A stretch of 64,000 nucleotides of DNA from an uncultured delta proteobacterium (GTDB lineage: Bacteria; Desulfobacterota; Syntrophia; Syntrophales; UBA2185): assembly GCA_963695875.1 (NCBI GenBank), contig CAVOID010000005.1, positions 128,001-192,000 on the forward strand, in the 5' to 3' direction. A program made the translations under genes and the position numbers. Each line of letters begins with the position of its first letter. Position 1 is the first letter of the stretch. The notes beneath the pieces were generated by a model. That model searched no databases. It saw only the letters and a list, made by a program, of their open reading frames with translations, and was not told the DNA's origin. Below, piece after piece: positions 1 through 64,000 of the stretch.

Positions 1-705
1 TATGCAAAACGCGTCCTCCGACTACGGGAGGATGCCAAGGAGCGTGTCATACGGCTTAAAGACCAGGAATCAGGCCATATCTATGTATCTGCCAGCACCA
101 TCCCGGCTACGTACATCCTGCCGCATCTGTTGAGCAACCTGAAAAAGAAGCACCCCGACATACAGGTCCATATGCAGATGCACGACAGCTCGGAAACACT
201 GCAAATTGTCTTGAACGACCAGGCAGAACTGGGATTCATCGGGAAAAACCCGCTAAACAAGAAGCTGGTGGCGGAGCGTCTGTGGCAGGATGACCTGGTC
301 CTCGCTGCCCCTGTTGACCATCCCCTCGCGAAACACAGAACTGTGACAGTTGAAAAGCTTACCGGGATACCTTTCATCATCCGGGAAAAGGGGTCGGCAA
401 CACGTGATATTGTCGAGGAATGTCTGCAAAGACATCGTGGCACAAGCCTGTCCCGATTCAATGTGATCTGTGAAATGGGAAGTTCCGAAGCCGTGAAAGA
501 AGCCATCCTGGCGGGCTTGGGTGTTTCGATCCTGTCTATTTTTGCCATAAAACGTGAGATATCGCAGGGCCTGCTGACAGTCGTCAATGTCAGCGACTGC
601 AGGATGGAGAGGTATTTTTATCTTATCTACAAGAAACAATTCCCTTTGATGAAGTACCACAGGCGCTTTTTAGATGTTGTAAAGGGATATTCCCCGCTCG
701 AATGA
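1..705 (+). CDS. LysR-family regulator, 5'-truncated by the window edge (resembles selenium-metabolism-associated LysR)
   Basis: Frame is open from base 1 (YAKRVLRL...SASTIPATYILP...REKGSATR...MGSSEAVKEAILAGLGVSILS), matching a LysR substrate-binding domain of the CysL/CbbR-like type. Confidence 0.85.
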   Translation, partial: YAKRVLRLREDAKERVIRLKDQESGHIYVSASTIPATYILPHLLSNLKKKHPDIQVHMQMHDSSETLQIVLNDQAELGFIGKNPLNKKLVAERLWQDDLVLAAPVDHPLAKHRTVTVEKLTGIPFIIREKGSATRDIVEECLQRHRGTSLSRFNVICEMGSSEAVKEAILAGLGVSILSIFAIKREISQGLLTVVNVSDCRMERYFYLIYKKQFPLMKYHRRFLDVVKGYSPLE

Positions 706-721
706 TCCTTCCCGCCGCCTC
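471..721 (+). repeat. Direct repeat copy 1 (lysR 3' end plus 16 nt); copy 2 at 5115-5365
   Basis: 592-713 is identical to 5236-5357; the 5' part differs mostly at synonymous sites. Confidence 0.95.
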
Positions 722-1000
722 GAGACCCCGATTACGCCTGGGATGCCTAAATTCAATCATAACTACTCATGTATAATGGACGTATGAGCCAGGTCCGGTG
801 AGATCCGAAAAGCCGATTGCTCTCCCGACAAAACGGGTACTCCGGATATATCTCTTTCACGATCACTGGTGCCGGGCTCCATATTCTATGGCCATTATCT
901 CATTGACATGCAAGTCCGTTCTGCCTATACTTTTCTCGTAAAAAAGCAATGCTTATCAAAAAAATATTTTGAGGCCCTTTAAATCCAAAAGGGAAGTGTC

Positions 1001-2371
1001 ATGAAGAGATCCTATCTTTCAAAAAACATGGTTGATGCTAGTGATGCATCTTTTTTGCACGCCGTTATGGATAACCCCTTTGAGGGGATCCTGGCCATCG
1101 ACAATGCCGGCATCATTACATTTGTAAATTCTTTTTTCATGAATGTTTTCAATTTGTCACAGGGTGATGTAGTCGGTAAGAAAATATGGGATGCCCTACC
1201 GGGCTGCCGTCTTTACGATACCGTTCTTCAGGGGCATTCGCAGTGGGGTGAATATCTGAGGATCAACGAGCGAGATTTCATCATCCTGCGCTTTCCTCTG
1301 AAGAGCGAAGGGAAAATCATCGGTGCGGTGGTGAAAACGATTTTTCCCGACATGACAACAGCCCGCGGGATTGCCAACAAGATCATGCATCCCTCCAAAG
1401 CCGTGGAACCTCGGCGCCCCTTCTTCACATGCATGGATATTATCGGCGAAACACCGCCCATGTTGGCGGCAAAAAAACTGGCCCGCAAGGCGGCCAGAAC
1501 GGATTCCACATTGCTCATTACAGGTGAGAGCGGCACGGGGAAAGAGATCTTCGCCCAAGCCGTGCATAACCGCTCAGTGAGGAGAGACGGCCCATTTGTC
1601 AAGGTTAACTGCGCGGCCATACCGGAAAACCTTCTGGAGTCGGAATTATTCGGCTTCGTTGACGGATCTTTCACCGGTGCCATGCGAGGCGGAAAACCGG
1701 GTAAGTTCGAACTCGCCGAGGGAGGGACAATTTTCCTTGATGAAATTGGCGACATGTCGCTCGCCATGCAAGCCAAGCTCCTGACCGTCCTCCAGGAAAA
1801 AGAAGTGGAGCGGATCGGGGGCACGAAGCCGATCCCCCTGAACGTACGCATCACCGCCGCAACGAACAAAGACCTGCACAAGATGGTCAGGGAAGGCAGG
1901 TTCCGGGAGGATCTCCTTTACAGGTTGAAGGTCATGGAGATTCATCTCCCGCCCCTGAGGGAGCGGACAGAGGACATCTCGCTCATTGTCGATTATCTGG
2001 TGAAAAAAATTAACCAGAAGATCGGCTCCGATATACAGGGGGTTAACGCGGAATCACTGAAACGTATGATGAATTACCCTTGGCCGGGAAATGTCCGTGA
2101 GCTTGAAAATATGATTGAGCAGGCGACAAACCTGAGCGAGGAATCCCTGATCGATCTCACGGGATTATTAATGCCGGGTGAAGGATGGTGTGTCGAGGAT
2201 GATGCGCCAGAGGCGGAAGCGAAAAGTTTCCAGATGTCTGTCGCCGACAGGGAAAAGGACCTCATCCTTGATGCACTTACCCGTGCCAATGGAAATAAAG
2301 CGAAGGCAGCGCGACTTTTGAACATCCAGCGGTCCGTCCTCTATAAAAAAATGGCCCGCCTGCACATTTGA
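1001..2371 (+). CDS. PAS-domain sigma54-dependent activator (AAA+ / Fis HTH)
   Basis: GESGTGKE Walker A, GSFTGA loop, FLDEIG, WPGNVRELEN, C-terminal HTH, N-terminal PAS. Confidence 0.95.
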   Translation: MKRSYLSKNMVDASDASFLHAVMDNPFEGILAIDNAGIITFVNSFFMNVFNLSQGDVVGKKIWDALPGCRLYDTVLQGHSQWGEYLRINERDFIILRFPLKSEGKIIGAVVKTIFPDMTTARGIANKIMHPSKAVEPRRPFFTCMDIIGETPPMLAAKKLARKAARTDSTLLITGESGTGKEIFAQAVHNRSVRRDGPFVKVNCAAIPENLLESELFGFVDGSFTGAMRGGKPGKFELAEGGTIFLDEIGDMSLAMQAKLLTVLQEKEVERIGGTKPIPLNVRITAATNKDLHKMVREGRFREDLLYRLKVMEIHLPPLRERTEDISLIVDYLVKKINQKIGSDIQGVNAESLKRMMNYPWPGNVRELENMIEQATNLSEESLIDLTGLLMPGEGWCVEDDAPEAEAKSFQMSVADREKDLILDALTRANGNKAKAARLLNIQRSVLYKKMARLHI

Positions 2372-2385
2372 TTTATTCTTATACA

Positions 2386-2402
2386 TGTCCTTTATGGGGA
2401 CA
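2386..2402. promoter_or_regulatory. Candidate upstream activator site TGTCC-N7-GGACA
   Basis: Perfect palindromic arms about 140 nt upstream of the sigma54 promoter, followed by degenerate copies. Confidence 0.5.
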
Positions 2403-2541
2403 CATGTCTCCATTAAGGACTGCCAAAGGTGTCTATTCCGATAGGAAGACCTTTCAGGATCGGCTATCAACTATTTATTAACCATCCGTAATTGTAGTCT
2501 TATTACCAAAGCAGCCTAGTTTCTATAGCTCCGGGATGGCA

Positions 2542-2556
2542 TGGCATGCCCCTTGC
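2542..2556 (+). promoter_or_regulatory. Sigma54 (-24/-12) promoter
   Basis: TGGCAT-GCCCC-TTGC matches TGGCAC-N5-TTGC and lies between the activator and the CoA transferase gene. Confidence 0.8.
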
Positions 2557-2631
2557 CTACTGGGAGGATTAGGATTTACTGGACAATCGAACTGAGGTTC
2601 AAAAAAATACTAAAGAGGAGGGACTGAACAG

Positions 2632-4008
2632 ATGGCACACGACAAAAGGATTCTGAAGAACGAAGAGAAAATCGAGGAACTCAAAAAAACGATCCCGGAC
2701 TGGATCAAGAATCTTAAAAGGCCACCGACGCCTATTTTGGCTCCTAAGTTCGGGCCCCTCGAGGGCATCCGGGTCACCAGCACGGGGATCATCGCTGCTC
2801 AACCTTTTATGGCGACAAAGATGGCTGATTTCGGAGCTGAGACCATACATGTCGAGAGGCCCGGCGGAGACCCCTACCGGATCATTCCGCCCCTCATGAC
2901 GAGGGGACCAAGGGCTCATAGCTGTGATGCCGCGGAGATTACCAAGAATAAACTTTCCCTGGGCCTTGACATTAAGTTCAAAAAAGGGATCGAACTCCTC
3001 ATGGCTCTCTGGAAGATATCCGATGTGTGGATGGAATCGTCCGCGCCCGGCACCCTCGAGAGGGCCGGCCTAGCACCCGAGCTTGCCTTGGCGGTGAACC
3101 CCAGACTTGTGATCGTACGGGTCAGCACCTACGGGCAGTACGGCAAGGCCGACTACCTGGGGCGTCCGGGGTACGACGGCCTGGCCCAGGCCTACGGCGG
3201 AATGATGAGCATCACGGGAGACCCAAGCGGTCCCCCCCAGAGGGCAAAAACGTACACCGGCGACATCCTGACCTCACTGACGGGCTGGGCGGCCACGTTG
3301 ATGGCCCTCATGGTCGTCCAGAAGACAGGAAAGGGGCAGGTCATTGACTGTGCCCAGTTCGAAGCCGTTGCCCAGACCCAGGGAAACGTTCTACCTCTTT
3401 ACACCGGACAGGGGGCGACCTATGGGCACACGGGGAACCGGGCTGCGGGGTTCCAACCTTATGATACCTTCAAGTGCAAGGATGGATACGTCTTTATCGG
3501 GGCCTTCGGGGGGGCGATTTACCCCAGGGTGCCCAAGTTCCTGGGCCTCGATCCGGAAGTTTACAATTACAATGAATGCTCGAAGGACGCCGCTGCCGTG
3601 AACTCGGAGAAGGGCAAGGAACTCGACCGCAGGCTTCGGGAATACTGCGCAGCACGAACTGGTCTTGAAGTCGAAACGGAACTCAACAAGGCTCAGATCG
3701 GCTGTTCGAGGATTTTCGGCGCCAAGGACCAGTATGCCGACGAACATTACAACCTCAGGGAAATGATAGTGCCCGTCCTGGATCACCAGTCGGGTATTCC
3801 AATCCGGGTTTACGGCATCGTGCCTAAGATGTCGATGACCCCCGGAAAGGTGTGGAGAGGTGCGCCAGCTATCGGACAGGATACGAAGGACATCCTTTCA
3901 AAGATGATTGGCCTGCCTGACAGTGAGATCAAGACGCTTTTCGCCGAGAAGGTAGTCCACCAGACGGAACCTTTCACAAAGCCGCAGATTGAAGCTGCTA
4001 ATCCCTGA
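2632..4008 (+). CDS. Family III CoA transferase (CaiB/BaiF)
   Basis: GPLEGIRV, ADFGAETIHVERPGGD, RPGYDGLAQAYGG, GKGQVIDCA, PYDTFKCKDG, APAIGQDT. Confidence 0.93.
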   Translation: MAHDKRILKNEEKIEELKKTIPDWIKNLKRPPTPILAPKFGPLEGIRVTSTGIIAAQPFMATKMADFGAETIHVERPGGDPYRIIPPLMTRGPRAHSCDAAEITKNKLSLGLDIKFKKGIELLMALWKISDVWMESSAPGTLERAGLAPELALAVNPRLVIVRVSTYGQYGKADYLGRPGYDGLAQAYGGMMSITGDPSGPPQRAKTYTGDILTSLTGWAATLMALMVVQKTGKGQVIDCAQFEAVAQTQGNVLPLYTGQGATYGHTGNRAAGFQPYDTFKCKDGYVFIGAFGGAIYPRVPKFLGLDPEVYNYNECSKDAAAVNSEKGKELDRRLREYCAARTGLEVETELNKAQIGCSRIFGAKDQYADEHYNLREMIVPVLDHQSGIPIRVYGIVPKMSMTPGKVWRGAPAIGQDTKDILSKMIGLPDSEIKTLFAEKVVHQTEPFTKPQIEAANP

Positions 4009-4117
4009 TTCCTGCATTTCAGGGCGTTCGTCGTTAACTATTGAAACGGCTAATCGGGGTTATGGATCACGGCCCCCATCATAAGGGAAGGTTTGTCTCT
4101 GCCTCAGGAGGGAAAAG

Positions 4118-5056
4118 ATGAGAACCCGCATAACGGAACTTCTGGGAATACGCCATCCGATAGCTCTTGGCGGCATGGCCGGCGTGACGGATGCGAATTT
4201 GGCCGCCGCCGTCAGCGAAGCCGGTGGATTGGGGACGATAGCGGCGGCGAAGGAAAGCGCGTTGAGCCTTAGCGCGGAGATCAGGCGTCTGAAAGATTTA
4301 ACGGAGAGGCCATATGCCGTGAATGTCCCGCTGATGATAACGGCGGCCTCCGATCTGATCGAAGCGATCATTCAGGAAGAGGCTCCCGTCGTCATTACGG
4401 CAGCTGGCAACCCGGCCGCATACACGAAAACCCTCAAAGAAAACGGCATAACCGTTATTCATGTTGTGCCCTGCGTCGATCTGGCAAAGAAAGCGGAAGA
4501 TGCCGGAGTTGATGCGGTGATCGCGGAGGGGTTTGAATCGGGCGGATTTGCATCGCCCTATGAAATCGGGACACTTGCCCTGATTCCCCAGGTTGTAGAT
4601 GCCGTCAGGATTCCCGTTCTCGCCGCGGGCGGAATTGCCGATTCCAGGGGGCTCGCGGCCTGCCTGATTCTCGGTGCGGAAGGTGCAAGCATTGGGACGG
4701 CGTTCCTGGCAACCTGTGAATGCACGCGGATCGGTAAGGCCTGGCGCCAGCAGATTCTGAGCGGTGTTGACACAGCAACGAAGATCGTGGCTCGGGGGTT
4801 AATGCCCGTTCGTTTGCTGGTGAACAGCTCGTCACGGGGACTTGAAGAGATCATCGCGGCGGGCGGATCGAAGAAAGATATTCAGAAGTTTATTTTTAAC
4901 GCGGATTGGATGGGTGAAGACGACGGGCCGTTCCCCTGTGGCCAGGGTCTTGGTCTTATCGATACAGTGCGGACGGTCCGAGAGGTGATCGAAAGTTTTG
5001 TCTCCGGTGCGGAGGATCTTCTAAAGAGAAAAGCACCACAGCTCAAAATATCATAA
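4118..5056 (+). CDS. Nitronate monooxygenase / FabK-like flavin oxidoreductase
   Basis: MRTRITELLGIRHPI, AAAVSEAGGLG, AEGFESGG, IPVLAAGGIAD; the usual catalytic His of ESGGH is Phe here. Confidence 0.88.
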   Translation: MRTRITELLGIRHPIALGGMAGVTDANLAAAVSEAGGLGTIAAAKESALSLSAEIRRLKDLTERPYAVNVPLMITAASDLIEAIIQEEAPVVITAAGNPAAYTKTLKENGITVIHVVPCVDLAKKAEDAGVDAVIAEGFESGGFASPYEIGTLALIPQVVDAVRIPVLAAGGIADSRGLAACLILGAEGASIGTAFLATCECTRIGKAWRQQILSGVDTATKIVARGLMPVRLLVNSSSRGLEEIIAAGGSKKDIQKFIFNADWMGEDDGPFPCGQGLGLIDTVRTVREVIESFVSGAEDLLKRKAPQLKIS

Positions 5057-5114
5057 GAAGATCCGGGGGCTGATTCAATTTACACAAGCAGATGCCTAGT
5101 CCCGGATCTGCACA

Positions 5115-5349
5115 TGAGATGGGAAGTTCCGAAGCCGTGAAGGAGGCCATCCTCGCGGGCTTAGGCGTTTCGATCCTTTCCATTTTTGCTATTAAACGGG
5201 AGATATCGCAGGGCCTACTGAGAATTGTCACTGTGAGCGACTGCAGGATGGAGAGGTATTTTTATCTTATCTACAAGAAACAATTCCCTTTGATGAAGTA
5301 CCACAGGCGCTTTTTAGATGTTGTAAAGGGATATTCCCCGCTCGAATGA
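5115..5349 (+). pseudogene. Duplicated 3' fragment of lysR
   Basis: Encodes EMGSSEAVKE...GYSPLE, near-identical to the C-terminus of 1-705, with no N-terminal part. Confidence 0.9.
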
Positions 5350-5644
5350 TCCTTCCCCCCGCCTCTTAATTCCTTCACAGTTTGACCATTGGTTCAATGA
5401 CCTTAAAAAAGGAACGATATTAAATATATGAGAGTATAGGTTTTTGTTTAAAAGAAGCGAATTACATCAAGAATAATTTTAAGAAAATGCGTATTCTCTG
5501 AAAATTCCCAGTTTTCGTGCAAGAAGAGTGTAACCATCTTTCTGTAATGTTGTTTTCCTAATTCAGACCGCTTATATGACATTTAAATTGGTAATAATCA
5601 AAAAATCGCGGAATTATACCCTAGAATGTGGTACATGTTCTGAG

Positions 5645-5779
5645 AGCAGGTCAGTAAGGGAAACCGGACCGGGTCCTGCGATCATCAGACATATTATAAA
5701 CGCACACGAAGGGCGCATATGGGTAAAAAGCAAAGTAGGCGAGGTGAGCATCTTTACTTTTTGTTTGCCTGCATCATAA
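5645..5779 (+). pseudogene. Histidine kinase HATPase C-terminal remnant
   Basis: ETGPGPAIIRHIINAHEGRIWVKSKVGEVSIFTFCLP is a decayed GTGLGL...HGGRIWVES...FTFTLP. Confidence 0.7.
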
Positions 5780-6489
5780 TAACACCAATCTTAATGTACG
5801 GGTGCAGTGCCAGGCATGCTATCAAAGAAGCGAATGATTTTTTGAGTCAGGGCAACTACAAGGCGTCCCTGAGCAAATATGAGCAGATTATTGTACGATA
5901 CCCCAAGGCGAGCGACAGGGTCCTTTTTGAGATGGGTGTTATTTATGCGATTCCCAGGAATCAGCAAAAAGATTATCAGAAATCTCTGGAATGTTTTCAG
6001 AAACTCATAAAGGATTACCCGGAGAGCGAGTACAGGCAGGACAGTGAAGTGATGATATCTCTTATCAATGAGGTCACCAGGAAGACTTCTCTTATCAATG
6101 AGGTTACCAGCACCACACAGCAAAAACAGATTGAGACGCTCGAACAGGAGGTTATGAGCAAGGGTGATAGAATTTTTACACAGCAAAAACAGATTGAGAC
6201 ACTCGAACAGGAGGTTATGAGCAAGGGTGATAGGATTTTTACACAGCAAAAACAGATTGAGACGCTCGAAAAAGAGGTTATGAGCAAGGGTGATAGGATT
6301 TTTACACAGCAAAAACAGATTGAGACGCTCGAAAAAGAGGTTATGAGCAAGGGTGATAGGATTTTTACACAGCAAAAACAGATTGAGACGCTCGAACAGC
6401 AGGTGAAGGATCTCGAAAAGAAAATAGAACAGATAAAAGAAGTCGACATGAATTTAAAAGAAAAGAAAAAATCACTTCCTGAGAAGTAA
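5719..6489 (+). CDS. TPR lipoprotein with a tandem-repeat coiled coil (QseG/YfhG-like position)
   Basis: Hydrophobic signal with LMYG-C lipobox, TPR-like region (FQKLIKDYPESEY), 21-aa repeats, LKxxD-like tail (IKEVDMNL). Confidence 0.75.
   Translation: MGKKQSRRGEHLYFLFACIIITPILMYGCSARHAIKEANDFLSQGNYKASLSKYEQIIVRYPKASDRVLFEMGVIYAIPRNQQKDYQKSLECFQKLIKDYPESEYRQDSEVMISLINEVTRKTSLINEVTSTTQQKQIETLEQEVMSKGDRIFTQQKQIETLEQEVMSKGDRIFTQQKQIETLEKEVMSKGDRIFTQQKQIETLEKEVMSKGDRIFTQQKQIETLEQQVKDLEKKIEQIKEVDMNLKEKKKSLPEK
6115..6399 (+). repeat. In-frame 63-bp tandem repeat, about 4.5 copies
   Basis: Unit ACACAGCAAAAACAGATTGAGACGCTCGAA...GGTGATAGGATTTTT encodes TQQKQIETLEQEVMSKGDRIF. Confidence 0.97.
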
Positions 6490-6497
6490 TGAGGTCA

Positions 6498-6611
6498 GTG
6501 ACGGAAAAGCTTTTAATTGTCGATGACGATTTGAGTCTTTTAAGAGTGCTTAAGATGAGATTAGAATCCGAGGGCTATCAGGGTGACGCTGCTTCGGCTT
6601 GTGAAATTTGA
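6498..6611 (+). pseudogene. Response regulator receiver N-terminal remnant (GlrR/NtrC-like)
   Basis: MTEKLLIVDDDLSLLRVLKMRLESEGYQ then a stop after 37 aa. Confidence 0.75.
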
Positions 6612-6678
6612 AGAGGCAAATTTGCCGGTTGATCAGACAACATAACGACTGCCCCTCTTTGTTATGCACGCCATAAAA

Positions 6679-7158
6679 TCACCGCTTTTTCTTTTTTGAG
6701 TCTTTCAATGAGCATACAGTTTTTTGAAATCTGTCTTCAATAGAGCCTGGAACATTATACTGAAGAACTCGATTTGATATATATTGTATCTTTATTACTT
6801 CTCCTTTATTATTATATTCAATTATTTGTAGTATCTTAGTTGTTTTATCTTCACAATTAATTTCATTTAATATTAATGAATACAAATAGTTACGTTCGAC
6901 CGCTATTTGTTCTTTTTTTCTTCTTTTTAACTGTCTCACTCGAGCATCTTCAACATCTGGAACAATTTTTGCCCATACTAAAATAATATTGTTTCGTATA
7001 AAACGCATACTCTCTGCATCATAATACCATGACGCTTCTTTCATTTTCTCGATAGATGTCCAATCTGCACCAAGCACATCTTTTGAAGCGCAGAGTAATA
7101 CAAACAGACTGATGAAAAATACAATATAAGCCTTTGAAAAAGATCTCCGTTTATCCAT
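6679..7158 (-). CDS. Secreted surface-adhesin E-like protein
   Basis: Signal peptide, ADW...WYYDAES...VWAK...EINC...PGS...VC pattern; AT-rich. Confidence 0.6.
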   Translation of the reverse strand: MDKRRSFSKAYIVFFISLFVLLCASKDVLGADWTSIEKMKEASWYYDAESMRFIRNNIILVWAKIVPDVEDARVRQLKRRKKEQIAVERNYLYSLILNEINCEDKTTKILQIIEYNNKGEVIKIQYISNRVLQYNVPGSIEDRFQKTVCSLKDSKKKKR

Positions 7159-7609
7159 TTTGCCCTCTTTAAATAAAAAAAGCCCACAGCATTGGTTATG
7201 TGCTGTAAGACACCTTCCTGACCTCACGGTTTCGGACTCTATGATCAAATTATCCTTTTTTGCAAAATTTTGCAAATTTTAAGCATTCAGGTGCTATCAA
7301 CGACCGCCCTGCCTGAAAGTGTGATTCCTGTATTTCTTCCCTCGATACAATATTTTAAGTGGTAATCAATGTAAGACTAATGTGATTCTCTCCTCGGAAA
7401 TCGATATAATCGGAACTACCCATAACAAATAAGAATAATTAATATAGAATTATAGCTTATCTGAATTTGACATATTCGAGTAAATTTTATAACTATTTCT
7501 CGTCTTTAGACAGACAGTAAACCGGCCCAAAGGAGCATTTCTACGATCACTTTAGGAATATTTTGAAATTTTGGATTCAACGGATAAAAACTAAGGAGGT
7601 ATTTAAGAC

Positions 7610-8119
7610 ATGATGAAGAGGAGATTGTTGGCAATTTTAGTCAGCGCTATTTTTGTTTTCGGATTTGCGCGCGTCAGTTCTGCGGCCTCGGATACCAAAG
7701 AACTCGCCACTGAGAAGAGTGCTGTAACATTTGCGCGGGAAGTGGAAAGAGGCGGTTACAAGATCGTAACAACACAGGAGTTGAAAAGCTGGATTGACCA
7801 GAAAAAAGATATGTTGATTGTTGACACCCAGCCATACGAAGCCAGTTTCAAGAAACAACATATCCCCGGAGCGGCAAATTTGGAACTGCCCAGACCGGAA
7901 ATGACAAAACTCGACGATAAGACTAAATCGGCATTGGAAACTCTCCTTGGACCCGATAAAAACCGCATTATTGTTTTTTACTGCGGGTTTGTAGAATGCA
8001 CCCGGAGCCACAATGGGGCGATGTGGGCCACGAGGCTCGGCTATAAAAACGCTTATCGCCAACCCGGCGGCATCAGGGCCTGGAACGAAGCAGAATATCC
8101 GGTCGAAAAAGTCCAATAA
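7610..8119 (+). CDS. Exported rhodanese-domain protein
   Basis: Signal peptide, HIPGA, active-site loop FYCGFVECTRSH, PGGIRAW; RBS AAGGAGG. Confidence 0.9.
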   Translation: MMKRRLLAILVSAIFVFGFARVSSAASDTKELATEKSAVTFAREVERGGYKIVTTQELKSWIDQKKDMLIVDTQPYEASFKKQHIPGAANLELPRPEMTKLDDKTKSALETLLGPDKNRIIVFYCGFVECTRSHNGAMWATRLGYKNAYRQPGGIRAWNEAEYPVEKVQ

Positions 8120-8126
8120 GAGCGGA

Positions 8127-9183
8127 ATGGAACATTCCCAAAATGTCGAGGCATTTCTCGATGCCTGCACAGACTGTGCAGGATGCGGCTCCTGCGCCGC
8201 ATCCTGCCCCTTTCTCCAGAGGTACGGAACCCCGGATGAAATAATCACCGGTCATCCTCAGGATGTTTTTTTGTGTACAAACTGCGGTGTATGCAGCAGC
8301 AAGTGTGCCTTGGGTCTTTCCCCTGCAGAGGTGCTTTTTCAGACAAAGTGTGATTTGATCAGGACAGGAAACATTCCTGATACAGTCCGGCAAGCGCTGA
8401 GCAAGGCGCGCAGTTTTGCAGACACCGGACATCATTTCCCATTCGCCTATTATTCTACCACGGACACAGTCTTCTGGCCCGGATGCGGCCTTGCCGGGTC
8501 GTATCCAGCCATTGTCAGAAAGATTCCTGGAATCCTTGGTAATCACCTTGGCAGCAGGGTTGGTATAGTGCTTGATTGCTGTTATGACCCTGTATATCAG
8601 TTCGGCGATGTAGATACCGTAAGCATGGCCATGGAAAGCATCCGGGGAAATCTCAAAAGACACAATATCTCCCGTGTAATCACCGGCTGCCCGAACTGCC
8701 AGAAGATTTTCTCACTGTTCCTTAAGGACATAAGGGTCGAACACATTGTGGAAGTCATACCGCGGGATGCATTTACACCTGCACTAAAGAAACAGATGTA
8801 TCTCCATCACCCATGCCCCACTCTCCTGTCAGGCCGTATCAGACAGCAAACAAAAGAATTATTAGACCGGCAAGATCTAGCCATTCCTTGATTCTCAGGA
8901 ATTTTTATGCTGCGGATACGGCGGTGGATTATCCAGCATATCCCCTGCCCTGGCCGATCAATTTATCGACAGGATTATGCACGCATCGGGAGATAAACCG
9001 ATTGTCACATACTGCACCGGCTGTAAGAACCGTTTTATTAAGCGGGGGAAAAGATCATTCCATATCCTCGAATTTCTGCCCGGTATCGAACCGCTCCAAA
9101 AACCGGTCCCGTCGTTTCAACGGTGGATCAACAGATTTGTCTTAGTTCTTGCATTTAGATCATATTTTCGTAAGATATTATGA
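8127..9183 (+). CDS. Fe-S / CCG-domain (HdrD/GlpC-like) oxidoreductase with one +1 frameshift near 8888
   Basis: CTDCAGCGSCAASCP, CTNCGVCSSKC, WPGC, DCCY, GCPNC, HHPC; after the shift CCGYGG and TYCTGC continue. Confidence 0.8.
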
Positions 9184-9231
9184 GGAGGTGATTCCTCCAA
9201 ACAAGGATTCAAAAAATAGGACCATCAAGCA

Positions 9232-10188
9232 ATGAACGAATTTGATGCAAGGATTAGGGAAGTATTACCTGAAGGTTTACGAAGCCAGGGAATCAATACA
9301 CTTCAGGTCAATGTCGGTCGTCATTGCAATCTGGCATGCACACACTGTCACCTTGAGTGCTCGCCCGGACGAACAGAAATGATGCCATGGAAGATCATGG
9401 AGAAGATCCTGGGATTGACGGAGCTGAATGCGTTCAGGCTGGTGGATATAACAGGAGGCTCTCCCGAATTGCATCCGGATTTCAGGCGCTTTCTATCAGC
9501 ACTGCGGGACAAAGGACAGATAGTTCAAGTCCGTACGAATCTGACAGCGCTTATGGAACCGTCTGTAAAGGAGATCATCCCATTTCTGAGAGACAAGGAG
9601 ATTCAACTCATCGGTTCGCTGCCCTGTTATATGGAAGAAAATGTCAATGCACAGCGAGGGGCCGATGCTTATCAGAAGAGTATTGCTGTTTTACGCCTCC
9701 TAAATCAGGCTGGCTACGGAATCGCAGATAAACTTCACCTGAACCTTGTCTTTAACCCAGGCGGACCTTTTCTGCCGCCTGATCAATGTGTTCTCGAGGA
9801 TACTTACCGTCAGGAATTGAAGGAACGCTTTGATATATCGTTCAATCGACTGTTGGTGATGACAAATATGCCGTTGGGGCGATTCCGCCGGTATCTCGAA
9901 CAGGAGAGGGAACTGGCAGAATATGTGTCCATGCTCAAAGAATCCTTCAACCCATCGACAATTGACGGATTGATGTGCCTCTACCAGATCAGCATCGACT
10001 GGGATGGGGCCATATACGACTGTGATTTTAATCTGGCCCTCGGCACGACGGTCAATCATAGCGCGCCGAAAAAGATCGAAACCTACGATCATGCTATGCT
10101 GAGCAGGCGGGAGATAGTAACCGATACCCATTGTTTCGGATGCACAGCCGGGTCCGGATCATCATGCGCGGGATCATTGATTATATGA
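9232..10188 (+). CDS. arsS: ArsS-family radical SAM protein (arsenosugar / rSAM-SeCys family), Cys form
   Basis: TLQVNVGRHCNLACTHCH, DITGGSPEL, SLPCY, YDCDFN and the diagnostic tail HCFGCTAGSGSSCAG. Confidence 0.88.
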   Translation: MNEFDARIREVLPEGLRSQGINTLQVNVGRHCNLACTHCHLECSPGRTEMMPWKIMEKILGLTELNAFRLVDITGGSPELHPDFRRFLSALRDKGQIVQVRTNLTALMEPSVKEIIPFLRDKEIQLIGSLPCYMEENVNAQRGADAYQKSIAVLRLLNQAGYGIADKLHLNLVFNPGGPFLPPDQCVLEDTYRQELKERFDISFNRLLVMTNMPLGRFRRYLEQERELAEYVSMLKESFNPSTIDGLMCLYQISIDWDGAIYDCDFNLALGTTVNHSAPKKIETYDHAMLSRREIVTDTHCFGCTAGSGSSCAGSLII

Positions 10189-10214
10189 ATGTAAATAGCC
10201 GTGGAAGATCAGCC

Positions 10215-10925
10215 ATGAGATCATGGACAGCTGCCCTGATAATCATTATCACCCTATCGGCTACTCCGGTCTTTGCGGAGAACAAACAGGTCCTTTTTCG
10301 TGAGGATTTTAACAGCCTCTCCACTTGGGAACCTCTCACCTTTCCGAAAATCAAAAAGCACTCAACTTATACCATCGTTACTGATGGGGGCCACTCTTTT
10401 TTGAAGGCGGAAAGTCACGCTTCCGCCTCGGCTATCGTCTATCGAAAAACTTTTAACGTATACGAATATCCGCTGATGAGTTGGAGATGGAAGGTAGATA
10501 ATGTATACAAAAAGGGAGACCCTCACAAAAAATCAGGGGATGATTACCCGATCCGGATATACGTCATATTTCAGTATGATCCGAAACAGGCTGATTTTAC
10601 GGAACAGCTGCAATACGGCATAGCTAAAACGCTCTATGGGAAATACCCGCCCGACAGTACGTTAAACTATGTATGGACGGGCTATCAGACCGATGAACGA
10701 ATTATCACTAATCCTTACACCGACAGGGCAAAGATAATCATCCTTGAGAATGATCGAAACAAGGTGGGAACCTGGGTCGAGGAGAAGGTGAATATCCTGG
10801 ATGACTACAGGACGGCCTTCGGCAAGGAACCACCGGCAACTGCAAGTATCGCTATCATGAACGACTCGGACGATACGGGAGAAATGGCTGTCTCATATGT
10901 TGATTACATCGAGGTGTTCAAATGA
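10215..10925 (+). CDS. DUF3047-like secreted protein
   Basis: Signal peptide, LMSWRWKV, KSGDDYPIRIYVIF, LNYVW, DYRTAFG, IMNDSDDT. Confidence 0.8.
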   Translation: MRSWTAALIIIITLSATPVFAENKQVLFREDFNSLSTWEPLTFPKIKKHSTYTIVTDGGHSFLKAESHASASAIVYRKTFNVYEYPLMSWRWKVDNVYKKGDPHKKSGDDYPIRIYVIFQYDPKQADFTEQLQYGIAKTLYGKYPPDSTLNYVWTGYQTDERIITNPYTDRAKIIILENDRNKVGTWVEEKVNILDDYRTAFGKEPPATASIAIMNDSDDTGEMAVSYVDYIEVFK

Positions 10926-11113
10926 AATACCCTTCCTGTGAAATAGCCTCAGTTATTCCCCCTTTATGAAAGGGGAACTGCACAGTTTTTTATGGTTACG
11001 CGCTGGAGCCTGCCCTCGAATGCTTTTATCGGGGGCGGAACAAGTCTCATGCTTTATGGTACCGCCACTGTGAATGAATGTTTCCTGCAAAAACACATTC
11101 AAAGAATCACACT

Positions 11114-12271
11114 ATGGATTTGATTTATTTTGATAACGCCGCTACTTCCTGGCCGAAGCCCGAAGAAACATACACTGCCATGGACCGCTACGGCAGGACG
11201 ATCGGCGGAAGCCCCGGCCGTTCGGGTCACAGGCGATCCATCGAGGCAGGCCGCATTATTCTGGACACGAGAGAGGCCCTTGCCCGGCTGCTTGGAATAG
11301 ATGATGTGTTTCAGCTCGTCTTTACGATGAATGCCACCGAGGCACTGAACCTGGCTATCTTTGGTCTCCTGTCTTCAGGCGACCATGTTATCACGTCGAG
11401 CATGGAACACAACTCGGTGATGAGGCCACTTCGGGCCCTGGAAGAAAGGGGTGTTGAAGTATCGGTCATCATGTGTTCGCCACGGGGAGAACTTGATCCC
11501 CAGGATGTCCTTGACGCCATAAAAAATAACACGAAGGCGATTTACCTGACCCACGCCTCCAATGTAACGGGCACAATCATGCCTATTCGTGAGGTCGGAA
11601 AAATTACCAGGGATCATGGCCTTACTTTTTGTATAGACGCGGCACAGACGGCGGGGGTCCTCACCCTTGATATAGATGAATTGAACATCGACCTCTTAGC
11701 CTTTACAGGCCATAAGTCGCTCTATGGCCCCCAGGGGACGGGAGGACTCTATATCAGAAAGAGTCTGGAGAAAGAAATCCAGCCGCTCATGGTGGGAGGT
11801 ACCGGCAGCCGTTCGGAGTTTGAAACACAGCCGGATTTCATGCCGGATAAATACGAATGCGGCACACCAAATGGCATCGGGCTTGCCGGGTTGGGCGCCG
11901 GTGTGGATTTTATCCTCGCGACAGGTATGAGTAACATACGGGCTAAAGAAAAGACTCTCACGCAACTCTTCCTCGATGGTTTGAAACCTATACAAGGCGT
12001 TACCATTTACGGCCCCGGCGACGCGACACGGCAAATTTCCGTAGTCTCTTTTAATATCGCCGGCGTAATGCCTTCCGAGGCCTCCCTGGCCCTTGATGAG
12101 CAATTCGGTATTATGTCCAGACCGGGACTCCATTGCGCGCCTTCTGCACACAGAACGATAGGCACTTTCCCGGGAGGCACTGTCCGTCTAAGTTTCGGAT
12201 ACTTTAACACCGAGGATGAGGTCGATCATGCCCTTGAGGCGGTGCGTAAATTAAGCCAGCAAGGGCAATGA
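11114..12271 (+). CDS. Class V aminotransferase, cysteine desulfurase / selenocysteine lyase-like
   Basis: IYFDNAATSWPKP, MEHNSVMRP, HASNVTG, FTGHKSLYGPQG, RPGLHCAP. Confidence 0.92.
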   Translation: MDLIYFDNAATSWPKPEETYTAMDRYGRTIGGSPGRSGHRRSIEAGRIILDTREALARLLGIDDVFQLVFTMNATEALNLAIFGLLSSGDHVITSSMEHNSVMRPLRALEERGVEVSVIMCSPRGELDPQDVLDAIKNNTKAIYLTHASNVTGTIMPIREVGKITRDHGLTFCIDAAQTAGVLTLDIDELNIDLLAFTGHKSLYGPQGTGGLYIRKSLEKEIQPLMVGGTGSRSEFETQPDFMPDKYECGTPNGIGLAGLGAGVDFILATGMSNIRAKEKTLTQLFLDGLKPIQGVTIYGPGDATRQISVVSFNIAGVMPSEASLALDEQFGIMSRPGLHCAPSAHRTIGTFPGGTVRLSFGYFNTEDEVDHALEAVRKLSQQGQ

Positions 12272-12377
12272 AAGAATGATACTCCTCCAGCGGGACAAAT
12301 AATGAACCAAAGCAGGACACGCGTTTTGCCTATCAGATTCAGAGATATATAAAAACTATCTCTATAATTTAATGTTA

Positions 12378-12427
12378 AAAATCCCCCCATCCCCCCCTTT
12401 CGCAAAGGTGGGGTTAGAGGGGATTTC
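12378..12427. repeat. REP-like palindromic element (AAATCCCCC...GGGGATTT)
   Basis: C-rich/G-rich inverted repeat around CCCCTTT...AAAGG; a related short copy lies at about 10955-10977. Confidence 0.55.
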
Positions 12428-12439
12428 GGGAGGTGCTTT

Positions 12440-13048
12440 ATGGCAAAAATCATTGATGCGAAAGGTCTGACCTGTCCGGAGCCCGTTATCCTCACCAAGA
12501 AAGCGCTGGAACAGCAGGATGACGTCATCGTTATCGTGGACGATGACATAGCCGTCGGAAACATTAAACGGCTGGGTGCGAAACTGGGACGTGCCATTAG
12601 TATTGAAAAGAAAGAAGGGGGAATTTCCCATATCCATATCTCCGGTAGTGTCGAGGCGGGGAAACAACCGGTTGCAGAAACTGACACCCCTCACTACGAA
12701 AGCTGCGGCCAGAATACCCTCGTAGTCGTCATATCTTCAGACCGGATGGGGCGGGGAGATGATGAATTAGGATATGTCCTTATCAGGAGTTTTATCCACA
12801 CCCTTCTTACTTTAAGCCCGCTCCCGGATACGATTATCTTCTACAACACCGGGGTTAAACTGGCGGCCAGGGATTCTGAGGTTATTGATGATCTGAAACA
12901 ATTAGAGAAGGCGGGCGTGTCCATTCTGGTATGCGGCACGTGCACAAATTACTTCGGCATTTCTAATGCACTCGGTGCAGGGTGCATCTCAAACATGTAC
13001 GACATCGCGAACACCATGGCCGGAGCGGGGAGGTTGATTACACCATGA
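12440..13048 (+). CDS. yedF: Sulfurtransferase-like selenium metabolism protein YedF (TusA + DsrE domains)
   Basis: IDAKGLTCPEPVILTKKAL, MGRGDDELG, FYNTGVKL, VCGTCTNY, ISNMYDI. Confidence 0.88.
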   Translation: MAKIIDAKGLTCPEPVILTKKALEQQDDVIVIVDDDIAVGNIKRLGAKLGRAISIEKKEGGISHIHISGSVEAGKQPVAETDTPHYESCGQNTLVVVISSDRMGRGDDELGYVLIRSFIHTLLTLSPLPDTIIFYNTGVKLAARDSEVIDDLKQLEKAGVSILVCGTCTNYFGISNALGAGCISNMYDIANTMAGAGRLITP

Positions 13049-13272
13049 ACAAGGCGGAAACATATGAAGTGGTCTTGTTCACATCGGTAAGTCATGCCCT
13101 GCGGGCGGAAAAAATTCTTAAAGAGGCAGGAATATCTTTTAAACTTATACCTGTTCCGCGTCACATCAGCTCTGATTGTGGGGTATGTCTCAGGTTTTCC
13201 CCGGCTTACAGAAAACAGATAGAAGAAGCCCTTGCGGGCAAAGTGGATGTTAGTGAAATTCGAGTCCTATAG
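13045..13272 (+). CDS. DUF3343-like protein
   Basis: FTSVSHALRAEK...IPVPRHISSDCGVCL; ATGA overlap with yedF. Confidence 0.85.
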   Translation: MNKAETYEVVLFTSVSHALRAEKILKEAGISFKLIPVPRHISSDCGVCLRFSPAYRKQIEEALAGKVDVSEIRVL

Positions 13273-13282
13273 AGCATGATCC

Positions 13283-13786
13283 TCATGCATTCTCCTTGGG
13301 CCCGCCGTTCCTTTGTTCATAATCCCTGATAGCTTCGAGCAATGCACTGGTACCTGAAAGAATACATTTAGCTTCGCGTCCGGGAATTCCCTCAAGAGCA
13401 AGGATAACATCAGCGTCGGTTATCCGTTTCGCCTCATCTATGGTTTTACCCCGGGCAAGAACTGTCGTCATGCTGCTTGTTGCAACGGCACCCGCACATC
13501 CGGAGGACAGGAATTTAATATCCGCAATTCTTCCTGAATCCACTTTAATCCACAACTTCATCCAGTCGCCGCAGGAGGGATCGCCGAGGTGGGCATATCC
13601 GTCAGCATGGGATATCTCACCAACATTACGGGGATTCGTAGAGTGGTCTGCCACCAGTTCGTTATAAAAAAGTACGGGACCATGGGGGAGCTCCATTCCC
13701 AGCTCCAGCTCCATATCTTCCGGTGTCTTTCTCCTATAGAGGTCCATCCAGTTATCAGATTTTCTCTTTGTTTGCCTTTGCCTCAT
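13283..13786 (-). CDS. NifU/IscU-like Fe-S scaffold
   Basis: NPRNVG, GDPSCGD, SGCAGAVATSS, third Cys in EAKC. Confidence 0.85.
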   Translation of the reverse strand: MRQRQTKRKSDNWMDLYRRKTPEDMELELGMELPHGPVLFYNELVADHSTNPRNVGEISHADGYAHLGDPSCGDWMKLWIKVDSGRIADIKFLSSGCAGAVATSSMTTVLARGKTIDEAKRITDADVILALEGIPGREAKCILSGTSALLEAIRDYEQRNGGPKENA

Positions 13787-13960
13787 TGTATCACCTGCTG
13801 TTGATCATCTTTCCGGAGGGCGAATATAGAAGAAGTAGCTATACATGTCAATGGAAAATTAAACGCGTTATGGGAGGGCATTTCTTCAGTACATGCATAT
13901 TTAACCGATTTATGTTATATTTTAAATCCAGCGATAAGGAAGGCGTAGCTGAGAATTATC

Positions 13961-14036
13961 CGTCATTGCGGGCACCCAGCAGGTGCGCGGCAATCTCATC
14001 AGAAGAGATAGATCGCCACGCTTCGCTCGCGATGAC
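13961..14036. repeat. Palindromic GTCATTGCG...CGCGATGAC element
   Basis: Terminal inverted arms typical of dispersed REP/RPE-like elements; intergenic. Confidence 0.55.
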
Positions 14037-14123
14037 AATTTGTTATCGCTGGATTTGGGTATATATTAAATGATATTTAAGAAGACATGGCTCAACCCTG
14101 AGCCTGTCTGCCAAGGGAAATAA

Positions 14124-15404
14124 ATGAAAAAATTAACTGATCCTGACAAGATAACTTCACGGAAGCGTCAAGTCGAAAGAAAATACCCCCGTCTGTTTGA
14201 AAAGCTAAGCAAATCAGAGCAGGAAAAATCGGTCATTCTTGATGCCATGACAGAGCTCGTCTTGTACCTTGATAAAGATTTGAGGGTAATATGGGCCAAT
14301 AAGGCTATGCATGAATCGTTTAATCTGGCACCCGGCCAATTGAACAAGAGGCACTGCTATGAGGCACTTCATAACAGAAGCAGGGCATGCCGCATTTGTC
14401 CGGCTATGAAGACACTCGAGACCGGTGAGCCGCACGAGGTAATCGATTTTTCATCTTACAAAAAAAATTGGGTTTTACGCAGCTATCCCGTACGGGATGA
14501 AAAAGGTTCCCTCACCGGTATTGTGGAAATAGTCACTGACATAACCAGGCGAAGAAAAGCCGAAGAAGCTTTGAGGCAATCGGAACAGAAGTACCGGGAG
14601 CTTTTTGAGAATGCCAATGACATCATTTTCATTCTGGACTTCGACGGCAAGATCCTGTCCTGTAATGCAGCCGCCTTCAAAACCTATGGCTACGAACCGG
14701 AACGGATGCTGGGACTTAATATAGAGTATCTGCTGGACCCTGCTTATCTGCCGGTCGTCAGGCAGCTCATTCGTAGGAGACGCGACAACGTGGATGTTCA
14801 AAACCCGCAGGAATTTCTCACCTACACAAAAGATGGTGAAGCCGTCTGGGTGGAGGTTAACGCCCGCATCATGAGGGAAAATGGCAGGCAGGTTTCAATT
14901 CATGGCATTGCCCGCAACATCAGTGATCGCAAAAGGATAGAAGAGGCATTGAAAAAAAGGGAGCGGGAACTGGAAGAACAATCCCGGAACCTGGAAGAGG
15001 CAAATACTGCTCTTACGGTACTCCTCAAGCGCAGGGAGGAAGATAGAGCTGAATTGGAAGAAAAAGTAATTCACAACATGAGAGAGCTCATTCTGCCGTA
15101 TATCGAGAACCTGAAAATAACCGATATTGACAGCCATCAGTCAAATCAATTGAAAATCCTTGAGAGAAATATAAACGAGATCATTTCCCCGTTTCTACGC
15201 ACCCTGTCCTCGAAATATCCAAATCTCACTCCTACGGAAATAAAGATCATCACTTTTATAAAAGAAGGACGCACGACAAAGGAGATGGCGGAGCTGCTGA
15301 ATGCGTCAGCCAGGACAGTCGAAGTTCACCGTGATAATATCAGGAAAAAACTGGGGTTGAAAAACAGGAAAGCTAATCTTAGATCCCATTTATTGTCTTT
15401 ATAA
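14124..15404 (+). CDS. PAS-PAS-LuxR HTH transcriptional regulator
   Basis: Two PAS domains (one with CY...C..CP), coiled coil, LTPTEIK...GRTTKEMA...TVEVHRDNIRKKL. Confidence 0.92.
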   Translation: MKKLTDPDKITSRKRQVERKYPRLFEKLSKSEQEKSVILDAMTELVLYLDKDLRVIWANKAMHESFNLAPGQLNKRHCYEALHNRSRACRICPAMKTLETGEPHEVIDFSSYKKNWVLRSYPVRDEKGSLTGIVEIVTDITRRRKAEEALRQSEQKYRELFENANDIIFILDFDGKILSCNAAAFKTYGYEPERMLGLNIEYLLDPAYLPVVRQLIRRRRDNVDVQNPQEFLTYTKDGEAVWVEVNARIMRENGRQVSIHGIARNISDRKRIEEALKKRERELEEQSRNLEEANTALTVLLKRREEDRAELEEKVIHNMRELILPYIENLKITDIDSHQSNQLKILERNINEIISPFLRTLSSKYPNLTPTEIKIITFIKEGRTTKEMAELLNASARTVEVHRDNIRKKLGLKNRKANLRSHLLSL

Positions 15405-15441
15405 TCTCATTTAATCCTGATCCCGAAATACTTATTTTATA

Positions 15442-15482
15442 TACGTATATATTACGTAATATTTCCGTATTGATATTTCCGT
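15442..15482 (+). promoter_or_regulatory. Phased T(A/C)CGT direct repeats, candidate operator
   Basis: TACGT/TCCGT at 15442, 15453, 15464 and 15478 (spacing 11, 11, 14). Confidence 0.45.
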
Positions 15483-15621
15483 GGATAGATGGTTCCATGA
15501 ATAAACCCTCCGGACATGAATCCCCTCAGGAAGTTCCTGTTGCGGAAATCCGCAAAAAAGATTCCCATGTACGGAGAAAAATATTTTACATGAAATTCTT
15601 ACGAAAAAGGAGGAAAGATCA

Positions 15622-16164
15622 ATGACAAAAGAGGAGAAGATCGAGGAAATCCGTCAGCGTGCCCGGAAGAATTTTTCACTGGGGTATAATTGCGCGGAAT
15701 GTGTAGCCGAAGCGGTCCTGAGTCTCGTGGAGACGGGATTGCCCAAGGAAGCAAAAAAGATGGCAACAGGATTTGGCGGCGGCATCGGGCTTTTCGGAGA
15801 CACTTGCGGCGCACTGGCAGGGGCAGTAATGGCTGTGAGTGCCGTACACGGAAGGGCTTCGCTTCCTGAAGGGACTGATCCCAAGGATGTGGCGATGAAG
15901 TCAAAGGCCCAGTTCTATGGCAAGCCAGGCGTTTACCGTATTTTCAACCAGGTCCCCAATCGCTTCAAGACTAAATACGGCAAGACCCTTTGCAGGGACT
16001 TGACCGTTCCATGGCAGAACACCTGGCTTTGCAAGGAACACGCGCTATACTGTCGTGAGATAATCACAGAAGCTGCTGGAATTGCGGCAGACCTTGTTCT
16101 TTCCGACAAGGACGAACTGGCGGCAAAGCCCTTCGGGGACAATGTAGAAAACCTCAAGGACTGA
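15622..16164 (+). CDS. C_GCAxxG_C_C family putative redox protein
   Basis: GYNCAE, GFGGGIG, TCGALAGA, LCRDL, YCREII. Confidence 0.9.
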   Translation: MTKEEKIEEIRQRARKNFSLGYNCAECVAEAVLSLVETGLPKEAKKMATGFGGGIGLFGDTCGALAGAVMAVSAVHGRASLPEGTDPKDVAMKSKAQFYGKPGVYRIFNQVPNRFKTKYGKTLCRDLTVPWQNTWLCKEHALYCREIITEAAGIAADLVLSDKDELAAKPFGDNVENLKD

Positions 16165-16226
16165 TTGAGCATGGGAGATGTAAGCAGACCGGATGTGCTT
16201 GACATGATAAACAGGGAGGACATCGC

Positions 16227-17561
16227 ATGAGTCAAAAACTGGTTATTGTAGGAGGCGGGGCGGCAGGCCCATCATCGGCTGCCGAAGCCAAGAGAAGAAA
16301 CCCGTCTCTTGAAGTGACGATGGTCGAGAAGGGTGACTTTGTTTCCTACGCGGCCTGACCGATGCCCTATTACATCGGTGATGTAATCAAAGAATCAAAG
16401 AAGTTGGTTATCCGCACGCCGGAAGAATTCAAGAAAACGGGCATCGACGTAAAGATCAAGACACGCGTGGATGGTATCGATACCAAAAAGGGTTCTCTTT
16501 CTTTATCCGACGGCACGAGTCTTCCTTACGACCTCCTGGTCATGGCTACGGGGGCCGAAGCGAGCCGCCTGGATATTCCGGGCAGAGACCTGGAAGGCGT
16601 CTACGTCTTCAGGGACTTGACCGATGCCTTGAAGATGAAATCCTACCTGAACGAACAGGGCTGTAAGAAGGCAGTTCTGATCGGGGCAGGCTATATCGGC
16701 ATGGAGATGTGCGAGGCCCTGAGAAATCTGGGGATCGAAGTGAAGGTCATGGACATCCTGCCCCGGCCCACCGTACGGTGGGATGCCGAATTCACGAAGA
16801 TGATCGTGGAAGAGCTAGCCAAGAACCAGGTGGAGTTCCTTCCGGAGACGAAACCTCTAGCCATCGAAAAGGGGAAGGAATACCGGTTGAAACTGCAAAC
16901 CAGCGGCGGCGAACTGGATGCCGATCTCGTGCTGATGGGAGTGGGTACAAAGCGGAACGCCGTGCTTGCCGAATCTATGGGACTTGCCTTGGGTGAAAGC
17001 GGCGCCATCAAGGTGGATTTCCGGCAGAAGACATCCCGGGAAGGGGTCTATGCGGTGGGAGACTGCTGTGAGGTCTTCCACAAGGTCGCCGGAAGATGGG
17101 TCTATTTTCCTCTCGGCGATGTCGCCAACAAGCAGGGTCGTGTTGCCGGTCAGAACATCGGCGGTTATCCGGCAGAATTCCCGGGTATCGTGGGCGCCCA
17201 GGCCTTCAAGGTCTTCAACCTGGAGGTGGCTGCCACGGGACTTACGGAAGAGGAAGCCGCAAAATACGGGTTCCAGCCGGTGAGCGCCATGATCTGGGGT
17301 CTTCCTGTCGGCCGTCCCATGGCGAAAGGTGAAAAGCTGGGCGTGAAACTTGTCGGTGACAAAACGACGGGAAAACTTCTCGGCGGCCAGTGCATCGGTG
17401 AGAAAGGGGCCGTTCAACGGGTCAGCAGCCTTTCTGTTGCCCTGTGGGCGGGACTTTCCGTGGACGAGATCGGCTACCTTGATCTCCCATACGCGCCGCC
17501 CTTCGGAGGCGCCTGGGACGCCATCCACATCGCCGCCCAGTCTCTCAGGGGAAAGATGTAA
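16227..17561 (+). CDS. Selenoprotein: FAD-dependent NADH oxidase / CoA-disulfide reductase family (U44)
   Basis: RBS GGAGG then MSQKLVIVGGGAAG...VSYAA-TGA(16356-16358)-PMPYY, in frame with ORF 16362. The paralog at 23455 has SYGACGLPY. Confidence 0.9.
16369..16387 (+). promoter_or_regulatory. Candidate SECIS hairpin
   Basis: ATTACATC-GGT-GATGTAAT, perfect 8-bp stem starting 11 nt after the TGA. Confidence 0.75.
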
Positions 17562-17758
17562 ATTGAGAAGTCATCGAAGAGAAATGTCCCGAGTGAATAA
17601 GACTCAACAGTGATGAGAGGATTCGAAGTTGGCATTAGAGAACGATCCGGGATTGGAGATAGTAGCCGTCAAGATCGGACGCGAGGTGCGAGGAAAGCTA
17701 CAGAGGTCTGGACGGCACATTCGCGAGTTTTGCGTATAGCTGTCTTGACAAAAAGGCT

Positions 17759-17953
17759 ATGCCGGGTTTTCACGAAAAGGGTCTCATTGCTGAAGCTGAA
17801 CTGAAGGAAGGAGGCATGCTCCTCGTATTGTCCGGAAAGAGGACCGACAGCGAATTGATGGAAATCATGGACATTGCCTTAGAGAATATAGGGGCATTTC
17901 CCGGCGTGCGGGCCGGGGCAAAATATATAATAGACGTCAAGTCTAAAGAATAA
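17759..17953 (+). CDS. Hypothetical protein or gene remnant
   Basis: 64-aa ORF with no recognisable motif and no clear RBS. Confidence 0.25.
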   Translation: MPGFHEKGLIAEAELKEGGMLLVLSGKRTDSELMEIMDIALENIGAFPGVRAGAKYIIDVKSKE

Positions 17954-17971
17954 ACTAATTCGGAGGATATT

Positions 17972-19423
17972 ATGGCATTAAAAACTTCAAAGGAGTATCT
18001 GGAGAGCGTAAAGAAACTGTCACCCCATGTCTATTGCGGGGGGAAATGGGTGAAGGGTCTGCTCAACAACAAAATAACGCGTTCCATGGTCATGGCCAAC
18101 GCGGCGATTTACGAGCTCGCTGAAGACCCGAAATACAAGGAAATCATGGTCGCTACATCCCACCTTACGGGAGAGCCAATCAACCGCAACCTTAACGTTG
18201 CACGCAACATCCACGACCTGGACATGCGGCAGGAGATGGCCCTCTTGACGAGCCAGACAGTGGGCACCTGCAACTACCGCTGCGTCGGTTGCGATGCCCT
18301 CAACAGCCTTGCCTCCACGACGTGGGAGATGGACCGGGATCTGGGAACGAAGTATAATGAAAGATTCAATAAGTGGCTTACATATGCGCAGGCCAACGAC
18401 CTGGCCGTCTCCGGCGCCATAACCGATGCAAAAGGAGACAGGAAAAAGAGGCCTTCCCAGCAGGACGAACCTGATACATACATTCACCTCGTCGAAAAAC
18501 GGCAAGACGGGATCGTGGTCCGCGGGATCAAGGTGAGCCAGAGCGGCGCCATAGGGTCGCATGAAACTCTTGTTCTTCCAGGCGGCGCCTTGAAAGAAGG
18601 CGAAGAGGCCTTCGCCCTGTGCTTCGCTGTTCAGAACGGAGCACCGGGGATTACATACATCTGCCAGTACAATGCATACTCGGCAGAGCGGGAATTTTGT
18701 GAAGAGGAAGCCGAGATTGGGAATCCCGTCTTCGGACAAAGGGAAACCTCGACAATGGTTTTTGACAATGTCTTCATTCCCTGGGAGCGGGTTTTCCTCT
18801 GCGGCGAGACCAAGTACTGCGGGAAAATGGTCACCCGGTTCGCCAAGGCCCACCGCATGAACTGCGGCGGGGCCTGCAAGGTGGGATTTGCCGACCTGAT
18901 TATCGGAGGCACCGTGCTTGCCGCCGAATACACCGGTGTGGACAAGGTCCCTCACATCCAGGAGAAGATCATCGACATGGTCCGCTTCAGCGAGACATCC
19001 CACGCCTGCGCTATCGCCGCAGCCATGCGGGGACGGGAAGAACCCAAGGGATCGGGCGTCTTCCTGCCGGATGATCTCTTCGGAAACGCAGCCAAGCTGA
19101 ACATCGCCCACGGATTCTGGGAAATCATCAAGAATGCCGGAGATATCGGCGGCGGCCTGGTTGTGACCATGCCGAGGCTGAAGGATCTTGAAGACCCGGA
19201 GGTCGGTCCCATGCTGAAAAAGGCTTTCACGGCTGCAGCCCCGGCGGAGAAGCGTCTCAAGGTCGCAAAGTTCCTGCAGCACTGGGCAGCCGGTCTGCAT
19301 GGCACGGGTACCTGGCACGGCGCCGGCGCCCCCCAGACCCAGCGGTTCATGATCTCTGTACTTACGGACTTTGACGCCAAGAAAAAGATGGCCAAGAAGC
19401 TCATGGGCATGAAGGAAGAATAA
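17972..19423 (+). CDS. 4-hydroxybutyryl-CoA dehydratase-like protein (AbfD/HpaB family)
   Basis: SHLTGEPINR, CNYRCVGCD (cf. CFQRCVGMD), TDAKGDR, FDNVFIPWERVF, HRMNCGGACK, HGAGAP. Confidence 0.85.
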   Translation: MALKTSKEYLESVKKLSPHVYCGGKWVKGLLNNKITRSMVMANAAIYELAEDPKYKEIMVATSHLTGEPINRNLNVARNIHDLDMRQEMALLTSQTVGTCNYRCVGCDALNSLASTTWEMDRDLGTKYNERFNKWLTYAQANDLAVSGAITDAKGDRKKRPSQQDEPDTYIHLVEKRQDGIVVRGIKVSQSGAIGSHETLVLPGGALKEGEEAFALCFAVQNGAPGITYICQYNAYSAEREFCEEEAEIGNPVFGQRETSTMVFDNVFIPWERVFLCGETKYCGKMVTRFAKAHRMNCGGACKVGFADLIIGGTVLAAEYTGVDKVPHIQEKIIDMVRFSETSHACAIAAAMRGREEPKGSGVFLPDDLFGNAAKLNIAHGFWEIIKNAGDIGGGLVVTMPRLKDLEDPEVGPMLKKAFTAAAPAEKRLKVAKFLQHWAAGLHGTGTWHGAGAPQTQRFMISVLTDFDAKKKMAKKLMGMKEE

Positions 19424-19443
19424 TTAAGGAGATCAAATGAAGA

Positions 19444-19478
19444 AAAAAGAGGCGAGGCGTTTTAGCTTGCCTCTTTTT
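19444..19478 (+). terminator. Rho-independent terminator
   Basis: AAAAAGAGGCGAG...CTTGCCTCTTTTT. Confidence 0.7.
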
Positions 19479-19640
19479 ATTTTGTCGGACTGAACTGTGA
19501 GATGTTTGAGTCAGCACACAACAACACGCTTTATCCCCTTTTCAAAATTATGACGTCAGTTGAGTTTATGAAGGACGTGTACAGATAATCTTTCATCTGA
19601 ACAGAGAATTTAAAACCCAGAATCATAAAGGAGGAATATC

Positions 19641-20348
19641 ATGAGCGAACCCACCATAATTGAGAAAGCATTTCATACCATCATGAAACGTATGGTAGAA
19701 ACCGGTCAGGCGCCCTTTTACACTGAGCTTGCCGCTGAACTCGGCCTTTCCGTTGAGGGAGGGCGGAAGGTGCTGCACGACCTTTTCTCCTCGGGAATCC
19801 CCGGATGGCTGTACCCCCGAACTGACCACATCGTCTCCTTTGCTCCGTTCAACAGCCTTCCGACACAATACAGGATCACCATCGACGGTCAGCAGAAATG
19901 GTTCGGCCAGTGAGCATTTGAATCGCTGGCGGTCTGCTGGCTATTCCCTGGCAAGACAGTGACAGTGGATTTCCCCTGTCTGGATTGCGGCGCTCCTCTC
20001 CGGGTGGCCATCCGGGACGGTATAGTTCTGAATAGTGAAGCCTCAGGGTACAAAGCCTATGTATCCGTGCCATTCTGGAAATGGTTTGAAGACCCGGGCT
20101 ATGCTTGAAGCACCATGACTCTCTTCCGGTCGGAAGAGCACGTCCGCAACTGGAAGTCCTTTGTCGAAGGCACCGACGAGGGCATCCTGTCAATGCCCGA
20201 TTTGCTCAAGCTGTTCTCCGGGCCTTTCTTCAGGCGGCGGATGGATGAAGACTATGTTTCCCACATGCGCGAATACGCCCGCGGGATGGTTGAAGCCATG
20301 AAAGAAATCGGCAAAACCGGCCCATTCTGGAAAAAGCCGAAAAATTGA
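19641..20348 (+). CDS. Selenoprotein: MerB (organomercurial lyase)-like protein, 235 aa, U91 and U156
   Basis: ORFs 19641-19913 and 20115-20348 are in the same frame, joined by a stop-free 64-codon stretch between TGA 19911 and TGA 20106. Motifs: PFNSLPTQY, WFGQ-U-AFES, PCLDCG, YA-U-STMTLFRSEEH. Confidence 0.88.
19925..19941 (+). promoter_or_regulatory. Candidate SECIS hairpin (U91)
   Basis: GCTGGC-GGTCT-GCTGGC, 6-bp stem with two G-U pairs; loop G at +18. Confidence 0.5.
20121..20138 (+). promoter_or_regulatory. Candidate SECIS hairpin (U156)
   Basis: CTCTTCC-GGTC-GGAAGAG, perfect 7-bp stem; loop G at +20. Confidence 0.75.
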
Positions 20349-20351
20349 TTC

Positions 20352-20417
20352 GGCCTTGTGTCGTGACAGGAATTGATTTCTGAAACCCCGCTCACTCATA
20401 AAGGAGCGGGGTTTTAT
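20352..20417 (+). repeat. 66-bp element containing a terminator; second copy at 26543-26608
   Basis: GGCCTTG..CGTGACAGGAATTGATT.CTGAAA...GAGCGGGGTTTTAT; 10 mismatches by manual alignment. Confidence 0.85.
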
Positions 20418-20565
20418 GAAGAGTCTCGGGGCAGTTCAATTTTTTATCATCATTTAATAGAACTGTTTTTTATATTCTCCCGAGGAGCTGGCTAGGATAG
20501 AACAGTTGTGAAAAATCCTCTAATCTGATGTATGTGGTAATCAATGAATACGTCAGGACTCCCGC

Positions 20566-20880
20566 TCATACACCTATCTTCTTCTCTTTCAAACGTTTAA
20601 TGAACGCCCTCTTTTCTTTACTTTTTGCTTCCTTATACCACCATTGGCCGTCTTCATACCAGATCATGGCGGACTCGCCTCCAAGAAGCTTCGATTTCAC
20701 ATCAATGCCATGATATTCCATTTTATCCTGGAGAAGATCCTTATAAAGTCTATGCTCCCATTTAGAAGCATCAAATAACTCCACATCGAACTTGTGCCAA
20801 CGGCTCTCAATAATAAAACCGGCGAAAATGCTCATAATGCATAGAGCAAAAGTAATTACTGTATATTCAAATTTCTTCAT
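20566..20880 (-). CDS. Hypothetical membrane-anchored protein
   Basis: RBS AAGGAGG before MKKFEY; one TM segment. Confidence 0.55.
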   Translation of the reverse strand: MKKFEYTVITFALCIMSIFAGFIIESRWHKFDVELFDASKWEHRLYKDLLQDKMEYHGIDVKSKLLGGESAMIWYEDGQWWYKEAKSKEKRAFIKRLKEKKIGV

Positions 20881-21430
20881 ATCTACCTCCTTCTCGCTGC
20901 GACGGGAATGGTTTCCCACTCGTCGAGACCCAATCCCTTGCAGATAAGCCTCGATACGCTCCTGTATCGATCTGGCGGAAAAACAATTATTTGGGAAGAT
21001 GCTTTTTACAGTACAAATGGATGGCTATGGATTCCAACACCCAGACAAACAATAATCATGCCTCTTGAGGGATGACAACCTCACAGCGGCATCACATGTG
21101 CATCTTCAGGTGGCACCATCTTCCCATGGTTTACCTTAAAAAGTTAAGGTTTGGTTGTAAGGGTTGATTTTTTGAACTCCTGTGATTTGATAAAATTATA
21201 CCAATTTTGGATGGAATTTTCAACAAAAATCTTTTCTTTTTTTACACCCTAATGTGAAGAATTAGATTATAGATTACGACTTAAATGTTGTAATACTTTT
21301 GCACAATTAGAGATAAAAACTTCAGGTAGCCGTTCATCGATGTTACCTACTACCAAACAGCTTTAAAGAAATAATATTCTGGGGATTACTGTGAGATACA
21401 TGGAAAAACGTCAAGCTAAAGTATGCGGGT

Positions 21431-22204
21431 TCAAATCTCGACGTTAGATGGTTCACAAGTTTGTGCAGGGTTTTTTATAAAGTAGCCTCCCATCCAGATC
21501 AAGACAGCAGCAAAGATAATTCTCAAAGCGCCTTCCGGGAATAAATGCGCGACTGATCCACCTGAGAAAGCCCCTAATACAATACCCGGAATAAGTCCCT
21601 TCAATGGACCTTTTTCGACATTTCCCAGGCGCCAGTGAGTAAACGCCCCTACCATACCCGCGGGGACAATGGCGAGAAGGGAGGTCCCCTGAGCCAGGTG
21701 CTGATCAAACCCCGCCAGAAGCACCATCCCGCCGATCATGACGCCGCCTCCCCCTACACCCATAAGCCCCGACAGGAATCCTGTTGCCGCACCTGTCGCA
21801 ATAAGAATCAATGACTTCGTCATTCCGATTACGGGATGGAAGAATATTGGTAAATATGGCTTTGATAGAATAAAAATGGAAATGCAAATTAAGAAAACAC
21901 CAAAGAACTTTTTTAATTTTATTTCCGGAAGGTCACAACAATATTTTGCACCAATTCTGGCAGGCCAGAGGGCGGCGGCGGCTAACAGAAAGGCTGCCCA
22001 CAAGTCTACAGAGTTGTGCAGAGCATAGGTAAAAGCGCCTATAATTCCGGTGAACACCAGGGCGACAAGGCTTGTGCCGTGGGCCTTATGCTGTCCCAAT
22101 TTTTGAATATTGACCATAAGCGGGATCATAAGGACGCCCCCTCCAATCCCTATCAAACCGCCAAATACACCAGCTATCACGCCAATCAGGAAGCTCATGA
22201 TCAA
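21431..22204 (-). CDS. TauE/SafE (TSUP) family transporter
   Basis: Duplicated GLIGIGGG / GLMGVGGG and AHGTSL / AQGTSL motifs. Confidence 0.92.
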   Translation of the reverse strand: MIMSFLIGVIAGVFGGLIGIGGGVLMIPLMVNIQKLGQHKAHGTSLVALVFTGIIGAFTYALHNSVDLWAAFLLAAAALWPARIGAKYCCDLPEIKLKKFFGVFLICISIFILSKPYLPIFFHPVIGMTKSLILIATGAATGFLSGLMGVGGGGVMIGGMVLLAGFDQHLAQGTSLLAIVPAGMVGAFTHWRLGNVEKGPLKGLIPGIVLGAFSGGSVAHLFPEGALRIIFAAVLIWMGGYFIKNPAQTCEPSNVEI

Positions 22205-22374
22205 TCAGTCTTTATTTTATAAATAATTAAGTTTCCATTCATTGATTTTGACGTGAAATCTACATCAGTCATTTTGATTTGTCGATCATATAATTGGAGG
22301 AAGCAGCTATTCTTCTATTAACCGGAGAGATAACATTACAATACATCGCATGTTACGGTTGGCAATTATTTTAC

Positions 22375-22403
22375 TTGACAGATAATGAGCATATGCTTAT
22401 AAT
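22375..22403 (+). promoter_or_regulatory. Consensus sigma70 promoter overlapped by the near-palindrome ATGAGCATATGCTTAT
   Basis: TTGACA-17 nt-TATAAT exactly. Confidence 0.85.
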
Positions 22404-22424
22404 GCTCGTGAAGGAGTAATAAGA

Positions 22425-22883
22425 ATGGCAAGACCAAAATGTTGTCGGAGAGTAGCAGGAGAACCGGCCTGCGCGATTTTCAAGCCGGCCGGTATGCCTA
22501 TTTCAGTTCTTGATGAAGTAATCTTATCCATGGATGAGTTTGAGGCTATCCGGCTGGCCGATTTTGATGGGCTTTACCATGATAAGGCGGCAGAACAGAT
22601 GAACGTCTCACGGCAGACTTTCGGAAGGATTATTGAAGCGGCACGGCACAAGGTGGCTCAGGTGCTGGTCAAAGGTCTTGCCCTTCGCATTGAAGGAGGT
22701 GAAATTGAAATGGCCGAAACGCGAACTTTTAAATGTATGAAATGTCAGCATACATGGAATGTGCCTTTTGGTACAGGCAGACCCGCAATATGCCCGGCAT
22801 GCAATGATGCTGATATATGCAGAGCTGAAGGGCAGCGAGGACGAGGGAGACCCAGTTGGGCATGCCCGCGTGGCAGGAGATAG
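22425..22883 (+). CDS. DUF134-family DNA-binding protein with C-terminal Zn ribbon
   Basis: MARPKCCRRV, FKPAG, DEFEAIRLAD, MNVSRQTFGRI, CxxC...CPAC. Confidence 0.9.
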   Translation: MARPKCCRRVAGEPACAIFKPAGMPISVLDEVILSMDEFEAIRLADFDGLYHDKAAEQMNVSRQTFGRIIEAARHKVAQVLVKGLALRIEGGEIEMAETRTFKCMKCQHTWNVPFGTGRPAICPACNDADICRAEGQRGRGRPSWACPRGRR

Positions 22884-23040
22884 CGAAGGTCTTAAGCAGG
22901 ATACTCACTATCGAGCAACTGTTTATACTTGTATTTGAACCATTAAGATAATGTCTTTGGCGGAGTGAAATGAAGATCGTGCCGCCATCCAATGGGCGAT
23001 CTTTTCAGACAGTAATGAAGAATAAAGAGGAGATAATAAA

Positions 23041-23418
23041 ATGAAGGTTTGTTTTCCAACTGAAACATTGCAGGGAATGGACAGCAGAGTGTACGGACAT
23101 TTCGGGTCCGCACCTGGCTTTGTAATTGTGGATACGGGTAAGATGAGCGTGGAAGAAATCAACAATAACGATCTGCACCATATCCACGGCATGTGTCAAC
23201 CTCTCAAGGCTCTGGGAGGATTAAAGGTTGATGCCGTGGTTGTCGCCGGTATCGGCATGGGTGCGCTGGCGAAGCTGCAAGCTCAGGGGATCAAGGTTTA
23301 CCGTGGTGCACAGGGCACAGTTCAGCAAAATATTGATCTCATTCAGAACAATAAGCTGCCGCAATTTTTGGCTGATAACGCCTGTGCAGGCCATTCAGGC
23401 GGTGGGTGCGCCCACTAA
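23041..23418 (+). CDS. NifB/NifX-family (dinitrogenase FeMo-cofactor domain) protein
   Basis: HFGSAPGF, HGMCQP, GIGMGA, His/Cys tail. Confidence 0.88.
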   Translation: MKVCFPTETLQGMDSRVYGHFGSAPGFVIVDTGKMSVEEINNNDLHHIHGMCQPLKALGGLKVDAVVVAGIGMGALAKLQAQGIKVYRGAQGTVQQNIDLIQNNKLPQFLADNACAGHSGGGCAH

Positions 23419-23454
23419 TTGGCATGACCCAGAGGTTAATAAAGGAGATAGATT

Positions 23455-25146
23455 ATGTCGTTTAATGTACTTATTATCGGTGGAGTGGCCTGCGGGCCCA
23501 AAGCCGCATCGAGATTAAAACGCCTGCGTCCTGACGCGGACATCACAATTATCGAGAAGGGCAAAATGGTATCTTACGGAGCCTGCGGACTGCCATATTT
23601 TGTGGAGGGGGTGTTTTCCGAAATTGATACACTCATCAAGACACCAGTGGGTGTTCCCAGAACGCCCGCCTTTTTTGAAAAGGTGAAAGGGGTCAAGGTT
23701 CTTACACAAATCGAAGCTCTGAAAATTGATCAGGGTAAAAAGGTGGTGCATGTAAAAAACCTGGAAACCGGTGCCGAAGAGGATATGGGCTACGACAAAC
23801 TTGTTTTGGCCACCGGAGGGTCTCCGTGCCGGCCAAACATTCCAGGCCTTGATCTCAAGAACGTGTGGTTCATGGCGCATCCCGATCATGCCCTCAGTTT
23901 GAAAAAAGAGATTGCGGTGCAGGGTTTGAAAAAGGCCGTCCTGGTCGGGGCCGGGTTTATTGGCATTGAATTAGCGGAAGCTCTTGTTCGTCAGGGGCTT
24001 GAGGTGACAGTTGTCGAGATGTGCGATCAAATTATGCCCGGCGTTCTGGACAAGGATGTAGCCATGTTTGCCGCTAAACATTTGCGTCAGAAGGGCGTAA
24101 ACCTTATTCTGGGAGAGTGCGTTACCGGAATTGAAGGCACGGAAAAGGCAGCCGCGGTCAAAACCACCAAGCAAAGCATCCCGGCGGATGTCGTAGTCGT
24201 TGCGGTTGGAACACGCCCCAACGATAAACTGGCAAAGGAAGCCGGGCTTTTGTGTACTCAGCAGGGTGGCATTGTCATTAACGAATATTGCCAGACGAGC
24301 AATAAAGATATTTATGCGGGCGGCGATTGCGTGGTGAACCGGTATGTGAATGGGAGCTTTGGCGCCCTTCTTTATGTACCCTTGGGGTCGACGGCCAATA
24401 AACATGGCAGGGTCATTGCTAACCATATAGCAGGCTTGCCCACTCCGTTCAACGGTATTGCGTGCACCGCCATCGTCAGGGCCTTTGATATTACCATCGG
24501 CAGAACCGGCTTAACGGAAAGACAGGCTCGTGAGTTGAAAATGGATATAGAAACATTTACCCTGACGGGTCCTGATTTACCTCATTATATGCCGGACAAC
24601 AAACCTCTGGTCATCAAAATGATCGCCTCCAGAAGGGATCGAAAACTGATCGGCGTCCAGGTGGCGGGGCCCGGCAATGGCGCAAAGCGCCTGGATGTGG
24701 CAGCGAGTATGATACTAATGGGCGGCACCATGGATCAGCTTGCCGATGTGGATTTTGGTTATGCACCGCCATATAGCACGGCACTTGATCCTCTGGCGGC
24801 ATGCGCGCATATGTTAACCAACAAACTGGATGGTATTGCTGACGGCGTCTCAGCCCTTGAGGCGAAGGAACGTATAGAAAAGGGCGATGTCCTGTTGTTG
24901 GATGTGCGGACTCCCGACGAATTCCAGACTATGCAGTTGCCTTACGATGTTCTCCACATTCCACTGGGCGCGCTAAGAGGCAAGGCTGCTGAACTGCCCA
25001 AAGACAAAGATATCCTCGCTTTCTGCAAGATAAGTCTGCGCGGCTATGAGGCGCAAAGGATTCTAAACGCCGCCGGATTTGACAGGGTGCAATTCATCGA
25101 AGGGGGCATTGTAGGATGGCCGTTTGAAGTAAAGATGTTGAAATGA
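23455..25146 (+). CDS. CoA-disulfide / persulfide reductase with C-terminal rhodanese domain
   Basis: IIGGVACG, SYGACGLPY, GAGFIG, YAGGDC, YAPPY, LLDVRTPDEF...FCKISLRGY. Confidence 0.93.
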   Translation: MSFNVLIIGGVACGPKAASRLKRLRPDADITIIEKGKMVSYGACGLPYFVEGVFSEIDTLIKTPVGVPRTPAFFEKVKGVKVLTQIEALKIDQGKKVVHVKNLETGAEEDMGYDKLVLATGGSPCRPNIPGLDLKNVWFMAHPDHALSLKKEIAVQGLKKAVLVGAGFIGIELAEALVRQGLEVTVVEMCDQIMPGVLDKDVAMFAAKHLRQKGVNLILGECVTGIEGTEKAAAVKTTKQSIPADVVVVAVGTRPNDKLAKEAGLLCTQQGGIVINEYCQTSNKDIYAGGDCVVNRYVNGSFGALLYVPLGSTANKHGRVIANHIAGLPTPFNGIACTAIVRAFDITIGRTGLTERQARELKMDIETFTLTGPDLPHYMPDNKPLVIKMIASRRDRKLIGVQVAGPGNGAKRLDVAASMILMGGTMDQLADVDFGYAPPYSTALDPLAACAHMLTNKLDGIADGVSALEAKERIEKGDVLLLDVRTPDEFQTMQLPYDVLHIPLGALRGKAAELPKDKDILAFCKISLRGYEAQRILNAAGFDRVQFIEGGIVGWPFEVKMLK

Positions 25147-25262
25147 CGTTAGAACCGGAGTCCGCCCTCGAATGCCCTTGTCGGGGACGGGAAATGACTA
25201 TAAAGAGATGAGGACCAGGAAATTCAACCTTAAGAAAATAAAAAGATTACTTATCGGAGAGT

Positions 25263-25886
25263 ATGGAAAAGAGAGATTTTGACAAGAGTGCTGAATCCTA
25301 TGATCTGAAATCCGGACGGGTCAAACTGGCACAGGACGTGGCGAAAGCCATAATAAATGAAGTCAGGCTTACTCATGATATGGACGTCCTTGATTTCGGG
25401 TGTGGAACGGGTTTGGTTACATTGCAACTGCAACCTTATGTACGAACTGTTACCGGTGTTGACTCGTCTCACGGCATGCTTGATGTTCTTAGATCCAAAA
25501 TCGATGAGCAGAAGCTGAACAATGTCAAAACCGAATTTATTGATATTGAAAAGGGAGATGTGCTGAAAGGCAGATTTCACATCGTTGTCAGCAGTATGAC
25601 ACTGCATCATATCCAGGACATCGGATACCTTTTCAAGGAGTTTTACAACTGTCTTTTATCAGGAGGATATTTATGTATCGCGGACCTGGATTCCGATGGA
25701 GGCGAGTTTCACAGCGATAAAACAGGAGTAGTCCATTTCGGTTTTAACAGATCAGACATTCGCCAGCTTTTTATTCAGGGCGGATTTCAGGATGTGCGGG
25801 ATGTAACAGCGGCCAGAGTTGTAAAGGATTTGTCTGATGGCCGGTCACGAGAATTCACGGTTTTTCTCATGATTGCAAGAAAATGA
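25263..25886 (+). CDS. Class I SAM-dependent methyltransferase
   Basis: VLDFGCGTG, VDSSHGML, SSMTLHH, IADLD. Confidence 0.92.
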   Translation: MEKRDFDKSAESYDLKSGRVKLAQDVAKAIINEVRLTHDMDVLDFGCGTGLVTLQLQPYVRTVTGVDSSHGMLDVLRSKIDEQKLNNVKTEFIDIEKGDVLKGRFHIVVSSMTLHHIQDIGYLFKEFYNCLLSGGYLCIADLDSDGGEFHSDKTGVVHFGFNRSDIRQLFIQGGFQDVRDVTAARVVKDLSDGRSREFTVFLMIARK

Positions 25887-25949
25887 TGATTGACTGTATA
25901 AAGGAATAACGGGAAAAAGGCCTGCCAATTTCGTTTCACGGAGACATAA

Positions 25950-26513
25950 ATGAAACCAGCAATCGTTATTGTCGACATGCTTAAGGATTCATTGGAAGCT
26001 GAACCGGGGTTTCCGATCACCCCTCTTGCCCGTGGCATCTGCCCGAATATCAACCGGCTGACGGAATTCGCCAGGAACAGGTCCATTCCGGTGATTTTCT
26101 CAATGGACAGTTTCCTGAAGGGAGACTTCATCTTCCGGGGAAAGATGAAAGAGCGATCCATACGAGGTACACGGGATGCGGAGGTTACGGATCTGCTGTT
26201 TCAAGCGGAAACCGATATTTACAGCCCCAAGCGCAGGTTCAGCGCTTTCTACAAGACGGACATGGATCAGATTCTCAGACTGCACGGAGTGGACACCGTT
26301 GCGATCTGCGGCATAAGCACCCACTGGTGCGTCCTCGTCACGGCCCTTGACGCCCTGGCGAATGACTTTCAGGCCTGTATCCTTGAAGACTGCTGCGCTG
26401 CCTTCACCAGGGAAATGCATGAAACAACCCTGAACCTTTACCGCAACAACCCGCTCTACCCCCTTTTCAGAATTATGACGTCCGCTGATTTCATGAAGGA
26501 AATGCAGCCTTAA
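25950..26513 (+). CDS. Isochorismatase-family cysteine hydrolase
   Basis: IVDM, KRRFSAF, GISTHWCV, EDCCA. Confidence 0.9.
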   Translation: MKPAIVIVDMLKDSLEAEPGFPITPLARGICPNINRLTEFARNRSIPVIFSMDSFLKGDFIFRGKMKERSIRGTRDAEVTDLLFQAETDIYSPKRRFSAFYKTDMDQILRLHGVDTVAICGISTHWCVLVTALDALANDFQACILEDCCAAFTREMHETTLNLYRNNPLYPLFRIMTSADFMKEMQP

Positions 26514-26542
26514 ATCTTCAGCTGAACCGGGAACAGTAATTT

Positions 26543-26608
26543 GGCCTTGCGCCGTGACAGGAATTGATTCCTGAAATCCTCCTCACTCAGACCTGAGCGG
26601 GGTTTTAT
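26543..26608 (+). repeat. Second copy of the 66-bp element, terminator stem degraded
   Basis: Aligns to 20352-20417. Confidence 0.85.
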
Positions 26609-26913
26609 TTTTTTCGACTTTTATCAACGAATCTTATGTAACCAATAGGTCATATGTTTTTTATTGAAAGAAATACTTCGATCTTTTGAACTACAATGCA
26701 AGACTTCCTTTCTCAGAGTGGGGCATTATTACTCAATGGGCGAGGAAAAGTATCTCAGCAGAGGAAGAAAATTCCATACTCGTCTTTCAATAACTTATTA
26801 TTATCATGGGGGAGTAATATTATTTTTCGTCCTGGTATAGATAATGCAATATTACAAATAAATGAAATTAAAGCAGGTCAGCTTTATTTTACAAGTTTCA
26901 GGAGGTGTCAGCT

Positions 26914-27516
26914 ATGAAGAAACATATGTTCACTGCGATAGGCATCGGAAGCGTGCTTCTGATGTTTACCTTCTTTTCACCGGCGATAACTAATGCCGAG
27001 GTCAATGTCGACGTTAGGGTTGCATTACCACCCCTCTTTATACCTGCACCTCCTCATTTGGTCGTGGTACCGGACACCTATGTGTATTATCCGCCTGACC
27101 AGAACGTAGATATATTCTTCTATCACGGTTACTGGTATCGCCCGCACCATGGGTACTGGTATAGGGCTCGGAATTATAACGGACCGTGGGGTCATATCGT
27201 CAGCAATAGGGTGCCCCGTGCTGTGATTGGGGTTCCATCCGGTTTCCGCCATGGCCCTATGTACGAACGTGTACCTTACGGACAAGTGAAGAAGAACTGG
27301 CGGGGATGGGAGCGTGATCGGCACTGGGACAGAGGCAGACATGAAGGCAAACACGGAGGATGGGAGAAAGGTGAAGGTCGAGGAGAACAGAAAGGTGAGC
27401 AAGAGATAGAAGGGACTTCCGTGAAGGCGAGCATGGGGGAGGAGAAAGGGGCGAACATAGAGGACGGTAAGATAAAATCCGCTCGTATAGACTTCTGCTC
27501 CCACGCTTTTAAGTAG
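26914..27516 (+). CDS. Secreted Pro/Trp/Tyr-rich hypothetical protein (possible frameshift near 27400)
   Basis: Signal peptide; PPxLVVVP, FFYHGYWY. An alternative frame gives a more natural R/G/E/H tail ending at 27470. Confidence 0.7.
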   Translation: MKKHMFTAIGIGSVLLMFTFFSPAITNAEVNVDVRVALPPLFIPAPPHLVVVPDTYVYYPPDQNVDIFFYHGYWYRPHHGYWYRARNYNGPWGHIVSNRVPRAVIGVPSGFRHGPMYERVPYGQVKKNWRGWERDRHWDRGRHEGKHGGWEKGEGRGEQKGEQEIEGTSVKASMGEEKGANIEDGKIKSARIDFCSHAFK

Positions 27517-27595
27517 AATGTAAACAAAGTTGACAAGCACTTTAATTTATGTTATACGTTGTAAAATATTTACTATTTTGTCGTGGAGGCCCTAA

Positions 27596-27961
27596 ATGAG
27601 AATGCTGGTCGTGGATGATGACCCCGGTATTGTGAATATCTTGTCTTTATCGCTGAAGCAGTCTGGCCATGAAGTGGATGAGGCGTTTGACGGGTCCGAG
27701 GCTGTGACGTGGCTCCAGAGCAATTCATACGACGTTGCTATTATAGATGCCATGATGCCTAAAATGAACGGCGCAGAAGTCTGCAAATTCATAAAGTCTA
27801 GATTTCCAGCTACGTATATCATCGGTACGAGCGGCTACTCTGAGTCTCTTAAAAAGCTTAAAAATGAAGGCGCCGATATATGCTTCACCAAGCCTTTCAC
27901 TATAGAACAAATACAAAGAGCCGTAAAAATTCATTTTCATTCTGCCTTGCCCGATTCTTAG
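27596..27961 (+). CDS. Single-domain response regulator
   Basis: LVVDDD, DAMMP, KPF. Confidence 0.88.
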   Translation: MRMLVVDDDPGIVNILSLSLKQSGHEVDEAFDGSEAVTWLQSNSYDVAIIDAMMPKMNGAEVCKFIKSRFPATYIIGTSGYSESLKKLKNEGADICFTKPFTIEQIQRAVKIHFHSALPDS

Positions 27962-28184
27962 CCCCAATGAATCATACAGTGCAGATGTGCTTCTTGATAG
28001 TTACGCCTTTCAATTCGAAAGCATGTATACTTCCCGAATTTTATCAAATGTAAGTTTCAGAAAGAACTTTGTTTTCTGCTAAGGCAGGGCGCCTGACCGA
28101 AAGAGGTCTTCTATCACCGCATACACCTGCAATCTCCTCAATTTATTTGACGAGATTATACCGATGATTACGCCTTGAAATGCG

Positions 28185-28219
28185 CAAAAAAAAGGCAGAG
28201 CCATCTGACTCTGCCTTTG
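28185..28219 (-). terminator. Rho-independent terminator
   Basis: Minus strand AAAGGCAGAG-TCAGATGG-CTCTGCC followed by a T run. Confidence 0.75.
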
Positions 28220-28462
28220 ATGTTTTACAATTGTAGCTGACGCAAAGACTCTCCCTGCAAGCCGATCCGGTTTTTCCTGCCTTACCACTTTGAGATTTTA
28301 AGGGTTCACCAGTGCCGGTTTCACTTTTATCGGGAACCCCAGGGGCAGCGGAACGGCAAGTCAGTTCGACTCTGGGATCTTTTTTCCCAGATGCGAGCAT
28401 GGGACTCGCGATGGACACCCGCTCCAGGTCTCTCTGCCCCAGCACCGCCACACAGAAGCAGC

Positions 28463-29633
28463 TTAGCGGATCGGCCCGCGCATGGATGCCGGGTGGCCAG
28501 GCAGTTGAAGTCGCTTGCCGGTATCCGTGACCTTCGTGCCGTCCACCTTCAGGATGGATACGTCGCCGTCAAGGAAGTTGCCGACGTAGAGGTACTTTCC
28601 GTCCGGGCTGAAAACTGCCCCCTCGGGAAGTCCCCCGCACCACGACCTCGCCGATCTTCGTCACTTTCTTGCCGTTGATCTTTAGCACCGCCACGCTGCC
28701 GTTGCGTTTGTAGAACCAAGCGGTCTTGGCCGAGTTGCCACCCCCGATCAGGAGTGCCACGGCGATCTTGCCCGTGGGGCTGATAACGAAGCCCTCCGGC
28801 CCATCCCCGACCACGACATGGTCGATGACGCGCGGGGGGGTTGCCTCGAGGTCGATTATACTTACCGTGTCCACCTGCCCGTCCGCGGCGCCCGCGTTAC
28901 CGTTGTTCGCAGAGATGGCCAGCTTGCCGTTCGGGGTGACGGCGACGTTGTAGGGCCAGAGGCCGACATTCATGTCATACTTCTTGTAGGTCACCTTCTG
29001 CCCGTCCACCTCCAGCAACGCCACCTTGTGTCCGGGGAACTTCGCCGCCAGAGCGCGCTTCCCGTCCGGAGTGAAGGCCACAGCGGCCACCTGCTCGCCC
29101 ATGGGCACCGTGTCCACAAGCTTCACTTCCTTCCCCTCGATGGAAAGCACGCTGATGGAGTTGTCCGCCCGGTTGGTTACCAGTGCGAGGTTGCCGGCCC
29201 GGTTGATGTCGAGGCCGGAGGGCTGCTTGCCCACCTCAACGGTGGCGATGTGGCTGGGCGGGCTTGTCGTGAGATCGATGACGTAGAGCTTGTTATCGGG
29301 CACGAACTTCCACCCCGCCCCATCCGGCACGGAGTTGACGGAGTTCGCCACGATGGCCAGCCGCCGATCCGGCGTGATGGCCAGGTTCGTGGGCGGGCCG
29401 AAAACCGAGTTGGTCAGCGGAAGGTTGGCGATGATCCGCGGCGATTCCCGCTTGGAGATGTCCACGATGGAGACCGTGTCTTTGCCGGGAGCTGTGGGCA
29501 CAACCTTTCCGGCGTCGTCCCACGTCGCTTTCTCGTCGTTGCCGATGATCATAAGCTGCGCGCTCGCAGCCAAGGGAAAGACCAGAAGCAGCATTATGAT
29601 CGCAATGATTAATCGGATGTTATTATGTTTCAT
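28463..29633 (-). CDS. Secreted YVTN/YncE-like beta-propeller protein, +1 frameshift at the C run 28632-28636
   Basis: Repeated AITPD/AFTPDG/VTPNG blades. The shifted frame continues GLPEGAVFSPDGKYLYVGNF...GHPASMRGPIR-stop. Confidence 0.82.
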
Positions 29634-29908
29634 GACTTTCTCCTTTCCTTTTTTGATAAAGACTCGCTTTGGGGTCCGATAAGAATACGGAAAACGGGGT
29701 TCAATGTCAAAACAAAACGATAACAGTTATGGAGGAATGTTTTAGGCCAGTATTGCAGCTAACGATTATCAAGTGAAATCTTGCATCACGGTCGCAATCT
29801 GTCAGCCAATGACTTAGGGAAGTTATAGGTAACACCGTCTATCCCCAATCTTACTCATGGTACGCAAGAATGATAAGGATGAACTAGAATGTCTAAACCG
29901 GAATATCG

Positions 29909-30319
29909 CTAAATGAACGATACCTCTTGTGTCGCTGCCGAGACTACGAAACAGCGTTCATTGTTGGATTGAGAATCAGCTGGATGTATGAAGAAGCCGG
30001 GGCGGCCCGGCTGATATCCATGGGTCGTGCCTACTAGAACTTCCCCATCCTTAAAAATTACCCGGATCTTGCGCCCAACAACCGTTTTATCGGCTTCCAA
30101 CTCTTTTTTATCGTTATACTCCGGATTTCCTTCAAACGTTTTGACAAAAAAAACGGCTTTGAGCTCCTGTATGGACACCTTGATAGTCTTGGTTCCTGGC
30201 GGTGCATTCACGGGGGAAAGATGGAACAAATCCTTGTTAGGAAAAAAGTCACTGGTCACACCCTTATTAATGCGCCCGTCTTGATAGCGAACCACGATCT
30301 TATTTTGGATCATCTGCAC
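29909..30319 (-). CDS. Conserved hypothetical protein (DUF6982-like)
   Basis: Internal duplication KIVVRYQDG / KIRVIFKDGE, LKAVFFVK, GFFIHPAD..SNNER. Confidence 0.65.
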   Translation of the reverse strand: MQMIQNKIVVRYQDGRINKGVTSDFFPNKDLFHLSPVNAPPGTKTIKVSIQELKAVFFVKTFEGNPEYNDKKELEADKTVVGRKIRVIFKDGEVLVGTTHGYQPGRPGFFIHPADSQSNNERCFVVSAATQEVSFI

Positions 30320-30871
30320 CCTCCTTGGATGTAATCTACTTTAACATATAAATAGCAAATTTCAGAAGTAAATACTGCATATCATTTAACCTTCACACAA
30401 ATTTTATACCACATTTTTAATTATAGTTCTGCAATTTTGATAAATTTCAATCTCGGTGCTGGAGTCAAATTTTTCATTTGCTACTGAAGGGATTTTTTCT
30501 TTTGACAGGCGTCTTTTAAATTGGTGACACTATTACCTATCCTTTTTACCCAATCTTTTGTCCTGCTATTGGTAGGTTATACCTACAATTGTTCTATACG
30601 TTTAACACACATTGTGTTCCGCTGATTGTGGTGCTACTTAACACAAAATGATCTAATAAAAATAACAGGTGTGCGACGAAGATTTCCATAGCCGTAGATT
30701 TCGAACGGGGATTGGATTAGGGGCGCTCAGCAGATCAAGAAATCCTTCGCATATGAACCAGCGCGGGTACCGGGGCACCTTGTTCTCTACAATAGTTATT
30801 GAGCTGTGGAATGCAAGCGCTGCCATCATGAGGCCAAAAGGGGCACCAATTCTTTATAATTTAATTTGGAG

Positions 30872-32266
30872 ATGGAGAAGCGATTATTGTTAAAAATAAC
30901 CGGTGCCGGCAGAGCGGCTGTGATAACGGTGAGCCTCTTCATAACCCTGCTTGTTGTTGTGCCAAGAGTCACCGGAGACGAACGGGCACTTTCCCTGACG
31001 GAAGCCATTGCGATTGCGCTGAAGGATAATCATGAGCTGAAGGCTTTCGGTTATGCACTCAGTGCCGAAGGCGAGAATGTCGGCATAGCCCGAAGCGCAC
31101 TCCTCCCCCGTCTTTCTTTCGAAGAGCGTTACATGCGGACGAATAACCCGCCGGCTTCGTTTGCCGCAAAGCTCAACCAGCAGCGCTTCTCGCAGCAGGA
31201 CTTTGCCATCGATACACTTAATAACCCCAGTCCGATTGACGACTACCAGACTTCTTTCCTTATTCAACAGCCCCTTTTCTCCCGGAAAGCCATGCTTGGT
31301 CTCGATATGTCAAGGGTTCAGCGGGAGGCCAGAGAGAAGGAATTTAGCCGCAAGAAGCAGGAGATCGTCTTCCACGTCGTCAAGACATTTCTTTCTGTGC
31401 AGACGGCGCGGGAGCATGTTTCGGCAGCTGACCGTGGTATAGAGGATGCCCTGGAGCACAAACGGATAGCGCAACTGCGCTATGATACCGGTCTGGGTCT
31501 CTATTCCGATGTTTTGAGGACATCCACGGCGCTTGCCGAGGCACAGCAGAAACTCATCAGTGCAAATACTTCGCTAAATGTCTCCAGAAGGGCGCTGGGC
31601 TTGCTCCTCGGGCTTTCTGAGCCGGTCGGTGTCTCCACAGAACCAGTTGAACTTCCTGAGAGAACACTCGAGACCCATGTGCAGTTGTCGTCTTCACGAA
31701 ATGACGTGAAGGCTGTCGAACTCTATGTTGAGAACGCGCGAAACAATGTCAGACTTACCGAGGCCGGTTATTTCCCGACAGTAAGCGTGGACGGCTCATA
31801 CCAGTTCAACGACCACCGGCAGCCATTCGGCTCTGAAGGTGAAAGCTGGGCTGTGCAGGCTTTTCTTCGCTGGGAACTCTTTGACGGCTTCAAGCGTGAA
31901 AAGGAACGGGCAAAGGCAAAATTCCAGGTTTCCCGTACAGAAGAACAGCTGGCGGCCCTCATAAAAGTTGTGTCATTCCAGGTCTACGAGGCATACCTTG
32001 GCGTGGAGGAGACCAGGAAAAACGTGGATCTTGCCGCATCGGCCCTCCGGACATCAGAAGAGGGTAAGCGCCTGGTGCAGATGAGATATAATGGCTCCCT
32101 CGCCCCGATCGTGGATCTTCTCGATGCCCAGTCAAACCTGGACCGCGCCAGGGCGGCGTATATTGTACGCCTGAACGATCACCGTCTTGCGCGCGCTCAT
32201 TTAAGTTACCAGAGCGGCTCGCTGCTTGCGGATCTCGATATCGTACAGGAGAAGCCGGAGGAATGA
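30872..32266 (+). CDS. TolC-family outer membrane efflux protein
   Basis: LSLTEAIAIAL, two LLP/YFP repeats, WELFDG, DLLDAQ. Confidence 0.9.
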   Translation: MEKRLLLKITGAGRAAVITVSLFITLLVVVPRVTGDERALSLTEAIAIALKDNHELKAFGYALSAEGENVGIARSALLPRLSFEERYMRTNNPPASFAAKLNQQRFSQQDFAIDTLNNPSPIDDYQTSFLIQQPLFSRKAMLGLDMSRVQREAREKEFSRKKQEIVFHVVKTFLSVQTAREHVSAADRGIEDALEHKRIAQLRYDTGLGLYSDVLRTSTALAEAQQKLISANTSLNVSRRALGLLLGLSEPVGVSTEPVELPERTLETHVQLSSSRNDVKAVELYVENARNNVRLTEAGYFPTVSVDGSYQFNDHRQPFGSEGESWAVQAFLRWELFDGFKREKERAKAKFQVSRTEEQLAALIKVVSFQVYEAYLGVEETRKNVDLAASALRTSEEGKRLVQMRYNGSLAPIVDLLDAQSNLDRARAAYIVRLNDHRLARAHLSYQSGSLLADLDIVQEKPEE

Positions 32267-32267
32267 A

Positions 32268-33413
32268 ATGAATGACCACATTTGCTTGAAGGAGAGAATG
32301 CAGAAGATGATGTTCCGGGCAGGAAGACGCTATGTCTCATTGTCAATGGCACTCATGAGTTTTATGGCCATGGCGATGTTTGTCGCGGGATGCGGTGAAA
32401 AGGTCTCACCGGGAACGGCAGCAGTGGAGCGCATACCCGTTTCAGGCGTTACCATCGCCGACATCAAGCCTTCACAAGTCGATGATTACTATGAGACATC
32501 GGGAACGGTCAAAGCAAGGAATATCGGCGTCATTTCAAGCAAGACCATGGGAAGCATCACCTTTATTGCCGTCAAGGAAGGTGAGCAGGTGAAGAAGGGG
32601 CAGGTTCTGCTCACGATTGACGACCGTGATGTGGCCGAAAAGGTCAGGGCGGCTCAGAATGCGGTTGCCTCCGCACAGGAGCAAAAGAAATTGGCCGATG
32701 TAACCCTGGGACGCTACAAAAAGCTATATGATGAAAAAGCCCTCTCACGGCAGGAATTCGACCAGGTAGAAACTCAGAAGAATGTGGCAGAAAGCGAGTA
32801 CGAACGGGCAAAGGCGATTCTGAGGGAAGCGGAGGCCATACAGGGATATACCCGTGTGAGGGCGCCATTCTCAGGTATAGTCACGGGCAAGAAGATTGAC
32901 ACTGGAAGCATGGCAGTTCCGGGCATGCAGCTTTTGACCGTCGAAGACACCTCTGCGTTTCTTGTCGAGGCCGCTATGGACGAAAGGCTTGCCGCGCACA
33001 TTAAACCCGGTATTCCGGTAAATGTTGCGATTGACTCAATTAACAGGAACATGAATGGTCGGATCTCAGAGGTGGTACCCTCAATCGACCCATCGACAAG
33101 AACATTCGTCGTCAAGATCACGGTGAGTGGGGCGGGGCTGAAAACAGGTCTCTATGCCAGGGTCAGAATCCCGACCGGCAGACGGGAGGCGCTCACTGTG
33201 CCCGCCTCTTCAATTGTTGAAAAAGGCCAGCTCACGGGCGTATACGCCGTGGACGCGAAAGGGATCGTCGCTTACCGCCTTGTGCGCATCGGCAATAATT
33301 TCGGCAACAGCGTGGAAGTCCTTTCCGGGCTTGTTCCCGGAGACAGAATCATCGTCGCGGGACTGGAAAAGGCTGTAGACGGGGGCATCATGACCGAGAC
33401 ACAGGGTAAATGA
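32268..33413 (+). CDS. RND efflux periplasmic adaptor
   Basis: Lipobox VAGC, VKEGEQVKKGQVL, VRAPFSGIV, IDPSTRTF; start uncertain. Confidence 0.9.
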   Translation: MNDHICLKERMQKMMFRAGRRYVSLSMALMSFMAMAMFVAGCGEKVSPGTAAVERIPVSGVTIADIKPSQVDDYYETSGTVKARNIGVISSKTMGSITFIAVKEGEQVKKGQVLLTIDDRDVAEKVRAAQNAVASAQEQKKLADVTLGRYKKLYDEKALSRQEFDQVETQKNVAESEYERAKAILREAEAIQGYTRVRAPFSGIVTGKKIDTGSMAVPGMQLLTVEDTSAFLVEAAMDERLAAHIKPGIPVNVAIDSINRNMNGRISEVVPSIDPSTRTFVVKITVSGAGLKTGLYARVRIPTGRREALTVPASSIVEKGQLTGVYAVDAKGIVAYRLVRIGNNFGNSVEVLSGLVPGDRIIVAGLEKAVDGGIMTETQGK

Positions 33414-33416
33414 CAA

Positions 33417-36400
33417 ATGGCAGATATCGGTATTTCGGGAAGAATTGCCAGGTCGTTTATCGTCTCCAAGCTGACGCCGCTGATCGTTATCGCTTCCATA
33501 TTGCTCGGCATTTTTTCCGTGATCGCTACACCGCGGGAAGAGGAACCGCAGATCCTTGTACCGATGATAGACGTCATGGTCAATTACCCCGGTGCGTCGG
33601 CCGGAGAAGTTGAATCGCGCGTCACCCGCCCGATGGAGCAACTGCTCTGGGAAATCAAAGGAGTCGAATACATTTACTCCATTGCCAGACCCGGCTCGAA
33701 TCTCACAATAGTAAGGTTCTACGTCGGTGAAAAGATGGAAGACAGCATCGTCAAGGTGTACAACAAGCTTATGTCGCACTATGACATCATCCCGCCCGGC
33801 GTCTCGCAACCTCTTGTCAAACCAAAATCTATAGACGATGTTCCGATCCTCGCCCTTACCCTCTGGAGTGCGAGTGGCCGCTATTCAGGTTATGATTTGC
33901 GGCGTATTGCTGCTGAACTTTCAAATGAAATAAAAAAAGACAAGGATGTTTCTGAATTCACACTCATCGGCGGCCAAAAGCGGCAGGTGCTGATCAGTAT
34001 TGATCCCACGCGACTCAAGGCATACCGGATGTCGCCTGTGCATATCATCGGAGGTCTCCAAAAAGCAAATTTCATTCTGCCATCCGGCTCATTCCCGAGC
34101 GGCAATAAAGAGTATCTCGTAGAAACGGGTGCCTTTCTCAAAAATGCCTCTGAAGTCGGCAATGTCGTAGTTGCGGCACAGAACGGCAAGCCCGTTTATC
34201 TGCGTGATGTCGCGCGTATTACGGATGGACCTGAAGAACCGGACAACTATGTGTTTATGGGTCTCGGTCCCGCCGCCGTCCGGAAAGGGATTACGGTCTC
34301 AACACAGGGAGAGCATGAAGCTGTCACAATCGCCATAGCGAAAAAAAAGGGTGCCAATGCCAGCATTGTCGCACGGGAGGCCCTGAGAAAAGTTGAAGCC
34401 TTGCGCGGCCCGCTCTTACCCTCTGACGTGCAGGTCGCCATTACCCGCAACTATGGAGACACGGCGAAGGAGAAATCGGACGAACTCCTCCAGCACATGT
34501 TGATCGCGACCATCTCAGTTGTCATACTTATTGCGCTTGCGCTCGGATGGCGCGAATCGGTCGTGGTGGCTGTGGCCGTGCCGGTAACGCTTGCCCTCAC
34601 GTTGCTTACTAATTATCTTTACGGCTACACTCTCAACAGGGTAACCCTCTTTGCCCTCATCTTCTCCATCGGCATCCTGGTGGATGATGCAATAGTCATC
34701 GTCGAAAATATACACCGTCATTTCAAGATGAACGGGGCTTCACCCGGGACAGCTGTGACCGCCGTCGATGAAGTAGGCAACCCCACGATCCTCGCTACCC
34801 TCGCGGTCATCGCCGCCCTTCTGCCCATGGCTTTCGTGTCCGGCCTCATGGGGCCTTACATGAGGCCTATACCTGTCGGGGCTTCGGCGGCTATGCTCTT
34901 TTCGCTCCTCGTGGCCTTTATCGTGAGTCCATGGCTCAGCTACAAGGTGTTGAAGAATGCGCCCATCGTTGATAGCGGAAGCGAGGGAAGAAGGCTCCAC
35001 GAATTATACGATAGGGCGCTTCGTCCCCTCCTCGAACATAGGAGGCGCCGGCTCTTTACTTTTGGCGCAGTTATCTGCCTTCTCGGTCTGGCAGTGCTTC
35101 TCGTGCCTCTGAAAATGGTAACTGTCAAGATGCTTCCCTTTGACAACAAGAGCGAGCTGCAAATGATCATCGATATGCCGGAAGGAGTGGCAATGGAGCA
35201 GACTGCCGCACTCGTCCGGGAGCTGGGGGAATACTTGAAGACCGTCCCCGAAGTAACAGACTACCAGTCATACATCGGCACAGCGGCGCCTTACAATTTC
35301 AACGGCCTCGTGCGTCACTATTTTCTGCGCTCCGGCAGCAATGTCGCGGACATCCAGGTGAATTTCGTTGCCAAGGACAAACGAAAAGCACAGAGTCATG
35401 ATATAGCAAAGCGCCTTCGCCCCGGGGTCGAGGCAATCGGCGGCCGCTATGGCGCCAGAATAAAGATAGCTGAAATCCCGCCGGGCCCGCCTGTTCTCGA
35501 CACGCTCGTAGCCGAGATCTATGGTCCTGATCCGAAACGTCAGATTGGGATCGCCGGAGAGATTATGAATATCTTCCAGAGCACGGCGGGCGTGGTGGAT
35601 GTGGACTGGTATGTCGAGGCCGACCGAAAGAAAATTACGTTGGACGTTGACAGAGAAAAAGCAGCGCTCAACAGCATAAGCACGGAGTCTGCGGCGCAGA
35701 CCCTGATGATAGCGTTGAAAGGAACGGGGGTAGGTCTCGTCCATATGGAGCGCGAAAGGGAACCAGTTGAGCTCTTCATGCGTATGCCCATTGCGCTGCG
35801 CGCCGACTTCGCATCGTTGAAGGAAGCCGCCGTTTTATCCCCGTCAGGATCGCTCATCCCCCTTTCCGAACTGGTAACCGTAAAAGAGGGTATCGAGGAC
35901 AAGACCATTTACCACAAGAACCTGAAAAGAGTCACATACGTGATTGGTGATGTCGCGGGCGTCGAAGAGAGCCCTGTTTATGCAATCCTCAAGATGAGGG
36001 ATAAAATCAAAAAACTGCGGCTCCCTGAAGGATATGAATTGCAGCAGTACTCTACCATCCAGCCCCCGCTCGAACAGCGCTACTCGATGAAATGGGACGG
36101 GGAATGGCACATCACCTACGAAGTCTTCAGGGACCTCGGCGTCGCATTTGCTGCGGTACTCGTCCTCATCTATATACTTGTCGTCGCCTGGTTCCGGAAT
36201 TTCTTGATCCCTCTTGTCATCATGGCGCCGATCCCCCTCACCCTGGTGGGCATCCTGCCCGGCCATTGGGCATTCGGTGCATTTTTCACCGCAACTTCCA
36301 TGATCGGTTTCATAGCGCTTTCGGGAATAATTGTGAGGAATTCAATCCTGCTTGTCGACTTTGTCCAACTGGAATGTCGTGAAGAAGCTGACCTGAAGGA

Positions 36401-36644
36401 TGCCGTAATAAGGGCGGGCGCGGTGCGCTTCAGGCCCATCGCGCTGACTGCGGCAGCGGTTGTTGTCGGCTCCTTCGTCATTCTCTTTGATCCCATCTTT
36501 CAGGGACTGGCTATCGCGATGATGTTCGGTGCTCTGGCGGCAACAGGCCTTACGCTCATCGTCGTGCCGTTGCTCTATTATGAAATTTTCAAAGACCGTC
36601 CTATTTCCGCTAAACAGGCAGGGAAGGACTTGCCGGTGCAGTAA
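33417..36644 (+). CDS. RND efflux permease (AcrB family)
   Basis: 1075 aa; [25 protein letters not shown]. Confidence 0.95.
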
Positions 36645-36657
36645 AGGAGGTATCACC

Positions 36658-36882
36658 ATGTATATGGCAAACACCGAAAGCTGGTATCTTGAACGTGCGG
36701 TCTTTCTGATCGCGGGTACATTCACGCTTGCGAGCGCATTTCTCGCGTGGCTCCATAGCCTGTACTGGCTTATCTTCACAGCTCTGGTCGGCATCAATCT
36801 CATTATCCTCGCTCTCACAGGGTTCTGCGCAATGGCAAACCTTTTGTTGAAACTGGGATTTAAGCCGCGCCTGCAAAGATAA
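36658..36882 (+). CDS. DUF2892 (YgaP-like) membrane protein
   Basis: LERAVFLIAG...VGINL...TGFC; RBS AAGGAGG. Confidence 0.85.
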   Translation: MYMANTESWYLERAVFLIAGTFTLASAFLAWLHSLYWLIFTALVGINLIILALTGFCAMANLLLKLGFKPRLQR

Positions 36883-36998
36883 ATAGCAAAGGTCCGACTT
36901 GCCTATTGTCTTCACAACGGAGCGACTTTGAGGAAAACGATTACGAATAAAAACGTTCGATGACATACCGGTATAATATGTTTTTGGTTGCTTAAGAC

Positions 36999-37142
36999 AC
37001 CTCGCCCCTTGGGCATATCAGCCGTTACACACCCACAGGGCCGGAAGTGGCCATTGCAATCGGTGTCTGGGCTATGGGGTTTTTAATTATCACGGTGCTT
37101 TACAAGATTTTTCTCTCCGTCAGAGAGACAGAGGAGATGTAA
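36999..37142 (+). pseudogene. C-terminal remnant of a DsrP/NrfD-like membrane subunit
   Basis: SPLGHISRYTPTGPEVAIAIGVWAMGFLIITVLYKIFLSVR; in-frame TAA immediately upstream and no start codon. Confidence 0.6.
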
Positions 37143-37202
37143 TGGGTTCCACCCTTAAGAATGGAATATTTTGATCGTTTCGATTAATAAGGAGGCAGCA
37201 AA

Positions 37203-37679
37203 ATGCCAGGCGAAGAGAAGGACTTACTGGGAGAGTCCCTGACGGGCTATAAAGAAAAAATCGTTCCAATCACAAAGGCGACCCTGAAATGGGATAAGGA
37301 CCTTATCTTTGTCGGCATGACCCAGCAGGGATATGAGATAGAATTCGATGCCCAGGCCCAATGGGGATGCAAACCGACAGAGGCGCTTCTTCTAAGTCTC
37401 GCTGGTTGCATGGGGATCGATGTGGTGATGTTCTTGCAGAAGATGAGGGTCCAACTGGCAAGTTTTAAGATTGAACTCGCGGGCGAGAGGAATCCGACAC
37501 CTCCGCAGTATTTCAAAGCCATTGAAATGGTCTTCTACATCACAGGAAAGAGCCTTAATCCCGAAAAGGTTGATCGCGCCATATCCTTGTCTCAGGCTAA
37601 GTATTGTTCTGTTTATAACTCCCTCCGCCGGGATCTGGAAATGAAAGTGCGATATGTGATAGAGGAGAAAGAACGTTGA
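37203..37679 (+). CDS. OsmC-family protein
   Basis: PTEALLLSLAGCMGIDV, LSQAKYCSV. Confidence 0.9.
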   Translation: MPGEEKDLLGESLTGYKEKIVPITKATLKWDKDLIFVGMTQQGYEIEFDAQAQWGCKPTEALLLSLAGCMGIDVVMFLQKMRVQLASFKIELAGERNPTPPQYFKAIEMVFYITGKSLNPEKVDRAISLSQAKYCSVYNSLRRDLEMKVRYVIEEKER

Positions 37680-37797
37680 AAATGGTAAGATGACATCCTT
37701 CAAGGTAATGCTCAATATCTCATCCAAGGATCGTGAAGGGGCCTTACCAGTTTAGGTTCAAATATTTTGATGATTGGTTCGGGATACCAGAGGGATT

Positions 37798-38944
37798 TCA
37801 AACTCCATCCTGGATGTAATTGAAATCCAGTTTCATGGAAAGTTCCGCCTTTTCCAGTTCCTTCCCCAGATAGGCAGCATGAGAGAGCTGAGTAATCCAG
37901 CCTTTTTTTATGATTGTACGATACAGGCTCCTGGCATCTTTTCCTTCAACGACCCGAAGAAACCGGTTGTCATTGGTGTAGTGCTCGACCGAGATGATCC
38001 CTTTTCCTCGCATGGGAAGGATGACGAAGTATCCTGCCTTGTCCAGCTCCACCTTTGGTATTTCTTCCGCTTGAATGACTTCAATAGGGGCAATGGTCAA
38101 AGGTTTCACGACTCGGGCAAATTCTTTCTTACCACAGGAAAGGTGCATCTTCTTGGCAAAGGACCTGACGTTTCCTGCCACATGCTTGGCGTCCTCGCAT
38201 CCGATCATATCGACGACCTTGACCTGGTTGCGGAAGGCCTCCACTTCTTCCCGTGTGACATTCTTCAGGACCGGCCGCCTGCCCGGCGACCCGATCACTC
38301 TCATGCTCTCATCTACACCACTTTCACACAGGGATAGAAGTGTGGCGCCGCTTCGGTGACCCTCGGGGTCTTTGCCGGCGACAATCAGGATGTGTATGGA
38401 GGGGTTGGTGATTGTATTCTTGATAATCTTGTCAATGCCGATGTTTTCCGTTTCTGTCTTTCCGACGATGCAGAGATCCTTCGGTGCAAGACGGGCAAGT
38501 TCTCCTGCCAGGGAGATGCTTGACAGGGTGGAGACGGCAATATGGCAGGCCTGATTTTCACAGAGAACAAAATATTCGCCGGCCACGGGGGGCCAGGCAG
38601 CGGCCGTTACCTCAAGCTCGGCAACTGAGTGAAGCCGATTCCTCCATTCCGGGAAAGGCCTCAGGAAAAAGGTTCATCGCTACCGCCGGGTAGCAGTGCT
38701 CGCATCCCAGTCAGGTATACATACTCTCCTCAGTTTTCCCGAGCCAGGCTTCCACCTTCTCCCGAAGATCGCGAGCATCCTGATCCTTGGTGGCTGCCAG
38801 GTTGTCGCGGATTTCTTCCAATGCACCCTTCATGCAGCCGCACTTCCTGCACTTTGAAAGAGCGATGCCTTTTTCGAATTCGGATGTCAGTGTTTCCAGT
38901 TTTTCGCCCGTGGATATGTTTGTGTCCTTCTTGTCCTTGCTCAT
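37798..38944 (-). CDS. Probable selenoprotein (U78): Cys-rich domain + MtrA-like corrinoid domain + DUF4346-like domain; one +1 frameshift near 38620
   Basis: KCRKCGCM...YT-TGA(38713-38711)-LGCEHCYPA, then WPPVAGEY, TENIGIDKII.N.ITNPSI, EGHRSG, LDKAGYFVI, HAAYLGKELEKAE. Confidence 0.78.
38679..38694 (-). promoter_or_regulatory. Candidate SECIS hairpin
   Basis: Minus strand GCTACC-CGGC-GGTAGC, perfect 6-bp stem; loop G at +24. Confidence 0.5.
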
Positions 38945-38947
38945 TAT

Positions 38948-39163
38948 TTAGGTTTTCTCTTTCTTTAGCTTTTCAATTTCTTCCTTGAGTTCCCGCATCT
39001 CCTTCCTCAATTCATCCACTTCATCGTAGCTCCTGCCACGGCAAAAGAATCCGCGGCCACCGAAGAACTGGGCGAGAACGAAAAGTACCACAATCATGAA
39101 AATCAGGCCCATCAACGGAAACATGAACCATCCACCCCACATCGGAGGACCATTCCACCACAT
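38948..39163 (-). CDS. Small membrane protein (TM + coiled coil)
   Basis: RBS AAGGAGGTG; its stop lies 3 nt before the next start; similar to 61194-61406. Confidence 0.7.
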   Translation of the reverse strand: MWWNGPPMWGGWFMFPLMGLIFMIVVLFVLAQFFGGRGFFCRGRSYDEVDELRKEMRELKEEIEKLKKEKT

Positions 39164-39427
39164 ATTATTTCACCTCCTTGAGCCAATACCGCATAAACGG
39201 GGGCCACATGGGAAAGATGCCTATCTTCCCTTGAGCTCCTCAATAGGTTTTTCGTCATACATATAATAAGATTTCATTTACATAAACATTCACTTATAAA
39301 TTAAGCTTCGTATAATTGAGTGTCAAGAAGAACTTTGACAGAAGAATTTTACAGATGTCAGACAGGTTTGAAAAGGGGTCAGCAAGCACAAACCCAACAA
39401 ATGGAACCGGGCGCCTTTCCAGTCCGC

Positions 39428-42400
39428 TTATTCTTCGACTGCGAGGCTCAATTGTCCGTCTAAAGTTCGTGACCGTGGCACCTTCGGGGCTTCTCGTGCA
39501 GAAGCCGGCACAGGGGGAAGTTCCGACGCGGTGAAAAGCTCACTATCAAGAACGGCTTCAAGAAGCCGTTTCTGTTTCGCATACCCTGCCGTTGTATGCT
39601 CCAGGACCCAGAGCAATTCCAGAAGTTCTCGTGGTAAACTCGCGTGTCCAGACGCGAGGCCGGATATCGTCAAGGGGCGATGACTTTCTTCCCGCTCCGC
39701 TCCCTCATGCGATAGCCCAGCCATGACTGCAATACTTTCAGACCCGATACTTCAAACTCCCATACCTCGAGACGACACCGGGGCAAAAACGCCGTCGCCG
39801 ACATAGAGCTTCTTGCCGGTGTCTTCATAATAAAATTCATTCGGATACTTGTCTTCCTGATCGGAAACGGCCTTTATGCATTGAGCCTTGCCCTTCGGTA
39901 TCTGTCCTGCCGGATGGTCGGCGTCGTGCAATCGTTCGCCATAGGTATGCAGCCAGATCAATTCTTTGCCGAACTCCGATACCTTCGCAAAGAGTTTTTT
40001 GTCTTTCGTCAGAGGAACGCGCACTTCCTTGCTTGCAAGCTCGTCTGAGCAAATCGCCGCGTATATTCAGGCTGGGCCAAAACACCGTAAACATAACCAG
40101 CAAAATCTTCCGGCGTTACTGTTCGGCCAAATGATGTGCTTAGCATGTCCAAGCAAGCCAGGCAATATGTTCGGCTGTAGTGCATTCGCGTCACGATAAA
40201 GTGGCATGATCTCTTTAGCTCCAACTGATCCGCGAAAATGATGAAGGTCAGGGATATTTGCACTACACATGTCATTGCTGGACCATCGCCAAGTGGATGA
40301 TTGAACATAGCTTGATAGATATATTTGCTCGTTCACCATGTGCACCTGCCATAGCGGCGGGTCGCGGGCGTCGAAATCAGCGATCATCAGCAAGCAATAT
40401 ACTGTCGATCAAAAGAACGATAATGCATATCTGAACGATTTTATGTATTGGTTCATCTTGAGCCAATAACTTTATTGCGCTTGAGTTCTATACTCATCGT
40501 CAAATATGGTCTGCTGCTTCAAAGCAATTGTTCTGATCGCCGACTCTCCTTCATAGAGTTCTGCACGATTCAGTAGACCTCGAGGAGCGCCTTCCAACGA
40601 CTCTTCCAGAACATCTTTCGATGGTGCCACTGGCCAAGTACGTTTAGCTTTGAACACCGTTATTTTGCCACGGAAACAAATCTGTAAAGCTCGGCCACTC
40701 GTGCAAAGTCACTTGTTGACAACAGGTCTGAACGGCGCCTGCCAATCATCCGGGTACAGATCTCCCATTTCAGAGCACTACTCGATTTTACAGAATCAAG
40801 GGCTTCGAGCTTTTTCTCTCGTGTCCCTTCAATGCGCGTATATCGGACAACAGCCGGAGTATCGGGATTCGGCTTTGCTTTGCGCCACGCCACGAAGATT
40901 GCCACCGGCGTCTGAATGGCAAAGACATTTTCATCCTTCCGTGTCCCGCGTCCTTCCCCTCCCAGGTCGATGATATCTATATGATCGCAGATCCTGCGCA
41001 TGTGCTCGCGGACGCCGACAAAGGCGTCACCGTCGAGATAGGACGATGCGGTGATGAAGGACAGGATGCCGGGGCCTGTAGCGGTCTTGTGCTCGAATAC
41101 TTTCCAGAGGGACCAGCGGATGAAATAGACATAGAGGTTGTAAAGGTTCTTGAGATGGACGCCATAACCGGCTGTGCGGGCAGGTTTCAAGAAATCTTCA
41201 AGAATCGCAGAAGCTTCGTATTTCTCATCACCATAACGCACCCAGCCGCCGGTGATTGCCTTATTATCTCCGCTGCTCGCTTCATGCCGACCATAGGGCG
41301 GATTACCGAGACACACAAGGACATGTTCTGCGTCCTTGATCTTGAGCGCCCGTTCGTGTTCCTGCGCTATGGGCTTGTGAAACAGCGGCGGCGCAGGCGG
41401 GTCGTGTGAGGAGATTCAAGGGTGTTCGTGAGATAGATACCAGGACCGGTGGAAGGCAGAGATGATGCCCTGCTTGCTTAGGGCCTGCGAGAAACGCAGT
41501 TGCGCGACGGCGTACGGGCCGACCATCCATTCAAAGCCGTGGAGGTTATGGACCAGCGAACGAGCGCCGCCTTTTACCGCTCCCGGGCCTTCCTCCTTTT
41601 CCACCCGTGCAAGGGCATGATCGACAATACCAAGAAGATAGGTTCCGGTTCCGACCGCCGGATCAAGCGTTGAAACTCCGGCCTCAACAAATCCCATATC
41701 TTTACCAAGGTGCTTTTGCAGGATTTCGTCTATCAGCCGCACCTGACAACGGACGACTTCAAGCGGAGTAAAGTAAATGCCCGCCTCTTTGCGTAATTTA
41801 GGATCGTAGCTTGCAAGAAAGTCCTCATAGAAAAAAAGCCACGGATCTTTTGTCGCCGATGTCGCCTTGAGCAGATCAGGTGGTATCTCGTGGATAACAC
41901 GCTGTGTCATGCTGAGGGATGCGCTGATTTCCTTCCTTGCTTCCTTGTCGGTCAGGAATTCGAGCGATCGGGAAAGCAGCGAGTGATGATGTTCGAGCGT
42001 GTCGTAAGTCTTACGAAGGTCAAGAACATCCGCGCCTTCCATCTGCCCCAGCAGCAAGGCAAAGATGACCGTTTGGGCGTAGGCGTCGGCAAATTGCTCA
42101 TCGTTTGCGTCAGGGAAAAGGAGCGCCTTGATCTCAGTCTTGAGCGAGTGCATGGGCGAGGCAGTATCTTCGAGAGAGTCCAAGACCTCCTCGCGGATAA
42201 GGCGGCAGAAGGGAGCAAGGAAAGCAGCAAGCTCTTTCGGCTTCCTCGGGTACAATCGGCGTCCAGGTCGTAAAATCAGCAAAGAGCTGAAAAAGGTCTC
42301 TCGCGTTTGCTTCTGAGACAGCGTCCTTTCTGTCTGTGCGGATGTCTCCTGCAAAGCGGATGCGCTTTGCGAACAAGTCTCCATTCCGGTATAACGCCCA

Positions 42401-42772
42401 TTCGTTGCCGTCGGTATAGATAAGGTTTGGTACGTTCCGGAAACGTTTCCACTGGTCCCTGTCATGTCCCTTGAAAAGCTCCGGGTTCGCTCCCTTTCCG
42501 GGCGCCTTCAATTCAATGTAGCCGACAGGCAGGGTATCAATATGAGCCGCGAAATCAGGACGGCCCAACCTGCTGTGAAGGGTTGACTCTCCTTTCAGAA
42601 CGATATTGCGGGAAACGATTTTGCCGTAAGCGGCGAAAAGCTGGTCAACGGGAGATTTGAGCTGATCTTCCGGCTCGCCGGACGACCTCGCTGAAAACTT
42701 GGCCGTCAGCGATTGGGCAAAGACCTGCAAAGGCGCGTACATCTTTTCTTGTGGCGTAATGTTCTTGGGCAT
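39428..42772 (-). pseudogene. Fragmented type ISP/IIG-like restriction-modification enzyme (nuclease + N6-methylase + TRD)
   Basis: GRPDF...IELKAPGK, FYEDFLASYDP.LRK.GIYFTP, DPAVGTGTYL, GNPPY, NLYVYF, DLHHFRGS, RVPLTKD, spread over many frames. Confidence 0.85.
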
Positions 42773-43053
42773 TATCTCACAATCAGGAACGTTATTATGG
42801 GCTAATCTATGTTATTCCGTATAACTTGTCAATCGGGTGAGTCGAAAAGCTCAAGTGGTTGTTATCATTCAAATTGAAAAAGACACTACCCACATTCAAT
42901 AGAGTATAATCTTGTGTGGATACTTATTAGCCAACTGGATAGCATAACTGGATACTTATTATCCGCTTTAGGACAGACGAAAGATGGTCATGGATGGTAG
43001 ATGTATTGCAATTATTGTTTCATTTTAATTGCTTAAATCACATATGAGATGGC

Positions 43054-43068
43054 TGGCACAGCCCTTGC
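43054..43068 (+). promoter_or_regulatory. Sigma54 promoter
   Basis: TGGCAC-AGCCC-TTGC, a perfect consensus; GGATA-N5-TA(T/G)CC dyads at about 42918-42965 may be activator sites. Confidence 0.85.
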
Positions 43069-43111
43069 TCTATAAAAAAGCAAAACAAATAATCTAAAGG
43101 AGAATAAAACC

Positions 43112-43612
43112 ATGAAAAAAATAATAATGACGTTAGTCACAGTGATTATTGTGACAGCTTTTGCGGTCTCCGCGTTTGCCTTCGGTCCCGGCTCGGGGAG
43201 GGGTCACGGTGGTGGGCCTTATGATGGTTATGACCCAGCAGTCCTTTCGCAATTGAACCTGACCGCGGATCAGACCACTAAAATCAATGCCTTTCGAGAG
43301 GCATTCTTGAAGGATACCAAACCGCTGCAGGATAAAATGTTCAGCAAACGGGGCGACTTGAAGCTCCTCTGGTTGCAGCAGAATCCCGACCAGGAGAAGA
43401 TCCTCGCCGTGCAGAAAGAGATCAGGGCCTTGAGGGATCAGATTCAGGAAAAGAGAGATGTCTATCGGCTTAACGTTTACAATGTACTTACTCCGGAACA
43501 GAAGGAAAAGTTAAAGTCCTACGGACCGGGTCGCGGTTTCGGCCACGGCATGAGGGGTGGTGCTGGGTATCCCGGCGGTGGCCCTGGCACGGGCATGAGA
43601 GGCAACCAGTAA
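43112..43612 (+). CDS. Spy/CpxP/ZraP-family periplasmic protein
   Basis: Signal peptide, LNLTADQ and VLTPEQ motifs, Gly-rich ends. Confidence 0.85.
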   Translation: MKKIIMTLVTVIIVTAFAVSAFAFGPGSGRGHGGGPYDGYDPAVLSQLNLTADQTTKINAFREAFLKDTKPLQDKMFSKRGDLKLLWLQQNPDQEKILAVQKEIRALRDQIQEKRDVYRLNVYNVLTPEQKEKLKSYGPGRGFGHGMRGGAGYPGGGPGTGMRGNQ

Positions 43613-43634
43613 AGATACATCATACCAAAGAGTA

Positions 43635-43666
43635 GTGCCTCGGCTTTTGTAAATTCCGAGGCACTC
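43635..43666 (+). terminator. Stem-loop after the zraP-like gene
   Basis: AGTGCCTCGG...CCGAGGCACT. Confidence 0.5.
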
Positions 43667-43670
43667 TGCC

Positions 43671-44570
43671 TTGACCAAAGGAAAGAAAGTGAGAAATCAG
43701 ACCTGGACATTTTTGATAGATGGGATTAGTCTTCACGACAAAAAAACAACCCTACTGAGGCTTGCCATGGCTGGCTTTCCAATAAAAAATATCCTGTCTA
43801 AAAGCTTCAAGTTGATGTGGCCGGCCATGGTTGTTCTTCTGTTGACGCTTTTCATCTCAGCTTTTTTCACAAAATTTATCTTCGTAACCGGCATAGTGTC
43901 ATTTTGGAAAATTCTTCTTCGTTTTTTTCGCCTTACCCTTATCCTAACTCTTCCCATACTCTTTCTTCCTTATGTCAGTATGGTCATGCAGAATCTTCTG
44001 AATCGGGGAAACTATCGCTTAATCCAGATACGTGAGGAGAGAAGTCATGAGTTTAACCGCTGGCAAAGTTGGTTAGTTCGGCCATTGCAGTGCATCGGGC
44101 TGGCGATGTTGATTGCGGCAAAGTTTATCACAGTTTTGCAAATCTACACGGGGAATACAATTACCGCCGCAACCATCCTTCCATCTGGTCAATTTAATCC
44201 AGCAAGATTTTTGAGCACCACGGCCATTGCCATGACGACGTCATTGCTGCTTTCTTTCCTCTGGACGTTGGATGATCTGGGAATTCGGTATTCCAACACG
44301 AAGACGGGGGAAGTCAGAATGATAGGAAAGTATATTGGCATACTGCTGCCAATCATATTTGGCTTTTACGGTATGTTCAGCCTGTTTGAAAGTCACGAAC
44401 GCTTATTGGCGGTCCAGTATATTTTCCAGATGATCATCGTTCTCTATCCTCCATTCGTCGTTATGACCGTACTCAACTTTCTTTATATCGAAAAGTACGA
44501 AACCATTTTACTGGAAAAATTAAAGATAGACTCTCGGTTGGTGTTAATGGATAAACAAGAAGTCAGTTAA
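43671..44570 (+). CDS. Hypothetical multi-pass membrane protein (start uncertain)
   Basis: About 6 hydrophobic segments; WTLDDLGIR. Confidence 0.6.
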   Translation: MTKGKKVRNQTWTFLIDGISLHDKKTTLLRLAMAGFPIKNILSKSFKLMWPAMVVLLLTLFISAFFTKFIFVTGIVSFWKILLRFFRLTLILTLPILFLPYVSMVMQNLLNRGNYRLIQIREERSHEFNRWQSWLVRPLQCIGLAMLIAAKFITVLQIYTGNTITAATILPSGQFNPARFLSTTAIAMTTSLLLSFLWTLDDLGIRYSNTKTGEVRMIGKYIGILLPIIFGFYGMFSLFESHERLLAVQYIFQMIIVLYPPFVVMTVLNFLYIEKYETILLEKLKIDSRLVLMDKQEVS

Positions 44571-44763
44571 TGAAAAAAATAAAAAAACCCAGTGTGCCTT
44601 TAGCTTCAAGTATAAGATACTGGAATAAGGTGGTAGCTGGCACCTGCCATTGTTTTGTCATTTAGTCATCATTGTGTTCCGCTATTAAGAGCATTAATTT
44701 GTCGACAGTAAAGAAGTGGCGCTGCCAAGAATGTAGAGCAGCATCTGTGGAAAGGAGAAAGAT

Positions 44764-45468
44764 ATGGAATTGATCGTCGCGGAAAATATATCTAAAGATT
44801 ACCAGGTTGGCGAGGTTGTCATACATGCCTTGAAGGATGTCAGTTTTGAAATTGAGCCGGCATCTTTTGTTTCCTTTGTTGGGCCTTCAGGAAGTGGCAA
44901 AACAACCCTTCTGAACCTGATCGGTTGCCTGGATAAACCCACGGAAGGGAAGTTAACGGTTGCAGGCACTGACATTTCCATGCTCGATCGAAAAGAGAGC
45001 GCCGCCTTTCGGGGAAATCACATCGGCTTCATTTTTCAGGATTTTAATCTAATACCCGTTCTCACGGTATACGAAAACATTGAATACCCTCTCCTCATGG
45101 TTCAAAATGTGCCGGCCACAGAAAGGAGCGACAGGATTCATGGGCTGCTCAAAGCCGTCGACATGCTCGATCAGAAGGACAAATACCCGGATCAGATCTC
45201 AGGCGGCCAGAAACAGCGGGTGGCGATCGCCAGGGCGCTTGTGACGAATCCAAAACTTGTCCTGGCTGATGAACCTACGGCCAATCTCGATTCTCAGACT
45301 GCCCATGCCGTCATTGAACTCATGAAGAAGATGAAAGATGAACTCAAGACGACATTTATTTTTTCTACTCATGATCAGAAGATCGTGGGGGAGGCAGAGA
45401 CTGTTTTCACTCTCGGGGATGGTGAATTGATGGATCATAAAGTGAAGGGAGGGATAAAAAATGGGTAA
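44764..45468 (+). CDS. ABC transporter ATP-binding protein (LolD/MacB type)
   Basis: GPSGSGKT, ISGGQKQRVAIARA, LADEPT. Confidence 0.95.
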   Translation: MELIVAENISKDYQVGEVVIHALKDVSFEIEPASFVSFVGPSGSGKTTLLNLIGCLDKPTEGKLTVAGTDISMLDRKESAAFRGNHIGFIFQDFNLIPVLTVYENIEYPLLMVQNVPATERSDRIHGLLKAVDMLDQKDKYPDQISGGQKQRVAIARALVTNPKLVLADEPTANLDSQTAHAVIELMKKMKDELKTTFIFSTHDQKIVGEAETVFTLGDGELMDHKVKGGIKNG

Positions 45469-46699
45469 CCTCTTTAAAATTGCAGTCCGAAACCTCTTGC
45501 GATACAAGAGACGGACATTCCTCACAGCATCTCTTATCACCATCGGGGTGATTTTTGTCCTTGTCTTTATCTCCGTTTCCGGTTCTTTTAAAGCAATGAT
45601 GATCAGCCAGATAACGGACTCAATGCTGGGACATATCCAGATACATAAAAAGGGATATGTAGCCGCCATTGACAATTTGCCCCTCAATTTGAATCTCAGG
45701 CCACAGGCTGTTGCAAAAATCGAAGATATCCTCAATAATGATGTCGACGTGGAATCATATTCCCCACGGATCAAGTTCGGAGGGATGTTCAGTAATTTTA
45801 TAGAAACAACAAATATCCGTCTCAACGGCGTTTATCCGGATCGAGAATTTAAGACAATCCCTCTGCTTGCGTCAAGGATCAGTGCCGGCAAACAATCCAT
45901 TGAAAAAGGAGGAATCCTTATCCCTGTCCTGCTGTCAAAAGGGATGGGCGTCAAGATCGGAGATACCGTGGTGATTGTGACTACCAATAAAGATGGGTCG
46001 GTTAACGGAAAACAATTTACAGTCTCCGGCATCCTCGAAAGCGCCACCGGACCGGGTGGAAGAGATGGTTACGTTCATATCGAAGACGCCCAGGAACTTC
46101 TGAGAATGACGGAGATGGAGATAAGCGAGGTGGCAATCCGTCTCAAGGATTTCGACAGGCTCCATTCTGCCGATCTCAAGCTTCAAAATCTCCTGGCAGG
46201 AGAGTTAAATCAGCAGGGGAAACCCATTTTCGAAATTCACACATGGGAAAAGCTCTCCCCATTTTATCATCTTTCCAGAATGATTGATCTGATGACATTC
46301 TTTATTAAGCTCATGCTCATCGCCATTGTCCTCATCAGCATCATGAACGTGATGATCATGGCGGTCTATGAAAGAATCCGGGAGATTGGTACAATTGCAG
46401 CTATCGGCACGCCTCCGAAGAAGATCCTTTCCATGTTTGTGATCGAAGGGTTCTGTCTCGGGATTTTTGGTACCGTTGTAGGAAATATTTTCGGAGCTGT
46501 AATTATTTATATAATCAACGCGTCAAAGATTACTTTTGACTTTGCGATGCACCAGGGATTAATTTTGTCGGCCAATATCAGGTCCTCAGATATAATCTCC
46601 ATATCTGTCATAGTCATCATTGTCTCTGTGATTGCAAGCCTTCAGCCTGCTTTCAAAGCCTCGCGCATGGAACCGATCACAGCATTGAGACATGTCTAA
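45461..46699 (+). CDS. ABC permease, FtsX/LolE type
   Basis: IAVRNLLR, AVYERIREIG, PAFKASRMEPITAL. Confidence 0.92.
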   Translation: MGNLFKIAVRNLLRYKRRTFLTASLITIGVIFVLVFISVSGSFKAMMISQITDSMLGHIQIHKKGYVAAIDNLPLNLNLRPQAVAKIEDILNNDVDVESYSPRIKFGGMFSNFIETTNIRLNGVYPDREFKTIPLLASRISAGKQSIEKGGILIPVLLSKGMGVKIGDTVVIVTTNKDGSVNGKQFTVSGILESATGPGGRDGYVHIEDAQELLRMTEMEISEVAIRLKDFDRLHSADLKLQNLLAGELNQQGKPIFEIHTWEKLSPFYHLSRMIDLMTFFIKLMLIAIVLISIMNVMIMAVYERIREIGTIAAIGTPPKKILSMFVIEGFCLGIFGTVVGNIFGAVIIYIINASKITFDFAMHQGLILSANIRSSDIISISVIVIIVSVIASLQPAFKASRMEPITALRHV

Positions 46700-46815
46700 A
46701 ATTTATTGAGGTTGAAATTTATGAAGCTGAAATCTATTGCTCATGTTTTGGGTTTGGAAAGATGCCCAATGCGCCGGACTGTAACCTGCGAACGTCTTAC
46801 TCACGGAGGTCTGAC

Positions 46816-47550
46816 ATGTATAAATTTCTGATATCATCCGTACTGATCCTGCTTCTTGTCCTCCCGGCATATGCACTTGACGGTACGCAACTTCTGGAAC
46901 AGGTGGATAAAAATCTAAACCCGGAATCATACGAAGCCTACAGGAAACTGATTAATGTGGAGCCCGATGGCAAAAGAAAAGAGTACACTCTTTTTACCAT
47001 AAAGAAAGGGACTGACAAGATAGCGGCCATCTTCCTTGCCCCGGCAAGTGAAAAGGGAAGAAGCATATTGAGGCTGGGAGAGAATATGTGGCTTTATATC
47101 CCCAATGTAGGGAAGCCCATTCGCATCACGAGCCTTCAGTCCGTGGTGGGTGGAGTTTTTAATAATGCGGATATTTTGAACCTTGATTATGTGGCAGAAT
47201 ATAGTGTGGAGTCGCTAAAAGAAGAGGGCAAGGAATATCTTCTTTCCTTAAAAGCCAAAACGAGGGAAGTGGCATATGACCGGCTGAAGATGTGGGTGGA
47301 TAAAAACAAACTGCTTCCGACGAAAATCGAATGCCTGACAGAGAAATTCCTGCTTATTAAGACCCTTTATTTCAAGGACCATAAAGACTTCGGAGGAGGG
47401 CTGGTGAGGCCATCGGTCATCGAAACGGACAGTCCTCTCTATAAGGGGTATAAATCCGTTATAATCTATGCCAAAATCAAGAAGAGGGATTTCAAGGATG
47501 AATCCTTTACCCTGACTTTTATGCCTCATATAGAAACCCTGAGGAGATGA
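46816..47550 (+). CDS. LolA-like outer membrane lipoprotein-sorting protein
   Basis: Signal peptide, FLAPASEKG..L, MWLYIP, YDRLKMWVD. Confidence 0.85.
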   Translation: MYKFLISSVLILLLVLPAYALDGTQLLEQVDKNLNPESYEAYRKLINVEPDGKRKEYTLFTIKKGTDKIAAIFLAPASEKGRSILRLGENMWLYIPNVGKPIRITSLQSVVGGVFNNADILNLDYVAEYSVESLKEEGKEYLLSLKAKTREVAYDRLKMWVDKNKLLPTKIECLTEKFLLIKTLYFKDHKDFGGGLVRPSVIETDSPLYKGYKSVIIYAKIKKRDFKDESFTLTFMPHIETLRR

Positions 47551-48842
47551 AAATACTCATCGTTTTGTTGAATCTGCTTATCCTGTTACCGGCTCTTGCC
47601 TATGGAGAGGAGCAGTACAAATTCGAGTTATCCGAAACAGAAAAGAAACCTTACCACTTCGGCGGATACGTGGAGTTCAGGCCGGTTGTTTTCTGGCCGG
47701 ACACGGGCTCTGCACTGTATAAGCTGAATTATTACAAACGAGACCCCGGCGGCAATACAGAAGAGTATAATGCGAAGCTGCAATTGGAAGGGAGCTACGA
47801 GAAGGGGGCTGCACGGCTGTATTTCAAAACCAATACGGACTACAAGAATTCTTATTTCGGCGAATCTGAGCATTCAACTTTCTATGAGGGGTATGTTTCT
47901 TTAAAACCGTCTGATTCTCTGAAGGTTGACGCCGGAAAGAGAACCTTCAAATGGGGAAAGGGCTATGCCTGGAATCCCGTCGCCTTTCTCGACAGACCAA
48001 AAGACCCGAATGATCCGGAACTGGCACTGGAAGGGTATATCGCTGCCTCAGCAGACTATATCAAGAGCTTTCAAGGCCCTCTGAAAACCTTTTCCTTCAC
48101 ACCTGTCTTATTTCCCGTTTATGACCATATCAACGACAGTTTTGGTCAGAACAATAAACTCAATTTCGCAGGGAAACTTTATTTTCTCCTTTATGACACA
48201 GATATTGATCTGATCGTCTTTACCGGCGGGAGTAAAACGACCCGGTACGGCCTGGACTTCTCCAGAAATATTACGCCGAATCTGGAAGTCCATGGTGAAT
48301 TCGCATATATACGAGATTATCAGGACAACTTCATAGACAGCAACGGGAACACTTATCTCAACGAATACGACGCTAAAAGTTATCTCCTGGGCATCAGGTA
48401 CCTCACCGCAAGCGATACCACTTATATATTTGAGTACTACCACAATGGGACAGGGTACACGGAGGCTGAGCTGAAGAACTACTATGCCTTCATAAATAAG
48501 GGCTATCAGTCTTACCTCTCCACAGGGAGCGATTCGCTCCTGCAGAAAGCCGCCAATCTGACGGAAAATAATTACGGAAGGGTCAACCCGATGATCAATT
48601 ACCTTTATTTGCGGGTAAGCCAGAAAGAGCCCTTCGATATCCTGTACCTTACGCCGGCTATCACGGGCATATGGAATATGGACGACAAAAGTCTGACTGT
48701 ATCCCCTGAAGTCTTATATACACGCTTTACTAATTGGGAGTTGCGTTTGAAGGCTATCTTTCTCGTTGGTGGAGGGGACAGTGAATTCGGAGAAAAGCAA
48801 AACGACTACCGACTGGAATTTAGAGCGGGGTATTACTTTTGA
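47547..48842 (+). CDS. Outer membrane beta-barrel protein
   Basis: Signal peptide, GK..FKWGKGYAWNP, C-terminal YYF. Confidence 0.75.
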   Translation: MKILIVLLNLLILLPALAYGEEQYKFELSETEKKPYHFGGYVEFRPVVFWPDTGSALYKLNYYKRDPGGNTEEYNAKLQLEGSYEKGAARLYFKTNTDYKNSYFGESEHSTFYEGYVSLKPSDSLKVDAGKRTFKWGKGYAWNPVAFLDRPKDPNDPELALEGYIAASADYIKSFQGPLKTFSFTPVLFPVYDHINDSFGQNNKLNFAGKLYFLLYDTDIDLIVFTGGSKTTRYGLDFSRNITPNLEVHGEFAYIRDYQDNFIDSNGNTYLNEYDAKSYLLGIRYLTASDTTYIFEYYHNGTGYTEAELKNYYAFINKGYQSYLSTGSDSLLQKAANLTENNYGRVNPMINYLYLRVSQKEPFDILYLTPAITGIWNMDDKSLTVSPEVLYTRFTNWELRLKAIFLVGGGDSEFGEKQNDYRLEFRAGYYF

Positions 48843-48847
48843 ATCAA

Positions 48848-48988
48848 ATGCCAATAGTCAAAGGTCTGTTTGCATCCTTTTTCAGGCTTGGCCTGACTGC
48901 CTTCGGAGGCCCTGCAATGGTGGCGCATATCAGGGAACTTTCTACCGAGCGCCATCAATGGTTGGTGGTCTCAGGTTCAAGTACATGA
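48848..48988 (+). pseudogene. N-terminal remnant of a chromate transporter
   Basis: LFASFFRLGLTAFGGPAMVAHIRELS aligns with the N-terminus of 50344-51501. Confidence 0.8.
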
Positions 48989-49024
48989 TAATGGAATGTG
49001 AAGTAATGATTAGGAGGAAATTAG

Positions 49025-50305
49025 ATGTTTTTGAAAAATTTAAAAGAGAAGATAATGAGGGTGACGGCATTTACCGGTATATTTCTATTTATTGTTGTGG
49101 CCTTTGAAATTATGATCATGATAAGTCCATTTGCGTTTTTCTTCTATTCTGTCTTTAATCCGGTATTCAATTGGCTGGGCCGGTTCCCCGCAACAAGTTG
49201 GCTTACTTCCTTCTTTTTGCCCCATATGATTTTGCCGCCGACTCTTTTTCTGAAAATCATCCGTATTGCCGGTTCCGCATTTTTTATAATAGGTGCTGTC
49301 GCTTTCATAGTGTGCGCTTTACAGGTCTATCTGGGTAAGCTGTTCAGGTGGGGTGTAGCGGATAAGGGACTGTATAAGCATATACGGCATCCCCAGTATC
49401 TTGCACTTGGCATATGGGGTATCGGCATGAGCATCTTATGGCCACGGTTCCTGGTTCTCGCAACCCTTTCCATTATGTTTATCCTGTACTATTTTCTGGC
49501 GAAAGATGAAGAGAAGCGGATGCTGAACCGTTATGGAGAGTCATACGAAAAGTATATGAACAGCACCGGTATGTTTCTCCCAAAAAAGGTTGGGAGATAT
49601 TTTTCTTTTATGAATCACATCATCCCGGAAACTTCGCTCAGGTATGCCGTTGTTTCTATGCTGATCATTACCTCAGTCTTGGGCTCGGGTTTCATTCTGA
49701 GGACAATTACTTTAAACTCCCTCCCCTTCGCGTCTAAAACAAATGTGACCATCGTATCCATGTTGCCAGAAGATGCCGGTATGAATGCAAATACAATACA
49801 GGCCATTCTTCATGGCGAGAAATACGGCAAGATAAATTTATCCGATGATAAAGACTATCTCGCGTATTTGATGCCCGCAGATTATATCATGCAGGGCATG
49901 ATAGCAAATACGGGTGGAGAATTTCATCTCTTTAAACAACATAACACATTTGCCATGATAATCGAATGGGTCTTGCATCCTTTCGAGCATCTCAGGAGTT
50001 CACCGTCTTTTCATATGGCCAGGTTGCATAATGTTGATCCGTCAATCGCGAGAAGGCGCCACTGCCCTATCAGCATAGATGAGCCCGCTTTGGACTGCAA
50101 TGCCTGCCCGTATAGACGTGTGATTATCGATGAAGTACAGGATGAAACGGGGAAGCATCTGTCGGGAAGTGGTTTGTTCTCGTTTGGAACGATTAGAACG
50201 CCTCGTTATGCCATCGATTTAAATACTCAGACAGGTGCGATCGTCAACATTGTAGCTGTTGAGAAAGCAACGGCGTGGGTGGATGTACCTACACCAAGTA
50301 TCTGA
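49025..50305 (+). CDS. Isoprenylcysteine carboxylmethyltransferase / PEMT-like membrane protein with extra C-terminal domain
   Basis: GLYKHIRHPQYL, EEKRML..YGESY..Y; C-terminal domain with HC...CNAC. Confidence 0.75.
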   Translation: MFLKNLKEKIMRVTAFTGIFLFIVVAFEIMIMISPFAFFFYSVFNPVFNWLGRFPATSWLTSFFLPHMILPPTLFLKIIRIAGSAFFIIGAVAFIVCALQVYLGKLFRWGVADKGLYKHIRHPQYLALGIWGIGMSILWPRFLVLATLSIMFILYYFLAKDEEKRMLNRYGESYEKYMNSTGMFLPKKVGRYFSFMNHIIPETSLRYAVVSMLIITSVLGSGFILRTITLNSLPFASKTNVTIVSMLPEDAGMNANTIQAILHGEKYGKINLSDDKDYLAYLMPADYIMQGMIANTGGEFHLFKQHNTFAMIIEWVLHPFEHLRSSPSFHMARLHNVDPSIARRRHCPISIDEPALDCNACPYRRVIIDEVQDETGKHLSGSGLFSFGTIRTPRYAIDLNTQTGAIVNIVAVEKATAWVDVPTPSI

Positions 50306-50343
50306 GTAAATATTATTAATTTAATCGGCAATCAGGATAAGTA

Positions 50344-51501
50344 TTGAACGGAAATCCCTCTATTAGATATCTCTTCCTGTCCTTCCTGCGACTCGGAATT
50401 ACATCTTTCGGTGGCCCTGCAATGGTGGCTCATATCAGGGAACTCTCTATCCGACGCAATAGATGGCTGGACGAAGCCGATTTTAAAAACGGCATCGCCC
50501 TCTGCCAATCCATACCGGGCGCTACCGTCATGCAGGTAGCCGCGTATGTCGGGCTCAAAGTTCGGGGAATCTTCGGGGCATTAGCTGCCTATATAGGTTT
50601 CGGATTACCGGCTTTTATCCTGATGTTGATTCTCTCGGCTTTATATGCCCGATTCAACAGCCTTCCAAAGTTCATCTCTTTGTTTAATGGCCTTCAGGTG
50701 ATCGTCGTTGCTATCATCTTTAACGCAGTCTTATCTTTTGGCAGGAATATCGTAAACGATTACAGGAGCATTATCGTTGCGCTTTTGTCTGCTCTCTTGT
50801 TCTGGCTGGGTATAAGTCCTTTTATAGTTATCGTTGGAGCCGGAATTCTTGGCATGAAGTTGTTTAGAATATCCGCCTCAAGCACAGCAGTCAATTCCGA
50901 AACAAAGGAAACAAAGTGGCATACCAAGCGAATCATTGTTCTCTTGGTCACTTTTTTTATCTGTCTTACCGGGCTGTATTTCGTAAACTCCACACTCTTT
51001 AGTATAGCGGCGGTCATGCTCAAAATAGACCTCTTCGCCTTCGGTGGCGGGTTTGCCTCTCTTCCGCTCATGCTTCACGAGGTTGTAATTAACAGGGGAT
51101 GGCTGGACAGCAAGACCTTTATGGACGGAATAGCCCTCGGCCAGGTGACACCGGGCCCCATCGTTATTACAGCGGCCTTTGTGGGATATTTGGTCTATGG
51201 GATTCTCGGTGCGATTGTTGCGGCAATCGCTATATTTACACCTTCATTCTTCCTTTTGGTTACCATTGCACCATTTTTTGATCGTCTGAAGAATTCCGTA
51301 TATTTTATGAGGGCGATAGATGGCATTTTCGCATCCTTCGCAGGACTTCTCTTATATGTTTGTATCAAATTCGCGGTGACTGTACCGTGGGACATCGTAA
51401 GGATTTTATTGGTTCTTGCGGCATTAGCCGCCCTGCTTCGAAGGATAGACATACTTTATATAGTGCTGGGTGGGGCGCTTATTTCTATATTCTTTTTGTA
51501 A
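50344..51501 (+). CDS. chrA: Chromate efflux transporter (long-chain CHR)
   Basis: SFGGP, QSIPG, AFGGG, GQVTPGP. Confidence 0.9.
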   Translation: MNGNPSIRYLFLSFLRLGITSFGGPAMVAHIRELSIRRNRWLDEADFKNGIALCQSIPGATVMQVAAYVGLKVRGIFGALAAYIGFGLPAFILMLILSALYARFNSLPKFISLFNGLQVIVVAIIFNAVLSFGRNIVNDYRSIIVALLSALLFWLGISPFIVIVGAGILGMKLFRISASSTAVNSETKETKWHTKRIIVLLVTFFICLTGLYFVNSTLFSIAAVMLKIDLFAFGGGFASLPLMLHEVVINRGWLDSKTFMDGIALGQVTPGPIVITAAFVGYLVYGILGAIVAAIAIFTPSFFLLVTIAPFFDRLKNSVYFMRAIDGIFASFAGLLLYVCIKFAVTVPWDIVRILLVLAALAALLRRIDILYIVLGGALISIFFL

Positions 51502-51674
51502 GTCTGACGAGACAAAATAAATATCATTCTTATTCTTCTTTAGTAAATCAAATTTAATTCAGTATTAAGTGTTTCGAATAGAACTACCGCAGCTAAACAG
51601 TCAGATATGTCCGTGCAATCTTCCTTATATAATTGAAATGGGATTCGGTTATCGAAAGCAAAATAGAAAAACCC

Positions 51675-51720
51675 TTGACAAAAATAATATGACTACATAT
51701 ATTGCCTGTTAGCAATATAT
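51675..51720 (+). promoter_or_regulatory. -35 box and ArsR operator
   Basis: TTGACA at 51675; perfect inverted repeat ATATATTGC-N6-GCAATATAT at 51697-51720. Confidence 0.78.
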
Positions 51721-51727
51721 AGGAGCT

Positions 51728-52081
51728 ATGACCATGAAAGATTTTATTCGGGTCATGAAGGCCCTCTCCGATCCCAACCGGGTGAAGATCATTAAGATCC
51801 TGCAAGAACGTGTTATGTGCGTCTGCGAGATTCAAGCGGCCCTGCGTTTAGCCCAGCCGACCATATCTAAGCACCTGAAGGTCCTGGAGGATGCGGGACT
51901 CGTAAACCACAGTAAAGAGGGATTGTGGGTCAACTATTCCATTACCGATGGCGCACGGAGTTCCTATGCGGCAAGTCTCCTTGGACAAATGCGCCACTGG
52001 CTCTCTGAAGACCCGGGGATCAAGAGGCTTCTCAGCTGCCTTGACGAGATTCAGCGGGAAGACATCTGCAAGAGGCCATGA
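51728..52081 (+). CDS. arsR: ArsR/SmtB regulator
   Basis: KALSDPNR, MCVCEI, QPTISKHL. Confidence 0.92.
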   Translation: MTMKDFIRVMKALSDPNRVKIIKILQERVMCVCEIQAALRLAQPTISKHLKVLEDAGLVNHSKEGLWVNYSITDGARSSYAASLLGQMRHWLSEDPGIKRLLSCLDEIQREDICKRP

Positions 52082-52184
52082 AAGCTTAAGTAAATTACCT
52101 TTTGGAAATATGATAATAAGCAGGGGATGCTGACAACAGCATTTTGGGTTGGAATACGACAGACATTGAGAGGAGATGCGTTTT

Positions 52185-52418
52185 ATGGAAATCAAGATTT
52201 TAGGGCCTGGATGCGCGAAATGCCATCAGGTGGAAAAACTAGTCAAAGAAACGCTCGCTGAGACGGGCGCAGATGCAAATGTCGAACATGTAACTGATTT
52301 CAAGAAGATCGCTGAGTACGGAGTTTTTAGCACGCCGTCGGTGGTCGTGGATGGCAAGGTCAAATCAGTGGGCAAGATTCCGAAAAAAGAAGAAATCAAG
52401 ACCTGGATCGGGAAGTGA
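52185..52418 (+). CDS. Small redox-active disulfide protein (MTH895-like thioredoxin)
   Basis: IKILGPGCAKC, YGVFSTP. Confidence 0.9.
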   Translation: MEIKILGPGCAKCHQVEKLVKETLAETGADANVEHVTDFKKIAEYGVFSTPSVVVDGKVKSVGKIPKKEEIKTWIGK

Positions 52419-52547
52419 TTATGAGAATCGTTTAACCCGTCATTCCTTGCTTGACATGGGATCCATGGCCACAGGGTTGGATTCCCGCCGGATATCGCCC
52501 TCGTTAAAGCGCGGGTGGAAATAACATTTCTGTTGGAGATTCACTTT

Positions 52548-53498
52548 ATGATTCAAGCTTTTGCCGACTGGCTCACCTATAACGTATTCAAGATGACCGC
52601 TGGCGCCCATCTTACCGACGCTGTCAATTTCTTCGTCTATGACACCATCAAGATCATCCTGATGCTGACGGTGATCATCTATATTGTGTCCATTATCAGG
52701 AGCTTTTTTCCACCGGAGAAGGTGAAGAACGTCCTGGCCAGAAAGTCGGAATTTGTGGGAAACATTCTGGCGTCCATGCTGGGAATTGTCACTCCTTTTT
52801 GCTCCTGTTCAGCAGTACCGGTTTTCATCGGTTTCCTGGAGGCGGGCGTCCCCCTGGGTGTAACGCTATCATTTCTGATCGCCTCGCCGATGATCAATGA
52901 AGTAGCCTTGGTACTACTCTGGGGCCTCTTCGGCGCCAAGATTGCCTTGATCTATATAGGGACAGGGATGGCCGTGGCTATCACGGCCGGCTTTATCCTG
53001 GGACGTATCCCCGCCGTGGAAAAGATGGTCGAGGATTACGTCTGGGAGATACGGATGGGGGTGGTGGAAGTGCCGGAACTGACCTGGAAGGACCGCTTCG
53101 AGCAGGCTCGCTTTCACACCCAGGATATCCTGAAGCGGGTCACCCTTTACGTCATCCTGGGCATCGGCGTCGGGGCGCTCATTCACGGTTATGCGCCAAT
53201 TGACTTCGTGGCGAAATATGCCGGGCGGGACAACCCCTTTGCTGTTCCACTGGCCGTCCTGATCGCCATCCCTCTCTATTCAAACGCTGCCGGGACGATC
53301 CCCATCGTTCAGGCTTTGATGGGCAAGGGGATGCCGCTGGGTACCGTACTGGCCTTCATGATGGCCATCACGGCCATTTCTTTCCCGGAAATGGTCATCC
53401 TCAGGAAGGTATTGAAAGTCAAACTGCTGGTGATCTTTACTCTCATTATGACGGTAGCCATCATCTTGGTGGGCTACCTTTTCAATGCAATCATTTAA
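52548..53498 (+). CDS. ArsP/DUF318-family permease
   Basis: TPFCSCSAVP, SPMINE, PLYSNAAG, SFPE. Confidence 0.9.
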   Translation: MIQAFADWLTYNVFKMTAGAHLTDAVNFFVYDTIKIILMLTVIIYIVSIIRSFFPPEKVKNVLARKSEFVGNILASMLGIVTPFCSCSAVPVFIGFLEAGVPLGVTLSFLIASPMINEVALVLLWGLFGAKIALIYIGTGMAVAITAGFILGRIPAVEKMVEDYVWEIRMGVVEVPELTWKDRFEQARFHTQDILKRVTLYVILGIGVGALIHGYAPIDFVAKYAGRDNPFAVPLAVLIAIPLYSNAAGTIPIVQALMGKGMPLGTVLAFMMAITAISFPEMVILRKVLKVKLLVIFTLIMTVAIILVGYLFNAII

Positions 53499-53513
53499 AC
53501 GAGGATGTTATTT

Positions 53514-53747
53514 ATGGAAACTAAAATCTTAGGACCTGGATGTGCCCGGTGCAAACAGGTGGAGAAGATTATCAGAGAAGTACTTACCGAAACCGGCGTG
53601 GAAGCAATTGTTAATAAGGTGAAGGACTTTGAGTAGATAGCTGTCTATGGCCTCTTCGGCACACCGACGGTGGTCATCGACGGAGAAGTCAAGTCCGTGG
53701 GTAAGATTCCAAAGAAGGAAGATATTCTAAAGTGGATCAAGAAATAG
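53514..53747 (+). pseudogene. Second MTH895-like thioredoxin with in-frame TAG at codon 41
   Basis: METKILGPGCARC...KDFE-TAG(53634)-IAVYGLFGTP...KWIKK, colinear with 52185-52418. Confidence 0.85.
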
Positions 53748-53839
53748 GTAAAACCTTATTTACCCGGCAAGCCTCGAAACCCTGTCTCCTCAGGAGCCTA
53801 GAAAAGCATTAGCAAGACACTGCACAAAAGGAGGAAGGT

Positions 53840-53983
53840 ATGTACGAAAAAGTTGTTATTGTTTCGGATCTTTCCGAGGCTACAAGCCATGTAATCAACT
53901 GCGTCCAGGATCTCAAGAAAATGGGAACGAAAGATGTCATTCTTTTCCATGCGCGAGATTTCGCTGATAATGAGGTGGAATAG
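53840..53983 (+). pseudogene. Universal stress protein N-terminal remnant
   Basis: RBS then MYEKVVIVSDLSEAT...VILFH, stop after 47 aa. Confidence 0.6.
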
Positions 53984-53986
53984 CAC

Positions 53987-55036
53987 ATGGCGATAGCAGC
54001 AATGCGGTCGTACTTGGTTCATCATTTTAAGAAATGGTGGGAACTCGAGTGGATGCCCTGGCTTGATTGGATACAGCTTGAGGTTACCTCGCGGTGTAAC
54101 GCTACCTGTACATACTGTCCGAGAACCGTCTATCACTCTCAATGGGAGAGCAGGGATATTTCCCTCGATACCTTCGAGAGGCTTTTACCTGTTTTCACCA
54201 AGACGAAGATGGTGCATCTGCAGGGGTGGGGCGAACCGTTGCTGTATAAGCACTTTTTTGACATCGTCGCCCGTGTAAAAAAAGCAGGATGCGAGGTGGG
54301 TATGACCACAAATGGGATGCTGCTCAACCGCCAAGAAATCAACAGGCTAGTCGCTAGCGGCATCGACCATGTTGCGTTCTCCTTGACCGGTATCGGTGAG
54401 AAGAACGACACCGTCCGAAAAGGGACAGACTTCAGAAAGATACTTCAGGCCATCTCCGATCTCAATGCTGAGAAAAAAGCCCTTCACGTCGAAACCCCGA
54501 TGGTCAACGTGGCTTATCTGCTTCTCCGTTCTCACCTGTCAGACATCGACGATATCGTCCCAATGATTGCGGGACTTGGGATACAACACTTGATCATCAG
54601 TACCCTTGATTTCGTCCCGAGCAAAGACCTCCAGAAGGAGCAACTTATGCCACGGGACGAGAGGGAATACCGCGAAATGAAATCCTTCCTGGATAGACTG
54701 GTGATGGCAGGTAAACAAGCAGGGGTCAGTATCTCTTACCGCCTGGTCTCCCCGGGAAAGAGAAACAGGACCTGCACGGAGAACGCCGAGCGAAGCCTGT
54801 TTGTGTCAGCAGACGGGACTGTCTCGCCGTGTGTATTCATGAATATCCCTGCCTCTGAAGCATTCCATACGGTACGGGGGTGTGAGCATGAATACCGCCA
54901 GCTCACTTTCGGCACAGTGGCCGAGACATCGACGCCGGCCATCTGGTTGAGCAGGCGCTACACTACGTTCAGAGATTCCTTTGATTCGGCGCTTCACCCC
55001 TTCTGTCAGGAATGCCCGAAGCTCTATGAGTCCTGA
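53987..55036 (+). CDS. Radical SAM / SPASM(twitch)-domain protein
   Basis: CNATCTYC, QGWGEP, C...DGTVSPC...CQEC. Confidence 0.9.
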   Translation: MAIAAMRSYLVHHFKKWWELEWMPWLDWIQLEVTSRCNATCTYCPRTVYHSQWESRDISLDTFERLLPVFTKTKMVHLQGWGEPLLYKHFFDIVARVKKAGCEVGMTTNGMLLNRQEINRLVASGIDHVAFSLTGIGEKNDTVRKGTDFRKILQAISDLNAEKKALHVETPMVNVAYLLLRSHLSDIDDIVPMIAGLGIQHLIISTLDFVPSKDLQKEQLMPRDEREYREMKSFLDRLVMAGKQAGVSISYRLVSPGKRNRTCTENAERSLFVSADGTVSPCVFMNIPASEAFHTVRGCEHEYRQLTFGTVAETSTPAIWLSRRYTTFRDSFDSALHPFCQECPKLYES

Positions 55037-55161
55037 GATAGCGATGAAGAAAGGGAAAATAGTTGTGAGTGAAACATGGTGTCCGGCGAACGATCATGAG
55101 AGACAGGCTGATTGAGCATCGGTTTTTTAACGTTCTGAATAATACAGTTGAGGTTTTATCT

Positions 55162-55549
55162 ATGAGTGTAAAACGAGTTTCAGCGATTATCACTGTAATC
55201 CTTTCCATCCTTTTATTCGTCGCTGCGGTTGCGCCATCTTTTTCTGCCGAGTTTAAAAACATCCCCGTAGCAGGGCATGGTGACTATGGTGGACCTGGGA
55301 GCAACTAAATGCATTCCCTGCAAGATGATGGCCCCCATCCTTAAAAAACTGGAAAATCGTTATGCGGGAAAGGCGGCTATTGTTTTCCTGGACGTGTGGG
55401 AAGACCCAAAGCCGGCGTACCACTTTGGAATTCGGATCATACCTACACAGATTTTCTTCAATAAAAGAGGAGAAGAAGTGTATCGCCACGAAGGTTTCAT
55501 GAGCGAGGAGGAGATCGTGGCCATCCTACAGAAATTGGGTGTGACCTGA
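55162..55549 (+). CDS. Exported thioredoxin, +1 frameshift at about 55274
   Basis: Signal peptide in one frame, DLGATKCIPCKMM...IPTQIFF...HEGF in the next. Confidence 0.82.
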
Positions 55550-55554
55550 GGGAG

Positions 55555-56269
55555 ATGAGCATGCTGGAGACGTTTTTTATTACGGTGAATCAATGGCTCA
55601 CAGGGTCACCCCTGCTGGCTTCTGCGGGAAGCTTCCTCTGGGGGATGATCAGCGTCCTGTTCAGCCCCTGCCATCTGGCCTCGATTCCCTTGATCGTCGC
55701 CTATGTAGGGGGACAGGAAGCGGCTCTGAAACCCCGGCAGGCTGCACATTACGCCATCGCTTTTACCCTTGGCCTGTTTATCACCATCGCTGTGATCGGC
55801 ATTGTCTGCGCCTTCCTGGGCCGGATGTTAGGCGACGTCGGGAATTACTGGCAGATACTGGTTGGCCTGATCCTTTTCTGGGTCGCCCTGGGCATGATGG
55901 GGGTTGAAGCATGCTCCGCCTCCGGCAGCCTTCTCTACCGTCTCAACCTGCGGGGGATATGGGGTGCCTTTGGACTGGGTCTGGCTTATGGTGTGCTGTC
56001 CGGCTCCTGCACGTTCGGCTTCATCGCGCCCATTCTTGGCGATCATTACCATTCAGCAGAAAGTGACCATCGGCATCCTTTTCATCACGCTGTTTGCCCT
56101 CGGTCACTGCCTTCCCATCGTGATAGCGGGCAGTTCCACGGCCATGGTGAGAAAACTGATCGAAAATCAGACCTGGCAGGGGGCGGGTTTGTGGTTCCGC
56201 AAAGGCGCCGGGGCACTCATCGCTGTTTTGGGGATCTATTTTATCGGCAATCCTTTTTGGGGAAATTAA
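55555..56269 (+). CDS. CcdA/DsbD-like membrane disulfide transporter, +1 frameshift at about 56038
   Basis: SPCHLASIPL and GSCT..F.APIL; TM segments resume in the shifted frame. Confidence 0.82.
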
Positions 56270-56596
56270 ATGAAAGAAAAGATCATGATCTACGGAACAG
56301 ACACCTGACCCTTCTGCAACCAGGCTCGGGCAGCCTACGGCGACAGGGCCATCTATATCAATGTCAATGAAGACCCGAAGAGACTTGAGGAAATGCTGGT
56401 CTATTCTGGCGGCAAGATGCAGGTACCCGTGATTGTGGAAGGCAACAAGGTCTCTGTCGGTTTCGCCGGGGATATTTCCCTGCGCGGTGGCATCCCCATT
56501 TTCGGAGGCACCTGACCGGTGAAACGGCCCCTCGGTGAGGGGGAAAAAAGCAGAAAAACAAATATATTCAGGAAGGAGGCTTATTTGCATGTTTAA
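56270..56596 (+). CDS. Glutaredoxin-like selenoprotein with UPFC and a C-terminal GGTU (Uxx-star-like); ends at 56515 if the second TGA is a stop
   Basis: MKEKIMIYGTDT-TGA(56306)-PFC...QVPVIVEG..V.VGF...GGT-TGA(56513)-PV; absent from the ORF track. Confidence 0.85.
56322..56336 (+). promoter_or_regulatory. Candidate SECIS hairpin (U13)
   Basis: AGGCT-CGGGC-AGCCT; loop G at +20. Confidence 0.55.
56528..56542 (+). promoter_or_regulatory. Candidate SECIS hairpin (U82)
   Basis: CCCCTC-GGT-GAGGGG; loop G at +19, same loop and spacing as 16369-16387. Confidence 0.7.
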
Positions 56597-57365
56597 ATCC
56601 ATCGGTTTTATCGGGGGCGGAAGGGTTGCCAGGATTATCCTGGGCGGTTTGGAACGGAAGAAGAAGTGGCCCGGCAAGGTGATCGTCAGCGACGCCAATG
56701 CCGATGTTCTGAAAGATCTGCAAAAGCGATTCCCGAAGATTGAGGCGGCAGGTGATGATCCTAAGAAACCCGCTGCCACCGATGTGGTTTTCCTTGCCCT
56801 CCATCCACCGGCGATCATGGGAATTCTCGGCGAAGTGAAATCAAAGCTCCGCCGGGACGCGATTGTCGTTTCCCTGGCCCCGAAAGTATCCATCTCTCAG
56901 ATTTCCGGTGGACTTGACGGATTTTCCCGTATCGTCCGGATGATTCCCAATGCGCCGGCGGTCGTGAATAAAGGATTCAATCCGCTGGCGTTCTCCGCCG
57001 TATTTCCAAAGGACGAGAAGAAAAAACTGCGCACATGGTTCAATGTCCTGGGAGACTGCCCCGAAGTGGCGGAAGAAAAACTGGAAGCCTACGCCGTGAT
57101 CACCGCCATGGGACCGACTTATTTCTGGTTCCAGTTCTATGAACTGGAGGAACTGGGAAAGACCTTCGGTATGACCCCGAAAGAGGCAAAAGAAGGTCTG
57201 GCGAAAATGATGAAGGGCGCTCTCAAGACCATGACCGATTCCGGTTTGTCCCCCAGCGAGGTTATGGATCTGATCCCCGTAAAACCCCTCGGTGAGGAAG
57301 AGGCAAACATCCGGAACATTTATCGCACAAAGCTCCAGGGATTGTACAGCAAACTGAAAGGATAA
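56589..57365 (+). CDS. Pyrroline-5-carboxylate reductase-like NAD(P)-binding protein
   Basis: [26 protein letters not shown]. Confidence 0.8.
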
Positions 57366-57385
57366 ATCATAATAAAGGGTGCACC

Positions 57386-57700
57386 ATGAATCCTTCCGAT
57401 CAGGATCCCTACATGATTCTTGGCCTCTCACCGGGTGCAACGGAAAAACGGAGCAAGAAGGCCTATCGCCGTCTTGCTATGAGATTTCATCCGGACAAAA
57501 ACCAGGATGATCCTGAAGCTGAAAAAAAATTCAAAGAAATACAATGGGCATACGAGAGCCTCCGGAGAAACAAAAGGCCTCAGTCTGTTCCACCGGATGC
57601 CGCCCCGCAAGAGCACCCATTATCTGATTCCACAGATCCGTTTTTCAACTTCTTCACGGCTTTGAGATCGCATTACACGAAGAAGAAAGATGGTAAATGA
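57386..57700 (+). CDS. Small J-domain (DnaJ) protein
   Basis: DPYMILG, AYRRLA..FHPDKN, FKEI..AYE. Confidence 0.85.
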
Positions 57701-57765
57701 GGTTCATCGGATGGCTTCCGTGGCTTACACACAAGTAAAAAAGGTAGATCATGTAGGAGTGATAT

Positions 57766-58194
57766 ATGTCTGTGCCGACAGAAAAGAAAAGAGTGCTGTT
57801 CATCTGCACTCATAACGCTGCCCGCTCCCAGATGGCCGAGGGTCTTCTTCGTGCCCTTCACGGGGACCGTTATGAAGTCTTCAGCGCCGGCACGGAACCG
57901 GACAGGGTGAGCCCGTACGCAATCAGGGTGATGGATGAAATCGGAATAGATATCAGTAATCACCGATCCAAGAATGTGACTGAATTCCTGGATCAGAAAT
58001 TCGACTATGTGGTTCCTGTTTGTGATAGTGCGAACGAGTCCTGCCCCTATTTCCCCGGCGGCAAAAAAATCCTTCACCAGAGCTTTGAAGATCCTTCCGC
58101 CCTGACCGGGACAAAAGAGGAAATCACGGCAGGTTTTCGACGCATCCGCGATGAAATCAGGAGCTGGATAGAATATGAATTCATCAAATTGTAA
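57766..58194 (+). CDS. arsC: Arsenate reductase, thioredoxin-coupled LMW-PTPase type
   Basis: FICTHNAARSQMAEG, VCD.A.ESCP, FEDP, FRRIRDEI. Confidence 0.92.
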   Translation: MSVPTEKKRVLFICTHNAARSQMAEGLLRALHGDRYEVFSAGTEPDRVSPYAIRVMDEIGIDISNHRSKNVTEFLDQKFDYVVPVCDSANESCPYFPGGKKILHQSFEDPSALTGTKEEITAGFRRIRDEIRSWIEYEFIKL

Positions 58195-58224
58195 TTGAAA
58201 AAAATAAGCAGAAAGGATGGATAT

Positions 58225-59318
58225 ATGTCAGATGGTATTGTGAAGAGGTTGTCGTTTCTTGATCGGTTTCTGACTATCTGGATTTTTTTGGCGATAGGAG
58301 CGGGAATCGCAATCGGTTTTTTTCTCCCGGGAGTATCAACCTTCATTACCGGCATGCAGGTTGGTACAACATCCATCCCTATTGCTATCGGGCTGATTTT
58401 GATGATGTACCCACCATTGGCCAAGGTGAAGTACGAGGAGATGGGCAAGGTATTCCGTCATAAGCGTCTGCTCTGGCATATCGCTGCTGCAGAACTGGGT
58501 CATCGGACCTCTCCTCATGTTTATTCTGCGCCATCATCTTTCTGCGGGACTACCCGGAGTACATGATAGGCGTCATCCTCGTGGGCCTGGCGCGCTGCAT
58601 CGCCATGGTGATCGTGTGGAACGAACTGGCCGAGGGCGACCGTGAGCTCGCCGTTGGCCTGGTGGCCTTCAATGCAGTCTTCCAGGTTCTCTTCTATGCC
58701 GTATACATTTTTGTATTCATAACCATCGGCCTCAACTATCTTGGCCTGGTCAAGGGGCTGAACGTGAGCATCTCCATCGCAGAGGCTGCCAAGACCGTGT
58801 TCATCTACCTGGGCATCCCGTTTATCGCAGGGGTCGTCACCCGGTTCAGCCTGCTCAGGGCCAAAGGCAAAGAATGGTATGAGAACGTTTTTACTCCGAC
58901 AATCAGCCCGCTGACACTCATTGCCCTTCTCTTCACCATTATCGTCATGTTCTCACTCAAAGGACAATACATCGTACAGCTTCCACTGGATGTTGTTCGC
59001 ATAGCTATTCCGCTTACGATCTACTTCTTCCTTATGTGGTTCTCGACCTTCATCATCGCTTACAAGATCCGGGCAAATTATGCGCAGACCGCCACAGTCT
59101 CCTTTACTGCGGCGAGTAATGACTTCGAGCTGGCCATCGCTGTTGCCGTTGCCATCTTCGGGATCCACTCCGACCAGGCCTTTGCAACGGTCATCGGCCC
59201 CTTGCTGGAGGTGCCCGTGCTCATCAGCTTGGTGAACGTCGCCATGTGGCTGCGAAAGAAGTACTTTCCCCACGCTGTAGAGACAGCGGAAGGGATCTGC
59301 TACCTCAGTTGTAAATGA
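58225..59318 (+). CDS. acr3: Acr3 arsenite efflux pump, two +1 frameshifts (about 58474 and 58529)
   Basis: [25 protein letters not shown] (middle frame), [23 protein letters not shown]. Confidence 0.9.
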
Positions 59319-59395
59319 ATGTTTTTGAAGAAGAGGAAGAAAATGGCAACTTGAATCTTCTTGGTATAGACATTATGAAATGTAAGGCTAAATAG

Positions 59396-59591
59396 GTGAA
59401 GAAACTTCTGATCGTCGAGGAAGCGATGCGGGTATCAGTGCCAGTTCTGAGGGCCAGGGAAATTGATCTGGATATGAATGTGACCGTGTCAGGTATTCGT
59501 TACGGTCATAGGGCATTTGATTGAAGTGCCGGTGCTTATCATGCTCGTGAACGTGGCCCTTAATTTCAAGAAGAAATTCTTTACAGCTTAA
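59396..59591 (+). pseudogene. Fused remnants: FAD oxidoreductase N-terminus and Acr3 C-terminus
   Basis: KKLLIV/GSDAGISA/LRAREID across frames, then VTVIGHLIEVPVLIMLVNVAL.FKKKFF-stop. Confidence 0.65.
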
Positions 59592-59625
59592 AAAATGAAG
59601 TAAAATAATTTATGGAGGAAGTAAG

Positions 59626-60063
59626 ATGGCAAAAATGAAAACAATCGGTATTGAGGCAAAGTTGGATGAAAAGTTTAAGATTGAAGTAAAAGCAGGCGAT
59701 CATGTCATGTATGTCGACCAGACGAAGGCAGGCGGCGGGACTGATGCGGGCGCGACCCCCCTTGAGTATTTTTTCGCGTCTCTTGCAGGCTGCATCGGCA
59801 CAGTATCAAGAATCGTCGCCAATCAGAAGAGAATCAAATTGAACGGCATGGACATAAAAGTCGAAGGTGCATTCGATCTGGAGACGTTGCTGGGCAAGAG
59901 CAAGGAAAACAGAGCCGGGTTTACCGGTATAAAAGTTACTTTAAATATTGACTCGGACATGTCGAAGGAGGAAAAGGAAGCGTTTGTTCATGAAGTGGAG
60001 AGCAGGTGCCCTGTTTCAGATAATATTACCTGCACGACTCCTGTAGTAGTTGAAATCGTTTGA
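59626..60063 (+). CDS. OsmC-family protein
   Basis: GGTDAGATPLE, LAGCI, RCPVSDN. Confidence 0.9.
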   Translation: MAKMKTIGIEAKLDEKFKIEVKAGDHVMYVDQTKAGGGTDAGATPLEYFFASLAGCIGTVSRIVANQKRIKLNGMDIKVEGAFDLETLLGKSKENRAGFTGIKVTLNIDSDMSKEEKEAFVHEVESRCPVSDNITCTTPVVVEIV

Positions 60064-60151
60064 AATTATTCAGGCAATATTGAAGCTCTCCGCAGTAACT
60101 GCGGAGAATCTTCGATCCACAAGGAATAATGATGTTCCCCATTCGCTCGCT

Positions 60152-60172
60152 TACCCCGCAGCAAGCTACGGG
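60152..60172. repeat. Short palindrome CCCCGCAGC-AA-GCTACGGGG
   Basis: Intergenic REP-like inverted repeat. Confidence 0.4.
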
Positions 60173-60211
60173 GAATGCGCTCGCTGCCGGATTCACTAGA
60201 GCGATTTTTCC

Positions 60212-60245
60212 GGCGGTTGGAGGTTTTTCTTCAACCGCCCTTTTT
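60212..60245. terminator. Bidirectional terminator between convergent genes
   Basis: GGCGGTTGGAG...TTCAACCGCC-CTTTTT. Confidence 0.65.
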
Positions 60246-60254
60246 AACTTTCCA

Positions 60255-60890
60255 TCAATCTTCACTCTTGAAACCGGCTTTCATTTCTCCGATCTGGATG
60301 AAAGGGGTTTTCCGGTCGCACGCGAACTCATTGCGCTCGTCGCGGTAGAAGACGCAGGCGGTTTTCAATTCTTCTTTGAGCCTTGTGCGGGCACGGTGCA
60401 ACCGGATCTTGGTCGCCTGAAGACCTAATCCAAGGATGTCGGCGATTTCCGCGTCTTTAAATCCTTCCAGCTCGCTGAGGATAATGACGGATCTGTAGCT
60501 TTCTGGCAGAGTTTCGATTATTTCGCGGATGCAGCCGTTCATTTCCTGACGAATAACCCGCTCCTCGGTGGACGGGGTTCGTTCACCCGTCCAGATTTCT
60601 TTATCTTCTTCACTTTCCTCGATGTCCTCTATGTTCATTTGCTTTTCATATCCGGGAAGACTGGAGGAACGGCGCAGTCTATCCATGGCGACATTTGTCG
60701 CAATCTTATAGACCCAGGTAGACAGCTTAGATTCGCCACGGAATGATTTCAAGGCCCGGCTGATCCTGGCAAACACCTCCTGAGTTAAATCTTCCGCCTC
60801 CCCTTCTCCGACCATGCGTGTCAGGTATCGCAGAATCCTGGGGCGAAAATCGTCGTGGACTTTCTGAAAATCAAATTCACAATCAGCCAT
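60255..60890 (-). CDS. ECF sigma factor with Cys-containing C-terminal extension
   Basis: AEDLTQEVF, STWVYKIA.N, LPESYR, KIRLHRAR, then CVFYRDERNEFACD. Confidence 0.92.
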   Translation of the reverse strand: MADCEFDFQKVHDDFRPRILRYLTRMVGEGEAEDLTQEVFARISRALKSFRGESKLSTWVYKIATNVAMDRLRRSSSLPGYEKQMNIEDIEESEEDKEIWTGERTPSTEERVIRQEMNGCIREIIETLPESYRSVIILSELEGFKDAEIADILGLGLQATKIRLHRARTRLKEELKTACVFYRDERNEFACDRKTPFIQIGEMKAGFKSED

Positions 60891-60927
60891 GTCTATGCTC
60901 TCGTAGCTTATTAAATATCACGTCTGG

Positions 60928-61182
60928 CTATGAACAGCAACTGCACTTCTCTGTTTCCGGAGACTTAAGGGGAAGCCTGTTCCCGATAAGCTTCAAGGCG
61001 AGTTTGTCCATGCTGGATGCAGCCCCCTGCCTGACTCCATTGGCAATATTGACAGCCTCCATAATTTCATCACAGCCAATTCCTGCCTCCAGCGCTTTGC
61101 TAACAGTATATTCCAGGCAGGGGTGACAATTCGCCCCCACTGATGCTCCCACGGCAATCAATTTTTTCACTCGGTCATCCAT
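60928..61182 (-). CDS. Carboxymuconolactone decarboxylase / AhpD-like protein
   Basis: LIAVGASVGANCHPCLEY, EIMEAV; CSCCS tail. Confidence 0.85.
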   Translation of the reverse strand: MDDRVKKLIAVGASVGANCHPCLEYTVSKALEAGIGCDEIMEAVNIANGVRQGAASSMDKLALKLIGNRLPLKSPETEKCSCCS

Positions 61183-61193
61183 GTGCATTTTCC

Positions 61194-61406
61194 TTATCTT
61201 CCTTTTATTTTGCTGAACTCTTCTTTCAGTTCCCTGATTTCTTTTTTCATCTCTTCAAGATCAGTGGGATGGGTGCTGCCCCAACAGCAGAAACGCCCAC
61301 CGGCAAATCTCGATCTGAAAAAGAGGCACATAATTATGCACAATGCTAGAAGGATTATCGGTACCACCCACCACCAGGCCCACACGGGCCACGAGGCAGT
61401 TTCCAT
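61194..61406 (-). CDS. Small membrane protein (TM + coiled coil)
   Basis: Similar to 38948-39163. Confidence 0.65.
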   Translation of the reverse strand: METASWPVWAWWWVVPIILLALCIIMCLFFRSRFAGGRFCCWGSTHPTDLEEMKKEIRELKEEFSKIKGR

Positions 61407-61518
61407 ACCACCAGCACATATCTTTTATTCCTCCTTGTTATTTTCGATCTCATCTTTGCAGTTACAAGTATACATCAACCGCCTGTTTCGATAGTTTCTG
61501 CGCACTTGACAGATGAGA

Positions 61519-61713
61519 TCATTCCATCTTGCTGCCACAGAAAGACTTCATCTTTTCCATCATAGCCTTCTTATCCTCTTCAGACATATCCTTCATGTTA
61601 CTGCATGGGCACATCGCGGTCATCTTCTCAAAACAGGCCTTCATTTTATTCTTATCCTCCTCTGCCATGCTGCTGAAAAACCCTTGCATCATTGGACCAA
61701 ACATCTTTTCCAT
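61519..61713 (-). CDS. Small Met/Cys-rich hypothetical protein
   Basis: RBS AAGGAGG; internal repeat M.EEDK; CPC. Confidence 0.6.
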   Translation of the reverse strand: MEKMFGPMMQGFFSSMAEEDKNKMKACFEKMTAMCPCSNMKDMSEEDKKAMMEKMKSFCGSKME

Positions 61714-61795
61714 TTCGTGCCTCCTTATAATTTACTAACTTATGAACCCTTTTGTCACAAATACGCTCTATACGATCGCCTTTTCCATAAACCGC

Positions 61796-62326
61796 CTATT
61801 TTGAACACCCGGTGCACCCACATGCGGCAACGTTTTCTTCGGCTGCTTTCCCTTGTTCCATATCGGCAAGGACTTTGTCCGCGACCTGCCGGGCCACCTT
61901 TTTTCGCTCTTCTTCGGGTACGTCATCGATATCGAAGATATCCGTGTATTTGTTGTATACCGACAGGGCATCGAACTGGGCGATCTTATCCTCATCGAGC
62001 AGATTTTTAAGAATCCTGCCGTGGCAATGGAGAAAACACCCATCTATGACCACGACCTTCTCCGCTTCGTTCATCCATCCAGCGATGGCAGACGTGGGAA
62101 CTGTGAACATCTCCCCGTGGCAACCGCGGCGGTAAGGTTCTTCCTTCGCAACCAGATTAGCGGCAAGGCGGGCGATTTCCCCACGTATACAGGCACCTTC
62201 ACAGGAAATCACAGGGATTTTCCCCTCATTCCGATTTTGATTACCCACGCGTTCCCCCATGGCACAGACACCCTTCGTTCCATCAACAACGATTGAAAAT
62301 TGCTTCTTTGATTTCTCCATTGTCAT
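61796..62326 (-). CDS. DGC-domain putative zinc-binding protein
   Basis: SCEGAC, IDGCFLHC, CGCTGC tail. Confidence 0.85.
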   Translation of the reverse strand: MTMEKSKKQFSIVVDGTKGVCAMGERVGNQNRNEGKIPVISCEGACIRGEIARLAANLVAKEEPYRRGCHGEMFTVPTSAIAGWMNEAEKVVVIDGCFLHCHGRILKNLLDEDKIAQFDALSVYNKYTDIFDIDDVPEEERKKVARQVADKVLADMEQGKAAEENVAACGCTGCSK

Positions 62327-62683
62327 TCTTCTCCTTTGCCTCTTTTTATTCCTATAGACGGAAAAAGAACAAAAAAAGATACATTCAAAGTGTAGCAGGC
62401 ACTTCAAATATAGGAAGGTCATGCTATCGATTCCCCTCACGATGCTGATTAGATTGCCCGGTAAAAACGATATTAAGGTCATTAATCATTGACATATAAT
62501 TATCTTTTCTCTATATTTTTCCATAGAGACAAATCGGGTTGCTTATCAAAGACGATCTCTGATATTCAATTGAAAAAGATTTCCCAGACCTCAATTCTCA
62601 TGCCGAATGGCGAGGCTCATTATAGCGGAGGCTGTTTGCAAAGATTGAACATTAAACTGCAGTAAATAGAAGGATTCTATTCT

Positions 62684-64000
62684 ATGGACACAATAAAGGC
62701 TGAAGTACCTGTTGAAAAGCTGCGTTGGCAGTGTGACCCCGCCGTTTTCGATTTTGAATGCACGAAAGAACTGGCCCCATTACGTGAGTTCATTGGCCAG
62801 GACCGCGCCATACGAGCCATACAGTTCGGTCTTTCCATGAATCACGAGGGATACAATGTGTTCGTGGCAGGTTTGACCGGCACCGGCAAGACTTCCATGG
62901 TGAAAACATACATTGACCGCCTCATAGCAAAGCACCAGATCGGGGATAACTTTTGTCCCCAGGACTGGGCCTATGTCCACAACTTCACCGACCCCGATCG
63001 TCCCCAAGTCATCGGCATGCCGCAGGGTACCTGCAAGGAGTTTCGTAATAGAATTTCCAATCTGCTAGACCGTCTCAAAGAGGATCTGGCCCGTGCATTT
63101 TCCAGCGATGAATATAAGAACAGCCGCAAGAAGGTAATCGAAGAAAGCCAGGCGAATCAGCAAAAAATCATGCAGGAAATCGGGGAATATGCCCAAAAGC
63201 ATGGCTTTTTTCTGGAAGTGACCCAGGTTGGCCCTGTCCTGGTGCCCCTCATCGAGAGCCGTCCTATGAATCAGGCTGAGTACATGGCCCTTGATGAAAA
63301 GGTCCGTAAGGAATTGGACAAGCGCCATGCCGAGCTCCTAAAAAAGGTTCAGGATGCTTCCGAGAAACTCCACGAGTTACAGCATCAGACTGTGCAAAAG
63401 CTTTCTGACACCGATAAGGCGTTGGCTGATGTAACCGTCACACGCCTCTTCGATGGAGTCCTTACCGATTATAAAGATCAATCGAAGATCACCCAGTTCC
63501 TTAACGACCTGAAAAAATACACGCTTGATAACCTGGATATTTTCAAGGCGGAAGAGGTAAAAACCCCGACCCTCTTCGGCCTGCCCTCTACACAGATCAC
63601 GCAGGGCCGCGATCCGTACCTTCCTTTCCAGATAAACGTCTTCATCGATAACAGCGAAACCCAGGGACCACCCGTAATCACGGAGCCTAACCCGATTTAC
63701 CCGAACCTGTTCGGCAAATTGGAGAGAAGATTTCTTTTCGGAGGTTATCTCAGCGATCATACCATGCTCAAACCGGGGGCCATTCACCGCGCTAATGGAG
63801 GCTATCTGCTGCTGAGCGCGGCTGAGGTAATTACGAACATCGGCGTCTGGCCTGCCATCAAGCGGGCGATTCGCACCAAAGAGGTCAGGGTCGAAGATCC
63901 CTTCGAGCAATTCGGATTGATTGCACCGCAGGCGATGAAACCAGAACCGATACCTATTGAGACAAAATTCTTCCTGATCGGTGACCCATTTATTTACCAG
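62684..64000 (+). CDS. Lon-type (S16) ATP-dependent protease, 3'-truncated by the window edge
   Basis: LRWQCDP, FIGQDRA, GYNVFVAGLTGTGKT, EPNP...NLFG, GAIHRANGGYL; open to the window end. Confidence 0.88.
   Translation, partial: MDTIKAEVPVEKLRWQCDPAVFDFECTKELAPLREFIGQDRAIRAIQFGLSMNHEGYNVFVAGLTGTGKTSMVKTYIDRLIAKHQIGDNFCPQDWAYVHNFTDPDRPQVIGMPQGTCKEFRNRISNLLDRLKEDLARAFSSDEYKNSRKKVIEESQANQQKIMQEIGEYAQKHGFFLEVTQVGPVLVPLIESRPMNQAEYMALDEKVRKELDKRHAELLKKVQDASEKLHELQHQTVQKLSDTDKALADVTVTRLFDGVLTDYKDQSKITQFLNDLKKYTLDNLDIFKAEEVKTPTLFGLPSTQITQGRDPYLPFQINVFIDNSETQGPPVITEPNPIYPNLFGKLERRFLFGGYLSDHTMLKPGAIHRANGGYLLLSAAEVITNIGVWPAIKRAIRTKEVRVEDPFEQFGLIAPQAMKPEPIPIETKFFLIGDPFIYQ

Follow-up and report, generated by a model that had tools for sequence, protein, structure and literature searches.

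The locus and its neighbours

The gene considered here lies on the forward strand of a 64,000-nucleotide stretch of DNA from an uncultured member of the Syntrophales; this whole stretch is referred to below as the window. Direct translation of positions 19641-20348 (+) gives a single frame of 235 codons closed by a terminal TGA. Just two stops interrupt it, each of them a TGA, at codon 91 (19911-19913) and codon 156 (20106-20108). Under translation table 11, the frame is split into two ORFs separated by a gap, 19641..19913 (90 aa) and 20115..20348 (77 aa). The first-pass annotation had joined the two fragments and the gap into one 235-aa frame with exactly two TGAs, and the translation agrees with it. 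The following features delimit the gene.

19454..19483, forward strand: terminator-like hairpin with a T-run at the end of the upstream HpaB-family gene (consensus match only)
19560..19589, forward strand: weak sigma-70-like promoter match, TTGAGT-18-GATAAT (consensus scan)
19627..19634, forward strand: ribosome-binding site AAAGGAGG, 6 nt 5' of the ATG (read from the sequence)
19641..20348, forward strand: coding sequence of the putative di-selenocysteine MerB-like protein, 235 aa plus TGA stop (translation, Pfam, AlphaFold model)
20386..20415, forward strand: GC-rich hairpin CCCCGCUC/GAGCGGGG followed by UUUU (read from the sequence)

The upstream terminator-like hairpin (stem 19454-19473, tail TTTTTATTTT) marks the 5' boundary of the unit harboring the MerB-like gene. 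The GC-rich hairpin behind the gene is likely its terminator; the terminator scan passed over it because there are only four T in its tail. Given the terminator-like hairpins on both flanks and the ribosome-binding site, the gene looks monocistronic at this locus, and probably is. The promoter match is not significant by itself (one site vs. 1.4 expected in shuffles). The ribosome-binding site AAAGGAGG is a strong one.

Farther upstream, the window harbors genes for an SclA-like cysteine desulfurase (11078-12271), YedF (12440-13048; TIGR03527, 201 bits) and NifU, next to which come a PAS-LuxR regulator, a C_GCAxxG_C_C protein, a CoA-disulfide-reductase-like flavoprotein and an HpaB-family protein. 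In the CoA-disulfide-reductase-like gene (16227-17561), the active-site Cys is replaced by a TGA (U at 16356-16358, motif SYAAUPMPYY) accompanied by a GGU-loop hairpin with spacing equal to that in the MerB-like gene, and this U is kept in the loci of eight relatives. Two other TGA-containing frames of the window were rejected as recoding candidates: in the frame at 33411, the TGA serves as a stop separating two neighbouring genes, and no start precedes the TGA of the frame at 46537.

The composition of the neighbourhood varies strongly among relatives. The cluster of PAS-LuxR, C_GCAxxG_C_C, Sec-containing CoA-disulfide-reductase-like, HpaB-family and isochorismatase genes is confined to the close clade (at least 78% identity), each of them being present in 9-12 of 46 loci. 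The isochorismatase-family hydrolase directly precedes the MerB-like gene and is adjacent to it in 20 of the 93 loci. An amidase adjoins the MerB-like gene in a 75-78% clade and in locus L037, a carbon-nitrogen hydrolase is the neighbour in L076, and a CoA-disulfide-reductase-like gene is situated about 3 kb off in L084 and L085. A TIGR03169 "N-terminal to SelD" oxidoreductase follows 82 bp downstream in L089. In L065, MbdU, curated as a "metal-binding double selenoprotein", lies 98 bp upstream; it was found neither in the other 92 loci searched nor in the genome at hand. Overall, the neighbours belong to such types as amidohydrolases, flavoprotein disulfide reductases, dehydrogenases and PAS-LuxR regulators, and the neighbourhood search found no universal partner gene.

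The gene had been placed outside a mer operon in the first-pass annotation, and the surroundings bear this out. Metal-resistance or metal-transport genes were found neither among the 17 window neighbours scanned nor in the 40 flanking ORFs scanned, of 58 candidates at more distant loci; MerR, MerT, MerP and MerA were missing from both sets, and ArsR from the 40 flanking ORFs. In the genome, no MerA exceeds the cut-off (best score 345 vs. 454).

The two in-frame UGA codons and their hairpins

Both codon 91 and codon 156 very probably encode selenocysteine (Sec, U), and the gene together with its recoding can be taken as nearly certain. The relevant features are the codons themselves and a SECIS-like hairpin past each of them.

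19911..19913, forward strand: UGA codon 91, read as Sec; aligns with MerB Cys96 (alignments, relatives, metagenome contigs)
19920..19946, forward strand: SECIS-like hairpin 1 (folding and comparison of relatives)
20106..20108, forward strand: UGA codon 156, read as Sec; aligns with MerB Cys159 (alignments, relatives, metagenome contigs)
20121..20138, forward strand: SECIS-like hairpin 2, stem CUCUUCC/GGAAGAG, loop GGUC at 20128-20131 (folding and comparison)

Hairpin 1 consists of an upper stem GCUGGC/GCUGGC (19925-19930 with 19936-19941), a loop GGUCU (19931-19935) and a lower stem GAA/UUC. The GGUC apical loops begin 20 nt (site 1) and 22 nt (site 2) past the respective UGA, and these loops resemble the type known from E. 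coli fdhF. In single-sequence folding, neither of the downstream stretches performed better than shuffles (z +0.56 and -0.37). Such ordinary energies mean that the case for SECIS elements has to be built on comparative data. Nor did the search of 19500-20500 against Rfam return a meaningful match (best E 2.6), so no family there fits the hairpins.

The comparative data are consistent for both sites. Among 32 distinct relatives per site, stem pairing is kept in 99.7% (site 1) and 99.1% (site 2) of cells, whereas in a control where the 3' partner was slid by 1-3 columns just 23-62% were standard pairs. A compensatory change from G-C to C-G occurs at site 1 in one of the 32 sequences; at site 2, C-G is replaced by U-A, which is compensatory as well, in four of 32 and by U-G in three. 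Across 56 distinct orthologous coding sequences, the identity of synonymous codons amounts to 0.66 in codons 92-103 and 0.84 in codons 157-167 vs. 0.50 in the rest, and the two top peaks of the whole gene are located directly past the two UGAs. Contigs from four metagenome runs likewise stack on the two post-UGA stretches, with a summed depth of up to 450 and 2395 (in one run) vs. 0-50 over most other parts of the gene. At the DNA level, the contigs of these four runs displayed no variant letters at either TGA. Hence, the earlier remark that each TGA is followed by a hairpin is supported by comparative conservation but not by folding of the single sequence.

The genome (2.86 Mb in 16 contigs, 82.6% complete) possesses the machinery for Sec incorporation. 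It contains selA (609 bits), selD (395 bits), which lies just ahead of the window and itself includes one in-frame TGA, and a tRNA-Sec with the anticodon TCA on contig C6. The selB gene is present as two overlapping pieces (207 and 164 bits), a split which can be read as a frameshift or an assembly error. Long frames end in TGA more often than in any other stop codon (241 of 568), pointing to the standard genetic code. Three features expected of a bacterial selenoprotein gene were found here: UGA codons aligned with Cys of homologues, SECIS-like elements downstream, and selA, selB, selC and selD in the genome.

Fold, active site and relatives

Several lines of evidence agree with the initial proposal that the encoded protein is MerB-like. 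The HMM search placed the Pfam domain MerB (PF03243) at residues 72-190 with E 3e-16 and 60 bits against a gathering score of 27. When a profile built from 48 family members was run against the PDB, it retrieved MerB2 (5C17) with E 9.8e-24 and MerB (1S6L and others) with E of about 1e-12 to 4.5e-12. The AlphaFold2 model (mean pLDDT 95.2, pTM 0.90) has a MerB fold: in the Foldseek comparison with the PDB, MerB and MerB2 structures occupy every one of ranks 1-11 (E 1.9e-9 to 1.6e-5, TM up to 0.72), and the matches beyond rank 11 have E > 0.1 and cover the N-terminal winged-helix-like part only. The parts of the protein referred to below are as follows.

19653..19811, forward strand: N-terminal three-helix winged-helix-like domain, residues about 5-57 (AlphaFold model)
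19854..20210, forward strand: MerB core domain, PF03243, residues 72-190 (Pfam)
19920..19922, forward strand: Glu94 codon, aligned with Asp99 of MerB, the proton donor (alignments)
19977..19988, forward strand: C113-L-D-C116 (CxxC), on the turn between strands 107-112 and 119-125 (alignments, model)

In the model, the N-terminal domain comprises helices 6-21, 27-34 and 38-50 and a strand 55-57. It displays weak LexA-type matches (PDB profile E 0.002-0.016; Foldseek E 0.25-0.42, probability 0.97-0.98).

Sequence alignments put Sec91 in register with MerB Cys96, Glu94 with Asp99, Sec156 with Cys159 and Cys113 with Cys117, and leave Cys116 without a MerB counterpart. The local motifs read Q-U-A-F-E, A-U-S-T-M-T-L-F and P-C-L-D-C (residues 112-116). 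Thus, both the placement of the TGAs on Cys96 and Cys159 with the Asp99-to-Glu change and the extra CLDC, all of them noted in the first-pass annotation, were recovered, C116 being the added Cys that makes a CxxC with C113. Conservation of C113 and C116 reaches 90% or more among the 48 aligned sequences. In the Glu94 motif column, Asp (GFDTL) occurs in 5 of the 121 aligned proteins.

With characterized MerB (EC 4.99.1.2; PDB 3F0P, 1S6L; MerB2, 5C17), the protein shares the fold, the three active-site positions in register and the F-x-S...W stretch after the second catalytic residue. It differs in having only about 20% identity, Sec instead of both Cys, Glu instead of Asp99, no Cys160, the additional Cys of the CxxC, a longer C-terminal helix, and no MerA, MerR, MerT or MerP in its context. 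The curated MerB models miss it: NF009710 gives 26.5 bits vs. a cut-off of 193, and NF033555 (cut-off 200) has no match at E up to 1. Judged by its catalytic residues, the protein lacks the MerB set, with Sec, Glu and Sec, a chemically analogous set, in place of Cys96, Asp99 and Cys159.

The relatives retain both recoded positions. A match was found in 15 of 41 genomes of near relatives. U occupies both sites in all 13 relatives read at loci L012-L024, and TGA was present at both positions in each of the 41 relatives' loci that showed the first-site motif. Among the full-length relatives read, none has lost either TGA, even at identities as low as 41%. The closest public loci belong to Syntrophales/Syntrophaceae bins, and others to Desulfomonile, Desulfarculaceae, Chloroflexi (46%) and Miltoncostaeaceae (32%). 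The Chloroflexi copy is of the Sec/Sec form, and its two SECIS elements are almost identical in sequence to those described above. The one from Miltoncostaeaceae has Cys in both places, its site 1 being a TGC codon that no hairpin follows. Of 401 genomes sampled evenly across the phylum, 51 gave a match at E <=1e-5. Genes with at least two TGAs occur at 43 places in 38 of these 401 genomes (85% down to 41% identity), making this a common gene in the phylum as sampled; the weaker matches are Cys-type MerB-like proteins or one-TGA SaoL-like genes.

Other members of this unnamed MerB-like family, of the Cys/Sec and Cys/Cys forms, resemble the protein in identity (45-80%), length, CxxC and FRSEEH motifs. 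The Cys/Sec form is represented by 60 database proteins of about 155 aa which have Cys at site 1 and end just before site 2. Only two close Cys/Cys relatives are present (P0042, P0049), and the distant ones are 23-40% identical. Trp at both sites, seen in 54 of the 121 aligned database proteins, results from gene calls with TGA read as Trp on contigs of about 1 kb. A quick IQ-TREE tree was built from the first 155 residues in 124 rows, with four odd and three short rows left out. The Sec/Sec (52) and Cys/Sec (60) forms interleave in it, these numbers being biased by database sampling since Sec/Sec proteins appear whole only where TGA was called as Trp, and well-supported branches force at least seven switches. 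As far as these sequences go, site 2 is almost always Sec and site 1 toggles between Cys and Sec.

Decayed copies of the gene were encountered as well. At L119, the frame is broken by a TAA near codon 22, and Sec156 and Glu94 are replaced by Val and Gln, respectively, so residues of the MerB-type site were lost along with the frame; the copy at L099 has an internal deletion.

Selenocysteine-containing MerB-like proteins have been reported before, as noted in the first-pass annotation. SaoL (NF040728) was described as a MerB-like "selenocysteine-assisted organometallic lyase" whose single Sec forms part of a C-U dipeptide and which retains Cys and Asp as the remaining catalytic residues, and it marks a nine-gene SAO locus (Haft & Gwadz, bioRxiv 10.1101/2022.07.06.499078). 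The gene studied here is like SaoL in its PF03243 fold, in Sec at the position of MerB Cys159, in its occurrence in strict anaerobes, in database records ending at the UGA and in a function assigned by inference; the CxxC is located in the same place (CSEC in the SaoL of L118). It differs in having two Sec, A-U (155-156) rather than C-U, U at 91 and Glu at 94. With the SaoL model it scores 30.8 bits vs. a cut-off of 140, while the control from L118, a true SaoL of the same phylum, reaches 148.2. No SaoP was detected in the 82.6%-complete genome (23.8 vs. 295), and the window neighbours are unrelated to the SAO locus. Since the gene fails both the SaoL model and the SaoL motif, it is, by its sequence, not a SaoL but a member of a different clade.

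The papers searched, which included the main texts of selenoprotein surveys, contained no published description of a di-Sec MerB-like family, and NCBIfam release 20 has no model for such a design. In the table of a 2026 review (PMC13188914), the sole MerB-like selenoprotein is SaoL, with one Sec. A 2022 selenoprotein review likewise gives a SaoL-type entry only in the part consulted here, and the main text of BSepDB does not mention MerB. Two Sec in one catalytic site on a MerB scaffold are thus missing from the selenoprotein catalogues examined, as far as these main texts and tables extend. Overall, the gene is real and related to a known kind of MerB-like selenoprotein, and its design with two Sec appears to be new.

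Possible functions

The reading we prefer, with a probability of roughly 0.6, is that of one intact gene for a cytoplasmic, 235-residue, di-Sec enzyme of the MerB fold, putatively an organometal(loid) lyase. Taken separately, the lyase chemistry, i.e., protonolysis of a carbon-metal(loid) bond, has slightly less than even odds; this activity would follow from the fold and the active-site homology. In MerB, two chalcogenolates bind R-Hg+ and a carboxylate protonates the carbon (PMC10114901), and selenium analogues of MerB mimics were reported to cleave Hg-C faster than the sulfur ones (PMC11639659). With a MerB scaffold carrying Sec/Glu/Sec in the register of this chemistry, protonolysis appears to be the most economical reading.

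The putative sequence of events would be as follows. Both UGAs would be read as Sec by the SelA/SelB/SelC/SelD system, each with a dedicated SECIS hairpin of the fdhF type (GGUC loop) within the reading frame. Sec91, Glu94 and Sec156 would take the places of Cys96, Asp99 and Cys159 of MerB, so that the two selenolates might clamp the soft metal or metalloid atom of an organometal(loid) compound while Glu94 protonates the leaving carbon, cleaving the carbon-metal bond. The C113-x-x-C116 pair, which is specific to the family, could then take the metal off the di-selenolate, or else reset the site or reduce an Se-Se bond. Selenolates would offer higher nucleophilicity and affinity at low substrate levels. 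The leading candidate for the substrate would be methylmercury or another trace organometal of anoxic sediments, and the gene would act outside any mer or SAO system. A di-selenolate would also bind Hg(II) very tightly, making product release in the absence of a partner a problem for this reading. Other observations count against the lyase: the acid is Glu and not Asp, the scores are far under the curated MerB cut-offs, no metal-resistance gene was found among the neighbours scanned, and the genome has no MerA above the cut-off.

The alternative that fares best, although it appears unlikely, is a redox or Se/S-trafficking protein in which a Sec91/Sec156 diselenide (or a selenenyl-sulfide with the CxxC) would interconvert with the selenols and be recycled by a flavoprotein disulfide reductase. 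Such a protein would make sense of the four conserved chalcogen residues (U91, C113, C116, U156). The same applies to the genes around: the Sec-containing CoA-disulfide-reductase-like gene 3.3 kb upstream in the close clade, its counterparts in L084 and L085, the TIGR03169 oxidoreductase in L089, and selD, the SclA-like desulfurase and YedF at 7-20 kb upstream. However, the reductase neighbours are not universal, the fold is that of MerB and not of thioredoxin or another known redox protein, the acidic residue at +3 is retained, as it is in MerB, and site 1 switches freely between Cys and Sec within the family.

Less probable still is a non-catalytic binder of soft metals, such as a chaperone, store or sensor, with U91, C113, C116 and U156 forming a TRASH/treble-clef-like site, perhaps coupled to the N-terminal domain. 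The TRASH pattern has the form C-x19-22-C-x3-C, and the spacing U91-x21-C113-x2-C116 comes close to it. In the model, the CxxC sits on a beta-hairpin turn, and the N-terminal domain is weakly similar to the DNA-binding domains of LexA, DtxR and MntR. Moreover, a review sees in the MerB core itself two units of the treble-clef/TRASH-like type, with kinship to the Cu(I) chaperone NosL (PMC10114901). The same source, though, reports Cys117 of MerB, the equivalent of C113, as buried and structural (PMC10114901). In addition, the alignment with MerB begins at residues 19-22, so the enzyme shares most of the N-terminal domain, and Sec would be costly for a mere ligand.

That the locus does not encode a functional selenoprotein, be it a pseudogene, a misassembly or a gene in which TGA specifies some other amino acid, is highly improbable. 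The selB split into two frames in the assembly, the 82.6% completeness of the bin and the ordinary single-sequence hairpin energies might be taken in favour of this reading. Against it, the two TGAs persist in every full-length relative read and in metagenome contigs of independent origin, the genome uses TGA as its main stop codon, and the truly decayed copies look different (the TAA and lost site residues in L119, the internal deletion in L099).

Returning to the lyase, its broadest version would make the di-selenol enzyme a mer-independent organometal lyase of strict anaerobes that breaks down methylmercury in mercury methylators and their neighbours, with Sec at site 1 as a repeatedly gained tuning; this version is speculative and rather improbable. 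The breakdown of methylmercury has been described as lacking an assigned enzyme in most anaerobes (PMC10114901). The genome carries hgcA (460.9 bits, cut-off 275), and a Sec-based MerB relative in an hgcA-carrying member of the Syntrophales represents a testable candidate for this process. In the 401-genome phylum sample, hgcA exceeds the cut-off in 19 of the 38 genomes carrying the di-Sec gene (21 of 38 when two hgcA genes truncated by contig ends are added) vs. 100 of the 363 others. Such co-occurrence is a modest enrichment among related genomes, hence no independent test, and serves as a weak lead. If the candidate proves right, methylmercury would be broken down enzymatically at the trace levels of peat and sediment, and the long-observed anaerobic demethylation would have a gene to its name. 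If the substrate is another one, the family, in which site 1 toggles between the two residues, would still provide a natural experiment on Cys vs. Sec at a metal-binding catalytic site.

Gene callers break the di-Sec gene up into pieces with lengths of 90, about 63 and 77 residues, so surveys of merB-like genes and of selenoproteomes miss it. Many fragments of such sizes (90-91, about 63 and 77 residues) were indeed returned by the exhaustive representative search. Where the databases give these pieces a name, it is either "hypothetical protein" or "Alkylmercury lyase".

Nucleotide conservation of the SECIS stretches

In four metagenome runs from peat and freshwater sediment, contig depth, summed over all contigs, was tens to hundreds of times higher in the two SECIS stretches of the MerB-like gene (window 19870-19950 and 20086-20166), which include the hairpins with GGUC loops just 3' of each UGA, than over the rest of the gene. 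The nucleotides of these stretches are common to many different relatives. In the copy from a Chloroflexi record (L097, about 8000-8700, + strand), the protein is only 46% identical, but both SECIS hairpins have almost the same nucleotide sequence, reflecting either a very strong constraint on the RNA or inter-phylum gene transfer.

Selenium metabolism and predicted mercury methylation in the source genome

The relevant genes of the source genome (G000; C3, C5, and C9 are its contigs) are as follows:

G000:C5:126708-127637, just upstream of the window: selD of the selenium-metabolism cluster, itself with one TGA
Window 11078-13048: part of the same cluster, comprising a gene of the cysteine desulfurase family, SclA-like (TIGR01977, 484 bits), together with YedF (TIGR03527, 201 bits)
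G000:C9:79843-81742, - strand: selB, split between two reading frames, with one piece matching model positions 1-105 and the other, which overlaps it, 99-581
G000:C3:25574-26566, + strand: hgcA, the mercury-methylation gene (460.9 bits vs. a cut-off of 275)

Either a frameshift or an assembly error in the bin of this genome accounts for the split of selB. The source organism is predicted to be a mercury methylator.

Other TGA-spanning frames in the window

Upstream of the MerB-like gene, a further Sec-containing gene was found:

Window 16227-17561, + strand: CoA-disulfide-reductase/NADH-oxidase-like flavoprotein, TGA (16356-16358) in place of the active-site Cys, motif SYAAUPMPYY

Its table-11 ORF begins only at 16362 and is without the FAD-binding N-terminus; a GGU-loop hairpin lies 3' of the TGA at the usual spacing, and the U is retained in the loci of eight relatives. 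Two other long TGA-spanning frames on the + strand are not selenoprotein genes: at 33411, the TGA is a stop separating two genes (putatively membrane-fusion-like and RND-pump-like, as read from their translation only), and the frame at 46537 has no start codon ahead of its TGA.

Neighborhood and decay of the MerB-like family

In different clades, the MerB-like gene is directly adjoined by recurrent amidohydrolases of three unrelated families, namely amidase (PF01425), carbon-nitrogen hydrolase, and the isochorismatase family (loci L069, L073, L082, L028-L030, L037, L076, and 20 close loci). In one Syntrophaceae record (L065), the di-Sec MerB-like gene is preceded, at a distance of 98 bp, by a gene matching MbdU, the curated NCBIfam “metal-binding double selenoprotein” (622-1608, + strand, 514.7 bits; a TGA truncates its ORF); MbdU was not seen in the remaining 92 loci searched, nor in the source genome.

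The family also includes two decayed copies, L119 (contig C14 of genome G360) and L099: L119 harbors a TAA at about codon 22 along with the replacements of Sec156 by Val and of Glu94 by Gln, and in L099 an internal deletion leads straight from about residue 105 into the C-terminal tail.

Follow-up and report, generated by a model that had tools for sequence, protein, structure and literature searches.

On the minus strand of a 64,000-nucleotide stretch of an uncultured Syntrophales genome (GenBank assembly GCA_963695875.1, contig CAVOID010000005.1; the whole stretch is called the window here), a short open reading frame ends in TGA, its frame resumes past that codon with further cysteines, and a sequence resembling the corrinoid protein MtrA follows one base out of register. 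We asked whether this segment is one selenocysteine (Sec) gene and, if so, what its product may do.

One gene split by a TGA codon and a spurious base

The ORF at 38944..38711 has 77 codons and terminates in TGA at 38713–38711. As the first-pass annotation of this locus had proposed, the frame continues past the TGA, giving U-LG-C-EH-C-YPAVAMN on read-through, and the predicted CxxCxC...UxxCxxC pattern is present as C32-R-K-C35-G-C37 (38851–38834) and U78-L-G-C81-E-H-C84 (38713–38693). This N-terminal frame hits a stop at 38614–38612. The frame encoding the MtrA and DUF4346 domains is open across 38673–37801 (291 codons), one base out of register with the first. Homologs read uninterrupted through SLSC-x-FEV-x4-WPPV, whereas in the window SLSC and LEVTAAAWPPV lie in different frames, with the break at position 38619. 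The annotation had described a single extra base between the two parts and had advised a read check near 38620. The base is indeed present in the assembly, but it is an assembly error, not biology, because the Logan contigs of X1, X2 and X3, three runs that belong to separate studies, are all one letter short at 38619 and because other genes of the same assembly are likewise frame-split, with rpoB in three pieces, rpoC in five and selB in two. A programmed +1 frameshift at SLSC/LEV was ruled out on the same two grounds, the missing base in three independent metagenomes and the abundance of frame breaks in the assembly.

Ignoring base 38619, the minus strand from 38944 to 37798 reads as one gene of about 381 sense codons and a TAA stop, the length previously estimated for the joined protein. 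Its product has three domains: a helical N-terminal domain with six Cys positions, an MtrA-type corrinoid domain, in which the reported strings TENIG, NPSI and EGHRSG are all found, and a DUF4346 domain. That the two parts belong together, as first suggested, is borne out by the homologs, which carry them in a single frame in 76 of 80 loci and fused in 13/13 of the longer metagenome sequences. The NCBIfam model NF002128 (390 positions) is also matched by both halves in order, at 9–100 and then 106–369. We consider it highly probable that 38944–37798 is a single Sec-containing gene. A 71-codon ORF with one transmembrane helix and a coiled coil (38948..39163, minus strand) has its stop 3 nt before the ATG of this gene; since the same ORF also precedes the gene in two homologous loci (L059 and L060), the two are probably co-transcribed.

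Probable selenocysteine at the in-frame TGA

Across 80 homologous loci, the column of the TGA (38711..38713, codon 78) holds Cys in 67 and TGA in 13, and nothing else; the metagenome homologs have Cys there in 13/13 cases. The search for Cys or TGA at position 78 that the annotation had called for thus gave one or the other at every locus, and the alignment shows the Sec/Cys pair by which bacterial selenoproteins are recognized. The codon is not peculiar to this assembly. It recurs in 13 loci of other species, the X3 metagenome contig spans it unchanged, and no change is listed at it for the X1 contig. A quick IQ-TREE analysis of 74 rows places the Sec forms in two clades, each with 100% SH-aLRT support: a Syntrophaceae-type clade that includes the window and a Clostridium/Sedimentibacter clade.

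Cys codons beyond the UGA stay in frame, with UGC/UGU swaps between members of the Sec clades, and in 12/13 of the other TGA loci the gene is otherwise intact. Among 22 short ORFs retrieved by profile search, 17 stop exactly one residue ahead of the Sec column. The genome also encodes the machinery for Sec insertion, namely selA (609 bits), selD (395 bits, with an in-frame TGA of its own), a tRNA-SeC(tca) on contig C6 and a selB that, as with further genes in the assembly, is split over two frames. Its FDH-alpha genes contain in-frame TGA codons as well. Taken as a reading of the sequence, the apparent stop codon most likely encodes Sec within a six-Cys site.

A conserved hairpin past the UGA

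A SECIS-like hairpin lies at 38698–38675, with a stem of 7 bp (UGCUACC/GGUAGCG) plus two outer pairs and a CGGC loop that begins 22 nt past the UGA. Hairpins were found in 14/14 TGA forms, with CGGC or GGUC loops, and stand 19–22 nt downstream of the UGA in the two Sec clades. The perfect hairpin that the annotation had pointed out is therefore real, but by itself it does not discriminate Sec from Cys forms, and we did not accept it as proof of a SECIS element. Cys forms carry similar hairpins, probably because the codons for C-Y-P-A-V-A are self-complementary. Stem lengths differ little between Sec and Cys forms (medians 6.5 vs 5.5, MWU p=0.41), and folding energies gave p=0.042 over 36 nt and p=0.10 over 60 nt. 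The window hairpin does not stand out from chance in an 81-nt stretch (z=−0.50), with 54/200 shuffles folding as well or better, and an Rfam scan of 38560–38800 with E up to 10 returned only chance matches (JUMPstart, E 1.3; DicF, E 6.5).

In the Syntrophaceae type, 7/8 codons are identical under the hairpin vs 69/216 elsewhere in the gene (Fisher p=0.0025), and in the Clostridia type 3/3 vs 22/151 (p=0.0039). By this comparison of codons, synonymous sites under the hairpin are unusually conserved in both Sec clades. The X1 and X3 contigs carry an A>C change at 38682 (Val88 to Gly) that disrupts the middle pair of the stem as drawn; with this change a shifted register with a bulged A, worked out by hand, is possible.

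A corrinoid domain of the MtrA family outside the Mtr complex

Both domains named in the annotation score above their Pfam cut-offs. The MtrA-type, Rossmann-like corrinoid-binding domain (38149..38604, minus strand) matches PF04208 at 2.9e-33 (115.4 bits against a cut-off of 25) and PDB 5l8x at 1.2e-39. The C-terminal domain (37807..38046, minus strand) matches PF14251, 'PterinBD-DUF4346', at 4.4e-22 over profile positions 1–86 of 86 (79.1 bits against 29.6), and the C-terminal region of TIGR00284 at 1.2e-17. Alignment to 5l8x located two residues, both invariant in 68 sequences: the His of the G-H motif, His196 in the 381-codon reading (CAC, 38356..38358), which aligns with His84 of MtrA, and Glu166 of T-E-N (GAA, 38446..38448), which aligns with Glu54. 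As reported for MtrA, His84 ligates the cobalt and Glu54 hydrogen-bonds this ligand (PMC4915002), in agreement with the earlier assignment of the G-H His as the cobamide ligand. A homolog model superposed on 5LAA_B with Z 23.1 and an rmsd of 2.0 Å over 153 residues (39% identity). The protein probably binds a corrinoid. The DUF4346 part of the full model was not informative, with Z values of 6.2–6.5, to small ribosomal proteins.

The fold and family are those of MtrA of the Mtr complex and its cytoplasmic methanogen homologs (PDB 5LAA, 5L8X, 8Q3V and 9QTQ; PF04208), over residues ~105–265 here, with the equivalents of His84 and Glu54 conserved. Unlike the Mtr subunit, the present protein has no membrane anchor and no mtrB–H nearby, is longer by two domains, and is found across many bacterial phyla, within metal-resistance islands. 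It scores 106.7 bits with the mtrA equivalog TIGR01111, below the cut-off of 249.15 bits for a subunit of that complex. The absence of other mtr genes noted at the outset was upheld, with none among the gene's neighbors and no mtrH found in the genome (82.6% complete).

In the broad sense, the gene belongs to NF002128 (PRK00964.1-6, 'tetrahydromethanopterin S-methyltransferase subunit A'; 'DUF4346 domain-containing protein' in GenBank). That name is a transferred rather than a tested function, and the model flags no selenocysteine. The two pieces score 308 and 75.9 bits, under the curated cut-off of 568 bits, which was passed by no genome searched; among 60 related genomes one had a match, a contig-end fragment (G021). 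The family itself is widespread, with more than 1,800 database proteins matching at E 1e-20 or better from many bacterial and archaeal phyla. Cyanobacterial genomes carry Cys forms, including records without a MAG label such as Thermostichus vulcanus.

A helical domain with six invariant Cys positions

The six positions of CxxCxC + C/UxxCxxC are invariant in the family, the first motif (38834..38851, minus strand) and the three positions of the second (38693..38713) in the 68 aligned homologs. An AF2 model of the N-terminal domain (pLDDT 86.6, pTM 0.79) has a bridge that links residue 26, one of the Cys residues of the first motif, with residue 67, which lies two positions ahead of the Sec column. 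Foldseek against the PDB gave nothing below E 2.9, and a wide VIA-align search reached Z 5.5 at most, with generic helical bundles, so that no fold was assigned; ESM Atlas returned no usable match for residues 1–100 of the Cys homolog P0002. The Cys/Sec site probably binds metal of some kind.

Genomic context points to metal(loid)s

Counted as raw loci, which are not independent because kin share their context, 37/76 have at least one metal-type neighbor cluster within 3.5 kb and 39/76 have none. Sixteen loci have ArsR-family genes upstream in the same orientation, three have CsoR-type genes and six have CDF genes, four of these six being Sec-type. In one locus MerB is directly upstream (L052), and in another the order is arsD–gene–arsA (L083). 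P-type ATPase genes also adjoin homologs, and ACR3-type SBF, MIP and ArsP are among the neighbors too. In 10 loci a Cys-rich membrane protein with a GCCGSP motif is encoded close by (median distance 3 nt; upstream in eight), and in P0006/P0031 such a protein is fused to the family protein. An ArsR HTH is fused to the N-terminus of P0044; a DNA-binding domain occurs in just 1/30 architectures checked. Other contexts exist as well: thioredoxin, DsbD-like, OsmC and ferritin-like neighbors occur, and in a Nitrospirota group the gene precedes parA–parB instead of metal-type genes.

The window encodes an RND efflux system, OsmC, a ZraP-like gene, a chromate transporter and an arsR–arsP–arsC–ACR3 set. 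Of the ars/chr/merB-like neighborhood described previously, the ars and chr genes are present, 11.5–20 kb from the gene (the nearest ars gene at 13 kb), but no merB-like gene was found among the 61 window ORFs scanned. The metal(loid) reading of the family comes from gene neighborhood: the flanking ArsR, ArsD/ArsA, MerB, CDF and P-type ATPase genes suggest a chemistry that depends on B12 and acts on toxic metal(loid)s.

A proposed methyl-transfer model and its alternatives

As a whole, the explanation that we lean towards, at somewhat better than even chances, is a single Sec gene whose product has a six-thiolate metal(loid) site and carries out corrinoid methyl transfer. The product would be a soluble protein of about 381 residues, in which the helical N-terminal domain would join both Cys triads in one six-thiolate site (here five thiolates and one selenolate) acting beside the upper face of the corrinoid. 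Either the site itself would be the nucleophile, or it would hold a soft metal(loid), with As(III), Sb(III) and Hg(II)/CH3Hg+ as examples. A methyl group would then be exchanged between Co and whatever is bound, in the direction of methylation or of demethylation. The MtrA and DUF4346 part would serve as a methyl-carrier module, reloaded or unloaded by a further partner, and the physiological role would be metal(loid) handling under ArsR/SmtB-type control. Taken on its own, the step that would put a methyl group on a toxic metal(loid), or take one off, is a tentative proposal, less likely than not.

The alternative that survives best, though we think it rather unlikely, is that the six-Cys domain holds an Fe-S cluster whose electrons reactivate the corrinoid from Co(II) to Co(I), a task carried out in the corrinoid iron-sulfur protein (CFeSP) by its [4Fe-4S] domain, that the methyl substrate is an ordinary organic compound or thiol, and that the metal-island context reflects only regulation or redox stress. 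The likeness of the second motif, C/U-x2-C-x2-C-x-P, to [4Fe-4S] motifs of the ferredoxin type counts in favor of such a cluster, as do the thioredoxin, DsbD-like, OsmC and ferritin-like neighbors. Corrinoid proteins with an Fe-S domain or partner exist, CFeSP and HgcA with HgcB being reported examples (PMC7305189), predicted selenoproteins with Sec in Fe-S-type motifs are catalogued in PMC13188914, and the anaerobic Mtr structure is reported to have a metallocluster beside the corrinoid of MtrA. Yet the invariant Cys positions number six, not four, and the fusions to the Cys-rich membrane protein and the ArsR HTH, together with the placement between arsD and arsA or after merB, suggest that the ligand is the metal(loid) itself. 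That the N-terminal model resembles no Fe-S domain in the Foldseek and VIA searches is weak evidence in the same direction.

It is improbable that the protein is not an enzyme but a part for metal or B12 sensing or trafficking, whether a chaperone or a co-regulator with ArsR/CsoR, in which the corrinoid domain would be a ligand sensor. The ArsR-family genes directly upstream in 16/76 loci, the CsoR-type genes in three and the HTH fusion of P0044 would fit such a role, and most loci encode no catalytic partner nearby. Against it, the invariant His/Glu pair at the cobalt is typical of base-off/His-on methyl carriers with a catalytic role, Sec is normally found at reactive sites (PMC13188914, section 7), and architectures with a DNA-binding domain are confined to that one fusion. 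Least probable is a dead pseudogene of this strain, with the TGA a nonsense mutation of a Cys codon and the frameshift real, or a true stop separating two proteins: two disruptions in one gene, Cys codons one step from TGA, an ATG (Met90) 12 codons past the TGA and the shortened public records of Sec-clade members would suit it, but the TGA recurs in two clades with the downstream Cys codons in frame and the gene otherwise intact in 12/13 loci, the frameshift is missing from independent metagenomes in an assembly whose essential genes are similarly broken, and the genome has Sec machinery.

Relation to known systems and significance

The protein can be compared with several known corrinoid systems. 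CFeSP (AcsC/AcsD) likewise joins a Cys-rich metal domain at its N-terminus to a corrinoid methyl carrier, although an Fe-S cluster would be only putative here; its Cys spacing and B12 fold differ from those of the present protein. No sequence or structure match to it was seen with Pfam, Foldseek or VIA, and a Pfam scan of both pieces with E up to 1 gave only MtrA, DUF4346 and one chance match, and no CFeSP-type corrinoid domain. HgcA/HgcB is a functional analogy only, in that a corrinoid-borne methyl group reaches a soft metal bound by Cys (in some lineages by Sec). The corrinoid fold of HgcA is unrelated, the Cys/Sec here sits on a separate helical domain rather than a cap helix, and, in contrast to HgcAB, most members here have no ferredoxin partner and no membrane domain. 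Sec forms of both HgcA and HgcB are catalogued (PMC13188914), and control of HgcAB by an ArsR-like regulator has been reported (bioRxiv 10.1101/2022.10.17.512643).

Among selenoproteins, the MerT-like, MerB-like SaoL, HgcA/B, MbdU and E1-E2 ATPase families likewise combine a Sec/Cys pair in a Cys motif, an in-ORF hairpin past the UGA and a heavy-metal context, and GrdB has the UxxCxxC spacing of the second motif here (PMC13188914). Unlike these catalogued metal-handling selenoproteins, the present N-terminal domain has no recognized fold. The annotation had not recognized a described selenoprotein family, and indeed none of the 119 families and subfamilies in Table 1 of PMC13188914 (2026) corresponds to this one; our literature search under DUF4346, MtrA with selenoprotein, arsenic or methylmercury found no paper on the family. 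The gene thus adds a selenoprotein family that annotation pipelines split in two; public records of Sec-clade members are 268–297 aa long and miss the entire Cys/Sec domain.

More speculatively, and with the odds against it, the family may be an unrecognized group of B12-dependent enzymes that methylate or demethylate toxic metal(loid)s at a Cys6 (Cys5Sec) site, spread by horizontal transfer via metal-resistance islands of bacteria and archaea and upgraded to Sec at least twice. To our knowledge, the enzymes of merB-independent demethylation and of methylation outside ArsM and HgcAB are still sought. If the proposal is true, the family would amount to a second way of methylating arsenic, antimony or mercury through a corrinoid, separate from both HgcAB and ArsM; working in the opposite direction, it would account for the merB-independent ('oxidative') demethylase still missing for methylmercury or methylarsenite in anaerobes. 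Because a cultured isolate, Sedimentibacter saalensis DSM 13558, carries the Sec form (L091) and cyanobacterial genomes carry Cys forms, experiments are possible, and the gene offers a testable lead for a widespread, uncharacterized corrinoid protein.

Gene structure

The gene under study (38944-37798, minus strand) opens with a 77-codon ORF running from ATG 38944 to TGA 38713-38711, and its frame goes on past the TGA as the first-pass annotation had described: with the TGA read as U, it gives U-LG-C-EH-C-YPAVAMNLFPEAFPGMEESASLSCRA up to a stop at 38614-38612. One base out of register, another frame stays open for 291 codons (38673-37801, minus strand), and Pfam placed in it the MtrA-like domain (PF04208, 2.9e-33) and DUF4346-like tail (PF14251, 4.4e-22) proposed earlier. 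The two pieces cover, in order, positions 9-100 and 106-369 of the 390 in NCBIfam NF002128, each scoring under its cut-off. Once the letter at 38619 is removed, arithmetic gives 381 sense codons, matching the length first estimated, with a junction that reads SLSC-Q-LEV.

The extra base reported ahead of the MtrA part is present in the assembly but has no counterpart in contigs of three metagenome runs, and the frame break at 38619 is an assembly error. The stretch SLSC-x-FEV-x4-WPPV is unbroken in 13 longer homologs retrieved by protein search, one of 537 aa and the other 12 of 367-389 aa; in the window, SLSC and LEVTAAAWPPV fall in different frames. We compared Logan contigs from three runs of three studies (peat 2019; two freshwater sediments 2025) over 37700-39200, and the letter was missing in 3/3 runs. 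These contigs come from other strains, since they differ from the window at further sites. The genome assembly itself (G000; 16 contigs, 82.6% complete) breaks rpoB into three pieces, rpoC into five and selB into two, in several frames each (G000 C7:169299-173366, C16:58223-60865 and C9:79843-81742; loci L094-L101, L004 and L006). Single-base indel errors are frequent in it, so any apparent frameshift or split gene there needs a read check.

The in-frame TGA

The TGA at 38713-38711 most likely encodes selenocysteine. A homolog scan limited to one genome per species yielded 104 confirmed stretches and 80 retained loci, which span many phyla of bacteria and archaea. The two parts expected to be fused lie in one uninterrupted frame in 76 of these 80. 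At the alignment column of the TGA (position 78 of the 381-codon reading), where Cys or TGA had been anticipated, the single-frame loci hold Cys in 64 cases and TGA in 12, and the four frame-broken loci hold Cys in three and TGA in one (L077), making 67 Cys and 13 TGA overall. The concern that the TGA might be unique to this assembly is answered by these 13 loci and by a contig of run X3 that keeps it: over 38542-38728 a change at 38682 and the gap at 38619 are its only differences from the window. Slightly less certainly, the contig of run X1 (38194-38992) also keeps the TGA, with no change there among the 9 of 13 differences listed.

In a quick IQ-TREE of 74 rows, the TGA forms fell into two clades, each with 100% SH-aLRT support. 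The C-terminal part from the window groups in the Syntrophaceae-type clade (its best identity, 69%, is to homolog locus L079), and the Clostridium/Sedimentibacter clade includes the isolate Sedimentibacter saalensis DSM 13558. The tree needs two state changes at this column, and a single origin of the TGA forms may be compatible with its well-supported branches.

The genome encodes selenocysteine machinery: selA, selD, tRNA-Sec and the frame-split selB. Its selD has one in-frame TGA (a Sec-type selenophosphate synthetase) and lies ~400 bases before the window start (G000 C5:126708-127637, L013); FDH-alpha genes with in-frame TGA are also present. A profile of the N-domain, searched against 1.84 billion representative proteins, gave 377 matches at E up to 0.001. 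Among 22 short matches retrieved, 17 stop exactly one residue ahead of the Sec column (…Y-T/S/N/K/G), the end expected if a TGA had cut the ORF. Three N-domain fragments of a distinct subgroup (P0097, P0129, P0133) end in Y-A/T-C, one residue past the usual column; at the protein level, this may reflect contig ends, or else Sec at a second position (a C-U pair).

Hairpin downstream of the TGA

The hairpin that had been noted after the TGA is present (38698-38675, minus strand), with 7 + 2 pairs and a CGGC loop beginning 22 nt past the UGA, but it proves nothing alone, because the Cys forms fold comparably well (stem length p = 0.41; 36-nt energy p = 0.042; 60-nt energy p = 0.10) and the window's hairpin is no better than shuffled sequences. 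A hairpin occurs at the same place in 14/14 TGA forms, as UGCUACC-CGGC-GGU(A/G)GC in the Syntrophaceae type and (C)UGCU-GGUC-AGCAG in the Clostridia type, whose GGUC loop resembles that of fdhF.

We then scored codon identity only where the amino acid is invariant, under the hairpin and elsewhere in the gene. In the Syntrophaceae type (4/6 loci, without L060 and L077; window not included), 7/8 codons under the hairpin were identical versus 69/216 elsewhere (Fisher p = 0.0025), and in the Clostridia type (6/7 loci, without L092) 3/3 versus 22/151 (Fisher p = 0.0039), both p values being optimistic since clade members are related. The single variable codon, GUA/GUG, preserves its pair. This pattern supports selection on the RNA. 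The 38682 A>C change (plus strand) in the X1 and X3 contigs replaces Val88 of the conserved PAVAMN by Gly and disrupts the stem at its middle pair; on paper, an alternative register, in which one A bulges out and GGC forms the loop, would bring the number of pairs back to 7.

Domains of the protein

In an alignment of 68 homologs, the only N-domain positions without variation are the six Cys/Sec sites, a Met and a Tyr. Its AF2 model is a helical bundle (pLDDT 86.6, pTM 0.79) with the motif loops in contact via a bridge, residues 26 and 67; comparison with solved folds gave no convincing match. In a homolog model, the middle domain closely superposes on 5LAA, an MtrA homologue with bound cobalamin (Z 23.1; 153 residues at rmsd 2.0 A). 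Its His196 (G-H) and Glu166 (T-E-N), in 381-codon numbering, are invariant in the 68 homologs and align with MtrA His84 and Glu54, which PMC4915002 describes as the cobalt ligand and its hydrogen-bond partner. In the homolog alignment, many Cys forms carry an extra S-C-x-C-x-E-C in the low-confidence linker between MtrA and DUF4346, where the window has one Cys.

Pfam scanning of 30 N-domain matches found MtrA in 17, with DUF4346 too in 5, and no family in 13 short ones; apart from fused extras, MtrA and DUF4346 are the only companions. P0044 (506 aa) has an ArsR HTH, the only other Pfam domain in this set, fused ahead of the three-domain protein, and P0006/P0031 (537 aa) carry in front a four-helix GCCGSP membrane protein otherwise encoded right beside the gene.

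The suggestion that this is not a described selenoprotein family held: Table 1 of a 2026 review (PMC13188914; 119 families and subfamilies) has no entry for MtrA, PF04208, PF14251 or NF002128, and the family goes unmentioned in the main text of the Haft preprint, of BSepDB and of deep-Sep. DUF4346 was found in no paper of the library searched. At NCBI, Sec-clade members are recorded as proteins of 268-297 aa under the name 'DUF4346 domain-containing protein' or 'Tetrahydromethanopterin S-methyltransferase', spanning only 75-82% of the read-through protein.

Genomic neighbourhood and proposed function

A 71-codon membrane/coiled-coil ORF lies 3 nt upstream of the gene, and likewise upstream in homolog loci L059 and L060. 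In one X1 contig, 37 other letters link 37761 to 39164; exactly this ORF and the gene (37762-39163) are missing, so the two form a presence/absence cassette that varies among close strains. A second copy of the coiled-coil part (44% identical) lies at about 61203-61343 (minus strand; G000 C5:189203-189343). Around the gene are an RND efflux system, a YgaP-like membrane protein, OsmC and a CpxP/ZraP-like protein. The ars/chr genes cited earlier as neighbours are indeed in the window, at some distance (50344-59315, plus strand): chromate transporter, ArsR, ArsP permease, radical SAM/SPASM protein, DsbD-like membrane protein, LMW-phosphatase-type ArsC and ACR3-type SBF, the last divided between two frames at 58563. 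At least five ORF fragments (39431-42772, minus strand) belong to a Type ISP / Eco57I-like restriction-modification gene that is either decayed or broken by assembly indels. The window also holds a sulfur/selenium-trafficking cluster (7610-13786 and 15622-17558) of rhodanese, radical SAM with DUF3641 plus DUF3047, cysteine desulfurase, TusA-DsrE, NifU, C_GCAxxG_C_C protein and pyridine nucleotide-disulfide oxidoreductase; several of these families are selenoprotein families in PMC13188914.

Among 76 homolog loci, 37 had one or more metal-type neighbour clusters within 3.5 kb (raw counts; related loci are not independent), including ArsR 16, CDF 6, P-type ATPase 5, DUF302 5, ArsP 4 and CsoR 3. 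Ten loci encode the GCCGSP membrane protein, at a median distance of 3 nt from the gene, and 11 encode an uncharacterised membrane-anchored protein. Individual cases include MerB (3.4e-30) directly upstream in an archaeal homolog (L052:3294-3974), flanking arsD and arsA in an Anaerolineales homolog (L083:3570-6983), and, as direct neighbours, ACR3-type SBF with thioredoxin (L054), MIP (L069) and SAM methyltransferases (L016, L049). A Nitrospirota group instead lies ahead of parA-parB.

In the proposed layout, metal-sensing repressors control a His-on corrinoid carrier with an attached Cys6 or Cys5Sec site, joined in some members by a Cys-rich membrane protein and a membrane-anchored protein encoded upstream. 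The main rival, in which the N-domain residues would hold an Fe-S cluster for reductive activation, seems only somewhat less likely than the methyl transfer favoured below. Mer operons take up metal, hand it over through Cys pairs and transform it in the cytoplasm. The layout of the gene and its neighbours, with a Cys/Sec site, a corrinoid carrier and metal-sensing repressors, recalls that logic, and for this reason we tentatively favour methyl transfer at the N-domain, with cobalt as one partner and, as the other, a soft metal(loid) or a thiolate/selenolate.
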